Shown: piece after piece, positions 1 to 64,000 of the stretch
Numbering within the stretch: the stretch's first letter is position 1
Layout of the letters: every line of letters begins with the position of its first letter
Source: an uncultured Candidatus Saccharibacteria bacterium
GTDB taxonomy: Bacteria > Patescibacteriota > Minisyncoccia > Phycocordibacterales > CSBR16-119
Direction of reading: 5' to 3'
DNA length: 64,000 nucleotides
Assembly: GCA_964426385.1 (NCBI GenBank)
Contig: CAYRQF010000003.1
Span: 22,938 to 86,937, forward strand
Program-made: the position numbers and the translations under genes
Notes under the pieces: generated by a model
Told to the model about the DNA's origin: nothing
What the model saw: only the letters and a program-made list of their open reading frames with translations
Database searches by the model: none

Positions 1-818
1 ACAATAACGAGAAGGGTTATGTAAATGGCACGCGCGGAATCATCGCATACTTCGCCGTGAGTGGTGCGCCAGTGGTGAAGCTTCACGACGGTAGAGAGAT
101 AGAGGTTTCACAGGAGTCCTGGCTTATCGAAGAGAACGGCAAAATAAAAGCTGAGATTACTCAGTATCCGATACGTCTCGCTTGGGCTATCACCATACAC
201 AAGAGCCAGGGGCTTTCGCTCGACTACGCTGAGATAGATCTGTCGAAAACTTTTTCATACGGTATGGGGTATGTTGCTTTGTCACGACTCCGTACACTCG
301 CGGGACTTCGGCTCGTTGGGTTCGACCAGCGTGCCCTCGAGATGGATCCAAGGATACTTGAGCTTGATAATGAGCTTCAGTCCGAGAGCGAGGAGAACGT
401 ATCGCTGTTCAGTAAATTGCCTGATGATGAGTATGACAAACTCTCCCGCGATTTCATCCTGCGGTCTGGTGGAACACTAGACGCAGTCCGCAGAGCGAAA
501 GCGGAGAAGGTTCCGAGTATCCATCTGACCCGTAAGCTGATCGAGGAGAAGAAATCCCTGGCCGAGATGTCAGACAAGCGTGGGTTGGTCATCGGCACCA
601 TCATCAGCCATATCGAACAGCTCTCCGAGGAAGACCCCTCTATAGATATAGACTATCTAGCGCCAGCTAAAAAGCACATCGAGCTAGTTAGGAAGCATCT
701 GGCCAAGAGCGAGGGTAAACTTTCACCCCTCAAATCTGCCCTAAAAAGAGCTGGGACGGACCTGTCATTCGAAGATATCCGCTTGGCGCGGGTATTTGCC
801 AAGATGATGCCAAAATAG
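1..818 (+). CDS. PIF1/RecD-family DNA helicase, C-terminal part; 5' end lies outside the window
   Basis: Frame is open from nt 3. Motifs NGTRGII and [13 protein letters not shown] match the helicase C-terminal motifs of PIF1/RecD-like helicases. A C-terminal helical extension follows. Confidence 0.6.
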
Positions 819-927
819 GGCTGGTAGCCACGAAAGCCTATGATGGCTTTACAATTCTTGTGTATGTGCTATTCTACAATCACTTAGAAATTGAGGTCGG
901 GTTTCTGAAGCAAAAAATAGAAAAAAT

Positions 928-1125
928 ATGACTGGAACAATTAAAACTCTTACGGACAAAGGTTACGGATTCATTGCTCGCGAAGGCGAAGCAAAGGACC
1001 TCTTCTTTCATTCGAAGGACTTGCAGGGAGTAATGTTTGAGGATCTTCAGGTTGGAGATACTCTCAACTTCGAAGTCGCTGAGACTGATAAAGGCCTAAG
1101 TGCTAAGAACGTAACACGCGCGTAA
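928..1125 (+). CDS. cspA: cold-shock protein (CspA family)
   Basis: 65 aa. KGYGFI and FFHS cold-shock domain motifs. Stem-loop terminator follows. Confidence 0.9.
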   Translation: MTGTIKTLTDKGYGFIAREGEAKDLFFHSKDLQGVMFEDLQVGDTLNFEVAETDKGLSAKNVTRA

Positions 1126-1140
1126 TACCGCTGTTAGCAA

Positions 1141-1172
1141 AAAGCCTCTCGAGTGATCGAGAGGCTTTTTGT
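1141..1172 (+). terminator. rho-independent terminator after csp
   Basis: gcctctcga-gtga-tcgagaggc hairpin followed by a T-run. Confidence 0.6.
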
Positions 1173-1220
1173 TTGGAGTTTTCCCGTGCGAAAGACATCA
1201 TGATGTAATAAAATGTATTC

Positions 1221-1877
1221 ATGTTTCAAAGCACATCACGACTCGGACTTCTCGCAGATGGCATCTTCGCCATCGTTATGACGCTACTCGTTCTCGAGAT
1301 CAAAGTTCCAGTCCTCTCATACCCAACGAACGAATCCATCTGGAGAAGTCTCGTTGACTCATACCCATTGTTTCTCTCGTACATGCTCTCGTTCGCAACG
1401 CTTTTCACATACTGGCGAGGATACCACTCCGTAGCGTCAGACTTCGCCAAGACATATAACCTTAACTTCGAGAATCTCTCTGCTGCGTTTCTCTTCTTTG
1501 TGGCGCTCATCCCATTTTCTTCACACATGCTTGGAGTTTACTCCACAACTCCAGCAGGGGTAATAATATTTGCTATCAATGTCGCTGTTATAGGAATACT
1601 ACTTTTTGCCATGCGCGAATATGCTCATTATTCTAAGGAGATAAAAAATAGGAAAACCACGTCGATGGAAGAGCGTCATGCTCATATGCGTATCGCTATT
1701 CCGATCATCTTCTCCCTCGTTGCCATCCCTTTATCATTTGTAAACACGGATTTGGCTCTCTCTATCCTAACTATTGCTATAATATTTAATCTATTCAAGC
1801 GCAGCACTCACGCCTTATCGAGGATCATTGATCCAGTAGATATCGCAGAGGTGTCCGTCAAAAAGAATAAAAAATAA
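1221..1877 (+). CDS. DUF1211/TMEM175-like membrane protein (putative K+ channel family)
   Basis: RLGLLADGIFAIVMTLLVLE matches the DUF1211 signature. Multiple TM helices. Confidence 0.6.
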   Translation: MFQSTSRLGLLADGIFAIVMTLLVLEIKVPVLSYPTNESIWRSLVDSYPLFLSYMLSFATLFTYWRGYHSVASDFAKTYNLNFENLSAAFLFFVALIPFSSHMLGVYSTTPAGVIIFAINVAVIGILLFAMREYAHYSKEIKNRKTTSMEERHAHMRIAIPIIFSLVAIPLSFVNTDLALSILTIAIIFNLFKRSTHALSRIIDPVDIAEVSVKKNKK

Positions 1878-1879
1878 TT

Positions 1880-2800
1880 ATGAAACTCATAAACACAGCC
1901 GAAGCACACGTTCTATATATTGCGGATGAGACTGCAGTCTCGGAGTATTCTGGTTCGAATCCTGATACTCTGTCTGAACCTTTCAACCATGCTGGTAATA
2001 TCATGTTGATGATATATGTCGCCATCATCGTTGGGCTATTGATTATGGTCGCGAAGAAGACACCGGTCATACAGAAACACATACATAACATATTTCATCG
2101 AGCACTTGGATACGCTGATCTCGTGCCGTGGATACTCCGTCTCTCACTCGGTATCGCTCTTATCGGAGCTGGAATCAATGGGTGGCTGGTGAGTCCTATC
2201 CTCGGAGGCTTTGAGACATTCGCCTCGGCGCAGATAGTATTCGGTTTCTTGCTCCTGTCAGGATTCCTAACAACATTCGCAGTATTCGGCGCGATTCTGG
2301 TCTACTTGATGGCGTTATCTCAGAGTTTTTATCTATTTGGGTCGCTCGAGTTCCTAGCCATGTCAGTGTCGCTACTACTCCTCGACGCGCGTCGTCCAGG
2401 AGTCGATCATCTACTTGGCGTGCCTGCAATGTATTTTAGAGAGTTCAAGAAATGGATTCCAGTGATACTCCGTGTCGGGCTCGGAGTATCGTTCGTTTTC
2501 CTTGCAGTGTATGAGAAGTTCATGAATCCAGATCTCGCCGTCTATGTCGTTGATATCGCTAATCTACAAAATGTTATAAACGTGAGCCCCGCTATGTGGG
2601 TACTTGGCTCAGGCATGATCGAGTTCCTACTCGGAACATTACTAATATTTGGATTCGCGGTAAGAGCCGTCACGGCTCTGTCAGTCATCATACTGTCACT
2701 TTCCTTTTTCTACTTTGGAGAAGAAGTCACTTCTCATATTACGTTATTTGGGGCGATGTCAGCCGTATTTGTTCTCGGAGGCAAGAAAATAAAGTTTTAG
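1880..2800 (+). CDS. polytopic membrane protein, possibly DoxX-like
   Basis: 306 aa with about 8 hydrophobic helices. Family assignment is weak. Confidence 0.5.
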   Translation: MKLINTAEAHVLYIADETAVSEYSGSNPDTLSEPFNHAGNIMLMIYVAIIVGLLIMVAKKTPVIQKHIHNIFHRALGYADLVPWILRLSLGIALIGAGINGWLVSPILGGFETFASAQIVFGFLLLSGFLTTFAVFGAILVYLMALSQSFYLFGSLEFLAMSVSLLLLDARRPGVDHLLGVPAMYFREFKKWIPVILRVGLGVSFVFLAVYEKFMNPDLAVYVVDIANLQNVINVSPAMWVLGSGMIEFLLGTLLIFGFAVRAVTALSVIILSLSFFYFGEEVTSHITLFGAMSAVFVLGGKKIKF

Positions 2801-3547
2801 TTATTCGAGTATGACGAGGGTAAACATGGCGAGGACGCCGATAGCGATGGCGAGTATCTGGTATATAGACTGACGTGCGTCACTACCCCTCTGTAGTTCG
2901 GGTATAAGGTCAGCCACAGCGATATATATAAATCCTCCGGCTGCTAGTGGGAGTATCCACAGTGCAAAAGTTTCACTTGCCGAACCTAGTGTTAGGGCAA
3001 CAGCGACTCCAGCGATGGCGAGAAGACCAGAGATGAAGTTGAGCCACAAGGCTCTCTTTTTTGTGTAACCTGCATGGAGAAGTACTCCGAAGTCACCGAT
3101 CTCTTGCGGTATCTCATGCAGGACTACGGCAACAGTTGTGGCGATACCTACGGGGACGCTGACGAGGAAACTCGCGCCGATAATTACACCATCGATGAAG
3201 TTGTGGATGCCGTCAGAGAATATTACGAGCTTACCTACAGGGTGGATGTGATCGAGATGTGCGTCTTCACCATGATGATGCCAATGGAGGAATTTCTCGA
3301 CAATGAAAAATATAAGTATGCCGACGATCACGAGGATGCTGGTTGTGGTCGAGCCGAGAGCACTCTCGAATGCCTCAGGGATGATGTGAATGAAAGCATC
3401 ACCGAGCAACGCACCAACGGCTAGGGAGACTAGGATGAAAATATTTTTCTTCAAGCGCTTCTCATCTATGGATAGAGTGAACACTCCGACTAGGGATACT
3501 AGGCTCACGACGATGACTGCTAATAGTGCATATATTTGTGGTGACAT
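2801..3547 (-). CDS. zupT: ZIP-family zinc transporter
   Basis: HEIPQEIGDFG ZIP signature. His-rich loop HWHHHGEDAHLDHIH. Confidence 0.85.
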   Translation of the reverse strand: MSPQIYALLAVIVVSLVSLVGVFTLSIDEKRLKKNIFILVSLAVGALLGDAFIHIIPEAFESALGSTTTSILVIVGILIFFIVEKFLHWHHHGEDAHLDHIHPVGKLVIFSDGIHNFIDGVIIGASFLVSVPVGIATTVAVVLHEIPQEIGDFGVLLHAGYTKKRALWLNFISGLLAIAGVAVALTLGSASETFALWILPLAAGGFIYIAVADLIPELQRGSDARQSIYQILAIAIGVLAMFTLVILE

Positions 3548-3619
3548 ATATCGATACTAGCCAAAGATGGCGATAAAATCAAACTTTTGAAATCATTAAC
3601 AAAAAGCTAGAATACTTTT

Positions 3620-4036
3620 ATGAGTGATGTAAATAATCGTCCCGGAATCGGAGTTGGTGTGATTGTATTACGTGATGGAAAAATTCTGATTGGCGAAAGA
3701 ACGGGGAATCATGGCTCAGGAACATTTATGATTCCTGGCGGGCACATCGAGTTTGGCGAGACATTCGAACAGGTAGCCGTCCGCGAAACAGAAGAAGAAA
3801 CGGGGCTCAAGGATGTAAAAATCAAAAGCTTAGTCTCGATATCAAATAATATAGATTACGACAAGCATTATGTTTCGATCGGCATGCTGGCCGAATCATC
3901 ATCTGGTAGTCCGTATGACGCTGAGCCAGATAAATCCAGAAATTGGAAATGGTACGATATGCAGAATCTTCCTGAAAATATTTTCCTGCCGAGTCGTCGT
4001 GTGATCGATGCATGGCTTTCGGGAAAAATTTACTAA
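3620..4036 (+). CDS. NUDIX hydrolase
   Basis: Nudix box GGHIEFGETFEQVAVRETEEETGL. Confidence 0.85.
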   Translation: MSDVNNRPGIGVGVIVLRDGKILIGERTGNHGSGTFMIPGGHIEFGETFEQVAVRETEEETGLKDVKIKSLVSISNNIDYDKHYVSIGMLAESSSGSPYDAEPDKSRNWKWYDMQNLPENIFLPSRRVIDAWLSGKIY

Positions 4037-4038
4037 AA

Positions 4039-4084
4039 ACAACACAGGGTCCCTCGCGTGTAGCGGGGACCCTGTTGTTTTTTG
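4039..4084. terminator. stem-loop terminator between convergent genes (likely bidirectional)
   Basis: acagggtccc...gggaccctgt stem followed by a T-run. Confidence 0.55.
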
Positions 4085-4094
4085 GCTGTGCGGC

Positions 4095-4265
4095 TTATTC
4101 GGATGATTGTCCAACCGTATTCAGCTTCTCCAGCGGCCCAGCGCACTTAGTGCAAACCCCGAGTGTGTCGGGATCATCGTCTTGGACATGCATGCATGAG
4201 GTACACTGCCAGCTTGCAGTGTCAGGTACCGCTGTCGTTGAGGTCAGGGCGTTGGTTTCAGGCAT
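4095..4265 (-). CDS. small zinc-ribbon protein (56 aa, CxxC...CxxC)
   Basis: Manual translation: MPETNALTSTTAVPDTASWQCTSCMHVQDDDPDTLGVCTKCAGPLEKLNTVGQSSE. A TTGCAA-17-TAAACT promoter-like sequence lies upstream on the minus strand. Not in the ORF track because it is under 60 aa. Confidence 0.4.
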   Translation of the reverse strand: MPETNALTSTTAVPDTASWQCTSCMHVQDDDPDTLGVCTKCAGPLEKLNTVGQSSE

Positions 4266-4353
4266 GGTCGTTGGTTTTGCTTAATAGTTTATTTAAAAAT
4301 ACAGAGCTTTGCAATCTTTTTGGAAACGTATCTCTGTGATACGATAAATACCT

Positions 4354-6099
4354 ATGGAAATTAATGATTTAGCGAAAAAAAGACATACTTTGGCCCACCT
4401 TTTGGCCGCGGCGACTCTCGAGCACTATCCGGATACGAAATTGACCCTCGGGCCCGCTATAGATAATGGTTTCTACTATGATATGGAGTTTTCGAAGCCT
4501 CTAACTGATGCTGATCTACCAAAAATCGAGAAATCCATGAAGAAACTCCTTTCTAAGTGGACAGAATTCTCTCATAGAGAGGTTTCGGTTGACGAAGCTC
4601 GTCTGATTTTTGCCGAAAACCCTTATAAACTCGAACTTATCGAAGAAATATCCGCAAAAGGTGAGCCAATTACTCTATATATATGTGCTGGCTTCGAAGA
4701 TCTCTGTCGTGGAGGGCATTCCGAGAATCCTGCCAGGGAGATTGACGTTGAGTCATTCAAGCTCGACAAGGTTGCCGGTGCCTATTGGCGCGGAGATGAG
4801 AAAAACAAGATGCTAACCCGTGTTTACGGATTGGCCTTTGAAAATAAAGCCGAATTAGACGTCTATACCAAAATGATGGCTGATGCCAAGGAGCGAGATC
4901 ACCGAAAACTCGGAAAAGAGCTTGATTTGTTTACATTTTCTGAGCTCGTGGGTCCAGGATTACCTCTTTTTACCCCAAAAGGTACTATTTTACGTGATTT
5001 GATTGTAGAAAAGATTCAAAATCTTCAGAAAAAGTATGGCTACCAGAAGGTTACGATCCCGCATATTACTAAAAAGGAACTTTATGAGACTTCCGGCCAC
5101 TGGACTAAGTTCGGAGACGAGCTTTTCAAGGTAAAAGGTGTCAGCAACGTAGAATTTGTGATGAAGCCTATGAATTGCCCTCATCATACTCAGATTTATG
5201 CTTCAAAACCCCGAAGTTATAAGGATTTACCGATTCGATACATGGAAACAGGTGTTGTTTATCGTGATGAACAGGCGGGTGAACTTCTAGGGCTCTCGCG
5301 TGTACGCGCAATTTCACAGGATGACGGACATTTGTTCGTTACACCGGACCAAATAGAGGAAGAAATAACCAATATAGTGAGTATTATCAAGCAATTCTAT
5401 ACATCTCTAGGGATGTGGAAGGAGGGCAACTTCTGGGTTTCTCTTTCTGCTCGCGATCCGGAAAATCCTGATAAATATTTGGGTGGGGCTGATGTTTGGG
5501 ACAACGCTGAAGCCATACTAGAGAGTATCGCCAAGAAAAACGACCTTCCTTATAAGAAAGTCCTTGGAGAAGCCGCATTTTATGGACCAAAACTAGATTT
5601 CCAGTTCAAGGACGCTATTGGCAGACAGTGGCAGCTGGGTACTGCGCAGCTCGACTTCAACCTTCCAGCGAGATTTAAGCTTGAATATACTGATAAAGAT
5701 GGGCTTAAGAAGGCTCCAGTCATGATTCATAGAGCGGTAGCCGGCTCTCTAGAGAGATTTCTCTCGGTCGCTATCGAACACTTTGCCGGCAACTTCCCAT
5801 TCTGGCTCGCGCCGGTTCAATTGGCTATTATTCCTATAAAGGACGACGTGCATGGAGCTTTTGCCAAGGAAATACATGAGAAAATGCTGAATCAAGGCAT
5901 TCGCGCAGACCTAATGGACGGAAACGAAGGTTTCGGCAAGCGTGTCCGAGAAGCCAAGAATCAAAAAGTCACATTTATCATGGTTATCGGTGATAAAGAA
6001 GTTGAATCGAAAATATTCAAACTCGAAGGTGTAGAAACTTTCGAAAATCAAACTTTGGAAGAAATAGAAAGTAAGTTTTCGGAACTCAACTCGATTTAA
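4354..6099 (+). CDS. thrS: threonyl-tRNA synthetase (short form without N-terminal TGS domain)
   Basis: N2 editing domain, class II core, HRKLGKELDLF motif. 581 aa. Confidence 0.95.
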   Translation: MEINDLAKKRHTLAHLLAAATLEHYPDTKLTLGPAIDNGFYYDMEFSKPLTDADLPKIEKSMKKLLSKWTEFSHREVSVDEARLIFAENPYKLELIEEISAKGEPITLYICAGFEDLCRGGHSENPAREIDVESFKLDKVAGAYWRGDEKNKMLTRVYGLAFENKAELDVYTKMMADAKERDHRKLGKELDLFTFSELVGPGLPLFTPKGTILRDLIVEKIQNLQKKYGYQKVTIPHITKKELYETSGHWTKFGDELFKVKGVSNVEFVMKPMNCPHHTQIYASKPRSYKDLPIRYMETGVVYRDEQAGELLGLSRVRAISQDDGHLFVTPDQIEEEITNIVSIIKQFYTSLGMWKEGNFWVSLSARDPENPDKYLGGADVWDNAEAILESIAKKNDLPYKKVLGEAAFYGPKLDFQFKDAIGRQWQLGTAQLDFNLPARFKLEYTDKDGLKKAPVMIHRAVAGSLERFLSVAIEHFAGNFPFWLAPVQLAIIPIKDDVHGAFAKEIHEKMLNQGIRADLMDGNEGFGKRVREAKNQKVTFIMVIGDKEVESKIFKLEGVETFENQTLEEIESKFSELNSI

Positions 6100-6220
6100 T
6101 TTCTAAAACTTTTTAAATCAACATGTTCATAGTTATGAACAGTTTTTTCGTATTGACAGTACGAAACATTTTAATGTCCGATATAATATAGGTATTAAAA
6201 ATTATAAGTTTTATCATTGT

Positions 6221-9200
6221 ATGAAATTGCAACGAGCATTTTTCTTGGTTATCGCATTAGTATTTCTAGTCGGCTTCACAGTTACTGTATCAGGACCGGG
6301 CGGTGCATCACAGAGAGCACAGGTGACTGGTGCTGTATCGAATCAATCTATCAGAGGCTACTCTCTGGTAAACGCAGACACTGATACGATAATCGGACCA
6401 CTCTCCGATGGTCAAACAATCGATCTCGCAGAGCTTGGCACGAATCATGTAAATATCGTTGCAGAGACATCTCCTTCTGTCGTCGGTAGTGTTGCGTTTC
6501 ATCTTGATGATCTTGCTCGTGTTGTCAAGAATAGCGCTCCATATGCTCTCGGCGGACACAACAACGCCGGCAATTTCTACGCGGCGAATCTCTCGGTCGG
6601 AGATCATACACTAAAGACTCAGGCATTTACTCTGGCCCGTGCTCGCGGACTGGGTAGTGCTGTAAGCGAGATTCGATTCAGCGTCGTCGGAGGATCGCCG
6701 AGATCGTCTGGTGGTCAAACTCAGGCTAGTTCTGATTCAACGACACCCATCTCTAACACACAGCAGACTCATTCGACTCCTGGCAATGTTGCGAATGTAA
6801 CAGGTGCTGAAGTCCAAGAAATCAAATCTTTCACTCTAATAAATGCTGACACCAACCAAGAGATAGTGGCGATAGAGAACGGTGCAGTTTTAGATATTCA
6901 GAATCTCGGTACCACGAATCTCACCATCAGGGCCAACGCTACTCCAACTAATGTCGGCTCAGTTAAGTTCTACCTTGATAGTGTGGCGGTGCGGACAGAC
7001 AATCTTTTTCCGTATACCAATGTCGCGAGTACAACAACTGATGATTATCGACCATGGTCATTTACTCCGGGACAAGAGTACTCAATAACAGCAATACCAT
7101 TTAGTCTCTCTCGCGCTCGCGGTGTAGAGGGTACACCGCTAACTGTTTCTTTCACCATCGGGCAAAATCCAGTCGGTGGGCATGAACCTGTAGTTGGACG
7201 ATCTATGGACCCTTCTGTTCCTGCTATGGGGTGTCTAACTGCTACGGTTACCAATGACCCAAATGGTGGCAATAACCCAGGCACCATAACCATCGATTGG
7301 CCAGATGTTTCTGGACATCCATACTATAAAGCTTGGAGAATTCAGAATGGACAAGTGGAAGTATCTACCGAAAATCAGGGTGGTGCCGTTACATATAACT
7401 CTATGACCCCTGGAACATGGACGATCAGAGTAGCTTTCCTTGAAGCGGGCGCACTACCAAACACAAGTGCAGACTGGGGACCAGAGTCTGAAATCAGTAA
7501 TCTCGTCATAAGTACTAGTATCCCAGGTCCTGTAACAACTACAACATGCGGGCAAGAGCCAGTCGAGTCTGCACAGCTCAAAGTGTTCCTTGGTGGAGCA
7601 TACAACTCCTCTACAGGACTTATGTCCACTGCACTTAATGATGCAAACGTTATACCTCTCACTGAACCTTACACGGGAGAAGGTTATCAGTTTACTAACG
7701 GCTCAGGCTCATCGATTTCTTCTGGCGTCCTCAACGCTACAGGAAATGACGCAATCGTTGATTGGGTTATCGTCGAACTACGAAATCAAAACAACAATCT
7801 AGATATAGTAAGTTCTCGCCCAGCACTACTACAAGCAGATGGAGAAGTCGTTGGTCTAAACGGCACTACTCCGATATTTGACTCTTTCTCTTCGGGCACA
7901 TACTACGTAGTCGTCCATCACCGAAACCACTTGGCTGTCATGACTGCGAATCCGGTCAACATCAGTAATTCTGTAGACTTGACCAACTCAACGCTCTGGG
8001 GAACCAATGCCGCCAAATTGGTCAGCGGAACAAAGGTTCTATGGCCAGGTGATGTTAATAATGATGGTCTCGTAAAATACACAGGCGGAAACAACGACAG
8101 AGATCCGATCCTCCAAGTCGTGGGCTCAAATACGCCAAATAATGTTGTTACAAACGCCTATGCAAAAGCTGACCTAAACATGGATAGCACTGTTAAGCAT
8201 ACTGGTACGAAGAACGACAGAGACATTATTTTCCAGTCGATAGGTTCAGTAGATCCAACAGTAGTGAATGTGGAACAATTACCTCAACCATCTAGTACCA
8301 CCATCACTTCTATACAGGTAGTAAATACACAGGGTGTGGTACAGCAGACACTTTCTGCTGGGCAGACTATCAACATAGGTACTCAAAATGGTGGCTACGG
8401 AACAAGCATTGCTCTCAAAGCCAACACTAGTACTAGTCCTGTACCAGGAAGTGTTAAATATACCCTCACGCGCGCAGGCAATACGCATGAAAATATAGAT
8501 AACGCTGCTCCATTCTCATCTCATGGTGATACAGGAGGAAACTATACAGCCTGGACCAGCCTACAGCCAGGCGCATATCATCTAACCGCTTTGCCATATG
8601 ATGGAGCTAATGCCACAGGAGCATCAGGTACGGGTGCAGACTTCGACTTCGTTGTCGTAAACAATGATACTGTCGCCCCTCTCGCGCCACAGAATGTATC
8701 AATCAATTACCGATCGGCAGATGAGATAAGACTCTCATGGAGTCCTTCAGTTGGTGCGACGAACTATCAGGTAGTAAGGACAGGTAATGGACAGACATTC
8801 CCACTTCAGTCTGGTACAACTTTTAACGACACCACTGGGCTAACAAGCAATGGAACATTCTCTTATGTGGTCACTGCCATTAACTCAAATGGTCAGGTGT
8901 CGCCTAACTCAACGTCTATCGATGCTCCGACTCTGTCACCAGCCTTCACAGCCGGTACACTGGTTGCTCCAAATGCCAACAATACCCAGGTTAGAGCACT
9001 GCCAGAGAATCCGACGCTTGTTGGAACTGTTAACACTACGAACAACGGATCTGTTGTTACCGGAACATCACCTTCAGGGCATGTTGTCTGGGTAAAGGGC
9101 GTTACCCCAGCTCCAGATGTCCGATATCTCCGAACCACATTTACCAGCCCTGCACTATCTGGTCCAGGCTGGGTAGATCAGACAAAGCTGATCACGTATG

Positions 9201-12200
9201 TTGCGCCGGCTGCACCACTGCCTCCAACTAACTTCACAGGCTCTGGCACATCAACCTCGAACATCAACCTCACATGGACAGATGTTGCTACAAATGAGAC
9301 AGGGTATGAGGTTCAGAGAGCGGCACTAACTGATACGAATTTTACTAGTCCGACAACGACCACTTACGGACCAAACTCTAACGCCACCTCGATATCTACC
9401 GGCCTCTCTGCGGGTACCGCATATCTATTCCGCATTAGAGCAGTTAGTTCGACAAGCGGACTCAATTCTGTGTGGGTTTACTCTGCCCCTGCTTCGATCT
9501 CTACGCAGGCTGCTCAGACAGCACCGAATGCACCAACTAACCTCACTGGTTCTGCTTCGTCGACATCACAAATAAATCTCTCATGGACAGATAATGCGAA
9601 TAATGAAACAGGCTTCACTCTTAATAGGGCTACAGCTCCTGATTTCAGTTCCGGATTTGTCACCACTAACGTGCCAGCAAACAGTCCGACAGCTCCAAGC
9701 ACGGTTAACCATCCTGTCACAGGGCTTGCTGCAGGACAGACATACTACTTCCAGGTTAAAGCGATAAATGGCACCGGAGATTCCGCTTGGGCAACTCCAA
9801 ACCCTCTTTCTGTGGCTACACAGAATGTTGTGGCCGGCACATGTAATCCTGGTACAGTTGCGCCAATGCTTCCACCGAACAACTCACCGGTTAATGACTT
9901 GTCTAGAACGAATGGTGCCAACAGATCTGTGCAGCTATCATCAGCTGTTACGGGTGCTAATCAGATAACGATATGTTGGGACACTGTTGCTCAGAGAACT
10001 ATAAGCGGCAGTATCTCTGTCTACAGGAAATCAGGTTACACTTCTACGAGCTGGGGTACAGCGATAGCTACTTTGGCTAATACAGAGACAAGTTATGTAG
10101 ACAATAGTGTTACCCAAGGCACTTATTACGAATACAAAGTATCTTTCTCACAGAGTTCAACTTCATCAGCAAGCGGTGTTAGCACTAACGGTACAGCCGC
10201 AGGATACATAGCTACTGGTATAAATGTTCCTGAGGAATCCAGCAGAGGTAAAATGGCCCTAGTTATAGACAACAGTATGGTAACCGGCACTAACGGAAGC
10301 GCTCCAACTGGAGGAGATTCAGCGCTTATGTCTAAAGTAAACACTCTAATAGATGACCTAAATGCTGACCGATGGACCGTCTATCCTATATACGTAGGAC
10401 GTGGTGATACCGTAGCAAGCGTCAAAGCGCTTATCGTTGCGCAGAATCCGGCCGCCATCTACTTGCTAGGACATGTTCCAGTAGATAAGACTCACACAAT
10501 GTCTCCTGACGGTCACGGAGATCAGATACCTTGGTCTTCAGACGCTTATTATTCCGTGTCAGGTACGTACGGAACAACTGTTGCCCCTGTTTATCAGATC
10601 GGCCGAGTCGATGCGTTCAAGATGGAGGTATTCGGCGCCGGTAATCCTTCTAGTGATGCTACCGCCGCTACAGCAGGAGAGAAAACTGTAATAGGAAATT
10701 ATCTGGACAAAGTACACAATTACAAGATTGGCTCCACTACTGTTCAGCAGAGAGCTATTATCAAGGACGCCCTTGATCACGCTTATTCCGGCTTCACTAG
10801 CGCACAAAATGCTACCGTTGGCGCTTGGTCAACATTCCCTTCAGTTGTTGGTTTGGCAAATACATATGTGACCAACGAGAGAGGAACTCTCTTGACTCCG
10901 TCTCTACAGGGCTCGAATGACACATACCTACTCATGCTTGCACAATCTGGTGGACAGTGTGACAGAGATAACGATTCAGCCACTGGAACATCTGCGGGAT
11001 TTGCGGCGATAAGCGGCGGAGCTGTGTTCAACATGGCCGGCGGCAGCCGTTTCGGAAGCTTCGATAACTGTATATCTTTCCGTGAAAATAACTTCTTAAA
11101 AGCGCTGCTGTTCGGTGGTAAAGGAATGGTTAGTCTCTATAGCTTAGATCATCACTGGTATCTCCACTCTCTGGCCATGGGACAGAATATTGGTTATGCG
11201 ACCAAGGTGTCCATGAATAATCACTCTACTCAGGTTTATACACCAGTCAGTTGGTATCAACAGCGAAATTACAACGCTTTTATGAGTCCACTCGGCGATC
11301 CATCTATTCGCGCCTCATACTTTACCATCCCGTCGACGTTTACTGCGAGCGGTACGGCAGGAAACCCTATAAACTTCTCATGGAGCAGTGTTTCAGGAGC
11401 AGAAGGCTACAATGTCTACAAGATTACTTCATCTGCTGTGACTAAACTTAACAGCTCGATGATAGCAAGTACGTCATACACAGGATCTGAAATATATACC
11501 TCAGGAGCCAAATACATGGTGACTGCGCTCGACCTTACGACCTCAGGAAGCGGTGGAACATATTATAGAGAATCCCTCGGAAAGATGACTCTCACAACAG
11601 GTGGAGGCGGAGGAGACTTGGCAGCTCCGACTACACCAGGAAGCTTCGCGGTGAGTGGAACAACTGCCTCAAGCGTAAATCTTACATGGACGGCCTCTAC
11701 AGGTAATCCAGTAGGAGAGGCGGTAACTTACAAGATCCTCCGAAGCAGTGCGACAAACGGCACATATACTCAGGTTGGAACCGATACTGCTTCACCTTAC
11801 TCCGACACGACTGTTACTGCAGGCAACACTTACTACTACAGGATTACAGCTTCTGATGCTGCAAGTAACACTTCACAGCCTGCACCCTCAGCGTCTACAG
11901 GCATCTCTGCTACAACTGTAGACAACCAAGCACCTTCTGCACCGGCAGGACTTATGTCGACAGCACAGACGACGGGAAGCATTACACTCACTTGGAACGC
12001 CTCCACGGGTAACCCTGTAGGCGAGACCATTAACTACAAGGTCTTCCGAAGTACGACAGCTAACGGAACATACACTCAGACAGGTAGCTCTACAACTAAT
12101 ACAACATTCACTGATTCAGGACTAACAGCGGGAACAACTTATTACTATAAAGTGTCTGCAACAGACGCTTCCAATAACTCTTCCGCTCAAAATCCTTCTT

Positions 12201-14989
12201 CGGGTTACGGTGCTGCGACAAGTGCTCAAGCGGACACTCAGCCACCAACCGTACCGACAGGTCTTGCTGTTACAGCAACTACAGCTTCAAGTATTTCGTT
12301 ATCTTGGAATGCTTCAACTGATGTTGGAGGAAGTATCGTACAAGGGTATCTCATTTATCGTAGCGCAACGAGCGGTGGTACATATGACACCATAGGAAGT
12401 TCTAGTGGTACTTCATATACTGATTCTGGTCTTGCCCCTAATACAACTTACTATTACAAGGTTACGGCAATTGATAACTCCCCTAACGGCAATCAGTCTG
12501 CTCAGACACAGTATGTTTCTGGTACAACTGCTGCTGTTACCGGAGGTGGCTCAGGACAGGTACTTGGTCTCATGGGTGTATACGCAGGACCAAACAACAG
12601 TGAGGACGTAACACCGGGAGCTAACCCAGCAGGTGTGTCAGACTACTACGTTGACTGCGTCGCTGGAAATGACAGTAATAATGGAACTTCAGCCGCTACT
12701 GCATGGAGAACACTAGAAAAATTCAACACTTCAGGCGCCGGCCAGATGCAACCAGGATCTAGAGCGTTCTTCAAGAGAGGATGTACGTTCTATAAAACAG
12801 ATGTATATCCGATGGGAATATATGATGGTGGAATCCTCAGGGTTTCTAACTCAGGAAATGCATCAAACTATGTAGAATATAGGGCCTACGGCACAGGAGC
12901 GGCTCCAGTATTCTCTGGCGCGGTACCTGTTACTGGCTGGACTCAACACCAGGGAAATATTTACAAGGCAAACATCGGAGCAAATAAGAACGTTCGATAC
13001 TTGTTTGCCAACAACTCTGGCCAGACACTCGCTCGCTTCCCAAACAAGAGTGCTGGTAATACAGTCTGGATGAAGACAGATCATATCACTAACCCTGGAG
13101 GAGTATCTCTCAATGTCGAAGACTCGTCTTCTACTGATGGAGCACTTCCAACCTCTACAGCAAATAACCTAGCTGGAGGTGAATATGCAGCTAGGTTTAT
13201 GAACTGGGCCTTCGTGGTTGCGCCGATTACAGCCCATTCAGGTCAGACCATTACCGTTTCATTCCAGGGTGGAATGAACCAGGTGCCATGCTACATACCA
13301 AACTGCTCTAACACCATTTATCCTGAAGCTGGCTGGGGATACTTCGTTCAGAACAAGCTATCCCTCCTAGACACCGCAGGTGAGTGGTACTACGACAATG
13401 CCTCTGGTCAACTCTACTTCTGGGCGCCAGGCGGAGTGAATCCGAGCACTATGACTGTAGAAGCGGCAGTTCACCGAAACGGTGTTCACATGCTCGGTGG
13501 TATCCATCATGTAAAGGTAAAGAACCTTGCGTTCGAGAAGTTCAACAAATTCAGTTACGGAAGTTCTGACAAGGGTGCGGCGGTGTTCATTCAAGACTGG
13601 GATGGATCGTCTGGAGTACTCAGTAACATCGTTGAGAATGTTGAGATCAAGAATACTCCTATCGGTGTTCGCGTCGAAGGTGTCGAATCAACAGGACCAT
13701 CAAACGGTAACAAAATACTCAATTCTTATATTCATGACATATTCGACATTGGAATGCTCTCATACGGTCTCGGCCACCTCTACCAGGGTAACGTGATTGA
13801 GAATATCGCTCTGGCCCCTGAGCTTGCCGCTGACACCGATGAGTGGAACCATATGTACGGCTTCGTCTCAACCGGTGGTAACGTTGACTTCATCGGCAAT
13901 ATAGTACGAAATATCGGTTACATCGGAGTTAACTATGTTCAGAACGGTGAAATCCGGAATAACTTAATCGAAAACATATCTCTAACTATTAACGATGGTT
14001 GTGGTATCTGCGCCGATGGAGCAGAGAATGATCTCCTCGTGAAGAGAAATGTTGTTAACCATGTGTACGGAAACATTGTTGGCCTACCTTCAACATTCGT
14101 TCATGCGACAGCGCTTGGCTCAGGTATATCAACAGGCGATAGGAATAGTATCGGTGGAATCTTCGAGGAGAATGTTGTTAACGATGCTGGAAACTCTGGT
14201 ATCACGTTCGACAACAATACCTTCTCGGCGAATATGCAGATGAGGAATAACACGATTTACACGAATCAGCCGGGTAACTCTAACGGTGCTAAGGGTATCT
14301 CAATGTATGATCAGTCTGTGGGCGTATATCACCCAGGAGAGAACAATGCCCAGTCACTCTATGACTTCGATTTGGGTCACAGTGTATACGGTAACAAGGT
14401 TTACACACTACATCAGAACAACAACAGTCTCTATGAGGCACGCGTTCTAACTTCTACAAGTGGTGGACATACAGACTTTGGAGATTATTGGGGCAATTAC
14501 TTCTTCCACCCATACTCTACTAACACAATCGTGAATTATCGACCAGCACCGTTGGTAACCACAGGAGACCTTATCTGGACTCTCACAAATGCACCAGTTT
14601 ATTCAACGGCAAGCACGAACACATCTTCCGGCACTGTGTCAACAGGAACAAAAGGTTATATCTCAGGTACTGAGTCAAACTACCGATGGTTCGTAACTTT
14701 CAACAACGGACAATCTGGCTGGATGAGGTCTTATGAAATCGCAATGGCAAAGAAGAACATCGCAGAATTCCAGCAGGTTTATAACCAGCCTCCATCCGGA
14801 CAGCCTCAGAACACACAGCGTGGAGTAGGGGATTCACTGCCGACGCTTTATGTCAACACAACTGGCTCTCCGATGTCCGCGAATATCGGTTCCGGTAAGT
14901 GCGGAAGTAATGGTCAGACACTCGCAAATCCTTACCCACTTAACACCTTTGCTGATGCGATTGTTCCAGAGATATGTAGCGAGCAATAA
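6221..14989 (+). CDS. giant secreted surface protein (2922 aa): N-terminal repeated beta-sandwich-like domains, dockerin-like Ca-binding repeat pair, at least 6 fibronectin-III domains, central Cys/His globular domain, C-terminal right-handed parallel beta-helix
   Basis: Signal peptide. FN3 signature xAPxNLxxxxxSxxxIxLxWT...NETGY repeated. DVNNDG...NDRD appears twice. NxxIxNN beta-helix rungs near the C-terminus. Confidence 0.9.
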   Translation: MKLQRAFFLVIALVFLVGFTVTVSGPGGASQRAQVTGAVSNQSIRGYSLVNADTDTIIGPLSDGQTIDLAELGTNHVNIVAETSPSVVGSVAFHLDDLARVVKNSAPYALGGHNNAGNFYAANLSVGDHTLKTQAFTLARARGLGSAVSEIRFSVVGGSPRSSGGQTQASSDSTTPISNTQQTHSTPGNVANVTGAEVQEIKSFTLINADTNQEIVAIENGAVLDIQNLGTTNLTIRANATPTNVGSVKFYLDSVAVRTDNLFPYTNVASTTTDDYRPWSFTPGQEYSITAIPFSLSRARGVEGTPLTVSFTIGQNPVGGHEPVVGRSMDPSVPAMGCLTATVTNDPNGGNNPGTITIDWPDVSGHPYYKAWRIQNGQVEVSTENQGGAVTYNSMTPGTWTIRVAFLEAGALPNTSADWGPESEISNLVISTSIPGPVTTTTCGQEPVESAQLKVFLGGAYNSSTGLMSTALNDANVIPLTEPYTGEGYQFTNGSGSSISSGVLNATGNDAIVDWVIVELRNQNNNLDIVSSRPALLQADGEVVGLNGTTPIFDSFSSGTYYVVVHHRNHLAVMTANPVNISNSVDLTNSTLWGTNAAKLVSGTKVLWPGDVNNDGLVKYTGGNNDRDPILQVVGSNTPNNVVTNAYAKADLNMDSTVKHTGTKNDRDIIFQSIGSVDPTVVNVEQLPQPSSTTITSIQVVNTQGVVQQTLSAGQTINIGTQNGGYGTSIALKANTSTSPVPGSVKYTLTRAGNTHENIDNAAPFSSHGDTGGNYTAWTSLQPGAYHLTALPYDGANATGASGTGADFDFVVVNNDTVAPLAPQNVSINYRSADEIRLSWSPSVGATNYQVVRTGNGQTFPLQSGTTFNDTTGLTSNGTFSYVVTAINSNGQVSPNSTSIDAPTLSPAFTAGTLVAPNANNTQVRALPENPTLVGTVNTTNNGSVVTGTSPSGHVVWVKGVTPAPDVRYLRTTFTSPALSGPGWVDQTKLITYVAPAAPLPPTNFTGSGTSTSNINLTWTDVATNETGYEVQRAALTDTNFTSPTTTTYGPNSNATSISTGLSAGTAYLFRIRAVSSTSGLNSVWVYSAPASISTQAAQTAPNAPTNLTGSASSTSQINLSWTDNANNETGFTLNRATAPDFSSGFVTTNVPANSPTAPSTVNHPVTGLAAGQTYYFQVKAINGTGDSAWATPNPLSVATQNVVAGTCNPGTVAPMLPPNNSPVNDLSRTNGANRSVQLSSAVTGANQITICWDTVAQRTISGSISVYRKSGYTSTSWGTAIATLANTETSYVDNSVTQGTYYEYKVSFSQSSTSSASGVSTNGTAAGYIATGINVPEESSRGKMALVIDNSMVTGTNGSAPTGGDSALMSKVNTLIDDLNADRWTVYPIYVGRGDTVASVKALIVAQNPAAIYLLGHVPVDKTHTMSPDGHGDQIPWSSDAYYSVSGTYGTTVAPVYQIGRVDAFKMEVFGAGNPSSDATAATAGEKTVIGNYLDKVHNYKIGSTTVQQRAIIKDALDHAYSGFTSAQNATVGAWSTFPSVVGLANTYVTNERGTLLTPSLQGSNDTYLLMLAQSGGQCDRDNDSATGTSAGFAAISGGAVFNMAGGSRFGSFDNCISFRENNFLKALLFGGKGMVSLYSLDHHWYLHSLAMGQNIGYATKVSMNNHSTQVYTPVSWYQQRNYNAFMSPLGDPSIRASYFTIPSTFTASGTAGNPINFSWSSVSGAEGYNVYKITSSAVTKLNSSMIASTSYTGSEIYTSGAKYMVTALDLTTSGSGGTYYRESLGKMTLTTGGGGGDLAAPTTPGSFAVSGTTASSVNLTWTASTGNPVGEAVTYKILRSSATNGTYTQVGTDTASPYSDTTVTAGNTYYYRITASDAASNTSQPAPSASTGISATTVDNQAPSAPAGLMSTAQTTGSITLTWNASTGNPVGETINYKVFRSTTANGTYTQTGSSTTNTTFTDSGLTAGTTYYYKVSATDASNNSSAQNPSSGYGAATSAQADTQPPTVPTGLAVTATTASSISLSWNASTDVGGSIVQGYLIYRSATSGGTYDTIGSSSGTSYTDSGLAPNTTYYYKVTAIDNSPNGNQSAQTQYVSGTTAAVTGGGSGQVLGLMGVYAGPNNSEDVTPGANPAGVSDYYVDCVAGNDSNNGTSAATAWRTLEKFNTSGAGQMQPGSRAFFKRGCTFYKTDVYPMGIYDGGILRVSNSGNASNYVEYRAYGTGAAPVFSGAVPVTGWTQHQGNIYKANIGANKNVRYLFANNSGQTLARFPNKSAGNTVWMKTDHITNPGGVSLNVEDSSSTDGALPTSTANNLAGGEYAARFMNWAFVVAPITAHSGQTITVSFQGGMNQVPCYIPNCSNTIYPEAGWGYFVQNKLSLLDTAGEWYYDNASGQLYFWAPGGVNPSTMTVEAAVHRNGVHMLGGIHHVKVKNLAFEKFNKFSYGSSDKGAAVFIQDWDGSSGVLSNIVENVEIKNTPIGVRVEGVESTGPSNGNKILNSYIHDIFDIGMLSYGLGHLYQGNVIENIALAPELAADTDEWNHMYGFVSTGGNVDFIGNIVRNIGYIGVNYVQNGEIRNNLIENISLTINDGCGICADGAENDLLVKRNVVNHVYGNIVGLPSTFVHATALGSGISTGDRNSIGGIFEENVVNDAGNSGITFDNNTFSANMQMRNNTIYTNQPGNSNGAKGISMYDQSVGVYHPGENNAQSLYDFDLGHSVYGNKVYTLHQNNNSLYEARVLTSTSGGHTDFGDYWGNYFFHPYSTNTIVNYRPAPLVTTGDLIWTLTNAPVYSTASTNTSSGTVSTGTKGYISGTESNYRWFVTFNNGQSGWMRSYEIAMAKKNIAEFQQVYNQPPSGQPQNTQRGVGDSLPTLYVNTTGSPMSANIGSGKCGSNGQTLANPYPLNTFADAIVPEICSEQ

Positions 14990-15014
14990 AATTATCAGTT
15001 AATATTGAACATAT

Positions 15015-15623
15015 ATGAAAAACTCTCTAATCTTTCTGGTCATCGCAGTTGTGATTGTCGCGGGATACATGTTACTAAAGAAGTCGATCGATAAGGGCAA
15101 CACTCCTGACGCATCCGACTTTGAAAGTTCACAGACTGAAATCGGTGGAAAGCGACTAGAATCTCCATCGGCAAACGAAAGTGGGACTTATAAAGTAGAT
15201 CAGAAAGCATCTTCTATACACTTCATTCCTTCATCTGGAGATACTGTAGAGTTTGATCTAAAATCAGGAGAGCTACTTGTTCAATCAGGCGATATTGTCG
15301 GCGGGAAGACCATAGCCTCTTCCTCTCGTATGGATAAGTTGCCTGGTTTCGAGATGGTATCTAGCGATGAAGTACAGCTCGAGGTAAAGTCGCTGGTGTT
15401 CGAGAGGGCACGAAGTACCTCAGATAACCTAGTTTATAGAACGGATACAGAGCTTACAGTTAATGGAAAAACTTACCCAGTATCGTTTGATTCTATTTTT
15501 AGATATCAGGCGGGTGAGTATTATATAACCGGCCAAGCAACACCAGATTGGAAGAATTGGGGAATCAATCTTGCTCCTGGGCAAACAATGTCGGTAGATA
15601 TAACCATTCTCGCAAAAAAATAA
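15015..15623 (+). CDS. YceI-like domain protein, membrane-anchored
   Basis: N-terminal TM helix followed by a YceI-like beta-barrel pattern. Terminator follows. Confidence 0.6.
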   Translation: MKNSLIFLVIAVVIVAGYMLLKKSIDKGNTPDASDFESSQTEIGGKRLESPSANESGTYKVDQKASSIHFIPSSGDTVEFDLKSGELLVQSGDIVGGKTIASSSRMDKLPGFEMVSSDEVQLEVKSLVFERARSTSDNLVYRTDTELTVNGKTYPVSFDSIFRYQAGEYYITGQATPDWKNWGINLAPGQTMSVDITILAKK

Positions 15624-15632
15624 TCTTCTATA

Positions 15633-15663
15633 ACACAAAAGCCCCGACCGGGGCTTTTGTGTT
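15633..15663 (+). terminator. rho-independent terminator
   Basis: aaagccccgaccggggcttt hairpin followed by T-rich sequence. Confidence 0.6.
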
Positions 15664-15674
15664 ATAATCCTCCC

Positions 15675-16091
15675 ATGACACAGGGTGAAAAGGTGGCCAA
15701 TGCCGATGACTTCAAAATAGTTAGGCCAAAAAAGGGTCTCGGAATGGGGCTTGTAACGCTACGCTCATGGAAGAAGGGTGAGAAAATTATCGAATATATC
15801 GGCATCAGGAAGACGAATAAATCTGTAGAAGGGGATGAGACTAAATATCTCTTCGAGGTGAACAGTAAGTATACTGTCGACGGAAGTCCTCGTTGGAATA
15901 TCGCCAGATACATCAATCATTCGTGCTTGCCGAATGCCGAAGCGGATATCATAAAAGGGAAGATCTGGATCAAGGCAGAGAAGAATATCTTGGCAGGGGA
16001 AGAACTGACTTATGATTATGGAAAAGAGTATTTTGATGAGTTTATAAAGCCATCTGGCTGTAAGTGCCAGAAGTGCGATAAGAATAAATAA
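15675..16091 (+). CDS. SET-domain protein (putative protein-lysine methyltransferase)
   Basis: NHSCLPNAE, ELTYDYG and a post-SET Cys cluster CKCQKCDK. The ORF-track start at 15657 overlaps the terminator, so the ATG at 15675 is preferred. Confidence 0.85.
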   Translation: MTQGEKVANADDFKIVRPKKGLGMGLVTLRSWKKGEKIIEYIGIRKTNKSVEGDETKYLFEVNSKYTVDGSPRWNIARYINHSCLPNAEADIIKGKIWIKAEKNILAGEELTYDYGKEYFDEFIKPSGCKCQKCDKNK

Positions 16092-16092
16092 T

Positions 16093-16803
16093 ATGGAAAT
16101 ACAAGAGAAACCAACACAGGATACTCCAACCGAAAGTACGAACCCGCCCGAAATTAAGAAGAGTGCCCTCGGACTACCCGGAGCTATCGTCATAGCCGGC
16201 CTTATTATAGGTGGGGCGATATTTATGAATAAAACTAGTGGTTTCTCCGTTGACTCAGAGATGAATCCGCTTGATCTAGTCGCAGAGGTTTCTAGCGAAG
16301 ATGTCGTGAGGGGGGATGCGAAAGCCGAGGTCACTATTATCGAGTATGCAGATTTTTCTTGTCACTTCTGCGCACAGTATCATCCAACCCTTCAGCGAAT
16401 AGTTTCGGAGTCAGACGGCAATGTACAGTGGGTTTACCGTCATCTTCCGATATTTAACAAAGAGGCCGCCATGGCTAGTTCCTGTGTAGCCAAACTAGGG
16501 GGAAATGAGGCGTTCTGGAGTTACGCCGACATGCTTTATCAGAACACGGATAAGTTTAGTGCAGTTTTTTATGAAAATGGAGCCCAAGATCTAGGCATCG
16601 AAGTCAGTGCGTATAATGCCTGTTTGAGTGATGAGACCCTAAAGTCGAAAATAGATAGGGAGTTCACACAGGCGAGGCTTCTTCTAGGGTTTAACGCCAC
16701 ACCATATACAGTACTGATTGACAAGGATGGCAGGAAATTCTCATTTGCTGGAGCCCTGCCGTATGAGGACCTTATGAGTGCTATTGAGGGTTTGGCAAAA
16801 TAG
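16093..16803 (+). CDS. DsbA-family thiol:disulfide oxidoreductase, membrane-anchored
   Basis: CHFC active site within a thioredoxin fold. N-terminal TM helix. Confidence 0.8.
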   Translation: MEIQEKPTQDTPTESTNPPEIKKSALGLPGAIVIAGLIIGGAIFMNKTSGFSVDSEMNPLDLVAEVSSEDVVRGDAKAEVTIIEYADFSCHFCAQYHPTLQRIVSESDGNVQWVYRHLPIFNKEAAMASSCVAKLGGNEAFWSYADMLYQNTDKFSAVFYENGAQDLGIEVSAYNACLSDETLKSKIDREFTQARLLLGFNATPYTVLIDKDGRKFSFAGALPYEDLMSAIEGLAK

Positions 16804-16878
16804 CGAAAGTGCTATAATGACCTCGATTAGATGGGATGCGTAACTAACCCGTCTATTTATAATTAATAACTTTAAAAC

Positions 16879-17382
16879 ATGAAATTAATGTATTCAATAA
16901 TTATCGTGCTCGTCGCAGCTGCAGTTCTGTTCTATGTACTTAAAAAAACTGATAAAACTGAAATACAAACTATGCAATACCAAGATACAAGCGCTAGTAC
17001 ACCTGGCGATAATATGACTCCGGAACCTACACCAGCACCTCAGCCTACAACTGCTGGTACAGAGATGCTTATGACCACGACCAGAGAAGGGTCTGGAGAG
17101 GGTGCTAAAGATGGCGACACACTATCTGTGCACTATACTGGCTACCTAGAGGATGGGACTAAGTTCGATTCTAGTGTAGATCGCGGAACACCATTCGAAC
17201 TTACACTCGGTTCTGGGATGGTTATTCAGGGCTGGGATATTGGTCTCAAGGGTATGAAAAAGGGTGAGATGAGGAAACTCGTCATACCTTCGAAATATGC
17301 TTATGGTGAGAACGGATTCCCTGGAGTTATCCCGCCTAACGCTACTCTCATATTCGAAGTTGAGTTAGTAGATATCAAATAA
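16879..17382 (+). CDS. FKBP-type peptidyl-prolyl cis-trans isomerase
   Basis: Canonical FKBP domain ([14 protein letters not shown]...[10 protein letters not shown]) with an N-terminal TM anchor. Confidence 0.9.
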
Positions 17383-17388
17383 TCTATC

Positions 17389-18063
17389 ATGGAAATACGC
17401 ACTAAGGAGGTATTGAGACTGGGCTGGACCAAGACCAAGGAAAATCTCTGGTTCATCATCGCTTTTGAGCTTCTTGCCTTCGCTGTTACAGGAGCGGGCA
17501 TGCATATATTTGGCGATGAGTCACTTTTTGGCTTCATCGTTAGTACTCTTGTCGGATTCGTATTCACGAGTGTTTTCCTACGGATTAGTCGGGGTGAGAA
17601 GATAGACTTCAATAATATATTTGTAGGATTTTCAGGTAATAAGTTCTTCCATTACTTGCTAGCAACTATCGTGGTCGGCCTGTTCGTGATAGCCGGAATC
17701 ATACTACTCGTCGTGCCTGGTGTGATAGTCGCCCTGGCTACATGTTTCGCAAGTTACGTTATCATCGACATGGATAAAAACGTGCCTGTTGTTGGTAGGT
17801 CATTTTGGGTCGCGATAAAGGAAAGCTACCAGATGACCAAGGGTATGAAATGGAGATTGTTTGGATTCTTCCTCGTACTTTTCGGAATCAATATTCTTGG
17901 AGCGATAGCTTTGATAGTCGGACTATTGGTGACAATCCCAGTCAGCATGATTGCCCTCGCAGCTGTATATAATAAGCTGAAAGCCAGAGTTGTTGAGCCG
18001 ACAGTAGTCGTGGCTGATCCAGTGAGTAATTCTACAGAGTCTCAATCGTCTACAATCTCGTAG
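17389..18063 (+). CDS. hypothetical polytopic membrane protein (DUF975-like)
   Basis: Several TM helices. No enzymatic motif recognised. Confidence 0.6.
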   Translation: MEIRTKEVLRLGWTKTKENLWFIIAFELLAFAVTGAGMHIFGDESLFGFIVSTLVGFVFTSVFLRISRGEKIDFNNIFVGFSGNKFFHYLLATIVVGLFVIAGIILLVVPGVIVALATCFASYVIIDMDKNVPVVGRSFWVAIKESYQMTKGMKWRLFGFFLVLFGINILGAIALIVGLLVTIPVSMIALAAVYNKLKARVVEPTVVVADPVSNSTESQSSTIS

Positions 18064-18084
18064 TTAATAAATTATATAAATAAT

Positions 18085-18876
18085 ATGGAATCAGCATATC
18101 AAAAGACGATAAAAAACGCGGTTTTAGCCCTGACAGTGCTCCTAGTACTATTGTCGGTTTTTGTCGTATTCAAGGTTTTTGGCGAGATGAATGTCGTAAA
18201 CGCAGATGAGCAGAATACTATCACTGTAGAGGGGGATGCAGAGGTGTTCTCTGCGCCAAACATCGCAACTATCTCATTTAGCGTACGCGCTGAGAATCTC
18301 GACCTAGTCAAAGCCCAAGAAGAAGCTGAGCTATCTGTTTCTGCCGCGATTGACGCTATGACGGCACTCGGCGTGGAGGAGAAGGATATCCAGACAACAT
18401 ACTACAATGCTAACCCTCGTTATGAATGGGACAACAAGTGTGGACAGTATGGATGTGAGACTGGAGATAGAAAACTCGTCGGTTATGAAGTTAGTGAAAC
18501 TGTTACTGTCAAAGTTAGAGACCTAGCCAAAGCGTCACCTGTTATCGGCGCTCTCGGCACCGCCAAGGTTACTGATATCCAGGGACCAAGCTTCGACATA
18601 GAGGATCGCGATGCCCTAATGCAGGAAGCTCGCAAGGAAGCCATAAAAGAAGCAAAAGAGAAGGCAAAAGTCCTCGCCGATGAGCTCGGTGTGAACCTAG
18701 GCAGAATCGTTCAGTACTATGACTCTAATAGTGGTGGATACCCAGTACCGATGTACGCCAAAGCAGAAATGGATATGGCTGTATCTCAGGAATCAAGAGA
18801 TTCAGTCGCCCCAACCATCGTAGCTGGCGAGAACCGCATCTATTCATCTGTTTCGATAGTGTACAAGATTAAATAA
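18085..18876 (+). CDS. SIMPL-domain (BP26/DUF541) protein
   Basis: TM anchor followed by a SIMPL-like pattern. Terminator follows. Confidence 0.75.
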   Translation: MESAYQKTIKNAVLALTVLLVLLSVFVVFKVFGEMNVVNADEQNTITVEGDAEVFSAPNIATISFSVRAENLDLVKAQEEAELSVSAAIDAMTALGVEEKDIQTTYYNANPRYEWDNKCGQYGCETGDRKLVGYEVSETVTVKVRDLAKASPVIGALGTAKVTDIQGPSFDIEDRDALMQEARKEAIKEAKEKAKVLADELGVNLGRIVQYYDSNSGGYPVPMYAKAEMDMAVSQESRDSVAPTIVAGENRIYSSVSIVYKIK

Positions 18877-18890
18877 CAAGCAGATTCTAG

Positions 18891-18914
18891 AAAGGCCCCG
18901 CAAGGGGCTTTTCG
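18891..18914 (+). terminator. rho-independent terminator
   Basis: ggccccgcaaggggc hairpin followed by a T-run. Confidence 0.6.
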
Positions 18915-18947
18915 TATGGGAAACAAGGATTTGATACAATATAACTT

Positions 18948-19643
18948 ATGCAAGAAATTACGATATTTACAGATGGTAGTTCTCTCGGTAATCCGGGTCC
19001 TGGTGGATGGGGGACGATAATTTGGAATAAGGGCAAGAAAGAGGTGGTAGAACTCGGCGGACACCATCCGAAAACGACGAACAACAGGATGGAGATGACG
19101 GCTGCCATTGAGGCTTTGGGCTACCTCGAAAGTCTCAGTCAGGAGGAGCTCGAGATTACCGTCTTCACCGATTCACAGTATCTCATAAACGGTATAACCA
19201 AATGGGTCTATGGCTGGGAAGAGTCTGGTTGGGTCACGAAAAAGAAGGAGTCGGTACTCAACAAGGACCTCTGGCAGATATTGGTCACCAAGACTCGTAA
19301 TCTCGAGATAGAGTGGAAATACGTCGAGGGTCACGCCGGCATCGCAGGTAACGACAGAGTAGATGCTATCGCGACCGAATACGCCGCTGGTAGAAGCCCA
19401 GCGCTATTCAAAGGGCGTTTCGAGGGGTATGACATAGACCTCAAAAACCTGACGCCATTATTCGCTTCGAAGGGTAAGAAAGATGGTAAGGTTTACTCAT
19501 ATCTAAGCCAAGTAGATGGTGAGATTCAAACCCACAAGACTTGGGCAGAGTGCGAGGCGAGAGTTAAAGGCAAAAAGGCCAAATTCAAAAAAACATTTTC
19601 CAAGTCCGACGAAGAGGAGATCATAAAAGAGTGGCTCGGATAG
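18948..19643 (+). CDS. rnhA: ribonuclease HI with a C-terminal hybrid-binding-like extension
   Basis: RNase H fold with DGS...E...D...HAG...D catalytic residues. C-terminal ~80 aa resemble a hybrid-binding (cauli_VI-like) domain pattern Y..G...W.EC...V.G....F. Confidence 0.9.
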   Translation: MQEITIFTDGSSLGNPGPGGWGTIIWNKGKKEVVELGGHHPKTTNNRMEMTAAIEALGYLESLSQEELEITVFTDSQYLINGITKWVYGWEESGWVTKKKESVLNKDLWQILVTKTRNLEIEWKYVEGHAGIAGNDRVDAIATEYAAGRSPALFKGRFEGYDIDLKNLTPLFASKGKKDGKVYSYLSQVDGEIQTHKTWAECEARVKGKKAKFKKTFSKSDEEEIIKEWLG

Positions 19644-19671
19644 GGTATTAAAAGCCTAGCTTTTATCTGCT

Positions 19672-19789
19672 TGTCCCGTTAGAGATGCTTCGTTAAAATT
19701 TTAAGAGTCGGAGAACTATAAGATGTTCATTTATTATTTGCAAAATAATAATTTAATACGCAAACCGAAGGTTTGCTATCTCTAACGGG
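19672..19789. repeat. ~118-bp intergenic element with 12-bp perfect terminal inverted repeats (CCCGTTAGAGAT / ATCTCTAACGGG), copy 1; right end abuts the comEC ATG
   Basis: Direct sequence comparison with copy 2 at 45305-45424. Confidence 0.7.
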
Positions 19790-21289
19790 ATGAAAAGTAG
19801 AATATTTCTTTCTATAGTTTTCGGGTTCTTGGTGGGTGTACTCCTAAGTTCGTTTTATACGTTCGGCCTCGCTATCGTCGGGCTAGTGGCACTAATAGGC
19901 CTAACTTTTCTCATCATCAGCATATTTGAGCATAACCTTCGCACGACATTTATTATTATTTCAATATTTCTTCTTTGCTCCTCAGCTGGGATACTCCGGT
20001 TTCATGCCAAGGATGCAGGTGAACCGAAGAATACACTGGATAATTTCGTAAACGAAAGCGTAGTTCTCGAGGGCGTGATTCTGAGTGAAGTCGAGAGACG
20101 TGAGGGAAGTCAGCGTGTCGTACTATCGGCTAATAATATAACTCTACGTGACGTCGTATATCCGATAAATCAAAAGATTCTAGTTTCGACAGAATTATTC
20201 CCAGAGTTTTCTTATGGTGAGAGAGTGTCAGTGAGCGGAAAGCTAGAGAAGCCCGAGAATTTCATAACTGATGTCGGTAAAGAGTTCGACTATGTGAACT
20301 ATCTAAAAAGAGAAAGTATCTATTACATCACTTCATTTGCAGAGGTAGAATTTGAAAGTGATGGCCATGGTAGCCGACTCAAGACAAGCATTCTGTCGAT
20401 CAAGAAAAAGTTCCTCAGCTCGATCGAGCGCGCCGTACCGGCTCCAGAATCTGCCCTCCTTTCCGGACTATTGCTCGGAGTGAAGTCCTCACTCGGAGAC
20501 CGGTTACAACAGGATTTCGTCAATACCGGGTTGGTACATATCATTGTTCTCTCAGGATACAATGTCACGATTATTGCTGAGGCGCTTATCAAGATGCTAT
20601 CGTTCGCCTCTATATCTGCCGGCATATATTTTGGCTCGCTCGCGATCATCCTGTTCGCTATCATGACTGGTGCCGGAGCCACAATCATCCGTGCCAGTAT
20701 CATGGCGATACTCGCACTCGTCGCGAGAGCTACAGGGAGAAATTATGATATAACTCGTGCACTACTTATCGCTGGCGTCGTGATGATCATCCAGAATCCA
20801 TATATCCTGGTTTTCGATATATCATTTCAGTTGTCGTTCCTCGCTACGCTCGGGCTCATATATGTTTCACCGATATTTCAGAAATGGTTTCATTTTCTTC
20901 CTGAAAGGTTCGGTATCAGAGAAGTCGCCGGGGCGACCGTCGGAGTGCAGGCTTTTGTTCTGCCTTTTATCCTCTACAAGATGGGCAACCTTTCCCTCAT
21001 AGCCCCGATTACAAATGTACTAGTTTTACCCTTTATTCCGGTGACGATGCTTCTCGGATTCCTCGCCGGATCAGTATCTTTTATCCTGCCAGTATTGGGA
21101 TTACCATTCGCCTGGGCCACATATTTATTGCTACATGGAGAGATCTGGATCGTAGAGACGTTCTCACGGATACCGTTCGGGAGTATTGAGATTATGCGTT
21201 TTCCGTTAGTGCTCGTTATTATTTTCTACGCCGTTATAACCTGGCTTCTGTGTAGATATTATAGGAAAATAGAAAAGCGCATTGTATGA
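19790..21289 (+). CDS. comEC: ComEC/Rec2 competence membrane channel (DUF4131 + ComEC transmembrane domains)
   Basis: Competence domain motif GLVHIIVLSGYNV. Polytopic membrane protein. Confidence 0.85.
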   Translation: MKSRIFLSIVFGFLVGVLLSSFYTFGLAIVGLVALIGLTFLIISIFEHNLRTTFIIISIFLLCSSAGILRFHAKDAGEPKNTLDNFVNESVVLEGVILSEVERREGSQRVVLSANNITLRDVVYPINQKILVSTELFPEFSYGERVSVSGKLEKPENFITDVGKEFDYVNYLKRESIYYITSFAEVEFESDGHGSRLKTSILSIKKKFLSSIERAVPAPESALLSGLLLGVKSSLGDRLQQDFVNTGLVHIIVLSGYNVTIIAEALIKMLSFASISAGIYFGSLAIILFAIMTGAGATIIRASIMAILALVARATGRNYDITRALLIAGVVMIIQNPYILVFDISFQLSFLATLGLIYVSPIFQKWFHFLPERFGIREVAGATVGVQAFVLPFILYKMGNLSLIAPITNVLVLPFIPVTMLLGFLAGSVSFILPVLGLPFAWATYLLLHGEIWIVETFSRIPFGSIEIMRFPLVLVIIFYAVITWLLCRYYRKIEKRIV

Positions 21290-22149
21290 AAAGGGACTTT
21301 TATCAAAAATACTCTCTGATATTTCTGCTCATTCTCACGAATCTTTTTATCTGGTCATATCATATAGAGAACCGAGGACGTGATCTTCTAAAAGTATATT
21401 TTCTAGATGTTGGGCAGGGGGACTCTATACTAATCGAGGCACCAAACGGTAGACAGCTACTTATCGACGGGGGACGAGACAGTTCTGTTCTAAATGAGCT
21501 CGGACGAGTTATGGGGTTCTTCGACCGCTCCATCGATATCGTCCTCGCGACGCATCCTGATGCCGACCATGTGACGGGACTTCCACTTGTTCTAGACAGA
21601 TATAGAGTCGAGACGTTCATCGACTCTATCGCAGAAGCCGAATCACTCCCGTACACGGCACTCCAGCAGAAGGCGCGAGGAGAAGGTGCCGAGTACTATG
21701 TCGGTTTTCGGGGGATGGTTATCACTCTCGATGAGGAAGCTGGCGTATATCTCCATGTTCTATATCCATATGATGACGAATTTCGATTTACTGACACGAA
21801 CGATCTCTCGATTATTACTAAACTTGTTTATGGTGACACTAGCTTTATGCTGACAGGCGATGCGCCGAAGATTGTTGAAACGATGCTCACGACGACGGAT
21901 GGGGAATACCTTAAAAGTTCTGTTCTCAAAGCTGGACACCATGGCTCTAATACTTCGAGCGGAACCTCGTTCGTCGAGATGGTAGACCCGGAATATGTCG
22001 TTATCTCTGCTGGACGAGATAACAGCTACGGTCATCCGCACCCAGAGGTTATAGAGACTTTCGAGGAACAGGGCGCCGAGATCCACAGCACTATCGAAGA
22101 GGGAACGATAGAATTTAGAAGTAACGGATTTGATGTTTGGGTAAAGTAA
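21286..22149 (+). CDS. ComEC metallo-beta-lactamase domain, encoded as a separate ORF
   Basis: MBL motif HPDADH. Overlaps the upstream comEC gene by 4 nt (ATGA). Confidence 0.85.
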   Translation: MKRDFYQKYSLIFLLILTNLFIWSYHIENRGRDLLKVYFLDVGQGDSILIEAPNGRQLLIDGGRDSSVLNELGRVMGFFDRSIDIVLATHPDADHVTGLPLVLDRYRVETFIDSIAEAESLPYTALQQKARGEGAEYYVGFRGMVITLDEEAGVYLHVLYPYDDEFRFTDTNDLSIITKLVYGDTSFMLTGDAPKIVETMLTTTDGEYLKSSVLKAGHHGSNTSSGTSFVEMVDPEYVVISAGRDNSYGHPHPEVIETFEEQGAEIHSTIEEGTIEFRSNGFDVWVK

Positions 22150-22173
22150 AAACCCTCGTTTGAGGGCTTTTAC
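22148..22173. terminator. bidirectional stem-loop terminator between convergent genes
   Basis: aaccctcgtttgagggtt followed by T-rich sequence. Confidence 0.55.
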
Positions 22174-22174
22174 T

Positions 22175-22426
22175 TTAGATGACTCCAGCTTTCTTTAGTG
22201 TAACGTAGGCTCCGCGTTTGTTGATGGTTTTGATGCCTTTGGTCGAGAGTGACATGCGGATCGATCGGTTGAGTTCAGGGATGAAGATCGTCTTCTTCTG
22301 CATGTTCGGCTTCTGGCGGCGGCTACCGCAGGGGTTGAACTGAGTAGCACGAACACGGTTCGAGTAGGACCCGGCGACATTTACGCGTTTATTGGTTATT
22401 GGACATGTATTAGCCATTGCCGACAT
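22175..22426 (-). CDS. rpmB: 50S ribosomal protein L28
   Basis: C.ITNKR...R..F.PN pattern typical of L28. The start may instead be the second Met at 22417. Confidence 0.85.
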   Translation of the reverse strand: MSAMANTCPITNKRVNVAGSYSNRVRATQFNPCGSRRQKPNMQKKTIFIPELNRSIRMSLSTKGIKTINKRGAYVTLKKAGVI

Positions 22427-22449
22427 ATGCTAACATAGGGCTTATAACT

Positions 22450-23076
22450 ATGCAAGAAATCAATTCCATATTCTACATATTAGTCTTGATCATGTCTGTT
22501 GTGATCCATGAGATAGCTCATGGGTACGCGGCCCTGCACTACGGTGACCATACAGCCGAATATCAGGGTAGGCTTACCCTTAACCCCATAAAACACCTTG
22601 ATTTATATGGGTCAGTCCTCCTCCCGATAATCCTAATTGTCACAAATGCGCCATTCCTGATCGGCTGGGCTAAGCCTGTTCCCTATAATCCAGATAATTT
22701 CAAGCCCGAGGAGCGACGGGTAGCAAGTATCTGGGTAGCCTCAGCGGGTATATTGGCGAATCTCGCAATTGTTGCTTTTTTCTCGGTAGTAATAAGGCTT
22801 TCGAACGTACTTACGTTTATCCCAGAATCCTTCATTCCACTTGCTGGGGTGATAGTGCTACTCAATATTGTTCTTGCCATGTTTAACCTTATTCCGATCC
22901 CGCCTCTTGATGGGTCCAAAATTCTTTTTGGCCTACTTGGTTACAAAGCACATCGCTTTGAGAGGTTTTTCGAGAAGTATTCCATCCTTATTCTGCTATT
23001 TTTCGTGTTTTTTATCTGGCAGTTCATCACACCGGTAGTTTATTCGTTGTTCAGCATTTTGACGGGGCTTTCGTAG
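22450..23076 (+). CDS. site-2 protease family (M50) membrane metallopeptidase
   Basis: HEIAHG zinc motif in a polytopic membrane protein. The ORF-track start at 22417 is TTG; the ATG at 22450 is preferred. Confidence 0.7.
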   Translation: MQEINSIFYILVLIMSVVIHEIAHGYAALHYGDHTAEYQGRLTLNPIKHLDLYGSVLLPIILIVTNAPFLIGWAKPVPYNPDNFKPEERRVASIWVASAGILANLAIVAFFSVVIRLSNVLTFIPESFIPLAGVIVLLNIVLAMFNLIPIPPLDGSKILFGLLGYKAHRFERFFEKYSILILLFFVFFIWQFITPVVYSLFSILTGLS

Positions 23077-23082
23077 TATAAT

Positions 23083-26000
23083 GTGGTAGCAAATATGTGT
23101 CTTTCATCGCGAATAATAAAAAAAAGCATCGCTTTATTTTCCTTGATTATATTAGGCTTTTTCTTTGCTTGTACTGCTGACGCAGCAACAATTACGGTAA
23201 ACAATGGTACGTCGACCGTGGCAGTCGATGCTTCGTGCTCAATTCGTGAAGCGATAGAGAATGCAAATGATAACGCAGCTACGAATGTGGATTGTACGGC
23301 AGGTTCAGGGACAGACACTCTCGATATACAAACAGATATAGCGCTAACGCTACTTGATCACTCAGGAGTTTCTTCAGATTTTGCAGTTCCTTCGATAATG
23401 GAACCAGTAGTTATACAGGGTAATGGTCATAGCATCGCTCGTTCTGGAGTTACTAGTTTTGGTTTTGCAGACTTTTCAACCACGGTATCTTTGTCTGATA
23501 TTACTATGAGTAACTTTTCTCAGAATGTTTTTGAGGGAGATGGACCACTTACTATTGAAAATTCTACTTTTTCTGAGAACGCTGACTCTGTCGCATATAC
23601 TAATTTCGGTGGTAGTGCGCATCCTTGGGTCATAACAGACTCAGTGTTTACAAACAATAGCAGTACTGATCATGGGGTAATAACCAAAGAGGATGGTGGA
23701 ACTTTGACTATTTCAGGCACTATTTTTTCCGATAATACAAATTACGGTACGTTTGATGGAAGTGCGGTGAGATATTTAAATGGCAATTCCTCGGAAGTCG
23801 TATCTATATCAGACAGCGTGTTCGAGAATAATGTTTATACTGTAGGTGGATGCGGTGCGTTTGGTGTTTCCGCTTCTCAAGATGTAAACATCGAGATAGA
23901 TAATACTGTTTTTGATTCGAACATATCAGAAGCTTGCGGAGGAGGGGTGTCTGTTGAATCAGGATTTGCTTTTGCAACTATCTCGCTTGATATTACAAAC
24001 TCTCTTTTTAAGAATAATGTTGCCCGCGGAACAGGTATTTCTGCAAAAAGCGGGGGAGCTATGTACGTTCAGAATGGGATGAACCTAACACTTACGAACA
24101 ATACTTTTTTCGGTAATTCTTCGCAGGTGAATGGAGGGGCCATCCAGATTCACAATGAGGCAGGAGTGATTGCTATCGAAGCAAAACACAATACTTTCTA
24201 TGGCAATTCTTCTGCGGATGGTGATGGTAATGACATTTACATAGAAACAGGAGCAGGTGATACTTCAGTTTTTGAGAATAATATTTTTGCTAGTGGAGGT
24301 GATGAGTGTGGGGGTGATCTTAGTAGTTTCACTTTTACGAACAATCTTTCGAGTGATGTAGACTGTGGCGGGACCCCGGCTACGTCTTTGGCTAGTGCGC
24401 TTGCTATGAACGGGGCAGGGATAGAGACACTCGCACTTCTAGCAGGAAGTAACGCAATTAATACTGGAATTGCGGGAACTTTAGGGTGTCCAGCAACAGA
24501 TGCTCGAGGTACGGCTAGACCTTCGGGTGTTGCTTGCGATATCGGAGCGTTTGAATTTGTGAACTCTGCTCCCACAGATATTTCCATATCAAATTCTTCT
24601 ATAGAGGAAGGTCAGGAGGTGGGTAATGCTATCGGAGGCCTTGATACTGTTGATGCAGACACTGGTGATACTCATACATATACTATAGCGTGCACCGTCC
24701 CGGGCGCTGATGATGGATCTTTTAGTATCTCAGGGGATTCACTCCGAAGTGACGAAGTGTTTAATCATGAAGTAAAAAGTTCATACATAGTTTGCATACG
24801 AACGACAGATAGTTTTGGTGGGACCTACGATGAGATATTTACTATAACCATAGATCAGGCAGACACATCCTCGAGCGGTAGCAGTTCTGGTCCATCCACA
24901 CCAACACCTCCTGTGCAACCAGTCGTACCAGTAACCCCAATTATTCCAGTCTCTCCTTTGCCCGAGATTCCAGCACCGGTACCAGGCCCTATTTTAGAAA
25001 CTCCAGAAACACCATCTCCGACTCCTGAGACACAGGACGAAACCCCAACAGATGATAATCCTGGGCAAGACCCCTCTCCGAGCTTTCCAGGCGGTGATAG
25101 TGAATCAGATGCGAGTCCTCAAGGCTCGAGTGATGTGATCAGGGATATCGGGGGAGTTCTCGGGGCGGCAATAGAAGAGATTCCGACCAATGTCACGGAC
25201 ACTATCGCAGTAGCTGGCGTAGCGCTACCGGCAATAGTATTCGCACTGAGCCAGCCTGCCGTCGTTGTTAATGTGGTATCTATCCCAATACGATTGTTTA
25301 ATCTAATCCCTGTTTGGCTAGGACTACGTCGCAAGAAGCGACCTTGGGGAACGGTCTATGATTCTGTGACCAAACAACCTCTTGATCCTGTTTATGTAGT
25401 ATTAAAGGATTTGCGTGGAAGAGAAGTCGCCACAACGATAACTGATATAGATGGGCGATTCGGATTCTTGGTTCCAGCGGGTAAATACAATATATCTGTT
25501 AAAAAGGATAATTACGAGTTTCCGTCAAAGAAACTTTCAAACAACTCCAAAGATGAACTTTATGAGAATCTCTATTTTGGAGAGCCTGTAGAAATATCTG
25601 GACAAGAAGATTTACTCATAAAGAATATACCGATGGATGCTACGAATTTTAACTGGAACGAGTTTGAGAAATCTCAGAATAAGTCCCTAATGAAGTTCTA
25701 CTCCAAGAGTGAGCTATTTATCGCTCGTTTCGCCAGTGTGTTATTTTGGGCAGGCCTCGTCGTTTCGATAGTTCTATTGTTTGGCGACCCGACGACACTA
25801 AACTACGTATTATTCGGGGTATATGCCGTTGTCATGATTCTGAGGGTGCTAGGTGTGAGACCAAAGAAGCCGGGTTATGTAACGGAGCAATCGACAGGAT
25901 ACCCTCTATCCTTTGGTGTTATCAAAGTATATTCAGAATCGACCGATACTGAGATCGCTCATAGTGTTATAAGTAAAACCGGTAAATACTACGTTTTGGT

Positions 26001-26124
26001 TCCTAAGGGAAGATATTACGTATCTATACTTAAAAAAGTCGGAGAAGACGAGTACTCAAACGTTTTCAGGTCAGAAAGTATGTTGGTAAAGAGGGGATAT
26101 ATCGCAGACAATCTAAGCGTCTAG
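23083..26124 (+). CDS. large surface protein: Pmp-like (GGAI) parallel beta-helix + choice-of-anchor-Q-like CDIGAFEF motif + cadherin-like domain + Pro-rich stalk + TM segments + two carboxypeptidase-regulatory-like domains
   Basis: Signal peptide. Repeated GGA(I/M) rungs. Linker PSTPTPPVQPVVPV. Hydrophobic helices near 25140-25330 and 25700-25860. Confidence 0.8.
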   Translation: MVANMCLSSRIIKKSIALFSLIILGFFFACTADAATITVNNGTSTVAVDASCSIREAIENANDNAATNVDCTAGSGTDTLDIQTDIALTLLDHSGVSSDFAVPSIMEPVVIQGNGHSIARSGVTSFGFADFSTTVSLSDITMSNFSQNVFEGDGPLTIENSTFSENADSVAYTNFGGSAHPWVITDSVFTNNSSTDHGVITKEDGGTLTISGTIFSDNTNYGTFDGSAVRYLNGNSSEVVSISDSVFENNVYTVGGCGAFGVSASQDVNIEIDNTVFDSNISEACGGGVSVESGFAFATISLDITNSLFKNNVARGTGISAKSGGAMYVQNGMNLTLTNNTFFGNSSQVNGGAIQIHNEAGVIAIEAKHNTFYGNSSADGDGNDIYIETGAGDTSVFENNIFASGGDECGGDLSSFTFTNNLSSDVDCGGTPATSLASALAMNGAGIETLALLAGSNAINTGIAGTLGCPATDARGTARPSGVACDIGAFEFVNSAPTDISISNSSIEEGQEVGNAIGGLDTVDADTGDTHTYTIACTVPGADDGSFSISGDSLRSDEVFNHEVKSSYIVCIRTTDSFGGTYDEIFTITIDQADTSSSGSSSGPSTPTPPVQPVVPVTPIIPVSPLPEIPAPVPGPILETPETPSPTPETQDETPTDDNPGQDPSPSFPGGDSESDASPQGSSDVIRDIGGVLGAAIEEIPTNVTDTIAVAGVALPAIVFALSQPAVVVNVVSIPIRLFNLIPVWLGLRRKKRPWGTVYDSVTKQPLDPVYVVLKDLRGREVATTITDIDGRFGFLVPAGKYNISVKKDNYEFPSKKLSNNSKDELYENLYFGEPVEISGQEDLLIKNIPMDATNFNWNEFEKSQNKSLMKFYSKSELFIARFASVLFWAGLVVSIVLLFGDPTTLNYVLFGVYAVVMILRVLGVRPKKPGYVTEQSTGYPLSFGVIKVYSESTDTEIAHSVISKTGKYYVLVPKGRYYVSILKKVGEDEYSNVFRSESMLVKRGYIADNLSV

Positions 26125-26166
26125 TTACTGTTGACACTGGGCAATAAATAATGCATAATACGGCAT

Positions 26167-27690
26167 ATGAAAATTAGTAAGTTTCTATTTCGCATACTGA
26201 TTGTGTCTTTGGGGCTCTATATGGCCCCATCTGTCTGGGCTGCCGATATTTCGACGGGGGAATATTGCTCATTGGCGGACGCTATCCTTTCAGCAGAGTC
26301 TGACACCGCAATCTCTGGCTGTAGTAGTGGGCAGGGGGCAGATACCATCAGGCTAAGTCAGGATGAAAACATCACCTCGATTCCTCCAGGAGACTTCCCA
26401 GATGGTCAGAATGCTTTCAAGACCATTACTTCAACCATTAGCATACTCGGTTATAACCACACTGTAAGTTTCCAGAATAATACTGCTATCTCCGGGAGAG
26501 TGTTCAACGTTATTGCGGGTGGGAATCTAACTATTTCTGACGTCTTTTTCACAGACTTAAACTCGACTGCAGCATCTATGGAAAACGGTGGATTTATTTT
26601 TGCAGAGGATAGCCGGGTCAAACTGACCAATGTTTCGATTGATGGTTTCCGCGCTACATCATTTGGTGGTGCGATATATTCGGCGAATTCTTCGATTGAT
26701 CTCGTTAAAACAACATTATCTGGTAACCAGATAACATCAGATGGATTTATACTTGGTGGAGGTGCAATATTTCTAGATGCAGGAAGTTTGAAGATTCAAA
26801 ACTCGAAATTTATCGGCAATATTTCTGGTGGGCAGGGTGGAGCGATATTAAATATTGCAGGTTTCGAAGACTTCATAATCTCGCGTTCATTATTTGCCGA
26901 CAACGTGGCAGATTACGGTTCTGCGATAAGCGCTGGCTCAGCGTCATTTAATGATTCGTTGGCTATCGACCGGACTCAGTTTGAGAATAATACTTCAAAT
27001 AACGGGGGAGCGTTCGTTTGGCGTGGAGCAAGTGGAAATATATCTATCTCGAGTTCAACGTTTACTAAAAATCATGGCTTGTCCAGCGCTGCGGCCTTTC
27101 AGAATGATGGAAGTAATAACTTTGTTGCGATTATCAATTCGACCTTCTCACAAAATATTTCAGCCGGAGCTGGTTCGGCAATACTTAATATTGGTAACAA
27201 CAACCAGTTCAGAATCGCCTACGATACTTTTATAAAAAATACCGCCGGTGTCGGGGGTAGGACTTTTAGAAGTTTTTCAATAGAACCTTGGAATAATTCT
27301 GTTTTAGAAAATAGTATTTTTGATAAAAACATTGGTGGAGACTGCGGATTTGTGTCAGTGACCAACTTCACAAAGACCAATAATCTGTCTGGGGATGCGA
27401 CGTGTGGTGATCTCGTCGCTACCAACATATCTATGAATTCGGCATTAAACGGGGGAGTGGTTTTGAATAATGCGCTTCTCGCGGGAAGTAATGCCATAGA
27501 CAAAGCCGTAACCGACGTATCTCTGGTCAGAGTTCCGTGTCCTGGTCTGGATCAAAGAGGGGTTATGAGACCACTAGACGGTAATGCAGATGGATTCGTT
27601 AAATGCGACATTGGAGCTTTTGAGTATAAGCCTAAACATACGACCCTTGTGAGTACGGTGAAAAATAGCCTAAAAACCCAAGTAAAATAA
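26167..27690 (+). CDS. secreted Pmp-like beta-helix protein, paralog of the N-terminal part of the 23083 gene
   Basis: Signal peptide. GGAIY, GGAIFL and GGAILNI rungs. C-terminal CDIGAFEY motif. Confidence 0.8.
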   Translation: MKISKFLFRILIVSLGLYMAPSVWAADISTGEYCSLADAILSAESDTAISGCSSGQGADTIRLSQDENITSIPPGDFPDGQNAFKTITSTISILGYNHTVSFQNNTAISGRVFNVIAGGNLTISDVFFTDLNSTAASMENGGFIFAEDSRVKLTNVSIDGFRATSFGGAIYSANSSIDLVKTTLSGNQITSDGFILGGGAIFLDAGSLKIQNSKFIGNISGGQGGAILNIAGFEDFIISRSLFADNVADYGSAISAGSASFNDSLAIDRTQFENNTSNNGGAFVWRGASGNISISSSTFTKNHGLSSAAAFQNDGSNNFVAIINSTFSQNISAGAGSAILNIGNNNQFRIAYDTFIKNTAGVGGRTFRSFSIEPWNNSVLENSIFDKNIGGDCGFVSVTNFTKTNNLSGDATCGDLVATNISMNSALNGGVVLNNALLAGSNAIDKAVTDVSLVRVPCPGLDQRGVMRPLDGNADGFVKCDIGAFEYKPKHTTLVSTVKNSLKTQVK

Positions 27691-27714
27691 GAACTTTTGT
27701 CACTGTGGATAAGC

Positions 27715-27743
27715 TTGACTTTTAGGCCAATAAATGGTATAAA
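27715..27743 (+). promoter_or_regulatory. sigma70-like promoter TTGACT-17-TATAAA
   Basis: Hexamer spacing counted directly from the sequence. Confidence 0.45.
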
Positions 27744-27810
27744 GGAAGTCACACCTGTAGTACCTTGAAAAAGGTCACGAAAATTAAACCAACCAAACCT
27801 AAAACGGAAC

Positions 27811-29583
27811 ATGAAGAACTTGCTTTACCTTACCGGTTTTGCGTTTTTTGCCATCACGGCATCGGCGCAAGAGTACAAGATCGAACCGGGGGTGGGCGAG
27901 ACTATCTCTCCGCTTTCTGGTTCGTATGTCGGTGGAAACAGCTATGTCATCTCTGGCTCTGTGTATCAGGGCTATGACGCTGGCATGGTCTATCGCACCA
28001 ACGCCACCTCTCTCGCATGGGCGAAGAAGGTCTTCGCACTGTCTGAAATTCAAGGCCAAACTATCACCGGTAACGGTGATGTGGTCGCAGTAGGGCAGGC
28101 GAATGGTGACGCACTCATCGTACGTTTGAGTCAGACTGGAGCTACCCTTTGGGCGAAAACCATCGGGAACAGTGCATCCATCGAGCTCATGCGTGGCGTT
28201 GTGGAAGACGCCGCTGGCAACCTTATCGTTGTCGGCGGTATCCGAGACAATACTACAAACGACGAGAATGAATTGGTCATCAAGTTCGACCAGGACGGTA
28301 ACCTGTTGTGGTCTCGCGAGGTCCTGCCGCCATTCGGTAGCATTGACCCAGCGAATCACTTCAACAAGGTGGTCATCCAGAACGATACGATCTTCGCTTT
28401 CGGCACACGGCTTCACAGTCTGAGTCCGGCGGATATATCGATCGGGAAGTTCTCAAGCGATGGAAACTACTCCGAGTTCTACACGGCAGGAAGCATTAGT
28501 AGTGAAATATTCTGCGATGTGACGATGTCCGGACAGGACTTTGTTATATCGTACCTCATGGGGAGTTACACCGGTCTAATCCGGCTCGACCCGAATCTTT
28601 CGATGCTCGCTTCGGTCCAGCTAACACCGACTCTCGGTGTTGGAACCCTCGGTATGAGCGGAGGAATAGTGTCCTGTGGCAGCAACTTCATCATCTGTGG
28701 TGATCGGGTTGTCGTAGGATCAAACTCCTTCGTTGCTGCGGTTGATCAGAACTTCTCGCCCCAATGGGCTGAGATCGTCGAAGCCAATGCTAGTGCAACG
28801 GTCAAGCCGATCGTAGGCTCGATGGGACAAGTGATGATCGTTGGAGCCTCGCAGGTGAACTTTGGAGCGGTGATGTCGGTGGTAGATGGTGCAACTGGGT
28901 TTCCTGTCATGGGATCCTGCGAACCACCACAAACTTTCGGCATCACCAAGACTTCGAATTTCCTCTACAGCGTTGAAATCATTCGCTCGGTCGTACCAGT
29001 TAACTTTGCTAACGTTGGCACTGTTACACTGGTTCCGTATCAGCCTGGTTTCGACCTGTGTGGAGTAACCACCCTTCCGATACATCTCCTGTCGTTCACG
29101 GCGAAAGCTGTTGGACACGATGTGTTGCTCGAGTGGAGCACGGCAACGGAACAGAACAATGATCATTACACGATCGAGAAATCGCGCGATGGTCAGAGTT
29201 TTGAAGAAGTTGTCCGTGTGAATGGCGCTGGCAACAGTGTTAGTACTCAGAGCTACGACGCCGTAGATCATCATCCTTATACAGGGGAGAGCTACTACCG
29301 GTTGAAGCAGACCGATACTGACGGAGCATATACTTACTCCGACCTAGTGCCGGTTACTGTGGATGCTCCAGTGGAGCTCGTGGTTTGGCCGAATCCTATC
29401 GGGAACGGCCAAGTGCTCAGTCTACCGCCTGATGCTGGTGGATATGAACTCCGAGACGTAACAGGGAGGTTGGTAAGTGTCGTTCATGGTACGACTTTGA
29501 TGAGCGGTCTGTCTTCTGGACAGTACACCGTTCGATCGATATCGAACCCCGAGCTTCACACCCAACTACTCGTGACCTTCTAG
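27811..29583 (+). CDS. secreted beta-propeller-like protein with a Bacteroidetes-type C-terminal sorting (T9SS-like) domain
   Basis: Signal peptide ending ASAQ. C-terminal LLSFTAK...LEWSTATEQNNDHYTIEKSRDGQSF...YYRLKQTDTDG motif followed by a ~80-aa beta-sandwich tail. Elevated GC. Confidence 0.75.
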   Translation: MKNLLYLTGFAFFAITASAQEYKIEPGVGETISPLSGSYVGGNSYVISGSVYQGYDAGMVYRTNATSLAWAKKVFALSEIQGQTITGNGDVVAVGQANGDALIVRLSQTGATLWAKTIGNSASIELMRGVVEDAAGNLIVVGGIRDNTTNDENELVIKFDQDGNLLWSREVLPPFGSIDPANHFNKVVIQNDTIFAFGTRLHSLSPADISIGKFSSDGNYSEFYTAGSISSEIFCDVTMSGQDFVISYLMGSYTGLIRLDPNLSMLASVQLTPTLGVGTLGMSGGIVSCGSNFIICGDRVVVGSNSFVAAVDQNFSPQWAEIVEANASATVKPIVGSMGQVMIVGASQVNFGAVMSVVDGATGFPVMGSCEPPQTFGITKTSNFLYSVEIIRSVVPVNFANVGTVTLVPYQPGFDLCGVTTLPIHLLSFTAKAVGHDVLLEWSTATEQNNDHYTIEKSRDGQSFEEVVRVNGAGNSVSTQSYDAVDHHPYTGESYYRLKQTDTDGAYTYSDLVPVTVDAPVELVVWPNPIGNGQVLSLPPDAGGYELRDVTGRLVSVVHGTTLMSGLSSGQYTVRSISNPELHTQLLVTF

Positions 29584-29616
29584 CGCTTACTCCTTCAAGA
29601 CGAACCCGTCTTGAAT

Positions 29617-29649
29617 AGGGGAACCCCGGCTTTGGCCGGGGTTTTTCGT
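29617..29649 (+). terminator. rho-independent terminator
   Basis: ccccggctttggccgggg hairpin followed by a T-run. Confidence 0.6.
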
Positions 29650-29665
29650 TTATAGGTGTGGGGGC

Positions 29666-29694
29666 TTGCATTCTAAAGGCCACCATAGTAAAGT
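29666..29694 (+). promoter_or_regulatory. sigma70-like promoter TTGCAT-17-TAAAGT upstream of rpsL
   Basis: Hexamer spacing counted directly. Confidence 0.4.
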
Positions 29695-29728
29695 ATTGCC
29701 ACTAGTCTTTTCTGGACTATTTTTTTAA

Positions 29729-30145
29729 ATGGCGACGATAAATCAACTAATCAAAAAACCGCGAAAGAAGATGGTGAGGAAGTCAAAAACCCTCGCTCTT
29801 ACTCGTGGCTTCAACTCGATCACTAACCGACCAACATCATATAATTCGCCTTTCAAGAGAGGGGTTTGTACGAAGGTCTCTACAACAACTCCAAAGAAGC
29901 CTAACTCAGCCCTCCGTAAAATCGCCCGAGTACGCCTAACTAACGGTATGGAAGTCACCGCATACATCCCAGGTGAGGGACATAACCTCCAGGAACACTC
30001 CGTCGTTATGCTACGATCCGGTCGTGTAAAGGACCTCATCGGGGTTCGATATACTGTGGTCCGCGGAGTTCTCGATGCTCAGGGTGTAGAGAAACGTCGC
30101 AACGCTCGCAGTAAATACGGTAACAAGAAACCAAAAGCTAAATAA
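29729..30145 (+). CDS. rpsL: 30S ribosomal protein S12
   Basis: [12 protein letters not shown] and [10 protein letters not shown] motifs. Confidence 0.95.
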
Positions 30146-30147
30146 AT

Positions 30148-30618
30148 ATGAGACGAAAAGTAAAAAATCGAAATCAGGTCATGCCAGACAAGGTGTATAA
30201 CTCCGAGAAACTTTCTCGCTTCATGAACTATGTCATGTTGGATGGCAAGAGGATCACTGCTCAGAAGGTGGTCTACAAGTGCCTCGAGAACCTAAAAGAG
30301 AAGAGTGGTAATCCTAACCCTCTCGAGATATTTGACCTATCTCTCAAGAACGCATCTCCAAACATGGAGGTCCGATCACGCCGAGTTGGAGGAGCTAACT
30401 ACCAGGTTCCAAGAGAAGTTCGCGCCGAGCGCCGACTACAGCTCGCTATGCGCTGGATAATTACAGCTGCTCGCGACCGAAAGGGCGTCCCTATGGACAA
30501 GGCTCTAACTGAAGAGCTAATGGCTGCCTACAACAATGAAGGCTTCGCTATCAAGAAGCGTGATGATACTCACAAGATGGCCGAGGCCAACAAGGCGTTC
30601 GCTCACTTCGCTTGGTAA
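30148..30618 (+). CDS. rpsG: 30S ribosomal protein S7
   Basis: S7 family pattern. Immediately follows rpsL. Confidence 0.95.
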   Translation: MRRKVKNRNQVMPDKVYNSEKLSRFMNYVMLDGKRITAQKVVYKCLENLKEKSGNPNPLEIFDLSLKNASPNMEVRSRRVGGANYQVPREVRAERRLQLAMRWIITAARDRKGVPMDKALTEELMAAYNNEGFAIKKRDDTHKMAEANKAFAHFAW

Positions 30619-30695
30619 TTTTTGCTAGCGCAAAAATCATCTAACGATTTGTCCCGGGGTTTAAGTTTATTTTTAATAATTAGATAATTTTTTAT

Positions 30696-32858
30696 ATGTC
30701 TCGCGACTATCCACTGAACAAAGTTAGGAATTTCGGAATCATTGCCCACATCGATGCCGGCAAGACCACCACATCTGAGCGTGTGCTTTTTTACACAGGG
30801 ATGTCTCACAAAATCGGGGAAGTGCATGAGGGTGATACCGTCATGGACTGGATGGAACAGGAGCGAGAGCGAGGCATTACTATTACTTCAGCTGCTACGA
30901 CATGCTTCTGGAGCCCTTCATACATGCCAAAGGACGATGTTTCTAAGAAAACTCGTTTCAACTTGATCGACACCCCAGGACACATCGACTTCACTATCGA
31001 GGTGAAGCGCTCACTTCGTGTCCTCGACGGCGCCGTTGTCGTATTCGACGGAGTTGCGGGAGTAGAGCCTCAGTCAGAGACTAACTGGCGTTATGCCGAT
31101 GAGGGTAACGTTCCACGTCTTTGCTTCATCAACAAGCTCGATCGAACAGGAGCCTCTTATGACAAGTCGTATCAGAGCATCCTTGATCGTTTGACCAAGA
31201 AAGCTGTCCGTATCCAGATCCCAGTTGGACTCGAAGACCAGTTCTCTGCAGTTATCGACCTTCTCAAGATGAAGGCTTATAAATTCGAAGGCGACAAAGG
31301 TAAAGACATCATCGAGATGGAAATACCTGAGAGTCACAAGGTAGAAGCTGAGAAGCTTCACCTAGAGCTCATCGAGAAAATCGTTGAGAATGATGAGACT
31401 ATGATGTCTGCATACCTAGACGGTAAGACAGATTTCCCAATAGACGAACTCAAGGCAGTATTGCGAAAAGCGGTTATCAAGAACGAAATCTTCCCAGTAT
31501 TCTGCGGATCAGCTCTAAAGAATAAGGGTGTTCAGCTCGTTCTCGACGGCGTTATCGATTACTTACCATCTCCTCTAGATATCCCGATGACACATGGTAT
31601 CGACCCGAATACTGGCGAGACTATAACTCGCGAGCCTTCTGATACCGCGCCACTTTCAGCTCTCGCTTTCAAGCTCCAGTCTGATCCATACGTTGGACAG
31701 CTTACTTTTATCCGTGTCTACTCTGGATCTCTCGAGGCAGGATCATATGTATACAACGCAACAAAAAATACCAAAGAACGCATCGGCCGAATCCTCCGTA
31801 TGCATGCTAACGAGCGTGAAGAGGTGAAGACTGTCTACGCTGGAGAGATTGCTGCGGCTGTCGGACTTAAAGATACGACAACATCAGATACTCTCTGTGA
31901 TGAGAACAATCCTATCATTCTAGAGCGAATTATCGCCCCAGAACCTGTTATCTCGATGCGTATCGAACCGAAGACCAAGGCTGACCAGGAGAAAATGGGA
32001 CTTGCGCTCAACAGACTCTCTGCTGAGGACCCAACATTCCGTGTGTCATCTGATCCAGAAACAGGCGAGACTATTATCGCCGGTATGGGAGAGCTACACC
32101 TAGAAATTCTCGTCGACCGTATGAAGAGAGAGTTCACTGTCGAAGCGAACACTTCTGCTCCACAGGTTGCATTCCGCGAAACCATCAAAGGCAATGCCGA
32201 TGTCGATCACAAGTACGTAAAACAGTCTGGAGGACGAGGACAGTACGGTCATGTCAAAATCAGACTTTCGCCGATCGACTACTCTGTTGCAGAGGAAGAT
32301 TTACCGAAGAATACAACTCGTGAGAACGGATTCGAGTTCGTTAACTCTATCCGCGGAGGAGTTATTCCTAACGAGTACATCCCAGCAGTTGAGAAGGGTA
32401 TCATCGAGAGTATGCAACGAGGAGTTGTTGCTGGATATCCTATTACAGACGTTCGCGTAGAGCTATACGATGGTTCGTATCACGATGTCGACTCCTCAGA
32501 AATCGCCTTCAAGATCGCTGCATCCATGGCGTTCCAAGAAGCAGCAAAGAAAGCGAACCCTGTAATCCTCGAACCAGTCATGAAAGTCGAAGTTGTGGCC
32601 CCTCACTCATATATGGGAGACATCACTGGAGATATCGCTTCGAAGCGTGGTCTCGTAGAAGGAACTGAAGACCGTGGTATGGTCCAGGCTATCCGCGCCA
32701 TGATCCCACTATCTGAAATGTTCGGATATATCAACAACCTCCGCTCGATGACTGCAGGACGCGGAAACTTCACTATGGAATTCGCAAAGTATGATGTTGT
32801 TCCAAAGAACGTTGCCGAGGACATCATCAAGAAGAGAATGGGAACACCAGCGAAATAG
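30696..32858 (+). CDS. fusA: elongation factor G
   Basis: [10 protein letters not shown]1 motif, DTPGHIDF. 720 aa. Confidence 0.95.
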
Positions 32859-32867
32859 TGAGCTTTG

Positions 32868-32963
32868 AGTGGCTAGCTTATAGCTTTTAGAAATCAAAAA
32901 TCCCCGTGAGGGGATTTTTGATTGGTGTCCCATAAGCTAAAAGCAATCAGCTAGAAGCTACTT
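32868..32963. repeat. inverted pair of the short AGCTAKAAGCTAAAAGC repeat family flanking the fusA terminator
   Basis: Left arm ctagcttatagcttttag (reverse orientation) and right arm ataagctaaaagcaatcagctagaagcta bracket the hairpin at 32896-32919. Confidence 0.7.
32896..32919. terminator. stem-loop terminator aaaaatccccgtgaggggattttt
   Basis: Perfect hairpin with A and T runs on both sides, so bidirectional. Confidence 0.65.
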
Positions 32964-33248
32964 TGTGGCGAAATAGCTCATAGCGATGCCGAATATGCAC
33001 ATGGCTCCTATAACAGGTCCTAGCACCCAGACGTTTGACGGTGTGATGGCAACAACTAGAGCGGTCATGATGACTGCCGCCGTACCAACGCTCTTGGATA
33101 TGGATATCAAATGAAATTCGTCTACAGGTGGTCGTTTGGCGACGACAACTTTGTCTTGGAGAGGCTTTGAACCAAAACCTTTACGAACCTTCTTCTTTGA
33201 GGAAGATTTTTTCTTTGGTTTAATTTGTAATTCTATTTCGTTAGCCAT
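32958..33248 (-). CDS. small basic membrane protein (hypothetical)
   Basis: Lys-rich N-terminus and two C-terminal TM helices. Start chosen at MANEIE; the ORF track extends to 33314. Confidence 0.45.
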   Translation of the reverse strand: MANEIELQIKPKKKSSSKKKVRKGFGSKPLQDKVVVAKRPPVDEFHLISISKSVGTAAVIMTALVVAITPSNVWVLGPVIGAMCIFGIAMSYFATK

Positions 33249-33373
33249 AGTTAGAAGTTTAACGCTCATTAAGTATAAACAATGATACGTAAAAAAGATA
33301 AGAGTTTTGCACACATTTTTATTTTTCAGCAGTTTTTGTTCGCGACAAGATGTAATTTTGATATAATTTAAGC

Positions 33374-36300
33374 ATGAAAAAAATGAAAAACCTCTCCGAT
33401 GAATTCGTGATTTCTATCGGACTACTCCTTATGTCCTTTTTTATTTTTCATGTCGTGATATTTCCCAGCATAATTCGAGAATCAAACGTCGCGGTGGTTT
33501 CACTCTCTTCGACTAGAAATATTTACAATATGACTCCTTCGGATAATTTTCCAGGAGTCTTCAATTTTAATTACAAGTACGAAGGTTCTCGTGCTAAGAG
33601 TGGAGATCTAAAAAAATTTGATTTCGCTATAGTGTCACTTGATGAGAAAAAAGCTTATGCTGAGCTACCCGAAGGGAAGAATCTCGGTGTTATAAGAGAC
33701 ACGTGGGGTTATCCAGTTAAGGAAAATGCATTTATGAAAACATCTCGCATTCAGGATAAGAAGAATGGGGATGGTCGCGCCGATGAAGATCCTGATGTGC
33801 CCGGGCTCGTAAACTGTAGATCTAATGAGGGTGTTACTGGTTATTTTAAAGCATACTTTGAAGACGTAGCATTGGAAAACGGTGTTGGTTACGATGACTT
33901 GGCACTTGGGGAAGGTAGGAGAGAAGAGGTGTGCCAGGTGCTTCAGGATATTGCGGCACTCATAAAGCTCGATGAAACTGACGTGACCCCAGAGATACTA
34001 TTTACCGATAGTAGTAATATTTCAATCTCATCTTTGGCGGCGGCCTCGGCCTATATGGGGTATTATTCTGTGGGTCCGGATAATGGATCTCTTCACAGGC
34101 ACATCATTTCCCGCAACGACCCTACGCCTGGGGATGGTATGTTTGATGCTTTTGTTATGACGAACTTTACCAATGTCTCATGGGATGTTGATTCTGATCT
34201 TAATACTGGTACATACGATTTTTATACTGTGATATACCATGAAATCATGCACGCGCTTGGCTTCCGAGGTCTCCTGCCTGCAACTGTTACAGGTAGTGGT
34301 GTTGCTCACCAGCACGATACCTTTGATTATTTTAGTTACAAAGACGTCGCTCTCGCAGATCCATTCATTGACCCTGTTACCGCGCAACTCGAGGCTCCGG
34401 TTGGCGCACCATCTCCTTGGTATATAAGTAACAATGTGGTCTATCGAGGAATAAAAAATTTAATTGGCGCTTTACCTGATGACGCACACCCCGTCTATAG
34501 CCCAGTTACATGGGAGCAAGGAGCTTCCTTGTCACACTTTGATATGTCTAGAGCTTCCGGTCAGACATATGTCATGAATCCCTCTATCGCAACAAATACT
34601 GAAAGGGATATACATATTCATGAGAAAGAGGTTCTGTGTCATCTCGGGTATCAGGTAGAAGGTGTTACCGGGTGTTTACAAGAGACTCCGTTTGCAGTTG
34701 ACGATATTGTGGATTTTGAAGTAGGTGATTCGGTGTGTATTAAGCCTCTTGTTAATGATGAAGGCTTCGCTGGACAGGTAGTAGGGCAATCATTGTCTCC
34801 TATCTCACTCGAGTCGGGCGATAATCTAACATATTATTCTGGTGCTGACTGTACGGGTTCGACAGCTACTACATTTGAGAATGCGAGGTCTGTTCTTTTT
34901 GATTCTGCTTCTGTCGACGTCGTGCGCACACTTCGTTATGAGATAAAAGATACAGTGTCGAATAGAATATCTAACCAAGCCCTGATAGTGCTGTCGTCTT
35001 GTGGTGTTGCCGCTGAAGAATATTTATGTAATGGAGATTTTGAATCAGGATATATCGACACAGGGGATATCGGCAGTATTCAGGTTATGGAATGTCCTTC
35101 AGTGTTCCCAGACATTTGTCCATTTTGGGGGTCTCCGGATATTTATAATAGAGATTTTGATTTTACTTCTTATTGGCTGTATCAGGGGCCAACCGATACG
35201 CATAATGGTGCACCAAACAATAGGTATCTATTCGGCGGCGGTTCGTCAGGTGGTGAAATGGTAAGTGTTGGGGGAGAGATTTATCGAAACGAAAGAGCTT
35301 ATCTGAAAACCAAAGCCCCTCTGCCACCTGGAGAATATATAATCTCATGGTATGGCGTATATGCTGGAGGTAACCTAACTCAAGTCGATAACGCCTCAGT
35401 TAACGCATATATAACTAGTGAGATACCGATAACTCCTACTGATGTAGAGGCTCGTTATATATCAAATCCTGAAGATGTGTTGGTGAATGTTCCCGTGGAT
35501 ATGGTTACTAGCTTTGTCGTGAATGATCCTACTAATTGGAGATACTACGAAACCACTTTAACCATACCGGATAACAATCTCGATTATGAATACCTGATAC
35601 TCGAACCAAAAAGAGTCGCCATCGTTGAAACAGACAATTTTGGCGGGATTAGAAATGTTTTTGACGACGTTAGTATTAGGCTCGTAAGTGAAAATCTCGC
35701 AGATGATAGTGTTACAGGTATTGTCTATGAAGATGAAAACCAAGATGGTGTTAGGCAAAACGGCGAAACAGCCCTTGGCGGTGTTTCCGTTCACCTGTTT
35801 GATGTTGGCAGTACAACACCACTTCAAACTGTTGTCACACAAGACTTGCCTGACGCTGGGGCATATGGTTTCTCAAATATTTCAGATGGAACATATAATG
35901 TAGCACTGGATGGGGAGTCGCTATATTCAATCATTACCGAACCTTTGATGAATAATATAATTCCGGGATATTCACATGCTCGTCAGGTTGTTGTGTCGAA
36001 TGGAGTTGTTTCATCTGGTAATGATTTCGGTGTGGTGTTAGGTGCAAACAATACAGATTTTGGTTCTGCAAATCTACACATAAAGAAAGCCCTAATAGAC
36101 TCGTCGCTATCAATAATAGATAGAAACATAACTTGGCAGGTAGAAGTAACTAACTTTGGTCCCGATACGGCAACAGCGGTAAATATCATTGACGCTATAC
36201 CTGTTTCGCTCGAATATTACGCTCATGCAACCAATTATCCATATACTTATAACCCTGTTACAGGTATATGGCAGATTCCTGAACTTGGGGTGGGGGAAAC

Positions 36301-36472
36301 AGCTTACATAAATATAACAATGAGGGTGCCTCAAGGGACTTGCGGGCTAAAAACAAACATGGCCAACATTTTGGATATGGATCAGACAGATTCGGATACA
36401 TCAGATAATACTGCAATTGCGAATATCAAGCTCAAGAATTGTGCCACAACCGCCCCAGGTCTGCGGAAATAG
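33374..36472 (+). CDS. secreted/anchored zinc metalloprotease (zincin HExxH) with SdrD-B-like and DUF11 repeat domains
   Basis: YHEIMHALGF motif. VTGIVYEDENQDGVRQNGE (SdrD B-like). DUF11-like ITWQVEVTNFGPDTATAVNIID. Confidence 0.75.
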   Translation: MKKMKNLSDEFVISIGLLLMSFFIFHVVIFPSIIRESNVAVVSLSSTRNIYNMTPSDNFPGVFNFNYKYEGSRAKSGDLKKFDFAIVSLDEKKAYAELPEGKNLGVIRDTWGYPVKENAFMKTSRIQDKKNGDGRADEDPDVPGLVNCRSNEGVTGYFKAYFEDVALENGVGYDDLALGEGRREEVCQVLQDIAALIKLDETDVTPEILFTDSSNISISSLAAASAYMGYYSVGPDNGSLHRHIISRNDPTPGDGMFDAFVMTNFTNVSWDVDSDLNTGTYDFYTVIYHEIMHALGFRGLLPATVTGSGVAHQHDTFDYFSYKDVALADPFIDPVTAQLEAPVGAPSPWYISNNVVYRGIKNLIGALPDDAHPVYSPVTWEQGASLSHFDMSRASGQTYVMNPSIATNTERDIHIHEKEVLCHLGYQVEGVTGCLQETPFAVDDIVDFEVGDSVCIKPLVNDEGFAGQVVGQSLSPISLESGDNLTYYSGADCTGSTATTFENARSVLFDSASVDVVRTLRYEIKDTVSNRISNQALIVLSSCGVAAEEYLCNGDFESGYIDTGDIGSIQVMECPSVFPDICPFWGSPDIYNRDFDFTSYWLYQGPTDTHNGAPNNRYLFGGGSSGGEMVSVGGEIYRNERAYLKTKAPLPPGEYIISWYGVYAGGNLTQVDNASVNAYITSEIPITPTDVEARYISNPEDVLVNVPVDMVTSFVVNDPTNWRYYETTLTIPDNNLDYEYLILEPKRVAIVETDNFGGIRNVFDDVSIRLVSENLADDSVTGIVYEDENQDGVRQNGETALGGVSVHLFDVGSTTPLQTVVTQDLPDAGAYGFSNISDGTYNVALDGESLYSIITEPLMNNIIPGYSHARQVVVSNGVVSSGNDFGVVLGANNTDFGSANLHIKKALIDSSLSIIDRNITWQVEVTNFGPDTATAVNIIDAIPVSLEYYAHATNYPYTYNPVTGIWQIPELGVGETAYINITMRVPQGTCGLKTNMANILDMDQTDSDTSDNTAIANIKLKNCATTAPGLRK

Positions 36473-36507
36473 GGTTGTTGACATTTTCGGGGTTATGGAG
36501 TATTCTC

Positions 36508-36531
36508 TAAATAACCCCGCGGGGGTTTTTT
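36508..36531 (+). terminator. rho-independent terminator
   Basis: aaccccgcgggggtt hairpin followed by a T-run. Confidence 0.6.
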
Positions 36532-36587
36532 AGTAAGGGTAAAATTAACAATAATAAGAGCACTCGCAAAGCTTCTCATTAGGAAAT

Positions 36588-36767
36588 ATGAAATTCTTCA
36601 CATACATCAAAGAGTCATTCGGGGAGGTGCGCCACATCAAATGGCCGACTCGCCAGGAAACGATACTTTTCACATTGGCGGTTATCGTCATCTCACTCAT
36701 CGTTGCCTACTATCTCGGATTCCTCGATATCGTTTTCGCCAAAGGACTAAAACTAATCATCGAATAA
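36588..36767 (+). CDS. secE: preprotein translocase subunit SecE (59 aa)
   Basis: Manual translation: MKFFTYIKESFGEVRHIKWPTRQETILFTLAVIVISLIVAYYLGFLDIVFAKGLKLIIE. Position immediately upstream of nusG. Not in the ORF track because it is under 60 aa. Confidence 0.8.
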   Translation: MKFFTYIKESFGEVRHIKWPTRQETILFTLAVIVISLIVAYYLGFLDIVFAKGLKLIIE

Positions 36768-36768
36768 T

Positions 36769-37317
36769 ATGGCTAAACAGGAATTATCAGGTGAAAGAAA
36801 TTGGTATGCTATCCATACATATGCTGGATACGAGAATGCCGTTCTACGAAATCTAAAACAGCGTATTGAGTCTCTCGGTATGCAGGACAAAATATTTGAA
36901 GTAATCGTTCCGACAGAGAAAAATATCAAGATAAAAGCTGGTAAGCGCGTTGAAGTAGAGGAGAAGATTTATCCTGGTTATGTCCTCGTTGATATGATCG
37001 TGAATGATGACTCATGGTACGTAGTTCGTAACACTCCACGTGTTACCGGGTTCGTCGGGGCAGGGGTCAACCCAGTTCCAGTCTCGAAGGCTGAGATAGA
37101 CATGCTTCTCGGCCGTATGAGGAAGGACGAAGGGGCAAAACATGCCATCGACCTCGTTATCGGCGAGACTATTTCTATCGTTGACGGCCCATTCAAGGAG
37201 CTCGAAGGCCGAGTTAACAATATCGACAAAGAAAGGGGTAAAATCAATGTTCTCGTGTCCATGTTCGGTCGTGAGACTCCGGTAGAACTCGACTTCTTGC
37301 AAGTAAGGAAGATATAA
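36769..37317 (+). CDS. nusG: transcription antiterminator NusG
   Basis: NGN and KOW domains (WYAIHTYAGYE...). Confidence 0.95.
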   Translation: MAKQELSGERNWYAIHTYAGYENAVLRNLKQRIESLGMQDKIFEVIVPTEKNIKIKAGKRVEVEEKIYPGYVLVDMIVNDDSWYVVRNTPRVTGFVGAGVNPVPVSKAEIDMLLGRMRKDEGAKHAIDLVIGETISIVDGPFKELEGRVNNIDKERGKINVLVSMFGRETPVELDFLQVRKI

Positions 37318-37335
37318 GCTAATCTATTACCCATT

Positions 37336-37767
37336 ATGGCATCAAAGAAAAAGATAGTTAAAAACGTCAAACTACAGATCGAAGCCGGTCGTGCGACCCC
37401 AGCTCCGCCTATTGGTCCTGCCATCGGTCAGGCCGGTGTTAACATCGGTACATTCGTGACCGAGTTCAACGAGCGAACCAAGTCTATGGCTGGTCAGGGT
37501 AAGGTCTCCGTCAAGCTCCGTGTATATGAGGACCGCTCATACGACTTCGATGCCAAGACCCCTCTTACAGCCCCTCTCATCCTCAAAGCTGCTGGTATCG
37601 ACAAGGGTTCATCCAAGAACGCTACCAAGCGAGCAGGAAGCATCTCTAGAGCCAAGCTCGAGGAGATCGCTGAGATGAAGCTCAAGGATCTGTCGGCGAA
37701 CGACATCCCGGCTGCGATGAAGATTCTCGAAGGACAGTGCCGATCGATGGGAATCGAAGTCAAGTAG
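37336..37767 (+). CDS. rplK: 50S ribosomal protein L11
   Basis: PPIGPAIGQAGVNI motif. Confidence 0.95.
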   Translation: MASKKKIVKNVKLQIEAGRATPAPPIGPAIGQAGVNIGTFVTEFNERTKSMAGQGKVSVKLRVYEDRSYDFDAKTPLTAPLILKAAGIDKGSSKNATKRAGSISRAKLEEIAEMKLKDLSANDIPAAMKILEGQCRSMGIEVK

Positions 37768-37792
37768 CGCTCCGCAAAATATCTATTTGAAA

Positions 37793-37905
37793 AGGCTCCG
37801 GAAATCGGGGCTTTTTCAACTCCTCGAAAACGCAAGCGCCGGCTTTTGTCTAAACGACAAAACCGGTTACGTTCTCGGACTTTCAAAAGCCCCGATTTCC
37901 TTCGT
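37793..37905. repeat. nested long inverted repeat / stem-loop
   Basis: Outer 16-bp stem GGAAATCGGGGCTTTT / AAAAGCCCCGATTTCC. Inner imperfect stem ccggcttttgtc...gacaaaaccgg. Confidence 0.6.
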
Positions 37906-37985
37906 TTTAATTTTCAAATGTATATTTTGCTCCGCTTAGGGGGGAAAGGGGTGGACCTTGCCAAGTAGATGTTTTTTGTCTAAGG

Positions 37986-38813
37986 TTGGGTCAGGAAACG
38001 AAACGAAAACCAGAACCTTCCATGAGAAGTACAGAAACTAAGACTCTCGTCTTTCCGGGACTTCCACATTACGGGGTCTGGCGGACACTCCAGATCGAAC
38101 ACGAGGCGGTGATACGTTGGGGGCCATATCGTGAGTGCAATACGCGCTTGCACGAGCAAACAAACCTGCACCACATCGTCAGCCTGCTGCGCATCAGTGA
38201 TCTGTACCTGCGTAACCTTCTCGGGTACGTGGTGTTCAACCTCGGTATGGTGAACACAGTGGCACAATGCCACGAGGATGGAGAAGCGGTACTCGGCAGG
38301 GATGTGAACTACAATGTGAAGACTGGTGCAGATGACTTCGCAGAGTGGGTGGCATTCCGGGATATGTTGAGTGGGGCACTCAAGGAGATGAAGCAGAGAG
38401 AGGAGCTACATAAGGCTTTTCTCCTTCAGTTCATTCTCGGCGACGTGTCTCATTTTGAGCAAGACCCCGAGGCGTTTGCCATCATCCAGGATCTCCAGCA
38501 TTACAGTTTGCTGGAGGCCAGACTCTTCAACGCCCTCGAGCGTCTCGATTATATCTACTACGCATGGCAGGCGTATGAGGACACTGGGGACGTGGTGATC
38601 CTGACACATGTGCTTCGCAGACATGTCCCTAAACTGAAGGAGTATGCATCCGGCATGATCGACGGCTTCAGCAAGGTGATGTGGACACCAGAGCAGCAGT
38701 CGCAAGCCGAGGAGATCATCGAGATGTTCAGGGAGATGCCTGGTCCGGACGGAGAGGAGATGTGGCCGGCCTACGAATGGGCAATTAAGAACGGCCACTG
38801 GAAGCCGAGATGA
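37986..38813 (+). CDS. hypothetical protein, family not recognised
   Basis: 275-aa ORF with distinct GC-rich codon usage (CTG/GTG/CAG-rich). Strong hairpin terminator follows. Confidence 0.6.
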   Translation: MGQETKRKPEPSMRSTETKTLVFPGLPHYGVWRTLQIEHEAVIRWGPYRECNTRLHEQTNLHHIVSLLRISDLYLRNLLGYVVFNLGMVNTVAQCHEDGEAVLGRDVNYNVKTGADDFAEWVAFRDMLSGALKEMKQREELHKAFLLQFILGDVSHFEQDPEAFAIIQDLQHYSLLEARLFNALERLDYIYYAWQAYEDTGDVVILTHVLRRHVPKLKEYASGMIDGFSKVMWTPEQQSQAEEIIEMFREMPGPDGEEMWPAYEWAIKNGHWKPR

Positions 38814-38827
38814 GACAAACACACGAC

Positions 38828-38860
38828 GCAAAGGGGTCCTGAGAAGGACCCCTTGCCTTT
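38828..38860 (+). terminator. rho-independent terminator
   Basis: aaggggtcc-tgagaa-ggacccctt hairpin followed by a T-run. Confidence 0.6.
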
Positions 38861-39083
38861 TGGGGGAATGTTATGTAATATGCTGACCGAACCTTTAACA
38901 CCATCTATCATGGCAAGCAGTAAGAACAAGCGTCTCGCGACCAATGTTTACGTGACTCGTGGTCACAATACGGTAGGGGGCTCTTCGAGACTTCATGTCC
39001 GTGTGACGAATGGCACGGATCAAGACAGGCGCTCTTTCCACGAAATGCTCGCGCACGCCAAGTTCATTGTTGGAGCGAAGTAG
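38853..39083 (+). CDS. small hypothetical protein (60-76 aa)
   Basis: ORF in the same GC-rich island. The start is uncertain (MLCNM, MLTEP or MASSK). Confidence 0.35.
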   Translation: MPFGGMLCNMLTEPLTPSIMASSKNKRLATNVYVTRGHNTVGGSSRLHVRVTNGTDQDRRSFHEMLAHAKFIVGAK

Positions 39084-39104
39084 GCCGTAGGCCGCTTCAG
39101 TCGA

Positions 39105-39134
39105 AAAGGACCGCCTTGCGCGGTCCTTCTTGCT
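39105..39134. terminator. bidirectional stem-loop terminator
   Basis: ggaccgc-cttg-gcggtcc hairpin flanked by A and T runs. Confidence 0.55.
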
Positions 39135-39136
39135 AG

Positions 39137-39628
39137 CTACTTCTTTTTATAGTCGACGAAATAGTATTCAGCGCCATCGGCTGAGCGGAATGGTCCGACG
39201 CGGTTCGATTCAATAAAATCTTTTTTATATTCAGGGAAATAAACATCAGCATCTTTATGTCCCTCGATCTCGGTTAGACATAGGATGTCGGTGTAGGGGA
39301 GCGCCTCCTCGAAGATCCGAGCTCCGCCGATGACGGCGATGTTCTCATCTATCTTTTTTCCATACTCGAGAGCTTCCTCTATCGTTTTGACCACCACCGC
39401 TCCCGGGAACTCACCATGATCGAGAGACGTAACCACGATATTTGTCCGATTTGGCAAGGGGCGGAATTTCTCGGGTAGGGACTCCCAAGTACGCCTGCCC
39501 ATGATGACTGGGTGCCCCAGGGTTAGGTCCTTGAAACGGCGCATATCATCAGGGATCTTGTATAAAAGGTCGTTTTTGTGCCCGAGGCCTCGGTCAGACT
39601 TTTGGATGGATGAAACGATATAAATCAT
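39137..39628 (-). CDS. folA: dihydrofolate reductase
   Basis: DHFR pattern MIY...GLG..N.L....P.D...FK..T.G..VIMGRRTWESLP. Confidence 0.9.
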   Translation of the reverse strand: MIYIVSSIQKSDRGLGHKNDLLYKIPDDMRRFKDLTLGHPVIMGRRTWESLPEKFRPLPNRTNIVVTSLDHGEFPGAVVVKTIEEALEYGKKIDENIAVIGGARIFEEALPYTDILCLTEIEGHKDADVYFPEYKKDFIESNRVGPFRSADGAEYYFVDYKKK

Positions 39629-39691
39629 ATATTTCTTATCATAGTGTCAATCATAATTTTTGCCAAATATTCTAGTATAATTGGGTTACTT

Positions 39692-40369
39692 ATGGCTATA
39701 TCAAAAGAGATCGAAATCAAGTGCCTCCTCGGCGAGGAAGCTAACGCTAACGCATTTCGTGAGAAAGTTATTGCTAAATATCCTGACGCGAAAGTGTTGC
39801 CGAAGACTAGCCAGCTCAATCATTATTTTATTAATGGAGATTTTAAATTGCTCCAAGAAAAGATCACACCATTTTTAAATGACGAGCAGAATAAAACACT
39901 CGCAGAAATAATTGAGAAGGGAAATAATTTCTCACTCCGTACTCGTTCAGTCGACGGCAGGATTCTGCTCGTCGTGAAGGCTTCTCTCGGAGCTGACACC
40001 AGCGCTAACGGCGTCTCAAGGATGGAGTTCGAAGAATCGGTTAACATGACTCTCGCCGAACTCGACAAGCTTCTCGAAGATGTAGGATTTAAATATCAGG
40101 CCAAGTGGTCTCGCGAGCGCGTCGAGTATGTCCTCCCAAATATGAATATTACTCTCGACAAGAATGCCGGTTACGGATACCTGACAGAGTTCGAGACGGT
40201 GATAGGGGACGATGCCGATGTCGAGGCGACTCGCGCGACTCTCATGCAGGAGATAGAGTCATTCGGGCTCGAGGAACTTCCGCAGGAGCGTATAGAGCGG
40301 ATGTTTGCATATTATAACGAGCACTGGCCCGAGTATTATGGGACGGAGAAGACTTTTACTATTAAATAA
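39692..40369 (+). CDS. CYTH-domain (triphosphate tunnel metalloenzyme) protein
   Basis: EIEIKCL N-terminal CYTH signature. The ORF-track start is a GTG at 39644; the internal Met at 39692 is preferred. The start offset is uncertain by 1 nt. Confidence 0.65.
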   Translation: MAISKEIEIKCLLGEEANANAFREKVIAKYPDAKVLPKTSQLNHYFINGDFKLLQEKITPFLNDEQNKTLAEIIEKGNNFSLRTRSVDGRILLVVKASLGADTSANGVSRMEFEESVNMTLAELDKLLEDVGFKYQAKWSRERVEYVLPNMNITLDKNAGYGYLTEFETVIGDDADVEATRATLMQEIESFGLEELPQERIERMFAYYNEHWPEYYGTEKTFTIK

Positions 40370-40375
40370 ACTCAC

Positions 40376-40972
40376 ATGTTTCTATCAGACGTTGATATAA
40401 AAAAGGGTGTAAAAAACGGTTCTATCGTCATCAAGCCTTTTTCCGAGAAGAAGTTACAGCTCGCGAGTTACGACGTCACCCTCGATAACGAGTTCAAGGT
40501 CATCGATAGGCACGACACGATATTCGTTGATCCGGTGAACAAGATCTTCCCGAAGACCAAGACGACGATAGTCAAAGATGGCGATGCGTTCGTTCTGCAT
40601 CCAGGTGAGACTGTCCTAGGGAAGCAGAGAGAATTCATCGGAGTTGATCACAGCCACCTCATCCTTCTCTCCGGCAAGTCTTCGCTCGCGCGTATCGGTA
40701 TCGCCGTACACACAACAGCTATGCTATTTAACCCGGGACACCATTTCTATCCAACGTTCGAACTCCTCAACACCAGCAATGTCCCAGTTATCCTCCGTCC
40801 AGGTATGGAGATCGCACAGATAATCTTCGCCAAGCTCACCAGCGAGTCGAGCAAGAACTACGAAGGCGTCCTAGGAATCGGTCGATTCGATAGTCAGAAC
40901 TCGGACCACTTCAGAATCAAGAAAATCCTTAAAAAAGCTAAGACTAAGAAACCTGGCCGGTCAGGCAAATAA
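40376..40972 (+). CDS. dcd: dCTP deaminase
   Basis: Matches the Dcd/dUTPase-like fold pattern. Confidence 0.85.
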   Translation: MFLSDVDIKKGVKNGSIVIKPFSEKKLQLASYDVTLDNEFKVIDRHDTIFVDPVNKIFPKTKTTIVKDGDAFVLHPGETVLGKQREFIGVDHSHLILLSGKSSLARIGIAVHTTAMLFNPGHHFYPTFELLNTSNVPVILRPGMEIAQIIFAKLTSESSKNYEGVLGIGRFDSQNSDHFRIKKILKKAKTKKPGRSGK

Positions 40973-40973
40973 T

Positions 40974-41960
40974 ATGGAAAAAAGACATCCAGAATATCAA
41001 TACTTAGATCTTCTCCAGGAAATCATGGACGGAGGATTCGAGAAACAAGTGTTCGGCACTGATAAATCTGTGAAGTCAGTGTTCGGTCGGATGATGAGAT
41101 ATGATCTGTCCAAAGATTTTCCACTACTTACAACGAAGAAAGTTTTCTGGAAGGGTATCGTGCATGAACTCATCTGGTTTTTGAAGGGCGATACAAATAT
41201 TAAATACCTAGCCGATAGAGGCGTGCACATCTGGGATGACTGGCCATACAAAGACTATAAGCTTGCTGTGGAGAAGGGCGAGGCACCTGCTATGACTCAG
41301 GAGGAATTTATTAACAAGATCAAAGAGGGGGCGGTAGACAGCGAGTTCGTCAAAAAGTGGGGAGAGCTCGGTCCGGTCTATGGACGCCAGTGGCGTAAAT
41401 GGCCGGCCGCAGATGGGCGTATCATCGACCAGCTTTATTGGGCTATCGAGAAGACCAAGAAGTACCCCGACAGGAAACACGTCGTGGTGTCCGCCTGGAA
41501 CCCAGAGTACATATACGAGATGGCGAAGCCTGGCACATCGATGGCTATACCGCCATGTCATACACTGTTCAATATCAATGTGACGAACGGCCGGCTCTCG
41601 CTCGCGCTATATCAACGCAGTGCAGATATGTTTCTCGGCGTACCATTTAACATCGCGAGTTATTCGCTCCTAACAGTTATCCTGGCGCAGGTGACAGGAT
41701 ATCAACCTGGAGAGTTCGTGCATTTCCTGGGCGATACCCATATCTATAGTGACCACTATGAACAGGTCAAAGAACAGCTCTCGCGCGAGCCTCGTCCATT
41801 CCCAAAGGTTCGTATAAACCCAGAAAAGAAAAATATTGATGACTTCGTCTTCGAAGATTTTGAGCTCCTAGACTATGATCCGAACGAGTCTATCAAGGCT
41901 GACATCACAGTTGTGGGAGGATTCAACGAGAAAGATCGAGATAGTTTCACCAAGAAGTAG
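40974..41960 (+). CDS. thyA: thymidylate synthase
   Basis: PPCHTLFNINV with the active-site Cys. Other ThyA motifs present. Confidence 0.95.
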   Translation: MEKRHPEYQYLDLLQEIMDGGFEKQVFGTDKSVKSVFGRMMRYDLSKDFPLLTTKKVFWKGIVHELIWFLKGDTNIKYLADRGVHIWDDWPYKDYKLAVEKGEAPAMTQEEFINKIKEGAVDSEFVKKWGELGPVYGRQWRKWPAADGRIIDQLYWAIEKTKKYPDRKHVVVSAWNPEYIYEMAKPGTSMAIPPCHTLFNINVTNGRLSLALYQRSADMFLGVPFNIASYSLLTVILAQVTGYQPGEFVHFLGDTHIYSDHYEQVKEQLSREPRPFPKVRINPEKKNIDDFVFEDFELLDYDPNESIKADITVVGGFNEKDRDSFTKK

Positions 41961-42187
41961 TTCTCGGGTATCTTTACAGACTGCTTTCATGGGTGTAGTG
42001 TCTCCTCAAACCCTACGCCCATGTACAACATCATTCCGAAGATAGCCATGGTGATACGGAACTCGATCGCAGGATTCTTTGCATTTTTGGTCATTACATC
42101 CGCGTGTAACTTGATGTACCAAAAGGCAGAGCTTGTTGCGGGAGAGATCCTTGCCGAAGCTCACCGGCGAGTAAGTCGGTCCGGTCT

Positions 42188-42421
42188 TTGACAGCGGAGC
42201 TTCTCCGATGTAACCTCGAAACAAACTCGACACCTATGAGCGCAACTATGAACGTTCCGGCCAGCGGTGGTGGACCACCAGATATTGACGAGTACTACAG
42301 GGGAGGAGATGACGACCACGACAAGGATGATGGGCCTCAGAATAAACCACCTAGCCCTTTCAAACTCTGGCTAGTCGCCGCAGCTCTCTGTATTATCGCA
42401 CTGCTCAAGGCTTGTTCTTAG
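42188..42421 (+). CDS. small acidic protein with a C-terminal TM helix (hypothetical)
   Basis: A GCCCAGCC...GGCTGGGC hairpin plus T-run terminator follows at about 42437-42480. The start is uncertain. Confidence 0.3.
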   Translation: MTAELLRCNLETNSTPMSATMNVPASGGGPPDIDEYYRGGDDDHDKDDGPQNKPPSPFKLWLVAAALCIIALLKACS

Positions 42422-42496
42422 CGGATGAGCCTAGCATGATGCCCAGCCTCTCGGATTATCTCCGAAGGGCTGGGCATTTTCGTTTCATGCTTTTCC

Positions 42497-42505
42497 TGTT
42501 AAAAT
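42497..42505 (+). promoter_or_regulatory. extended -10 element TGtTAAAAT, 7 nt upstream of the glyA ATG
   Basis: Distance to the ATG counted directly. Implies a leaderless or near-leaderless mRNA. Confidence 0.35.
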
Positions 42506-42511
42506 GCCTGC

Positions 42512-43774
42512 ATGTCCAAGAGCTATATAGAACAACAAGACCCCGAAGTCTTCGCAGCTATCGAGGGCGAGGAGAAGCGCGAATTCGAGGGACTCGAGCT
42601 CATACCGTCCGAGAACTATGTGTCGCTCGCTGTTCGCGAGGCGAATGGCTCGGTTTTCACCAACAAATACTCAGAGGGTTACCCGGGACGCCGCTACTAT
42701 GGCGGACAGGAGTTCACTGACGTCGTCGAGAATCTCGCTATCGAGCGTGCTTGTAAACTTTTCAACTGCAAATTTGCGAACGTTCAGCCACTATCCGGTG
42801 CTCCGGCGAACATGGCAGTATATGCGGCACTACTTGAGCCTGGCGACACAGTGCTAGGGATGGATCTGTCGCACGGGGGACACCTCACACACGGGCACCC
42901 GGTGACATTCCCGGCGAAAGTTTTCCGATTCATTCGTTACAAAATGAAAGATATCGAAACAGGAGAGATCGATTATGATGAGCTCCGCGAAACGGCACTA
43001 CGAGAGAGGCCGAAAATAATTCTCGCCGGATTTTCTGCGTATCCTCGGAATCTCGACTACAAGAAATTCGTCGACATTGCTCGAGAAGTCGGCGCCATCA
43101 CCGTCGCTGATATGGCGCATATCGCTGGACTCATCGCCGGGGGAGCGCTAGAGAACCCATTTGACGCAGGGTTTGATGTTATCACGACTACTACTCACAA
43201 AACTCTCCGAGGTCCACGTGGAGGGATGATACTCGTCCGAGAAAGTGAGGAGATCATCCAGAAAATCAACAAAGCCATTTTCCCAGGTCTACAGGGCGGT
43301 CCACATATGAATGTCATCGCCGCCAAAGCTGTCGCCTTCGGCGAGGCTTTGAAGCCATCGTTTGCAGAGTACGCCAAGCAGATATTACTCAATGCGAAAG
43401 CTATGGAGGCAGTATTTGCCCGTGAGAACGTCCGCATGATCACAGGCGGAACGAGCAATCACCTAATCCTCGCTGATGTTTTCGGCTCGCTCGGGGTAAC
43501 AGGCAAGGAGGCTCAGACCGTGCTCGATGAGGTGGGTATTACACTCAACATGAACGCCATCGCAGACGATGTGCGTAAGCCTATGGATCCGTCGGGTATC
43601 AGATTCGGCACGCCCGCGATAACAACTCGAGGATTCAAGGAAACAGAATGCGCGCGTGTTGCGGAGATCATGATCGAAGTCCTAAGGAATAAAGATAACG
43701 CTGATATGAAGGCTAAAGCCAAGTCAGAAATCAAATCCCTCGCCGCTAAATTCCCGATACCTGAGACTTTCTAA
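42512..43774 (+). CDS. glyA: serine hydroxymethyltransferase
   Basis: Canonical SHMT motifs including the PLP-Lys region TTTTHKTLRGPRGG. Confidence 0.95.
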   Translation: MSKSYIEQQDPEVFAAIEGEEKREFEGLELIPSENYVSLAVREANGSVFTNKYSEGYPGRRYYGGQEFTDVVENLAIERACKLFNCKFANVQPLSGAPANMAVYAALLEPGDTVLGMDLSHGGHLTHGHPVTFPAKVFRFIRYKMKDIETGEIDYDELRETALRERPKIILAGFSAYPRNLDYKKFVDIAREVGAITVADMAHIAGLIAGGALENPFDAGFDVITTTTHKTLRGPRGGMILVRESEEIIQKINKAIFPGLQGGPHMNVIAAKAVAFGEALKPSFAEYAKQILLNAKAMEAVFARENVRMITGGTSNHLILADVFGSLGVTGKEAQTVLDEVGITLNMNAIADDVRKPMDPSGIRFGTPAITTRGFKETECARVAEIMIEVLRNKDNADMKAKAKSEIKSLAAKFPIPETF

Positions 43775-43858
43775 GAACTCTTGCCAAAGCGCCGAATTGG
43801 CGTAATATCCATACTTGGCAACGCTGTTTTTTCGTTCACAACAAAACAACATAGAATC

Positions 43859-44827
43859 ATGGAAACGCCACTGTCAAAGCACATCAAAGCTGTCCATCAA
43901 GGAGCTGCATGGTTTCGAGCTGCGTTCTGGAACCAACATCCCGAGCTCGCTATAATTACGGGTACTTCGGGACCAAAATCCCTAAGCAAACATTTCGAGC
44001 CGGACTCTGTTGAGCTCGATCTGCCTGCCGACATCTTTCCTCAGCCTAGGACAGAAGGTCATGAGCACAGGGTGCAATTCGGCAGCATCCGAGGCGTCAA
44101 GGTCATCGTGATCAAAGGTCGAGCTCACTTCTGGGAAGAAGAGAACGACCCCTATCGCCCTGCCGTCATGGCAAGAGCTCTCGGACTCTGGGGGGTCAAT
44201 AACCTCGCTTTGACCAATGCGGCAGGGGGTCTTGATCTCAGTCTGAGGCCGGGAACGATCTGTGTGGTTGCAGATCATAACTCCAAGCACATGGGGCATA
44301 GCCCGCTCCGCGGTCGGCACGAGGATATGCCCGAAACATTCGGTCTGCCTCACGCGCCGATGAATCCGGTGTACGACCGCAAATTCAACAAACTGGCTGC
44401 TCAGGTGGAATACACCAGCGGCACAGTTGTCGAAAATGCGCGCTATGTCATGGTGCCAGGGCCAGAGTTTGAGACTGCCATGGAAGCAGATGAGCTAAAG
44501 GCACTTGGCGCCAACATCGTCGGCATGTCTTCTATTCCGGAGGCTATGGTGTGGCGAGCAATGGCCAATGCCTGCATAGATGGTAAGCTCGTGAAGCGGC
44601 CAATGCGCGTCATGCTTCTGTCTCTGGTTACCAACCGTGTACCGAACCAACTGCTGACAGACGAGAGTGCTGTTACTCACGAGAGTGTTCAGGAATTCGT
44701 CGCCAAAAAAGATGAGGCCTTCGCTGGGTACCTGGCAGGAGTTATCGAAATGGTCGGCAAGGATCTACGTGGAGAGATCAAAAGCTCACCTGAGAAACGT
44801 CTTCGGGTCTCTCGATTGGGACGGTGA
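43859..44827 (+). CDS. purine nucleoside / MTA phosphorylase (PNP_UDP_1 family)
   Basis: TNAAGGL and VGMSSIPEAMV motifs. The ORF track starts at 43781; the internal Met at 43859 is preferred. Confidence 0.75.
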   Translation: METPLSKHIKAVHQGAAWFRAAFWNQHPELAIITGTSGPKSLSKHFEPDSVELDLPADIFPQPRTEGHEHRVQFGSIRGVKVIVIKGRAHFWEEENDPYRPAVMARALGLWGVNNLALTNAAGGLDLSLRPGTICVVADHNSKHMGHSPLRGRHEDMPETFGLPHAPMNPVYDRKFNKLAAQVEYTSGTVVENARYVMVPGPEFETAMEADELKALGANIVGMSSIPEAMVWRAMANACIDGKLVKRPMRVMLLSLVTNRVPNQLLTDESAVTHESVQEFVAKKDEAFAGYLAGVIEMVGKDLRGEIKSSPEKRLRVSRLGR

Positions 44828-44866
44828 TGAGCATGTGCCTCACGGGTATGTGTGTGAACTAAGGGG

Positions 44867-44890
44867 AAAGGGGGCCTCGGCCCCCTTTTT
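44867..44890 (+). terminator. rho-independent terminator
   Basis: gggggcctcggccccc hairpin followed by a T-run. Confidence 0.6.
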
Positions 44891-44937
44891 CATTTCATGC
44901 TAAAATGGGTTTACAGTTATCAGTTAATACAATATTT

Positions 44938-45303
44938 ATGGAAATAATATATTTGCTCGGACGCATACTTTTGGGAGGGTACTTCATCTACAACGGCTAC
45001 AATCATTTCGCGAACTTGGACAATCTCACTGGCTACGCCAAGTCTAAAAAAGTCCCCATGGCCAAAGAGGGTGTTGTCGTGACAGGTCTGATGATGATCA
45101 TCGGTGGAGCGACTATCCTCACTGGACTCAGTATGACTATCGGTCTATGGATACTAGTAGCATTCCTCATCGTTACGAGTTTCATGATGCATCAGTTCTG
45201 GAAGATGACTGACCCGATGGCACGTATGGGCGAGGAGATCAACTTTACTAAAAATATCGCACTTGCTGGAGCACTCCTCCTCATCCTTGCGATGAAAATG
45301 TAA
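44938..45303 (+). CDS. DoxX-family small membrane protein
   Basis: LGRILLGGYFIYNGYNHF DoxX pattern. The ORF-track start at 44905 may be the real start. Confidence 0.65.
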   Translation: MEIIYLLGRILLGGYFIYNGYNHFANLDNLTGYAKSKKVPMAKEGVVVTGLMMIIGGATILTGLSMTIGLWILVAFLIVTSFMMHQFWKMTDPMARMGEEINFTKNIALAGALLLILAMKM

Positions 45304-45304
45304 T

Positions 45305-45424
45305 TTATCCCGTTAGAGATGTTTTTGTTTAAAGATATTTCAGAGGGTCAATAATTACTGAAAGTTATTTTACTAGAGGAATTAACCAAGATACGCATAT
45401 TAATAATTTGCTATCTCTAATGGG
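45305..45424. repeat. ~118-bp element with terminal inverted repeats CCCGTTAGAGAT / ATCTCTAATGGG, copy 2; right end abuts the ATG of the PCD gene
   Basis: Same termini and shared internal blocks (aataatt...atacgca...tttgct) as copy 1 at 19672-19789. Confidence 0.7.
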
Positions 45425-45748
45425 ATGGATCTAGCTCAGAAAAAATGCATTCCGTGTGAGGTGGGCGGTATGCCTCTCTCGGCAGAGAGATTGGAAACGC
45501 TTAGACCTCACGTACCTCTATGGGAGATAGAAGGGAATAAGTCTATTTCTCGTGAATTTGAATTCAAAGACTTTGTTGAAAACATGGCTTTTGTGAATAG
45601 GGTAGCGGAACTTGCCGAATCCGAAGGTCATCATCCGGATATGAATATCCATGATTGGAATAAGCTCACGATCAAGCTTAGTACTCACGCTATCGGGGGA
45701 CTGTCAGAGAATGACTTTATTTTGGCTTCAAAAATCGATACTCTGTAG
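45425..45748 (+). CDS. pterin-4a-carbinolamine dehydratase (PCD/DCoH)
   Basis: EGHHPD signature motif. Confidence 0.85.
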   Translation: MDLAQKKCIPCEVGGMPLSAERLETLRPHVPLWEIEGNKSISREFEFKDFVENMAFVNRVAELAESEGHHPDMNIHDWNKLTIKLSTHAIGGLSENDFILASKIDTL

Positions 45749-45823
45749 TTGACGAATCGCTAAAGTTGTAGTATGTTCTAGCTGAACAATTCCGTTCTCT
45801 AACGTTCCAAAACCACTAGCTTC

Positions 45824-46258
45824 ATGCACAGCGTCGTACGAACCCCTTCAGTTTTTTTTGCTGACCCTCTACCGATGGTCGCGCTACAGCGTCTTACCTT
45901 GGATGTCACATCGGCCGAGCACGTCGTCCGATGCGCCCAAGGGGGAACTGGTACTCTTTTCTGCGAGGATGCGCAAGGTCAAACCTTCAGTTTATCCTTG
46001 CGGACAAGCATCAAGCCGAGCAGCTTGTGCCCGTTACTGCAAGAGTTTCTTCGCCGCCAAGGCGTCGATCTCTACAAGCAGGGGTCAGTGATCTTCATCA
46101 CCTTCGCTCACTACAGCGATGGGCGACCCACTGATTCACCTTTCTATCTCGTCTTCTTCGGACAGGACGAAAGCCGTGTCGTCCAATTCGTCGAGATCAG
46201 TCGCGAAGAAGTTTCGCTGGCAGTACACCTCGAGAGGGGTCAAGCGTTTGCAGCCTGA
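45824..46258 (+). CDS. hypothetical protein (GC-rich ORF)
   Basis: 144-aa ORF, no recognised family. Terminator follows. Confidence 0.45.
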   Translation: MHSVVRTPSVFFADPLPMVALQRLTLDVTSAEHVVRCAQGGTGTLFCEDAQGQTFSLSLRTSIKPSSLCPLLQEFLRRQGVDLYKQGSVIFITFAHYSDGRPTDSPFYLVFFGQDESRVVQFVEISREEVSLAVHLERGQAFAA

Positions 46259-46279
46259 GAACTGGCTGCTTTGGAACGG

Positions 46280-46308
46280 AAAAAGCCCGGCGGGAGCCGG
46301 GCTTTTCC
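46280..46308. terminator. bidirectional stem-loop terminator
   Basis: agcccggc-ggga-gccgggct hairpin followed by a T-run. Confidence 0.6.
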
Positions 46309-46318
46309 ATTTCTAAAT

Positions 46319-47029
46319 CTATTTCGTTACCGCTTTGAACTCGAGAGTGAACTCATCGTTGATGACGTTGTCTCCAAGGTCAGTGAAGAATTTACCAGAG
46401 CCGAATTTTACATCATAGACAGTTCGGTCAATTGTCGCAGTTCCTGATATTGTCGCGACGCCGTTTAGTGTCGTCACTTCGATAGGGAACGATTCACTGT
46501 TCGTTTTACCTTTGATGGTGAGGTCGCCGGTTACGAGGTAAGTATTGTCAGATTCTTTTGCTGCACTTTTGATAACAAACTTTGCCTCAGGGAAAGCCGT
46601 GGCATCGAAGAAGTCTGGGGATTTTAGGTGCCCCGCCATTTTTGATGTTGTGTCCGCGTCATCTCCTTTGCCTGTTGATGTTGTGGCGATGCTCGTCATA
46701 TCAAACACTACCTCTCCGCCAATTAGCATGCCTGATGCGAATACCGCAGTACCACTTTTGATATTGAGCGTACCTTTATCGTAATAATCCTTGATGAGAG
46801 TCTTGGACCCAGTCCATGTCGCCTCGCTCTTTGTGGTATCAAGGTCTTTGCTTCCATTAAACGATGAGTCAACACCACCGTTCGCATCTGGGTTGGAAGG
46901 CATTTCGTCACCAGTTCCTGCTGTTGGCACATTTTCATCAACTACTATTGGACTATCAGCCTTGTTAGTTAGCATGAGTATGCCACCCACTATCACTACT
47001 CCTCCTAAAAATATCGCTAAACTTCGCAT
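46319..47029 (-). CDS. YceI-family periplasmic protein
   Basis: TM anchor followed by a YceI-like domain (TWTGSK...KGKTNSESF...DRTVYDVKFG). Confidence 0.8.
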   Translation of the reverse strand: MRSLAIFLGGVVIVGGILMLTNKADSPIVVDENVPTAGTGDEMPSNPDANGGVDSSFNGSKDLDTTKSEATWTGSKTLIKDYYDKGTLNIKSGTAVFASGMLIGGEVVFDMTSIATTSTGKGDDADTTSKMAGHLKSPDFFDATAFPEAKFVIKSAAKESDNTYLVTGDLTIKGKTNSESFPIEVTTLNGVATISGTATIDRTVYDVKFGSGKFFTDLGDNVINDEFTLEFKAVTK

Positions 47030-47096
47030 ATCTTGTATTTGTTACTGATAACAGGGGTATTTTATCATAACTACTAGGATGTGATAAAATAGGCCT

Positions 47097-47627
47097 ATGG
47101 AGACAATATATCTGGCCGGTGGATGCTTTTGGTGCACCGACGCCGTGTTTCGGGCTCTTCATGGCGTTATGCTGGTCACTCCGGGTTATATCGGGGGACA
47201 CACCAATAATCCGACCTATAGTCAGGTCTGCACCGGAGATACCGGTCACGCGGAGGCAGTCAAGATCGAATACGATCCAAATATTCTACCCACAGAAAGA
47301 TTGCTTAGAGTTTTTTTTGATACTCATGATCCAACGACGCTCGATCGGCAAGGAGCCGATGTCGGTAGTCAGTATCGCTCGGCGATATTTTATACCGATC
47401 ATCATCAGCGTGAGATTGCTGAGAGGGTGATTATGGAATATAGCGAGAGGTTACCTGCGGGTAAAAGTGTTGTGACCGAGGTCGTGCAGGCCGATGAGTT
47501 TTACCAAGCTGAGGACTATCACCATGATTACTATCAGCAGAACAAGGACAAGATGTATTGCCAACTCGTCATTACTCCCAAATTACAAAAATTAAAAAAA
47601 GAACACGATGACATACTCAACAAATAA
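47097..47627 (+). CDS. msrA: peptide methionine sulfoxide reductase A
   Basis: GGCFWC active site. Confidence 0.9.
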   Translation: METIYLAGGCFWCTDAVFRALHGVMLVTPGYIGGHTNNPTYSQVCTGDTGHAEAVKIEYDPNILPTERLLRVFFDTHDPTTLDRQGADVGSQYRSAIFYTDHHQREIAERVIMEYSERLPAGKSVVTEVVQADEFYQAEDYHHDYYQQNKDKMYCQLVITPKLQKLKKEHDDILNK

Positions 47628-48864
47628 AAAAGTTATCAAATGGATACTCTTGATACTAGGTCTTCTAATGGTTCTTTTTATTGGTTACAAATATTATGGT
47701 GGGGAGATACTGGGGAAGGTCGGCGTATTAGAGGACGAGACCCTTGTCCCAAGCATCAAGTTCAACCAAAAGGCCTCTATTTTCAATCAAGATGTCTCAG
47801 TGCTTGCTCTCGGTGTTGATAAAGTCGGGTATTACCTCAGACTTTCTCCAAATGAAAGATATATGATGTGGGGAGGACTCACCGATAATCCGGATGAGTC
47901 AGTCAATAAATTCTTCGTGACAGATCTCATAAATGACGAGACGTGGCAAATACCTGGAATGCCGATCAATACATGGGATACGGACAATCTCCTCATCACT
48001 GTGACAGAGACAGGTATCGTACTAAACGATCTCGAGAAGCGAACATCAGAAGAAGTTAGCGAGAAGGAAATATTTTTCTCTGGCAGTGTCTCGCCTGACG
48101 GCAAGAAGTTCGCCTACAATACCAAAAAGGGTATAAGAGTTCTCGATCTCGTGACCAAAAGAATCGATGCCGTCTCCGCTAAACAGTATGATGGAGCATA
48201 CGCTTGGTTCTCTGACTCAGTCCGGATACTCGGATACAAGGAAAACCCAAAGGATAACCTCTTCGAGGCGGGTAAAGGGAGACTTCTGGCTGTATGGGAT
48301 AGGCAGACAAAACTTGCCGACACAGATCTCGGGATAGAAATGCCTAGCTCTTCACTAAGAAGTATCAAATGGATTATCCCGGACCAGGTCGCTCTAGTAA
48401 ATGCCGGATATGATGACGGGTCTTTTGACTATATTGTCGATATATCGAACAAGTCTGTAACTGATCTAGGTGAAACATCAGGCATGCTTATGGGCGGAGT
48501 GAAGCTTGATGAGGATTTAAGTCTTATCGGTATGGTGGGTGAGGAAATCGATGGTCCGGGAGAGCTATCGCCACTTAATGTCGCTAAAATCCTCGACAAA
48601 ACCGGCGCTACGATTCATCGAAAGGGGTTTGATGATAATTATCGTCGTGAATATATAAATATTGTCGATAGCAATAAGGTGTTGTATCTCAGGAAGGGTG
48701 AGGGGGCTTCAGGTACGACCGAGGTTATCCTTCTCGATTTCCGAAGTGGAGCAGAGAAAGTTCTGGCAACACTCACGGACAATACCAATAGCCTGATCCT
48801 CTCAAAAGATAAAAAATACTGGATCGTTCCAAGTAATGGCATGATAATGGTGGAACCCCTCTAA
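47608..48864 (+). CDS. membrane-anchored TolB-like beta-propeller protein (hypothetical)
   Basis: N-terminal TM helix. Repeated SPDGKKFAY-type propeller blades. Confidence 0.6.
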   Translation: MTYSTNKKVIKWILLILGLLMVLFIGYKYYGGEILGKVGVLEDETLVPSIKFNQKASIFNQDVSVLALGVDKVGYYLRLSPNERYMMWGGLTDNPDESVNKFFVTDLINDETWQIPGMPINTWDTDNLLITVTETGIVLNDLEKRTSEEVSEKEIFFSGSVSPDGKKFAYNTKKGIRVLDLVTKRIDAVSAKQYDGAYAWFSDSVRILGYKENPKDNLFEAGKGRLLAVWDRQTKLADTDLGIEMPSSSLRSIKWIIPDQVALVNAGYDDGSFDYIVDISNKSVTDLGETSGMLMGGVKLDEDLSLIGMVGEEIDGPGELSPLNVAKILDKTGATIHRKGFDDNYRREYINIVDSNKVLYLRKGEGASGTTEVILLDFRSGAEKVLATLTDNTNSLILSKDKKYWIVPSNGMIMVEPL

Positions 48865-48868
48865 ACAT

Positions 48869-50563
48869 ATGGACATAAGGACGACGATAAAGAATCTCAT
48901 AAAGGAAGCGTTAGATGACCTCGATATTGAAGTAGGGGATATTTTGCTCGATCACCCGACGGAGCTCGGTCACGGCGATTATTCGACTAACGTTGCTATG
49001 TCACTCGCCAAAGCGCTGAAATCTTCACCAAAAGATTTGGCCGAGAAAATTGCGTCCAATATAGACAAACATGAATATATCGAATCAGTAAATGTTGCCG
49101 GGGCAGGTTTCATCAACTTTCATCTATCTCGTAAGTTCTTTGAAGAGTGTGTGCTAGGGATAGATTTTGAATTTGGCAAAACTGATATTCATGATGGGGA
49201 AACTATTCTCGTCGAGCACTCTAGTCCTAACTTGTTCAAGCCTTTTCATGTGGGTCACGTGATGAACAACACCATCGGTGAATCTATCGCGCGCCTTGCG
49301 GAATACTCTGGAGCTAATATCATCAAAGTATCATATCCGTCAGATGTCTCCCTCGGCATCGGCAAGTCCGTCTGGGCTCTACTAGAGCACGGAGTCGCTG
49401 AGCTAGAGGAGAAGTACTCTCTGTCCGAGAAGCTCGCATTTCTCGGCGAGTGTTATGTCGAAGGCACGAAAGCATACGAAGAAAATCCAACCATTGTGCG
49501 CCGGATCAAAGACATCACTGACATCATATACAAGAAAACTCCGAGTCCGGAGTACGATGCGTATCTGCTCGGCAAGGACATAACCCTCCAGTATTTCCAG
49601 GACATCACGGCGAGACTCGGATCAGAGTTCAATGAGTATATATTCGAGTCCGAGGCAGGCGAGGTTGGAAGAAAGCTCGTACTTGAAAATATCGGTAAGC
49701 CTACCCAGCCAGGAATATTCGAGGAATCTGAGGGTGCGATAGTTTATAAGGGCGAGGCTGAAGGACTCCACACCCGTGTATTTATTAACCAAGAAAACTA
49801 TCCAACATACGAGGCCAAAGATATCGGACTCTTGTGGCTCAAATTTGAACGTTACAATCCAGACATTTCAATACTCGTGACCGACAGGGAGCAGAAGAAT
49901 TACTATGAGGTGGTTCTGACTGCCGCGGGAAAAATAGAAAAAGCTTGGCAGGATAGGACTATCCACAAGACTCACGGAAGAATGTCCTTCAAGGGCCAGA
50001 AGATGTCGAGCCGTCTCGGTGGCGTGCCGATAGCAGCGGATATCCTCGACACTGTTGCTGAGGAGCTTAAGGGTAGAATGAAAGAAGAAAGCGACACCGA
50101 TAAGCTAGACTCGATAGCTATATCAGCGCTCAAGTTCACCATTCTCAAAACCATGGCTGGCAAAGACATCAACTTCGACCCTGAGACGTCGCTGTCATTC
50201 GAGGGTGACTCCGGGCCATATCTCCAGTACACTAACGCGCGTATCAACTCAGTTCTCGAGAAAGCGAGAGACCTCGATATAAGAGATGGTAAGGGCGAGG
50301 ATAGACTCACAACCGATGTCGAGAAGTTGCTCTATAGATTCCCCGAAGTTGTGGAGCTCGCTATTAACGAATGGGCACCGCATCATATCGCGGGATATCT
50401 CATCCTGCTCGCTCAGAGTTTCAACTCTTGGTATGGAAACACGAAACTTATTGACGAGGGGAATCCAAACATGGCTTACAATCTCCTCATCGCCAAAGCC
50501 GTTAGTCAGACTATCCAAAACGGACTATATCTCCTAGGTATCAAATCTCCAGAGAGGATGTAA
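48869..50563 (+). CDS. argS: arginyl-tRNA synthetase
   Basis: HVGHV (HIGH) motif, KMSSRLG, DALR anticodon-binding domain. Confidence 0.95.
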   Translation: MDIRTTIKNLIKEALDDLDIEVGDILLDHPTELGHGDYSTNVAMSLAKALKSSPKDLAEKIASNIDKHEYIESVNVAGAGFINFHLSRKFFEECVLGIDFEFGKTDIHDGETILVEHSSPNLFKPFHVGHVMNNTIGESIARLAEYSGANIIKVSYPSDVSLGIGKSVWALLEHGVAELEEKYSLSEKLAFLGECYVEGTKAYEENPTIVRRIKDITDIIYKKTPSPEYDAYLLGKDITLQYFQDITARLGSEFNEYIFESEAGEVGRKLVLENIGKPTQPGIFEESEGAIVYKGEAEGLHTRVFINQENYPTYEAKDIGLLWLKFERYNPDISILVTDREQKNYYEVVLTAAGKIEKAWQDRTIHKTHGRMSFKGQKMSSRLGGVPIAADILDTVAEELKGRMKEESDTDKLDSIAISALKFTILKTMAGKDINFDPETSLSFEGDSGPYLQYTNARINSVLEKARDLDIRDGKGEDRLTTDVEKLLYRFPEVVELAINEWAPHHIAGYLILLAQSFNSWYGNTKLIDEGNPNMAYNLLIAKAVSQTIQNGLYLLGIKSPERM

Positions 50564-50569
50564 AACACT

Positions 50570-50592
50570 CAGGAGCCCGTGAGGGCTCCTAG
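50570..50592. terminator. bidirectional stem-loop between convergent genes
   Basis: ggagccc-gtga-gggctcc hairpin. Confidence 0.45.
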
Positions 50593-50603
50593 TAGTCGTG
50601 CTT

Positions 50604-50876
50604 TCATCTGCCATCCTTGAGGGTGGCCTCGATCAATTGATCGATGGTTTCAGGTACGTCCATCCAGCGACGATATTCACGCATGAAGCGGAGTCGGATT
50701 CGCTTCATCATGCTTTCTTCGCGCAGTTTCGCCACTAACTCTTGGCCAGTTGATCGCAATTTGTTATCAACGATGAACCTATCGATAGTGGATCTCATGA
50801 CCCATTTTCTCCTGAAACAGAACGGGTCCAGGAGACGGCTTCTGGTTCTGCAGAGCCAGTGAGGTTTTGTCGCCAT
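50604..50876 (-). CDS. small basic hypothetical protein (possible HTH)
   Basis: 90-aa ORF between argS and ileS. No family recognised. The start may be an internal Met. Confidence 0.35.
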   Translation of the reverse strand: MATKPHWLCRTRSRLLDPFCFRRKWVMRSTIDRFIVDNKLRSTGQELVAKLREESMMKRIRLRFMREYRRWMDVPETIDQLIEATLKDGR

Positions 50877-50963
50877 GGTGGTTCAAGTTTGTAATACTTA
50901 TAACCCGAATCATGTTATTTCACAATCTTTTTCAAACACCTTTTTTGTGCTAAATTTAGCCTT

Positions 50964-53900
50964 ATGGATAAGGATACATCTACTCCGAAGAAGTCCGACG
51001 CCGCTCTCAAGGAAGAGGCGGTACTTAAATTCTGGGCGGATAATGGTATTTTCGAGAAAAGCTTGGCCAAGGATTCACCAAAAGGCGAGTTCGTTTTCTT
51101 CGAGGGTCCGCCAACGGCGAACGCCAAGCCAGCACTTCACCACCTAGAAGCCCGCGCCTTCAAAGACGTTATCCCTCGTTACAAGACCATGCAGGGCTTC
51201 CATGTCCGTCGCCAGGGAGGCTGGGACACTCACGGACTTCCTGTAGAGCTCCAGATCGAGAAGAAGCTCGGACTCAACTCGAAGAAAGCTATCGAGGAGT
51301 ATGGTATCGAGAAATTTAACCGTGAATGTCGGGAGAGCGTTTTCCAGTACATTAAAGACTGGGAAGACTTCACCGACCGTATCGGATACTGGGTGGACAA
51401 AAAGAACGCGTACTTCACATTCGACAATTCCTACATCGAGTCTGTCTGGAATGTCATGGCCAAGGTAAACGAGCGGGGACTACTCTACAAAGACTACCGT
51501 ATCGTGCCATGGTGTTCACGTTGCGGAACGCCACTCGCGTCACATGAGCTCGCACAGGGCTACGAAGATGTAAAAGATCTTTCGATATTCGTAAAATTCA
51601 AAGTAGTAGGCGCCACGAATACATATCTGCTCGCTTGGACGACGACGCCTTGGACTCTCCCCGGCAATGTCGCGTTGGCTGTTGGAGAAAAGATTGATTA
51701 TGTGAAAGTGAAAATCGGCGAAGAACTTCTGATTCTTGCCAAAACTCGGCTTGAGGTTTTAACCGAAAGTTACGAAATAGTAGAAGAAATAAAAGGTTCA
51801 GACCTGGTAGGGCTTTCATACGAACCACTATATCCATTCATCGCCAATTCACTAGAAGCTAAAAGCGATAAGCTAGAAGCTAGTTTTAAAGTATATTCTG
51901 CAGACTTCGTCACGACCGAGGATGGAACAGGTATCGTTCACATCGCACCTATGTATGGCCAGGACGACTTCGAGCTTGGGACCAAGATCGGGCTTCCGAA
52001 AGAACATGTAGTTGGAGTTGATGGTAAATTCCTCCCAGACACCGGTTTTTTCTCTGGAAGATTCGCTATGGAGAAAGATGAGAACGGCAAACCGACACTC
52101 GCTGTTGATGTCATAAACGACCTTACTACACGGGGGCTATTCTTTGGGAAGAAAAATTACGAACACACGTATCCACATTGTTGGCGATGTAAAACTCCGC
52201 TCATATATTACGCACGCGATTCTTGGTACATCCGCATGTCGGAGCTTCGTGATGAGCTGGTTAGAGAAAATGAAAGCATCAACTGGGAACCATCTCATAT
52301 AAAAGAGGGTCGCTTCGGCGAATGGCTACGTGAAATCAAAGACTGGGCAATATCCCGTGAGCGTTACTGGGGTACACCGCTCCCAGTCTGGGTAGCCGAA
52401 GACGGAGAGAAGTGGGTTGTGGGAAGCGTCGACGAACTCCGCAAGCATACCAAGCAATCTATAACTAAGATTATTTTTGTAAGACACGGACAGTCCGATG
52501 CAAATGTTGCACTTGTTTCTTCTAGTGTTCGTGACGCCCACCCACTAACGGAGCTTGGTCAAAAGCAGGCCAGGGATACCGCTGAGAAACTCCAGAGTCA
52601 TGACATTGACGTCGTTTATTGTTCGCCGATTCTACGTGCGAGACAAACAGCAGAGGCTTATCTGGAGTTGGCTGGAAAAGAAATGATGTTAGATGATCGT
52701 CTCGCTGAGATTGGTAGTGGTAGTTGGGAGGAGAAGACCCAACATGACCCGAGTATAAAGGCAGAGCGTGATGCTTATAAAGCTATGTCGCCAGATGAGA
52801 GGTTCGTGTTTAAACGCGGAAGTACTGGCGAGAGTTGGTCTGACTTACAAACTCGGGTAAAAGATTTTTTAGATGAAGTGCTCGCGAAGCATGCTGGCAA
52901 GACTATTGTTTGTTTTGCCCATCAGGGGACTGACGAGATAGGAATAAAACTGCTAAGAAGTTTGGATAACAAATATGCCGCAGAAAATCTCTTTCATGAG
53001 ATTGAGAATGGGGAAGTATTTCCTTTGTATATTGATGACAGAACTCAGAAGGAGTTCGATCTCCATCGTCCATTTATTGATGACGTAGTTCTAGAAAAGG
53101 ATGGTAAAGAATTCCGCCGAGTCAAAGAAGTCATGGATGTCTGGTTCGACTCTGGCGCCATGCCGTTCGCTCAACACCACTATCCGTTCGAGAACAAAGA
53201 GTACGTTGATGGCCCGGGCTATCCGGCAGACTTCATCTCCGAAGCCGTCGACCAAACTCGTGGTTGGTTCTATACGCTTCATGCCGTGGGAGTGCTTATG
53301 GGCAAGGGCCGTGCATACAACAATTGTATCTGTCTCGGGCACATCCTCGACGACAAGGGCAAGAAGATGAGCAAATCTATCGGTAACATCGTGAACCCTT
53401 GGGAGATGATGGACAAATACGGCGTAGATACTCTACGTCTCTGGATGTACTCGGTGAACCAGCCGGGAGACTCGAAAAACTTCGACGAGAAAACTGTGGC
53501 GGAGCTCCGTAATAAAATATTTAACCTACTTTATAACGTCATTGCATTCTACGAGCTTTATCGCGACAAATCACTAGAAGCTAAAAGCGATAAACTAGAA
53601 GCTAGTTCTAACGTTCTGGATATCTGGATACTAGAACGCCTCGCCGAGCTCTCGAATACCATGACGACGGGTCTAGATAGTTACAAACTGATGGAGCCGG
53701 TTCGAGCTATGCGTGAATTTATCGATGAACTTTCCACGTGGTATGTTCGTCGTTCGCGTGATCGCCTGAAGGACGGTGATCAAGATGCAAAACGTACTCT
53801 ATATATCGTACTGAAGAATATGGCCCGTTTCCTGGCTCCATTTGCTCCTTTTGCCGCCGAGGATATTTGGCAGACTTTACGTACGGACGCTGACCCATTG

Positions 53901-54368
53901 AGTGTGCACCTCGCAAACTGGCCCGACCAGAAGCCGACTGACCCGAAAATCTCCGAGGATATGCAGTCTGTCCGTGAGCTTGTTACTCTAGGTCTCGAGC
54001 TCCGTCAGAAGAGTGGAGTTAAGGTCAAACAACCTCTCGCAAGCTTTACTGTAACCAAGGAGCTAGCAGTCGAATACCAAGAGCTTCTAAAAGATGAGCT
54101 CAACGTTAAAGAGATTGCCGTCGGCGAAGCTGTTGGTTTAAACACGGACATCACACCAGAGCTCAAGAGGGAGGGAGACTTCCGAGAATTCCTGCGAAAC
54201 GTTCAGGGTCTTCGTAAAGACGCAGAACTTTCTCCGAACGACATGGTTACTTTGATTGCCCCAGAATCCTCTAAAGAGGTAATCATCGGTTTTGAAGGTG
54301 AGCTCAAGAAAGTTGCCGGGATAAAAGAAATAAAATTCGAAGGAGAGGAAATTAGGATAGAAAAATAA
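50964..54368 (+). CDS. ileS: isoleucyl-tRNA synthetase with an inserted histidine-phosphatase (PGAM-like) domain and two in-frame SLEAKSDKLEAS repeat insertions
   Basis: PHCWRCKTPLIYY, KMSKS, WFDSGAMP and DIWILERL motifs. Insert ~52465-53050 carries RHGQSDAN, LTELGQKQA, SPILRARQTA and AHQGT motifs. Confidence 0.95.
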   Translation: MDKDTSTPKKSDAALKEEAVLKFWADNGIFEKSLAKDSPKGEFVFFEGPPTANAKPALHHLEARAFKDVIPRYKTMQGFHVRRQGGWDTHGLPVELQIEKKLGLNSKKAIEEYGIEKFNRECRESVFQYIKDWEDFTDRIGYWVDKKNAYFTFDNSYIESVWNVMAKVNERGLLYKDYRIVPWCSRCGTPLASHELAQGYEDVKDLSIFVKFKVVGATNTYLLAWTTTPWTLPGNVALAVGEKIDYVKVKIGEELLILAKTRLEVLTESYEIVEEIKGSDLVGLSYEPLYPFIANSLEAKSDKLEASFKVYSADFVTTEDGTGIVHIAPMYGQDDFELGTKIGLPKEHVVGVDGKFLPDTGFFSGRFAMEKDENGKPTLAVDVINDLTTRGLFFGKKNYEHTYPHCWRCKTPLIYYARDSWYIRMSELRDELVRENESINWEPSHIKEGRFGEWLREIKDWAISRERYWGTPLPVWVAEDGEKWVVGSVDELRKHTKQSITKIIFVRHGQSDANVALVSSSVRDAHPLTELGQKQARDTAEKLQSHDIDVVYCSPILRARQTAEAYLELAGKEMMLDDRLAEIGSGSWEEKTQHDPSIKAERDAYKAMSPDERFVFKRGSTGESWSDLQTRVKDFLDEVLAKHAGKTIVCFAHQGTDEIGIKLLRSLDNKYAAENLFHEIENGEVFPLYIDDRTQKEFDLHRPFIDDVVLEKDGKEFRRVKEVMDVWFDSGAMPFAQHHYPFENKEYVDGPGYPADFISEAVDQTRGWFYTLHAVGVLMGKGRAYNNCICLGHILDDKGKKMSKSIGNIVNPWEMMDKYGVDTLRLWMYSVNQPGDSKNFDEKTVAELRNKIFNLLYNVIAFYELYRDKSLEAKSDKLEASSNVLDIWILERLAELSNTMTTGLDSYKLMEPVRAMREFIDELSTWYVRRSRDRLKDGDQDAKRTLYIVLKNMARFLAPFAPFAAEDIWQTLRTDADPLSVHLANWPDQKPTDPKISEDMQSVRELVTLGLELRQKSGVKVKQPLASFTVTKELAVEYQELLKDELNVKEIAVGEAVGLNTDITPELKREGDFREFLRNVQGLRKDAELSPNDMVTLIAPESSKEVIIGFEGELKKVAGIKEIKFEGEEIRIEK
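51849..51885 (+). repeat. 36-bp repeat cactagaagctaaaagcgataagctagaagctag, in-frame within the ileS editing-domain region
   Basis: Near-identical copy at 53571-53606; related copies at 61387-61417 and 32868-32963. Confidence 0.8.
53571..53606 (+). repeat. 36-bp repeat copy, in-frame within the ileS anticodon-binding region (1 nt different from copy 1)
   Basis: tcactagaagctaaaagcgataaactagaagctagt. Confidence 0.8.
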
Positions 54369-54413
54369 ACAAAGGAGCCCTTTTCGGGGCCCCTTCGAGG
54401 TAGAGTCCTGTGA

Positions 54414-54836
54414 CTACTTCTTGCCAGCAATCAGCCAGATGGCCGCGCAAGCAAACAGGTAGCCGATACCCATTCTCCAGCTTACAGGCTCTTTGAGGGC
54501 CAAGTTGGAGAAGAGTCCGTTCATAATGATCACCAATGTCGAGATGAGGGGTATCGAGACCGATAGCCCAGTGGCTGTCTCTACAGCGATTACCTTCCCG
54601 AAACAGTATGCTCCAAGTCCTGCCAGTATGCCTGATAGGATTAGGAAGCCGAGTGGTAGAGCGGTCGGAATCGGCCCGTAAGAGCCTTTTGCCTGGATCG
54701 TCAGTATAACCGCCAGCGATGTTGATGAGACTACGGCCCTCAGCCAGTAAGTTGACGCACCGCTCACTCTTCCCACTATGGGATAGAAAGTGAAGAATAC
54801 GGCGGTCATGAGGCACAGGAAGAAAACGTATCTCAT
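54414..54836 (-). CDS. small 4-TM membrane protein (hypothetical)
   Basis: Hydrophobic ORF. Start chosen at MRYVFF to avoid overlap with the recO start; the ORF track extends to 54914. Confidence 0.5.
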   Translation of the reverse strand: MRYVFFLCLMTAVFFTFYPIVGRVSGASTYWLRAVVSSTSLAVILTIQAKGSYGPIPTALPLGFLILSGILAGLGAYCFGKVIAVETATGLSVSIPLISTLVIIMNGLFSNLALKEPVSWRMGIGYLFACAAIWLIAGKK

Positions 54837-54912
54837 AGTGGTTCGTTTGACAGGAACTCTATAATACTCAAGAACATGTGTCAATTTGGAGAGATAAACT
54901 ATAATTAGATCC

Positions 54913-55497
54913 ATGTCTCACACCATCTACAACACAGAAGCTTTTGTTATTTCGTCACGAGGGTCTGGCGAGGCTGATAAGACGTTTCATCTCTTTACCA
55001 AGGATTTCGGGACGCTACGCGTCAAAGCGACCGGTATCAGGAAGATAGAGTCACGCTTGCGTTACTTCGTCCAGGACTTCAAATACATCGAGGCGAGCTT
55101 GGTCAAGGGCAAGAGCTACTGGCGACTAGTATCAGCTCGACCTATTCATGAATTGAACTCACGTAAAAGCTTAGCCACACCTTCACGTATCCGTGGACTC
55201 CAGCTTGTAGGGAAACTCGCTCCGGAGGAGGAGCCTCATCCGAACCTATTTGCCGAGCTAGTCGCAGCTTATACCTTTACCTCCCGAGTCCAGGCGGTGG
55301 GCGAAGATGTTGATAGTGTCGAGGCGCTAATTGCTCTCAAGATACTCCACGCGCTCGGGTATTGGGGGGATGAGCAGGGAGATATCGACTTCATCATGAG
55401 TCCATTCAGCGAAGTCTCTATCGATAAGATAAAGTCTGTCAGAAAGTCTATCGTCAAAGAGTTGAACAAATCCCTGGCCGCTACACAGCTCATCTAA
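54913..55497 (+). CDS. recO: DNA repair protein RecO (short form)
   Basis: N-terminal OB-fold pattern (AFVISSRGSGEADKTFHLFTKDFGTLRVKATG). Confidence 0.65.
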   Translation: MSHTIYNTEAFVISSRGSGEADKTFHLFTKDFGTLRVKATGIRKIESRLRYFVQDFKYIEASLVKGKSYWRLVSARPIHELNSRKSLATPSRIRGLQLVGKLAPEEEPHPNLFAELVAAYTFTSRVQAVGEDVDSVEALIALKILHALGYWGDEQGDIDFIMSPFSEVSIDKIKSVRKSIVKELNKSLAATQLI

Positions 55498-55568
55498 CAC
55501 ATGTTATGCGGGGCTAGGAGACTTCGCTCGTATATTTCTGTCGTTCGGATGTCGTGCAAGGTTATGCC

Positions 55569-55597
55569 TTGCACACATCCTCAGTAGCAAATATAAT
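55569..55597 (+). promoter_or_regulatory. sigma70-like promoter TTGCAC-17-TATAAT, ~12 nt upstream of the ATG at 55610 (near-leaderless)
   Basis: Hexamers and spacing counted directly. Preceded by a gtgcaagg-ttat-gccttgcac hairpin. Confidence 0.5.
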
Positions 55598-55609
55598 CAA
55601 ACAGTATTT

Positions 55610-57508
55610 ATGCCTCCAAAGAAAAAAAGTAAAATCGAACATTTGAAAGAAAGACTTTATAGTCCGAAGTCTAAGGATATACAGGCAAAGCCTCGTGCGG
55701 AGATATATGAAGACCCGCACGCTGTTCCAAATAATTGGACCAAAGAACCTATGGTTACTCACAAGAAAAAGAAAAACTTACTTCATAACAGTATGTTCCG
55801 CAAATTTTTTATTGCGGCGATACTATTCTTCGTCGTATCTGTCGGATTCGGGATGTTTATGTTTTTTGGTGGATCAAACACAGTTTCCGCGGATAATATA
55901 GATATCGTTATTCTCGGCAATGCCTTCGTCTCCGGTGGCGAAGAACTACCACTTGAAATCCAGCTGGTGAATAGGAACAATGTCCCTCTCGAATACGGTG
56001 ACCTAATCATCGAATACCAGAAAGGCTCTGGCGGAGGTGAAGAAATACATAGCGACCGCGTCGCAGTCGGGACTATTCCCGCAGGAGGCATGATAGAAAA
56101 GCTTGTTAATGTTACTATTTTTGGCCAGCAGGGTACGACAAGAGACCTCAATATTACTCTAGAATATCGAGTCAAAGGCTCTAGTGCTATTTTCGTTAAA
56201 CAAAAACCTTATGTGGTGAATATCTCGTCAACGCCAGTCAATCTCCTGATTGAGGGTCCTGAGGTCACAAACTCGAACCAAGAAATAACTTTTGATATAA
56301 CTGCGAGCCTAAACACCGAGAGCTCAGTCAAGGATATGATGATCGTGGTAAATTATCCACCAGGATTTGATCTAGACGAGACGATTCCAGAGGCGACATT
56401 TTCAAATAATATCTGGTCCCTCGGAGACCTTCAGAAAGGGGCTGAGAAGAAAATAACAATAACAGGTACTGTTGTAGCAGATTCCGGTGAGGATAGAGCT
56501 TTCAATGTGTATATCGGCAGTGCCGACCCAGAAAATGAACAGCGCATAGGCGTACAATTTAATTCTCAGAACTACATCGTCGCTATAGAAAAGCCGTTCC
56601 TTGATCTCAAATTCAAAATTAACGGCAACTCTGCTCCGGAAGTGTCGGTGTTTAGTAGTAAGCAAACAAAAGGTGAGATAGACCTGATAAACGCTCTCGA
56701 CACAAAGATGACGGATATTGAGGTTGTGGCTAAATTTTCTGGCAATGCATTCGATCCCACATCGGTTGTTCCTGAAGAAGGTTTCTATGACTCGACTAAG
56801 CAGTCAATAATTTGGAATAGTCAGACTCTAGAGAATCTACAGAGCTTTGATCCTGGAGATAAGCAGACACTTAAATTCTCATACCTACCATTGTCATCTT
56901 CTGATTCGAGTATCAAGAATCCTGAGGTAAATATAGAAATATCAGTTCAGGGTCGTCAGCCATCGCTTGGAAATCTAACACGGGAGATAGAGAACTACGT
57001 AAAGAAGAGGGTGAAATACGGATCTTCTATGCAGATAACAGGGAATGCGCTTTATAATTCGGGACCATTCCAGAATACTGGGCCACTCCCTCCAAAGCCA
57101 GGATCTTCTACGACGTATACGGTCGTCTGGAATATCGCGAGTGGTAATAACAAAATAGTTGATGCGGTAGCCTCTACGACTCTTCCACTGTATGTCGAAT
57201 GGACAGGAAAAATAAGTCCAGCAAATCAGGACGTTACGTACAATGCGACAACCAATGAAATCGTCTGGAATATCGGGACACTTGAGCCTTTTGTTGGAAC
57301 GAACACCTCAGCTCGACAGCTGTATTTTCAAGTCAAACTAACGCCATCAGCATCTCAGTCTGGAAGCACAGTAGATCTGACGACTGAAACCGTGATGAGG
57401 GGTAAGGACTCATTTACAGGGTCTGAGATGAATCGCTCGATGTCGAGTATAAATACTAGACTAAATCTCGATAGCAACTATAATCCAGAGAATGATAAAA
57501 TCGAATAA
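55610..57508 (+). CDS. membrane-anchored exported repeat protein (hypothetical; DUF11/CARDB-like beta-sandwich repeats)
   Basis: Lys-rich N-terminal tail, one TM helix, ~550-aa beta-rich ectodomain. Confidence 0.7.
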   Translation: MPPKKKSKIEHLKERLYSPKSKDIQAKPRAEIYEDPHAVPNNWTKEPMVTHKKKKNLLHNSMFRKFFIAAILFFVVSVGFGMFMFFGGSNTVSADNIDIVILGNAFVSGGEELPLEIQLVNRNNVPLEYGDLIIEYQKGSGGGEEIHSDRVAVGTIPAGGMIEKLVNVTIFGQQGTTRDLNITLEYRVKGSSAIFVKQKPYVVNISSTPVNLLIEGPEVTNSNQEITFDITASLNTESSVKDMMIVVNYPPGFDLDETIPEATFSNNIWSLGDLQKGAEKKITITGTVVADSGEDRAFNVYIGSADPENEQRIGVQFNSQNYIVAIEKPFLDLKFKINGNSAPEVSVFSSKQTKGEIDLINALDTKMTDIEVVAKFSGNAFDPTSVVPEEGFYDSTKQSIIWNSQTLENLQSFDPGDKQTLKFSYLPLSSSDSSIKNPEVNIEISVQGRQPSLGNLTREIENYVKKRVKYGSSMQITGNALYNSGPFQNTGPLPPKPGSSTTYTVVWNIASGNNKIVDAVASTTLPLYVEWTGKISPANQDVTYNATTNEIVWNIGTLEPFVGTNTSARQLYFQVKLTPSASQSGSTVDLTTETVMRGKDSFTGSEMNRSMSSINTRLNLDSNYNPENDKIE

Positions 57509-57509
57509 T

Positions 57510-58832
57510 ATGAAAGAGGATTTGATGCAAAAACTGGTGTCGCTCGGCAAAAGAAGGGGGTTCGTCTTCCAGGGGTCAGAGATATACGGCGGATTGGCTG
57601 GAACATACGACTACGGACCACTTGGCTCACTTCTCAAAGAGAATGTGAAATCTTCATGGAAGAACAAATTCGTATCTGGACGAGAAGATATGCACCTCCT
57701 CGATGCGGCCATACTTATGAATCAGAGAGTCTGGCAGACTACGGGGCACGTGGACCATTTCTCTGACCCCCTAGTCGAGTGCAAGAAATGCAAGAAGCGC
57801 TTTCGTGCTGACCAACTCGCTGTACCACCACCCGAAGGTAAGTGCCCAGAATGTAAAGGAGAGTTTGGTCCTGTTCGTCAGTTCAACATGATGCTCGCTA
57901 CTCAGGTGGGTGCTGCGGAGGATTCTAGTGCGACCTCATACCTTCGCCCAGAGACAGCACAGGGAATATTTGTGAACTTCAAAAACGTCGTCGATTCGAT
58001 GCAGCCGAAAGTCCCTTTTGGTATCGCCCAGATCGGCAAAGCCTTTCGAAACGAGATCACTCCTCGTGACTTCATCTTCCGCCTGCGGGAGCTAGAGCAG
58101 ATGGAGATCGAATACTTCGTGCACCCAGATGAGTGGCAAAAACATTTCGAATATTGGAAGGATGAGATGCTCGAATGGATGGCAGAGATCGGTCTCGACA
58201 TGTCAAAAGTTCATGATGTCGAGATAGCTGATGGAGACCGTGCCCACTACTCATCACGCACCATAGACTTTGAATTCGAGTATCCTTTCGGTCAGAAAGA
58301 ACTCTACGGGCTCGCTTATCGTGGGGACTACGATCTGAGTAAACACGCCGAAGCTTCCGGCGAGAAGCTAGAATATAGATTTCAGGATGAATCCGGAGTC
58401 CAGGTATTCACGCCTCATGTTATCGAGCCATCGTTTGGATTAGATAGAACTATTCTCGCACTCCTTGCCTCTGCATATCGCGAGGAAGGGGTGGGGGATG
58501 ATACTAGGGTGTATCTCGCTCTAGATCCAAAAATCGCACCATACAAGATGTGTGTCTCACCACTTCTAAAAAACAAGCCAGAGCTGGTTGCTAAAGCTCG
58601 CGAAGTATTCGGGCATCTCAAGTCAGAATTTCGTAATGTTGTTTGGGATGACAGTGGCAATATCGGCAAGCGTTATCGCCGTCAGGACGAGATAGGTACT
58701 CCGTATTGTGTGGTTGTCGACTTCGAATCCCTAGAAGACGAGTCAGTTACTATCCGTCATCGAAATAGTGGTGAGCAGGAAAGGATGAAGATCTCAGAAC
58801 TTGCCCCATATCTACGCGATTCCCTCAAATAG
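57510..58832 (+). CDS. glyQS: glycyl-tRNA synthetase (alpha2 type)
   Basis: GFVFQGSEIYGGLAGTYDYGPLG. Class II motifs. The ORF track starts at 57492; the Met at 57510 is preferred. Confidence 0.95.
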   Translation: MKEDLMQKLVSLGKRRGFVFQGSEIYGGLAGTYDYGPLGSLLKENVKSSWKNKFVSGREDMHLLDAAILMNQRVWQTTGHVDHFSDPLVECKKCKKRFRADQLAVPPPEGKCPECKGEFGPVRQFNMMLATQVGAAEDSSATSYLRPETAQGIFVNFKNVVDSMQPKVPFGIAQIGKAFRNEITPRDFIFRLRELEQMEIEYFVHPDEWQKHFEYWKDEMLEWMAEIGLDMSKVHDVEIADGDRAHYSSRTIDFEFEYPFGQKELYGLAYRGDYDLSKHAEASGEKLEYRFQDESGVQVFTPHVIEPSFGLDRTILALLASAYREEGVGDDTRVYLALDPKIAPYKMCVSPLLKNKPELVAKAREVFGHLKSEFRNVVWDDSGNIGKRYRRQDEIGTPYCVVVDFESLEDESVTIRHRNSGEQERMKISELAPYLRDSLK

Positions 58833-58866
58833 CCACAAACTCGAAAAAAGAGTATTATTGTCCGTA

Positions 58867-59934
58867 ATGATAGATCGAACATACACTATAAATATAAGCC
58901 GTCGAACCCTATCTAATATCGTGATTCTGGGTTTGGTAGTCTTCGCTCTGTTCATTATGAAAGAGCTTGTTTTCGTTATTCTTACCTCTGTAGTCTTGGC
59001 CTCGTTCATCCGCACAGCTGCGGTGTCAGTGAAAAATCGCTTCGGACTGTCTAGGATACTATCCGTTGCGCTGATGTATCTCATTACATTCTGTGCATTG
59101 GCGGGAATATTCTATTTCTTCATTCCTGTGTTAGTGGTTGAGATATCTAACCTCTTGCCGGTTTTGACCAAATACCTACCAGCAAATCTGCCAATAGTTC
59201 AGAATCTTGATATCGATACATTGGGGGCTATAAGTACAGAGGGTGTTGCGGCGGGAGAGAGCCTCGGTCCGCTCGTCGACAATTTCCGGTCTTTTTTGCT
59301 CATACTAGCGTCAGGATTCGGCAATACTTTGTCTGCATTCTTCGGCGGGGTATTGAACATAGTGGTAGTCATCGTCGTTTCGTTCTATCTCTCGGTCTCG
59401 GCAGATGGTATCGAGTCATTCCTGCGTATACTTTCACCTATCGATAAAGAGGCCTATGTGATAGATCTGTGGAAGAGGTCTCAGCGCAAGATTGCCCTTT
59501 GGATGCAGGGTCAGCTTTTTCTCGGAGTCGTTATCGGAATCCTGACGTTTATCGGACTCACACTTCTCGGTGTTCCGCAGGCGATACTTCTCGCCGTTGT
59601 CGCCGCGATATTTGAACTCATTCCGTTTGGAATATTTTTGGCAGCTGTACCAGCGATATCTATCGCTTACGGTGGAGGAGGTATATCTCTCGCATTGATG
59701 GTCGCCGCACTTTATACCATTATCCAACAGCTCGAGGGCTATCTCATCTCGCCACTCGTTATGAACAAGATGACAGGAGTTTCCCCGCTGGTGGTCATCC
59801 TTTCAGTTTTGGTGGGTGTTCATCTGGCTGGATTCTGGGGGTTGATACTCGCTGTCCCTGTCGCCGTAACTCTGCTTGAGTATGTTAACGATCTCGAAAA
59901 AGAACGCATCCTTCGATTACAAAATGAGCAATAG
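58867..59934 (+). CDS. AI-2E family transporter (UPF0118/PerM-like)
   Basis: 8-TM pattern. AVVAAIFELIPFGIFLAAVP. The ORF track starts at 58801, overlapping glyQS. Confidence 0.75.
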   Translation: MIDRTYTINISRRTLSNIVILGLVVFALFIMKELVFVILTSVVLASFIRTAAVSVKNRFGLSRILSVALMYLITFCALAGIFYFFIPVLVVEISNLLPVLTKYLPANLPIVQNLDIDTLGAISTEGVAAGESLGPLVDNFRSFLLILASGFGNTLSAFFGGVLNIVVVIVVSFYLSVSADGIESFLRILSPIDKEAYVIDLWKRSQRKIALWMQGQLFLGVVIGILTFIGLTLLGVPQAILLAVVAAIFELIPFGIFLAAVPAISIAYGGGGISLALMVAALYTIIQQLEGYLISPLVMNKMTGVSPLVVILSVLVGVHLAGFWGLILAVPVAVTLLEYVNDLEKERILRLQNEQ

Positions 59935-61405
59935 ACCTGTATATATAACTACGACGCTTCCATACGTGAACAACGACCCTCATGTCGGTTTTGCCATGGA
60001 GATAATCCGTGCGGACGTACTAGCTCGATACCATAAGCTTATGGGTAAAGAGGTTTTTTTCAATACCGGAACAGACGAGCATGGACAGAAACTCCTCGCT
60101 GACGCAATGAAGGCAGGGAAGGAGGTCAAAGACTACGTCGATTTTTACGCCGAGAAGTTCCGTGGACTGAAAGACCTCCTTAATATCACCGACGAAGTCC
60201 ACTTTATCCGCACGACCGATGTCCATCATGAGGCAGCAGCACAGGCTCTCTGGAAGCTCGTCGATGGCAATGGCTACATCTACAAGAAAAATTACCAGAC
60301 CAAATACTGTGTCGGCTGCGAGCTCGAGAAAACAGATTCTGAACTAGGTGACAAGGGTCAGTGTCCGATACATCCAAACAAGGAAATAGAACTAATCGAT
60401 GAGGAGAATTACTTCTTCGCTTTTTCAAAGCTCGAGGGAAAACTTAAAGAGCTATATGATAATAATCCTCGTCTCGTTATTCCGGAATTCCGTTTCAACG
60501 AGATGAAGGCATTCCTCGACAGGGGTCTCCAGGACTTTTCTATATCCCGTCAGAAGGAAAAGATGTCGTGGGGTGTGCCGGTACCAGGGGATGACAAACA
60601 TGTCATGTATGTTTGGTTCGACGCACTCACGAACTATATCTCTACACTAGGGTGGCCAGAGGACGCTGAAGGCAACTATGCGAAATTCTGGCAGGACGGC
60701 CTAAAAATCCAGTACTGCGGTAAGGATAACCTCCGTCAGCAATCTATGATGTGGCAGGCGATACTTCTCGCAGCGAATCTACCAAATACAGATCATATAA
60801 TCATCGATGGGTTCATAAACTCTGGTGGACAGAAGATGAGTAAGTCTTTGGGAAACGTTATAAATCCTTACGACCTTATAAAAGACTATGAATCTGTTGC
60901 AGGAGATCTTGCACCAGATGTTTTGCGTTATTACATGCTTCGTCATGTAAATCCTTTCGAGGATTCAGACATGACACTTGATACATTTAAGGAAGCCTAT
61001 AATTCAGGTCTAACAAACGGACTAGGTAATTTGGTTTCTAGGGTGATGAAAATGGCCACTACTTATGGTGTGAGTCTTTCGGAGGATGAAAAAACAATGA
61101 CTTATTATGGTACAGGAACAGAAGATTTTTTGAATGACTACAATATGATGATAAAAATGGATGAGATTTGGGCAAATTTTAAAAGTATTGATGAGTCTAT
61201 AACAAGAACTGAACCCTTTAAGAAAATAAAGACAGATCCAGATCAAGCAAAAAGCGACGTCCATACAATGTTGGTCCATTTGCTTGGAGGTGCTCTCGCG
61301 TTGGAACCATTTTTACCTAAAACATCTTTAATTCTGCAAGTTCTAATAAAAGAGAATAAGATGCCTGAAACTCCGCTCTTTAACCGTCTAGAAGCTAAAA
61401 GCTAA
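59924..61405 (+). CDS. metG: methionyl-tRNA synthetase (short form); the last codons come from the short repeat (…RLEAKS)
   Basis: HVGF (HIGH-like) motif, KMSKS, single Zn-knuckle. The ORF track starts at 59876. Confidence 0.9.
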   Translation: MSNRPVYITTTLPYVNNDPHVGFAMEIIRADVLARYHKLMGKEVFFNTGTDEHGQKLLADAMKAGKEVKDYVDFYAEKFRGLKDLLNITDEVHFIRTTDVHHEAAAQALWKLVDGNGYIYKKNYQTKYCVGCELEKTDSELGDKGQCPIHPNKEIELIDEENYFFAFSKLEGKLKELYDNNPRLVIPEFRFNEMKAFLDRGLQDFSISRQKEKMSWGVPVPGDDKHVMYVWFDALTNYISTLGWPEDAEGNYAKFWQDGLKIQYCGKDNLRQQSMMWQAILLAANLPNTDHIIIDGFINSGGQKMSKSLGNVINPYDLIKDYESVAGDLAPDVLRYYMLRHVNPFEDSDMTLDTFKEAYNSGLTNGLGNLVSRVMKMATTYGVSLSEDEKTMTYYGTGTEDFLNDYNMMIKMDEIWANFKSIDESITRTEPFKKIKTDPDQAKSDVHTMLVHLLGGALALEPFLPKTSLILQVLIKENKMPETPLFNRLEAKS

Positions 61406-61417
61406 CAGCTATAAGCT
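61387..61417 (+). repeat. short-repeat copy ctagaagctaaaagctaacagctataagct spanning the metG stop and ending at the tatD ATG
   Basis: Matches the AGCTAKAAGCTAAAAGC-N4-AGCTAKAAGCT family. Confidence 0.7.
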
Positions 61418-62203
61418 ATGCGTTACTTCGATATCCATTCGCATCTAAACCTTTCGCCTCTATCGGAAGATAAGGCGAGGATCATAAAAACTCTCGAGGA
61501 AAAAGAAGTGAGTACAATTACTGTGGGTGTTGATCTCGTAACTTCTGAACAAGCTGTCGAGATCGCACAGGATAGCGTGAATCTTTTTGCTTCTGTAGGC
61601 TTTCACCCATCAGACGCGGGGAAGAAAGAGTTTGATGCAGAAAAATTCCGCGATCTCGCGGGTAGGGAAAAAGTAGTCGCCATCGGCGAATGCGGATTAG
61701 ATTACTTCCGGGTAGAGTCGAGCGACACTGAGACCAAGAATTTGCAGAAAGAAATTTTTATAAAACAAATCGATTTATCTATCGATAAAAATTTACCACT
61801 TATCCTCCATGTTCGTCCACAGAAGGGGACAATGGACGCCTATGAAGATGTTTTGGAAATTCTCCAATCTTACTCTCGCAAAAAACCAAGAGGCGACGTG
61901 CATTTTTTCGTTGGTTCTCCGGAAATTGCCCAAAGATTTTTGAGTCTAGGTTTTTACTTGTCATTCACTGGGGTTGTCACATTTGCCCGAGACTATGACG
62001 AAGTCATCAGACTCACCCCATTAGACCGTATCCTTACAGAAACCGATGCACCATTCGTCACACCCGTTCCATATAGGGGGCAGACATGCGAGCCATGGAT
62101 GGTGGAGGAGGTAGTCAGAAAGATTGCTGATATCAAGGGGCTCGAACTGGAAGAATTCCGTCTCCAAGTGATTCAGAACACCAAAAGCCTTTTTGGGGTC
62201 TAG
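61418..62203 (+). CDS. tatD: TatD-family metal-dependent deoxyribonuclease
   Basis: MRYFDIHSHL, ...HFF..., ETDAPF motifs. Confidence 0.9.
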   Translation: MRYFDIHSHLNLSPLSEDKARIIKTLEEKEVSTITVGVDLVTSEQAVEIAQDSVNLFASVGFHPSDAGKKEFDAEKFRDLAGREKVVAIGECGLDYFRVESSDTETKNLQKEIFIKQIDLSIDKNLPLILHVRPQKGTMDAYEDVLEILQSYSRKKPRGDVHFFVGSPEIAQRFLSLGFYLSFTGVVTFARDYDEVIRLTPLDRILTETDAPFVTPVPYRGQTCEPWMVEEVVRKIADIKGLELEEFRLQVIQNTKSLFGV

Positions 62204-62234
62204 GTACTTGACAGAAGTGCGTACCCATGATATC

Positions 62235-62690
62235 TTTTGAAATATAGAAATTGGTGATTCACCCGAAGAGATCTCCTGGGCTGTCGCTCCAGGAACAAGA
62301 CTTTTAGGGTATGCGGGTCACTCCGTTAAACTGAACGAACTGCAGTTTCTGGTGGGTTCTCGGCGGGGAGTCGTGCGCGTTGGCGAACAGTCGCACGCTC
62401 TCCTCTGGGAACCATGTTCTTCAATCAACACCCTTCGGGGTTCATCATAAGTGAGCGTGCGTCTGTTCCTGCAGGGAAAACGGGCTTGGTGGTGGCCTTG
62501 CCATCCTTGCGACGATGCATTTCTCGCCCACGAGCCTAGCGACCATGTCGCTGGGCTCGTTCCTTTTTTACCTAATATTGCGCCCATTTACTATTACCAA
62601 GCCTTCTGATAGTATGACCCTAACGTTTCGTTCGACTGCCTTGAAATTACAGGCCGTCGCTTGGTCCGATACGATGCGTTTTTTCTTTAT
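62235..62690 (+). ncRNA. candidate structured non-coding RNA, unidentified class; strand uncertain
   Basis: ~450 nt with no credible ORF in any frame. GC clearly above flanks. Multiple perfect hairpins (CGAGCC-AGCGAC-catg-GTCGCT-GGCTCG; ACCC-UUCG-GGGU). Ends in a T-run. TTGACA-17-TATCTT promoter-like sequence at 62207-62235. Confidence 0.3.
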
Positions 62691-62726
62691 CAAAAATTGA
62701 AAATTATTAATTAAAGTTAAACAAAA

Positions 62727-63230
62727 ATGGAAGAAACAGCAAAGAAACAAATCTACGAGCTCGGATACCATGTCCTCCCGACATTGTCCGAAGACGAGGT
62801 GACGAAAGTAGTAGGGGGCATCAAAGATCTCCTGTCTGGAGCAGAGGCTACTGTTATCGCTGAACAGTTTCCACAGATGATGAATCTAGCTTATGAGATA
62901 GGTAAAGACCTCGAGAACAAGAACAGGAAGTTCGGTAGTGCCTATTTCGGCTGGATTAAGTTCGAGATCCCGACTATGGCTATCGAAGGTTTCAAGGAAA
63001 CTATGGACAAGAATCTAAGTATCCTACGCTTCATTATCATCAAGACTGTGCGCGAGAGTACTCTAGCGACACCAAAGCTTGCTCACAAGGGCATGATTCG
63101 CCGAACGCCTACAGATACTGATGCTGCGGCACCTATGGATGAGGCCGCTGTCGACAAGAAGATCGACGCCATGCTTGAAGAAGATGCAGCCGTTCCAGCA
63201 GTTGAAGGAGCGTTGCCAGAAGTTAAATAG
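62727..63230 (+). CDS. rpsF: 30S ribosomal protein S6 with an acidic C-terminal tail
   Basis: S6 pattern YELGYHVLP...; rpsF-ssb-rpsR gene order. Confidence 0.9.
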   Translation: MEETAKKQIYELGYHVLPTLSEDEVTKVVGGIKDLLSGAEATVIAEQFPQMMNLAYEIGKDLENKNRKFGSAYFGWIKFEIPTMAIEGFKETMDKNLSILRFIIIKTVRESTLATPKLAHKGMIRRTPTDTDAAAPMDEAAVDKKIDAMLEEDAAVPAVEGALPEVK

Positions 63231-63273
63231 TCTCTTACAATAGGGCTAGCATTATAAATAACTTCTCAATCAA

Positions 63274-63738
63274 ATGTATCTAAATAAAGCTATGGTTATC
63301 GGGAATCTCACCCGCGACCCTGAGACAAAAGCTCTCCCGTCTGGTATAAAAGTCTGTAACTTCAGTGTCGCCACTAACAGGACATGGAAGGACAAGAACG
63401 GTGCCAAACAAGAGTCCGCAGACTTCCACAACGTCGTGGTGTTCGGACGTCAGGCCGAGATAGTTCAGCAGTATATGAAGAAGGGGAGCTCGATCATGGT
63501 AGAGGGTCGCATGCAGACTCGCTCGTGGGATGCAGATGGGGGCAAGAAATACCGCACCGAGATCATCGCTGACCGTATCCAATTCGGACCACGGGCGGGC
63601 GGAACAGGGGGTGGTGGAAACTTTGGCGGAGGTCAGAATCAGACGAATCCTCAGGACTCTGAGTCGATGAAAGCTCCAGAACTCGAAACCATAGAGTATC
63701 CAGAAGATGACATCAACCCAGAAGACATACCGTTCTAG
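63274..63738 (+). CDS. ssb: single-stranded DNA-binding protein
   Basis: OB fold, Gly-rich linker, C-terminal acidic DIPF tail. Confidence 0.9.
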   Translation: MYLNKAMVIGNLTRDPETKALPSGIKVCNFSVATNRTWKDKNGAKQESADFHNVVVFGRQAEIVQQYMKKGSSIMVEGRMQTRSWDADGGKKYRTEIIADRIQFGPRAGGTGGGGNFGGGQNQTNPQDSESMKAPELETIEYPEDDINPEDIPF

Positions 63739-63771
63739 AACCCAACAATCATTAATAATAACCTAATCAAC

Positions 63772-63969
63772 ATGCAAGATTATTTCTCATCGAACAATAT
63801 CAAACACGTCGACTACAAAGACGTTGCGATTCTGAAGCAGTTCCTCGATCCTTCTGCTCGCCTTATGGGCAAGCGCAAGACGAAGCTTTCTGCCAAGAAT
63901 CAGAAGCACGTCACGACAGCGGTCAAACGCGCTCGCATCATGGGACTCCTCCCATTCGTAGCCGAATAA
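63772..63969 (+). CDS. rpsR: 30S ribosomal protein S18
   Basis: S18 pattern (DYKDVAILKQFL...KRARIMGLLPF). Confidence 0.9.
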   Translation: MQDYFSSNNIKHVDYKDVAILKQFLDPSARLMGKRKTKLSAKNQKHVTTAVKRARIMGLLPFVAE

Positions 63970-63971
63970 CA

Positions 63972-63998
63972 AAATCCACCCGAAAGGGTGGTTTTTGT
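63972..63998 (+). terminator. rho-independent terminator
   Basis: ccaccc-gaaa-gggtgg hairpin followed by a T-run. Confidence 0.6.
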
Positions 63999-64000
63999 TT

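Follow-up and report, generated by a model that had tools for sequence, protein, structure and literature searches.

Where metG meets tatD in the 64-kb stretch of DNA analyzed here (hereafter the window), a short repeat both ends the first gene and touches the start codon of the second, which raises the question of what this repeat is, how it arose, and whether it does anything there. Heptamer repeats adjacent to start codons have been noted for decades in a few bacterial groups, with no function demonstrated.

Architecture of the Junction

An earlier note had claimed that a repeat supplies the end of metG and reaches right to the ATG of tatD, and the sequence of window positions 61388–61417 (+ strand) is as it described. 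These 30 nt, ctagaagctaaaagctaacagctataagct, are an imperfect head-to-tail array of the heptamer CTANAAG (equivalently AAGCTAN) and parse into 4.3 units, CTAGAAG-CTAAAAG-CTAACAG-CTATAAG-CT. TRF reports 61388–61418, with a period of 7, 4.4 copies, 83% matches, and the consensus CTAAAAG. In the ORF list, metG (59924–61405, + strand) encodes a MetRS of 493 aa, identified by its Pfam tRNA-synt_1g domain and a 100% protein match over 493 aa. The array begins precisely with the CTA codon for the Leu of the conserved C-terminus ...PLFNR-L, and the last five codons of the gene, CTA GAA GCT AAA AGC, lie inside it along with the TAA stop (61403–61405), an overlap of 18 nt that ends the protein in ...NRLEAKS. 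The ATG of tatD (61418–62203, + strand; ORF list; Pfam TatD_DNase, 241 bits, E = 1.8e-71) stands at 61418, 0 nt from the array end and in the frame of metG. Stops are found in all three frames of the array: TAG at 61389–61391 (+1), TAA at 61396–61398 (+2), and, in frame 0, the TAA at 61403 and a second in-frame TAA read directly from the sequence at 61412–61414 (+ strand). A forward array can therefore reach no further into an upstream ORF than its very end. The junction is identical in three assemblies of the same strain.

On its own, the array is unstructured (the fold of 61370–61450 has −9.9 kcal/mol, z = −0.08), and no inverted partner was found within 500 nt. A scan for sigma-70 promoter and terminator consensus sequences gave no match at the junction, and Rfam detected no family anywhere in the window at the gathering threshold and, around the junction at E ≤ 1, a spurious snoRNA match only. 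No tRNA or tmRNA was found in the window. That the array has no Shine-Dalgarno (SD) site nearby carries no information, since the genome as a whole lacks them (1/43 genes). Many of its genes look as if they had no leader, their TATAAT standing about 7 nt 5' of the ATG.

Conservation of the Junction in Relatives

Among 120 orthologs, MetRS mostly ends in ...PLFxRL (followed by 0–2 aa) or in ...LRKD; the tails of array-bearing proteins are RLEAKS, RLEAKG, RLEASH, or RLTPNA, depending on the heptamers present. The same array forms the metG–tatD junction in lineages L124, L126, L133, and L236. Other heptamers are found in L130 (CTAGAAG-CTAGCCA-CTAGAAG-CT-ATG) and in L131, where three CTAACGC units followed by CT-ATG encode LTPNA, and L129 has a degenerate six-unit array. 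L127, L128, L132, and L134 have no array, and in such relatives the junction is operon-internal and takes the form TAA/TAG-N-ATG. Since array-less relatives have this stop-N-ATG arrangement and most MetRS end in ...R-L, the array adds the EAKS tail, which confirms the earlier note's suggestion that the repeat remodels a gene terminus. Orthologs with an EAKS-type tail and no repeat, which would have spoken against that suggestion, were not encountered: every such ortholog for which DNA was retrieved has the array. Comparison with the junctions of relatives revealed no duplication at the junction. L124 and L131, which are 92% identical and differ in their junction arrays, seemed at first sight to indicate rapid turnover; we rejected this interpretation, as recombination has replaced metG over its last ~120 codons. 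Recombination mosaics are abundant between the relatives.

Across the five lineages that have it (that of the window included), the array is 28–30/30 identical, with a constant number and order of units (G, A, AC, T), whereas its 120-nt flanks are 53–81% identical and only 35–57% of the codons for the same amino acid are identical. The −30 to −1 regions of nine other genes have an average identity of 29–58%, with the exception of one promoter-like region at 83%. That the array is near-invariant amid diverged flanks points to selection on nucleotides, and we consider that this comparison of sequences establishes purifying selection at the nucleotide level on the 30-nt cassette. Selection at the protein level, on the LEAKS peptide, was rejected because copies also occur in non-coding DNA and in both orientations, and because synonymous sites are frozen.

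A neutral origin, in which a heptameric microsatellite expanded in a permissive stop-start spacer as a by-product of slippage and was tolerated there without any function, appears unlikely to us. It would fit with the over-representation of heptamer SSRs in bacteria, for which polymerase slippage is proposed as the cause (Rehm 2015, PMC4692102, citing Mrazek 2007), and with the 141 perfect period-7 repeats found in 866 kb of unrelated loci, against 8 of period 6, 5 of period 8, and 1 of period 5. It would also fit with viral contigs having a permuted control unit as often as AAGCTAN, and with the presence of different heptamers at the junction in L129–L131 and of none in three relatives (L127, L132, and L134). 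However, the identity of the array, unit number and order included, extends over five lineages in which synonymous sites are near saturation and other upstream regions have merely the identities given above. Moreover, an identical 30-mer is found at a second locus, 5' of rpsR in L133, where it equals the tatD 30-mer of L126 and L236. Imperfect four-unit arrays are in addition poor substrates for slippage, so that slippage alone explains neither the invariance of the array nor its copying to the second ileS site described below.

Other Copies in the Window

The motif AGCTAWAAGCT has 3 matches in the window against 0.07 expected, a 25-mer allowing at most three mismatches has 2 against 0, and an nhmmer profile retrieves five copies in the 64 kb, four of them full and one partial; a further 4.7 kb beyond it contain no copies. 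The earlier note had recognized a kinship with copies in ileS, and this part of its description stands, as the junction and ileS copies have in common the 15-mer CTAGAAGCTAAAAGC, followed by N6 and CTAKAAGCTA; its division of the motif into two half-sites with an N4 gap does not, since TRF identifies a period-7 tandem array.

Both ileS copies (TRF: 51852–51883 and 53574–53605, period 7, 4.6 copies, consensus CTAGAAG) are forward and readable through an altered third unit (CGATAAG instead of CTAA..). Site 1 (51849–51884, + strand) is the in-frame array TCA CTA GAA GCT AAA AGC GAT AAG CTA GAA GCT AGT (SLEAKSDKLEAS). It is also present in L133 and L134, with one to three changes in 33 nt, and absent from L132, L124, and L127; the array is thus common to three lineages, and distant orthologs have a loop of equal length (..SEKxKLEKAFKVY). 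Its synonymous sites are conserved, with 0–1 changes in 10 codons for the same amino acid, while about half of the flanking ones differ. Site 2 (53571–53606, + strand), a second in-frame array 35/36 identical to the first, occurs in the window lineage only, where its 36 nt stand in place of 30 nt (SLETSEVPKS in L132) between conserved S-L-E and S codons. The encoded IleRS is identical in independent assemblies. Judged from these alignments, site 2 looks like the product of ectopic gene conversion from site 1, not of transposition. The earlier note had spoken of ileS insertions, a term that suits neither site, given the equal loop length in distant orthologs at site 1 and the 36-for-30-nt replacement at site 2.

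Two more copies are located 3' of fusA. The last unit of a forward array (32930–32961, + strand) forms the TAG stop (32958–32960) of a minus-strand ORF (32958–33314), and a partial reverse array (32873–32891, − strand), 15 nt past the fusA stop, pairs with it across a terminator core (32891–32923). The region containing this inverted pair (32860–32965) folds into a long hairpin (−42.9 kcal/mol, z = −6.2).

These copies bear on the analogy with REP/MITE-type elements that the earlier note had drawn, that is, on a non-autonomous transposable repeat entering spacers, gene ends, and permissive loops. Such mobility would be in line with the differences in presence and absence between relatives at rpsF, rpsR, ileS, and tatD, with the recent lineage-specific copy at ileS site 2, and with the inverted pair around the terminator. 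It is nevertheless largely refuted on structural grounds, and we regard it as very improbable. The stem-loop of an imperfect palindrome that defines REP/BIME sequences has no counterpart here, there being no hairpin or inverted repeat in or near the element. MITEs have TIRs and TSDs and span ~50–500 bp, whereas the arrays are 30–36 nt long, have no TIR, and consist of tandem heptamers; at ileS site 2, the new copy came without duplication and as a replacement bounded by pre-existing homologous codons. The junction copy, for its part, is ancient and conserved in position.

Distribution in the Clade and in Other Phyla

A phase-aware census of the clade counted 20 arrays in ~230 kb against 0 in shuffled sequences, 18 of the 20 being on the gene strand. 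The dispersed short-repeat family that the earlier note had supposed is thus real, and the junction array is one locus of a family of heptanucleotide direct repeats in this Paceibacteria lineage. When repeats were counted by period in 227 kb of the clade, 10 arrays had period 7, against 0 after shuffling, and none had periods 8–10. Related copies are found upstream of adk (L133) and of rpsF (L124, L126, L131, and L133), the latter 3' of a conserved leader-like RNA, that is, within the 5' UTR.

Beyond the clade, two public scans listed at least 210 AAGCTAN arrays after de-duplication; the matches listed were mostly high-GC soil contigs for the metagenome pattern and tandem arrays of many phyla for the contig pattern. 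A start codon lies at most 15 nt downstream of 49 forward and 10 reverse arrays (p = 2.7e-7). AAGCTAN units form long tandem arrays in unrelated phyla. Around 115 listed arrays from many phyla, no common neighbor gene (transposase, RT, or regulator) was found; the biggest families in common are generic and include the GT4 glycosyltransferases, which in other CPR have in-frame repeat copies. The idea that AAGCTAN is a uniquely favored unit was abandoned, as viral contigs contain 52 loci with four copies of the permuted AAGTCAN, against 24 for AAGCTAN and 4 for a second control, AGACTAN. A literal search of a paper library for the array sequences gave no relevant paper.

In other phyla, AAGCTAN arrays end 4–8 nt upstream of tRNA-Ser (L250) and tmRNA (L165 and L237) genes, which suggests an element acting on DNA or transcription: the array might bind a nucleoid protein or a regulator, or belong to a promoter or 5'-processing signal just upstream of the 5' ends of coding and RNA genes. 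Heptamer repeats of Nostoc influence promoter activity and regulator binding (bioRxiv 10.1101/2022.06.06.494920). The leaderless look of many genes with their TATAAT, the TAnAAG hexamer in each unit, and the conservation of ileS site 1 within an ORF, as would suit a DNA-binding site, point the same way. For the junction, however, this explanation seems distinctly unlikely. Apart from the lack of a sigma-70-like promoter in the consensus scan, none of the units has the T that is conserved as the last base of the −10 box, and only 2 nt separate TATAAG from the tatD ATG, so that transcription beginning ~7 nt downstream would leave out the start codon. The location of the rpsF-upstream arrays inside a 5' UTR and the operon-internal position of metG–tatD in array-less relatives also argue against it.

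The orientation and density of the copies likewise bear on an uptake signal of a naturally competent CPR bacterium, accrued through uptake bias and recombination. Known uptake sequences (the DUS of Neisseria and the USS of Pasteurellaceae) have a density of about one per kb and no orientation bias. As with these, the motif is kept across related species, synonymous sites included, in-frame copies occupy protein loops that are permissive and variable, a terminator is formed by an inverted pair, and mosaics between relatives attest to recombination. Yet there are only about five copies per 64–69 kb, a density at least ten-fold lower, 18/20 clade copies follow gene orientation, placement beside start codons is tight, and the repeats are tandem, with long AAGCTAN arrays in unrelated phyla; we therefore judge an uptake signal extremely unlikely.

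Possible Origin and Role

As a whole, the data are best explained, with a probability that we put at roughly 0.55, by a locus of the heptamer family that arose through slippage and copying and may have a role as a (re)initiation spacer. The ancestral junction would have been stop-N-ATG, as in L127, L132, and L134, and 7-nt units would have been gained between the Leu codon and the ATG via slippage or duplication. Whole cassettes may have been copied elsewhere by short-patch recombination at microhomology, possible examples being ileS, where site 1 would have been copied to site 2 between the S-L-E and S codons, and L133 rpsR with its identical 30-mer. Transcribed in sense orientation, the cassette would serve the downstream gene as its translation (re)initiation region, a spacer that is A-rich, unstructured, and rich in stops; ribosomes finishing metG in any frame would terminate within it and resume 12 nt further on, at the ATG. 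A factor reading the 7-nt periodic motif, or a cleavage giving a near-leaderless tatD mRNA, may contribute.

The specific role as a translation (re)initiation spacer, which we infer, is the likeliest one, at somewhat less than even odds. The conservation of ileS site 1, where no start codon follows the array, argues against a start-proximal role for every copy, and the arrays before tRNA-Ser and tmRNA genes better fit a role in transcription start or processing than in translation. The array is not required for coupling, as tatD apparently functions with a 1-nt spacer in array-less relatives, and the unit is not uniquely favored, the permuted one being more frequent in viral contigs.

A broader reading would combine these elements and make the cassette, CTAGAAG-CTAAAAG-CTAAC(A/C)G-CTATAAG-CT, a portable and sequence-specific expression signal of SD-less Patescibacteria, in which a putative factor reads the 7-nt motif for (re)initiation or 5'-end formation, with an AAGCTAN "heptamer code" preceding the 5' ends of genes across many phyla; we hold this reading to be doubtful. 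The candidates for such a factor are the ribosome, an S1-like protein, an RNase, and an RNA-binding protein, and the phyla named are Acidobacteria-like soil bacteria, gammaproteobacteria, and CPR. If this were true, the gain, loss, or point mutation of a cassette would also rewrite protein termini (the EAKS, LTPNA, and LEASH tails), and one altered unit would also rewrite protein loops (ileS and the GT4 glycosyltransferases).

The locus adds to the heptamer repeats an example from the candidate phyla radiation, with genes devoid of SD sites, and unusually clean comparative evidence of nucleotide-level selection, in that 30 nt are invariant where synonymous sites are saturated and the cassette recurs at other gene starts. 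It is also a worked case of a stop-rich repeat that rewrites a protein C-terminus and that becomes readable within an essential enzyme once two bases have changed. Should a cassette-recognizing factor exist, it would offer a tractable entry into CPR translation or RNA processing; if there is none, caution is called for in annotation, since C-terminal tails and loop "insertions" of CPR proteins may be repeat-encoded.

Comparison with Known Repeats

With REP/BIME sequences and MITEs, the arrays share the general aspect of short dispersed intergenic repeats reaching gene ends, and an inverted pair at a terminator, and they differ from them in the structural features and mode of copying described above and in not being known to have a link with a transposase, REP/BIME sequences being associated with one of the RAYT type. 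Rickettsia palindromic elements (RPEs) are palindromes of ~100–150 bp inserted in frame into genes. The ileS copies and those of GT4 glycosyltransferases in other CPR resemble them in being read in frame, within essential genes and in variable surface regions; however, our arrays are non-palindromic and 30–36 nt long, most copies lie outside ORFs, and ileS site 1 shows no insertion relative to distant orthologs.

Heptameric SSRs are closer in structure. Those treated in Rehm 2015 (PMC4692102; Mrazek 2007 as cited there), GGGAATC in Xanthomonas, GGGGA(C/T)T in Nostoc, and the tandem heptanucleotides of Calothrix, are likewise intergenic period-7 tandem arrays, sometimes forming inverted pairs between convergent genes. 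They are G-rich, quadruplex-prone, and very variable in length and sequence even among close relatives, whereas the array between metG and tatD is rich in A, has no structure, and does not vary across five diverged lineages.

The closest likeness is to the TAACTGA repeats of Beggiatoaceae, cyanobacteria, and Bacteroidetes (MacGregor 2015, PMC4679880), which occur in sets of 2–6 units, some of them "split," and most of which end ~1 nt before a start codon; 14 overlap an upstream ORF at its end, stops are present in all frames, and a translational role was proposed. Both systems have a 7-nt unit in 2–6 head-to-tail copies, with split sets containing related heptamers, and are mostly intergenic and forward, ending just before a start codon and in some cases taking in the stop and final codons of the ORF upstream; both have three-frame stops, no RNA structure of their own, and occasional in-ORF copies at protein peripheries. 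They differ in the unit, here CTANAAG/AAGCTAN, and in the host, here a CPR/Paceibacteria genome without SD sites; furthermore, in our case a specific 30-nt cassette, beyond the mere unit, is conserved across lineages and loci, and the in-ORF copies are forward and readable via a changed third unit. With its head-to-tail unit, start-directed orientation, three-frame stops, and unstructured lone array, the repeat at the metG–tatD junction is not a mobile element of the REP/MITE type and belongs to the known class of bacterial heptamer repeats.

The Array between metG and tatD

Read directly, window positions 61388–61417 are ctagaagctaaaagctaacagctataagct, a 30-nt repeat that forms the 3' end of metG (59924–61405; 493-aa product, 100% match to database protein P0001; Pfam tRNA-synt_1g) through the codons CTA GAA GCT AAA AGC TAA (...PLFNRLEAKS*). 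It is followed immediately by the ATG of tatD (61418–62203; Pfam TatD_DNase, 241 bits), in the same reading frame as metG, which confirms the arrangement described in the earlier note. The two half-sites separated by N4 that were also proposed there give way to a 7-nt period: Tandem Repeats Finder returns 4.4 copies of CTAAAAG at 61388–61418 and 4.6 copies of CTAGAAG in both ileS copies, the junction units being CTAGAAG-CTAAAAG-CTAACAG-CTATAAG-CT. The array closes all frames: TAG falls in frame +1 (61389) and TAA in frame +2 (61396), and the frame of metG has its own TAA (61403) and another one at 61412. On its own it has no secondary structure (fold z = −0.08), and no inverted partner was found near it.

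The motif is far more frequent than expected by chance, AGCTAWAAGCT matching the window three times (0.07 expected) and a 25-mer with up to three mismatches twice (against 0). Searching the 64-kb window with an nhmmer profile gives four full copies, at metG (61388–61419), twice in ileS (51854–51885 and 53576–53607), and downstream of fusA (32930–32961), plus a partial reverse copy (32873–32891). Because the junction is identical in three independent contigs of the same strain, and two independent assemblies encode an identical IleRS including both arrays, these matches cannot be ascribed to an assembly artefact. Downstream of fusA, where two genes converge, the reverse and forward arrays pair across a terminator core; the resulting hairpin is long (−42.9 kcal/mol, z = −6.2), and a minus-strand ORF takes its TAG stop from the final forward unit.

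Evolution of the Junction in Relatives

We compared 120 MetRS orthologues and read the syntenic DNA of ten relatives (loci designated by L-numbers). Most orthologues end in ...PLFxRL (+0–2 aa) or ...PLFLRKD; a minority end in RLEAKS (P0005, P0008, P0009), RLEAKG, RLEASH, or RLTPNA. The array is absent from L127/128, L132, and L134, which have TAA/TAG-N-ATG; it is as in the window in L124, L126, L133, and the metagenome contig L236, reads CTAGAAG-CTAGCCA-CTAGAAG-CT-ATG in L130 and (CTAACGC)x3-CT-ATG in L131, and is a degenerate six-unit array in L129. In every bearer it spans from the Leu codon of R-L to the ATG; the repeat therefore makes the C-terminal tail and stop of MetRS, and other heptamers make other tails. 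The idea that the element remodels gene termini is thus upheld.

The junction difference between L124 and L131 (92% identical) does not reflect turnover, since recombination has replaced the metG 3' end and the whole of ileS: between flanks 92–99% identical, ileS (1103–4492) and the last ~120 metG codons (~376–495) are swapped for divergent alleles, and both aaRS genes are recombination mosaics. Heptamer arrays with other units also occur at gene boundaries in the clade (CGACTTA after recO, L124/L131 5645–5671; TGACTAG at the ssb stop, L132 22292–22312).

Copies within ileS

Site 1 (51849–51884) is common to L133 and L134, with 1–3 changes in 33 nt, and missing in the nearest relative L132 (81% IleRS identity) and in L124 and L127. 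It is not a simple insertion, because more distant orthologues have a loop of equal length (..SEKxKLEKAFKVY). Site 2 (53571–53606), found in the window lineage only, matches site 1 at 35/36 positions and stands in place of 30 nt (SLETSEVPKS in L132) bounded by conserved S-L-E and S codons, a pattern that fits ectopic gene conversion at microhomology rather than transposition. The term insertion, used initially for these copies, is therefore inappropriate. Both are read in the same frame as in metG (CTA = Leu) and translated as SLEAKSDKLEAS; a third unit of CGATAAG, where the junction has CTAA.., removes the stop. Both lie in variable, indel-rich loops of a 120-sequence alignment.

The site 2 position of L124 (3705–3735) is occupied by a perfect palindrome that is read in frame, CCACTTGGGGG-TCCAA-CCCCCAAGTGG, unique among the fetched loci; different repeat-like sequences seem to be accommodated in this variable loop. 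The window IleRS (50964–54368) also carries a histidine phosphatase domain (PF00300 His_Phos_1, 124.7 bits, aa 503–667) inserted in its catalytic domain, precomputed in 120/120 best homologues (Paceibacterota); a brief literature search found no description of it.

Conservation and Distribution

Among the five window-type arrays identity is 28–30/30, whereas their 120-nt flanks are 53–81% identical, codons for the same amino acid are identical in only 35–57%, and the genomes share about 70% identity overall. Mean identity over positions −30 to −1 of nine further syntenic genes is 29–58%, with the sole exception of proS, whose 30-nt promoter-like upstream region is 83% conserved across six lineages. 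The array is real and conserved, and these alignments are strong evidence that purifying selection acts on its nucleotides. Such conservation contradicts the alternative that it is merely a tolerated slippage product, which we consider unlikely.

A phase-aware scan of ~230 kb (the window and ten relatives) detected 20 arrays against none in shuffled sequences, and 18 of the 20 lie on the gene strand; period-7 arrays numbered 10 (0 shuffled), and periods 8–10 gave none. Arrays lie 4–17 nt upstream of rpsF (L124, L126, L131, L133), rpsR (L133), and adk (L133). The rpsF arrays follow a conserved leader-like RNA motif and precede the ATG, which places them within the 5' UTR. The rpsR cassette of L133 and the tatD cassette of L126/L236 are 30/30 identical, so it is a specific 30-mer, beyond the mere unit, that has been copied from one gene start to another and retained.

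The tatD–rpsF interval (62208–62570, 62617–62690) has a sigma-70-like promoter (TTGACA-17-TATCTT), about 330 nt of GC-rich sequence, and a strong terminator (62530–62560). No Rfam family matches it, and the GC-rich part is a possible unannotated ncRNA. Next comes a motif resembling an rpsF leader (GCGTTTCGTTCGACT...GTCCGATA...TTTTTT), conserved in L124, L126, and L127.

Beyond the clade, two scans (genome contigs, and metagenomes with a stricter pattern) gave at least 120 matches each for AAGCTAN, the same unit in another phase. The matches listed come from Acidobacteria-like high-GC soil contigs, gammaproteobacteria, Bacteroidota, cyanobacteria, and many CPR lineages; 104/115 are intergenic, no neighbour gene is common to them, and perfect tandem repeats at these loci have period 7 in 141 cases (periods 5, 6, and 8: 1, 8, and 5). 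Counting only ORFs of at least 70 aa, for 210 de-duplicated arrays among these matches a start codon lies within 15 nt downstream in 49 forward versus 10 reverse cases (p = 2.7e-7), and within 5 nt in 30 versus 6. AAGCTAN as a uniquely favoured unit was rejected: in viral contigs the permuted control AAGTCAN x4 had 52 loci and AAGCTAN x4 24.

In-frame AAGCTAN arrays were also seen in GT4 glycosyltransferase genes of other CPR lineages (Paceibacterota, Saccharibacteria; L059 2442–2476 and 4723–4757, L030 6281–6308), translated as KLKAISYKLEAS, KLQAKSYKLKA, and TSYKLQAT. Six high-GC soil metagenome contigs (L145, L154, L180, L220, L225, L247) have a forward array that includes a CTAGGAG unit, with an SD-like GGAG, upstream of an orthologous gene (MAKPAAPAA...); just before it, the inverted array TAGCTTCTAGCTCCT is its exact complement, and the predicted hairpin would sequester GGAG.

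In two independent cases arrays precede RNA genes by 4–8 nt in gene orientation: tRNA-Ser (L250, array 164–191, gene 196–285) and tmRNA (L165, array 1862–1892, gene from 1901; L237, array 3178–3208, gene 2766–3170). The class is therefore not confined to protein-coding starts. These arrays, like the conserved in-ORF copy, favour an element acting at the DNA level or close to the transcription start, but the geometry at tatD disfavours it and we regard it as quite improbable.

Gene Starts and Possible Function

Homologues of the window MetRS and IleRS are named Paceibacterota, Nomurabacteria, or Parcubacteria. An SD-like sequence precedes only 1/43 window genes; the upstream regions are rich in A and U and in many cases have TATAAT ~7 nt before the ATG (e.g., proS 57492, recO 54913), a leaderless-type geometry that suggests leaderless mRNAs. 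The window also encodes a very large ORF of 2922 aa (6221–14989, plus strand).

The array has a tandem heptamer structure, abuts an ATG, and has a copy at another locus and a replacement-type copy in ileS. We propose that it could have originated by a 7-nt duplication at a stop-N-ATG junction and spread by short-patch recombination. It might act, in this SD-less genome, as a (re)initiation spacer that is unstructured and stop-rich, a role we put at somewhat less than even odds; it would perhaps be read by a factor, or cleaved to yield a near-leaderless mRNA.

Comparison with Known Repeats

In structure and position, the junction array does not fit REP, MITE, RPE, or DUS/USS elements. The REP/MITE analogy drawn in the earlier note is not supported, the repeat being a period-7 tandem array without structure and ileS site 2 a replacement. 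The best match of the array, with a probability of roughly 0.85, is the bacterial heptamer direct repeats, whose structure and position it shares. TAACTGA repeats of Beggiatoaceae, cyanobacteria, and Bacteroidetes form sets of 2–6 units, with related heptamers in "split" sets. Most are forward and stop ~1 nt short of a start codon that lacks an SD; in fourteen cases they overlap the 3' end of the preceding ORF. All three frames contain stops, no structure is predicted, and S1, Csp, or CsrA-like proteins have been proposed to mediate a translational role (MacGregor 2015, PMC4679880). GGGAATC and GGGGAYT arrays were described by Rehm et al. (2015, PMC4692102), who refer to Mrazek et al. (2007) both for the over-representation of heptamers in general and for the hypothesis of polymerase slippage. 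In a Nostoc preprint (bioRxiv 10.1101/2022.06.06.494920), start-proximal heptamer repeats affect expression, with no mechanism given. The metG–tatD array adds a CPR-bacterial case to this known, functionally unexplained kind of repeat, and its conservation makes it a good test case for the role of start-proximal heptamer repeats.

Follow-up and report, generated by a model that had tools for sequence, protein, structure and literature searches.

The locus raises a plain question: what, if anything, is specified by the long spacer between tatD and rpsF? It lies in a window of 64,000 nucleotides (the whole stretch of DNA analysed, called the 64-kb window below) from a Paceibacteria-like member of the Patescibacteria, and the MAGs nearest by S6 are labelled Patescibacteria or Paceibacterota. 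An earlier note on this DNA had described roughly 520 bp without a credible open reading frame (ORF) and proposed that one RNA unit of ~450 nt resides there. We find that the spacer of 523 nt bears out the first of these statements, whereas the second had to be revised, as described below.

Contents of the tatD-rpsF spacer

The longest ORF in the spacer, 89 aa on the minus strand, had no match among 1.84 billion representative proteins. None of six spacer ORFs gave a significant match to Pfam (best E 0.23), and no homologue was found for a 41-aa ORF on the plus strand. Local genes are without Shine-Dalgarno sequences, and therefore the missing Shine-Dalgarno at the 41-codon ORF is uninformative. 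The GC content had been called clearly above that of neighbouring sequence. It is indeed raised, at 0.54 for the spacer region against a 64-kb window mean of 0.46 (sd 0.04), however, at about 2 sd above the mean the value is not unique. The proposed single unit resolves into two, with an RNA that stops at a terminator (62570), followed by an rpsF promoter and leader occupying 62588-62685 (Table 1). The spacer is thus probably composed of a stand-alone gene for a folded small RNA (sRNA) of ~325 nt and an ordinary S6:S18 autoregulatory leader of rpsF.

Table 1. Genes and predicted features at the tatD-rpsF locus, in window coordinates.
Feature	Position	Strand	Description
metG	59876-61405		
tatD	61418-62203		
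tatD-rpsF spacer	62204-62726		523 nt
sRNA promoter	62208-62236	+	TTGACA, 17-nt spacer, TG-extended -10 (TGATATCTT); consensus scan score 10/12
Predicted sRNA transcript	62243-62570	+	~325 nt; ends placed from promoter and terminator
5′ domain	62247-62351	+	Branched fold including the CCUGG..CCAGG hairpin (62275-62293); from MFE alone
Central hairpin	62355-62413	+	~60 nt, GC-rich (GGUUCUCGGCGGGGAG...CUCUCCUCUGGGAACC); in MFE and centroid structures
41-codon ATG ORF	62414-62539	+	Starts in exposed linker, stops inside terminator 5′ arm
Exposed linker	62419-62426	+	CUUCAAUC, part of the GUUCUUCAAUCAAC linker; longest stretch predicted unpaired
Tetraloop hairpin	62430-62441	+	ACCC-UUCG-GGGU; from sequence reading and consensus fold
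3′ domain	62451-62527	+	Long irregular hairpin; hypervariable tip 62467-62500
Intrinsic terminator	62530-62570	+	14-bp stem (hairpin 62530-62560), 3-nt loop, TTCCTTTTTT tail; arms 93% complementary
Proximal rpsF promoter	62588-62616	+	TTTACT, 17-nt spacer, TG-extended -10 (TGATAGTAT); separate from sRNA
S6:S18-type leader of rpsF	62625-62685	+	5′ UTR of rpsF-ssb-rpsR
Leader helix H1	62625-62632 with 62672-62679	+	Closing helix
Leader H2	62634-62660	+	
Leader bulge	62661-62670	+	CUUGGUCCGA; U-run after
rpsF	62727-63230		
ssb	63274		
rpsR	63772		

The promoter-like TTGACA-17-TATCTT that had been reported on the 5′ side is present, and it carries a TG extension as well; transcription is predicted to start at ~62243. 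Eight sites in the 64-kb window score 10/12 or better in the consensus scan, this promoter among them, and under the stringent extended -10 pattern TTGAC[ACT]-N13-15-TGnTAnnnT it is the sole match on both strands of the 64 kb. On the 3′ side, the T-run remarked on earlier comes directly after the terminator stem. Promoter and intrinsic terminator are both on the plus strand, as a stand-alone Rho-independent sRNA gene requires. The terminator is also the only one downstream of metG-tatD.

The second unit belongs to rpsF. The S6:S18 motif is a stem-loop that has two conserved cytosines in its bulge (Fu et al. 2014, PMC3895269), and the S6:S18 leader of rpsF is a known system (Matelska et al. 2013, PMC3854524). 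The segment at 62625-62685 is like it in having a bulge with two invariant cytosines (GGUCCG), a covarying closing helix and a place in the 5′ UTR of rpsF-ssb-rpsR. GUCC is invariant in 23/23 Paceibacteria leaders, and GGUCC is found in 21/23. For the closing helix H1, 72% of cells are paired, as opposed to 39-54% when the helix is slid; there are 21 double-change cells, double changes occur at six of the eight pairs, and none of 500 shuffles reaches the observed value. In alignments L001 and L002 (L numbers denote loci fetched around S6 homologues) show strong conservation of the leader, which is near-identical in L001, L002, L165, L166, L170 and L172 regardless of upstream content. Because the S6:S18 hallmarks occur together with a covarying closing helix, we assign the last ~100 nt of the flagged interval to a known kind of cis-regulator, a putative S6:S18-binding leader. 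This leader accounts for the last ~60-100 nt of that interval and not for the 325-nt RNA. A leader of the known S6:S18 type therefore makes up about a fifth of what was flagged; the Rfam scan reports none at 62625-62685 in this lineage.

The promoter ahead of the leader is likewise shared. In most relatives, with or without the sRNA, a TTTACT...TAnnAT block precedes AACGTTTCG by 7-10 nt, the exceptions being L165, which has TTGTCT, and L174, which is without the block. Between the window and the strain variant L083 the proximal rpsF promoter shows no differences.

Predicted fold and strain variation of the candidate RNA

We compared the folding of the candidate RNA with that of other sequence in the window. 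For 62240-62572 the plus strand has a predicted minimum free energy of -141 kcal/mol and z-scores of -6.4 and -5.9 in two runs; the minus strand of the same stretch gives z = -3.2 and -3.9. Across 49 control stretches of the window the mean z is -0.5 (sd 1.6, minimum -4.6), and the sRNA plus strand is more extreme than all 49. Among the ten window spacers longer than 200 nt, the one between tatD and rpsF has the lowest plus-strand z (-7.1) with a clear strand asymmetry, which exceeds that of all other long window spacers. By these calculations the predicted fold stability exceeds chance.

The three hairpins that had been read from the sequence (the terminator stem, ACCC-UUCG-GGGU and CCTGG..CCAGG) are all present in the spacer (Table 1). 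Exposure of the linker was taken from the unpaired-probability profile. When targets for CUUCAAUC were sought in the window and in rpsF start regions, the 8-9-mers and duplexes of -6 to -8 kcal/mol that came up were at chance level. The 64-kb window holds no second copy of the candidate RNA. Internal repeats are visible within it: GTCGCT occurs three times, and the arms 62385-62407 and 62446-62468 are complementary at 19/23 positions. Pairing of these two arms, an alternative to the predicted fold, could serve as a conformational switch, or could equally be the trace of a hairpin-module duplication.

Strain copies provide the closest comparison. L081, L082 and L084 carry the candidate RNA unchanged (100% identity), and L083 carries it at 97% identity. 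Between the window sequence (W) and L083, 14 alignment columns in the RNA differ, and 11 of them fall inside the tip of the 3′ domain. There, indels of +1 and -4 and substitutions turn GGC-UU-GGU..GCC-UU-GCC into AUGGGA..UCCCAU in L083, and the hairpin is kept. Three W/L083 substitutions lie in stems of the 3′ domain, and all three preserve pairing (U.G>U-A, U.G>C-G and A-U>G.U). One substitution weakens the terminator. Another, 62321 C>A, alters the predicted fold of the 5′ domain, and thus this domain is without comparative support. Outside the tip patch the W/L083 divergence is 1.0%, compared with 0.2-4.5% at third codon positions of neighbouring genes; the strains do not clearly differ less here than the flanking genes do at their synonymous sites, which argues against an sRNA. 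The changes that keep pairing mildly support constraint at the RNA level, and this for the 3′ domain alone.

The same slot in related genomes

To place the element in its lineage we used a comparison set of 182 loci around S6 homologues. The content of the spacer varies sharply inside one genus-level clade. No insert is present in L165 (S6 89% identical to that of the window, spacer 131 nt), L170 (86%, 124 nt), L167 (75%, 88 nt), L173 (71%, 130 nt), L178 (71%, 152 nt) or L001 (70%, 186 nt). A different unit of ~150 nt is found in L166 (93%, 412 nt), a unit of ~390 nt in L168 (73%, 686 nt) and two tandem units in L002 (69%, 595 nt); an insert is also present in L172 (86%, 358 nt) and L182 (70%, 430 nt). 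Since six related lineages, some with an S6 that is 86-89% identical, do without the insert, the element is dispensable.

Where the slot is occupied, its architecture recurs. In L166, L172, L182 and L002 a TTGACn-N17-TGnTAT promoter sits at the tatD stop, with a structured RNA and a terminator after it. The units of L166, L172 and L182 and unit 1 of L002 have a common hairpin whose stem and flanks are invariant, at ~45 of 60 nt. In the more distant Paceibacteria L004, L005 and L086 another promoter-RNA-terminator unit, of 280-360 nt, precedes the rpsF promoter, and partial copies of it occur in L003 and L085; L004, L005, L086 and L168 hold units analogous to that of the window. In L163 small protein genes take up the slot position. 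Because the contents differ in this way, from no insert through different RNA units to small protein genes, the tatD-rpsF slot is a hot spot of small accessory transcription units.

Does the window RNA share ancestry with the units of its relatives? Searches of the 182 loci with the window RNA by blastn and nhmmer matched the strain copies alone. An nhmmer profile comparison with the core of the relatives' unit-1 hairpin (CAUUCCCGGCGGG..CCUCCUCCCGCCGAGGGAUGUCGGUAC) gave no match to the window RNA, and covariance model R1, built on the relatives' 60-nt hairpin, had no match at 62355-62413 at E up to 10. When relatives were scanned with a covariance model of the 3′ half of the window RNA, their homologous sites scored E = 1.4-6.7, which is no improvement on unrelated terminators. 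MAFFT with RNAalifold on the window RNA, L002 unit 2, L168 and L174 gave no shared structure, since these sequences fail to align. Smith-Waterman comparison gave z = 2.6-2.7 against L002 unit 2 and L168 (reached by 1-2 of 200 shuffles), the rest being not significant. With no significant match in sequence or structure outside the species, there is no cross-species covariation.

Other observations point the opposite way. The window RNA and the units of L166, L172, L182 and L002 (unit 1) occupy the same genomic position behind the same promoter type at the tatD stop. By alignment, the central hairpin and the L166 hairpin have the words TTCYCGGCGGG, TGGCGAACA and CTCCTC in common, and the GUUCUUCA-like motif that follows the main hairpin is also found in L002 unit 2, L168 and L174. 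The position and type of the promoter and the short shared words thus suggest homology, however, the statistics behind it are weak. We treat the window RNA as a strongly remodelled, effectively orphan version of the relatives' units.

Competing explanations and known systems

We consider it an even bet that ~62243-62570 is a discrete transcript with some function, predicted to come from a stand-alone sRNA gene on the plus strand. The reading we favour is of an sRNA gene confined to its lineage, quick to evolve, dispensable and placed in a hypervariable slot. It is backed by the promoter and terminator signals, the stability of the fold, its strand asymmetry and the absence of a coding signal, and further by like promoters in four relatives and by the pair-preserving changes between two strains. 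Stable GC hairpins and good promoter matches can also arise without function.

For an sRNA gene of this kind we propose the following. A sigma-70-type extended -10 promoter right after the tatD stop would drive an RNA of ~325 nt, which would fold in order into the 5′ domain, the 60-nt GC hairpin, the exposed CUUCAAUC linker, the UUCG hairpin, the long 3′ hairpin and the terminator. Once transcribed, the RNA might act in trans through its exposed linker or as a protein-binding scaffold. In cis, the terminator would end transcription of both metG-tatD and the sRNA ahead of rpsF, which keeps its own promoter and S6:S18 leader. The gene itself would be the species' own, heavily remodelled form of a dispensable RNA gene that fills the slot in about half of the related lineages.

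The strongest competitor is that the spacer is non-functional and turns over fast, a set of duplicated terminator-like GC hairpins of which the last is the tatD terminator, with any transcript functionless. Presence that varies among close relatives (zero, one or two units per lineage), the lack of conservation or covariation across species and the unrelated small genes that fill the slot in L163 all speak for it, as do the internal repeats, which suggest build-up by duplication. It is harder to reconcile with a TG-extended near-consensus promoter at the same position in five lineages, with the extreme fold z-score and strand asymmetry, with the invariant stem and flanks of the relatives' unit hairpin, and with strain changes that keep pairing. 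On balance we regard a functionless spacer as unlikely, although it is to be taken seriously.

A more far-reaching version of the sRNA gene would join the window RNA, the unit-1 RNA and the units of L004, L005 and L086 into one ancient RNA gene, conserved in position, evolving extremely fast and tied to the S6 operon. We think this rather improbable. Possible roles for such an RNA would be as a decoy or sponge for a ribosomal protein or the 16S 3′ end, or as an RNA associated with RNA polymerase or the ribosome. Our search of the full-text literature found no description of sRNAs or regulatory RNAs in Patescibacteria, and as far as that literature shows, an ancient gene of this sort would be the first-described Patescibacteria-specific sRNA class.

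The RNA might alternatively be the start of a long 5′ leader or attenuator of rpsF-ssb-rpsR, with the strong upstream promoter supplying rpsF by way of a terminator under regulation. E. coli pyrBI-type leader-peptide attenuators couple translation to termination, and the 41-codon ORF, which traverses the structured part of the RNA and has its stop codon in the terminator, is reminiscent of them. This ORF stays open in L083 despite the +1 and -4 indels, and ORFs end at or near the terminator in 8/10 units. Alternatively, 62385-62407 could pair with 62446-62468, and in L174 the rpsF leader contains a hairpin and GUUCUUUUGUUCAAC module, no promoter intervening. The length of the ORF is within chance, however: among dinucleotide shuffles, 32% contain an ORF at least as long that ends at the same place, or 15% when an ATG start is required, and the chance is 6-32% per unit across eight units. 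Neither the peptide nor the start codon is conserved; the ATG is not shared by L002 unit 2, L168 or L174. We found no anti-terminator that would compete with the terminator stem, and the downstream operon has its own promoter, the conserved TTTACT-17-TAnnAT element, between terminator and leader whether or not an insert is present. Given the shuffles, the unconserved start and the rpsF promoter we rejected a leader-peptide attenuator, and an attenuator of any design, pyrBI-like coupling included, is improbable.

A small protein gene, encoded by one of the plus-strand ORFs of 32-61 codons, or its decayed pseudogene, is very improbable. Both strain variants keep the 41-codon ORF open and small protein genes fill the slot in another lineage (L163), however, neither this ORF nor the 89-aa one has homologues, the six ORFs lack a significant Pfam match, ORF lengths are within chance, the variable patch alters 8-9 consecutive residues, and in relatives the ORFs cross the conserved hairpin in different frames.

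Known families of RNA were searched for directly. Rfam 15 at the gathering threshold gave no matches in the whole 64-kb window; at permissive E (up to 10) it gave three chance-level matches in 62100-62800, with E 5.5 or worse. In both modes, 16 and then 8 related loci returned noise with no family recurring, and ARAGORN found no tmRNA or tRNA at the spacer in the window or in 16 loci. These results agree with the earlier note, which had been unable to match the P4 of RNase P, the tmRNA end or domain IV of SRP RNA, and we confirm that the P4 consensus is absent. Its further suggestion of a lineage-specific RNase P or tmRNA variant is not supported: there is no Rfam or ARAGORN match and no P4, the RNA ends in a terminator, and it is missing in relatives. 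The GGGCUUGG/CCAAGCC long-range pairing that had looked P4-like involves 8 nt, bridges the terminator and lands inside the rpsF promoter spacer, and is most likely due to chance.

The families were also considered one by one. For RNase P RNA, no match was obtained at E up to 10 in 62100-62800, AGUCC (of the AGUCC / ACAGAA-type strands of P4) does not occur in 62237-62570, and L165, L170 and L173 (S6 71-89% identical) have no insert at the locus, as would not be expected of an essential, kept gene. For tmRNA, ARAGORN and Rfam were negative and the RNA ends in a hairpin and U-tract, with no tRNA-like end or tag ORF. The Rfam scans contained no covariance-model match to SRP domain IV (helix 8). 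A 6S RNA was set aside since Rfam had no match and the predicted MFE and centroid folds are multi-domain and not a rod with a central bubble. Resemblances to T-box, CsrB-like and Y-RNA-like elements (the words GGUGGU, GGA and GGGGUUCAUC) had been picked out by eye and were dropped for want of model support. The borders of the insert are without the terminal repeats or target duplication of a mobile element, and a conserved 24-mer had no match in viral contigs.

A divergent RNase P, tmRNA, SRP or 6S-like RNA beyond the reach of the Rfam models in Patescibacteria would be in keeping with the length (~325 nt), promoter strength and structural stability seen here, and none of these RNAs is seen elsewhere in the 64 kb, however, with the family tests negative, the locus empty in close relatives and the sequence unconserved even at 93% S6 identity, it is hardly credible. 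Infernal came up empty and conservation stops at the strain copies; on the refuting outcome named in the earlier note, a conserved housekeeping RNA fails as an explanation. The proposal of a candidate RNA outside the known families holds up as a legitimate one, since the segment is without a credible ORF, structured, equipped with its own plus-strand promoter and terminator, and matched by no known family.

The practical value of these results is mainly negative, in that the region is neither RNase P nor tmRNA. Patescibacteria have very small genomes with few recognisable regulators, and if it is transcribed, the RNA would be an experimentally addressable sRNA candidate from this group. The slot comparison further illustrates the speed at which such genes are gained, remodelled and lost beside an essential ribosomal operon.

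Among characterized RNAs, those of the 6S / Ms1 type are abundant and stable, measure 180-300 nt, have strong promoters and are poorly conserved in sequence, and to this extent they resemble the candidate. The candidate differs from them in lacking the rod with a central bubble and any 6S signal, in being unconserved in close relatives and in ending at a terminator. Compared with typical base-pairing sRNAs the predicted RNA is longer, at ~325 nt, and far more structured, and its host belongs to an uncultured patescibacterial lineage. The nearest likeness is to species-specific Rho-independent sRNA genes, with which the predicted gene shares a sigma-70 promoter, an intrinsic terminator, a length of a few hundred nucleotides, a stable fold with an exposed linker, no ORF signal beyond chance, rapid turnover and a patchy distribution; some of these sRNAs also end an upstream operon, as the candidate would do for metG-tatD.

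Repeats and control elements around rpsF in the window

The spacer between tatD and rpsF holds a 23-nt inverted repeat and three occurrences of GTCGCT, which together hint that the spacer may have been built by duplication. Pairing of the two repeat arms would exclude both the central and the 3′ hairpins predicted for the candidate small RNA. Downstream of the inverted repeat lie the proximal rpsF promoter and a putative S6:S18-type leader, in which the GGUCCG bulge is invariant and the closing helix covaries; an Rfam 15 scan returned no match for this leader in this lineage. No Shine-Dalgarno-like sequence was found in the A/T-rich regions upstream of rpsF, ssb and rpsR, so its absence is no argument against small ORFs in this organism.

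Coordinates of features in the window and in loci (L numbers) fetched around rpsF homologues in relatives
Feature	Position	Remark
Spacer with long nested inverted repeats	window 37768-37985	
Hairpin followed by a U-run	window 59239-59301	GCGGCGGG..CUCGUCGA
23-nt inverted repeat	window 62385-62407 and 62446-62468	19/23 complementary
rpsF proximal promoter and S6:S18-type leader	window 62588-62685	promoter TTTACT-17-TGATAGTAT
A/T-rich regions upstream of rpsF, ssb, rpsR	window 62690-62726, 63231-63273, 63739-63771	
~60-nt hairpin and tail	L166 664-738; L172 271-343; L182 1648-1719; L002 3477-3548	CATTCCCGGCGGG..CCTCCTCCCGCCGAGGGATGTCGGTACTTT
Tandem pair of RNA units	L002 3406-3880	single spacer
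At least three small ORF genes	L163 480-1830	upstream of rpsF
Promoter-RNA-terminator unit	L004 3538-3842; L005 3443-3792; L086 1348-1741	280-360 nt; partial in L003, L085

A hairpin common to four relatives

In four relatives, a unit of ~150 nt, bounded by a promoter and a terminator and located at the tatD stop, encloses a shared hairpin, whose stem and flanks are invariant between genomes with S6 only ~70% identical and whose variation is confined to an apical part of ~15-20 nt. ORFs crossing it lie in frames that differ from lineage to lineage. The hairpin matched no Rfam family, and a search of viral contigs gave no match. The best match of its covariance model in the window, still weak (14 bits, E about 0.02), is the hairpin with a U-run at 59239-59301, which probably represents an ordinary terminator and precedes metG by ~575 nt. 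Elsewhere, the spacer whose long inverted repeats are nested has fold z-scores of -9.8 (minus strand) and -5.4 (plus strand) and resembles a bidirectional terminator block. Across the whole 64 kb (1-64000), neither a tRNA nor an Rfam family at the gathering threshold was detected.

Other occupants of the site upstream of rpsF

In L002, a separate extended -10 promoter and a separate terminator accompany each of the tandem units, and a CGGCGGG-type hairpin forms the core of both. The small ORF genes of L163 each have a ribosome-binding site and a terminator, with one peptide ending in GPGGGCC at its C-terminus. In more distant Paceibacteria (L004, L005, L086), the unit upstream of the rpsF promoter differs from the CATTCCCGGCGGG..CCTCCTCCCGCCGAGGGATGTCGGTACTTT type. 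It carries GGUGAU near its 5′ end, and the L005 and L086 versions also contain AGGAGGGAUCC; each of these two motifs is complementary to the 3′ end of 16S rRNA. The unit's small hairpins show compensatory variation (UCCU/AGGA, UUCA/UGAA, CCUC/GAGG).
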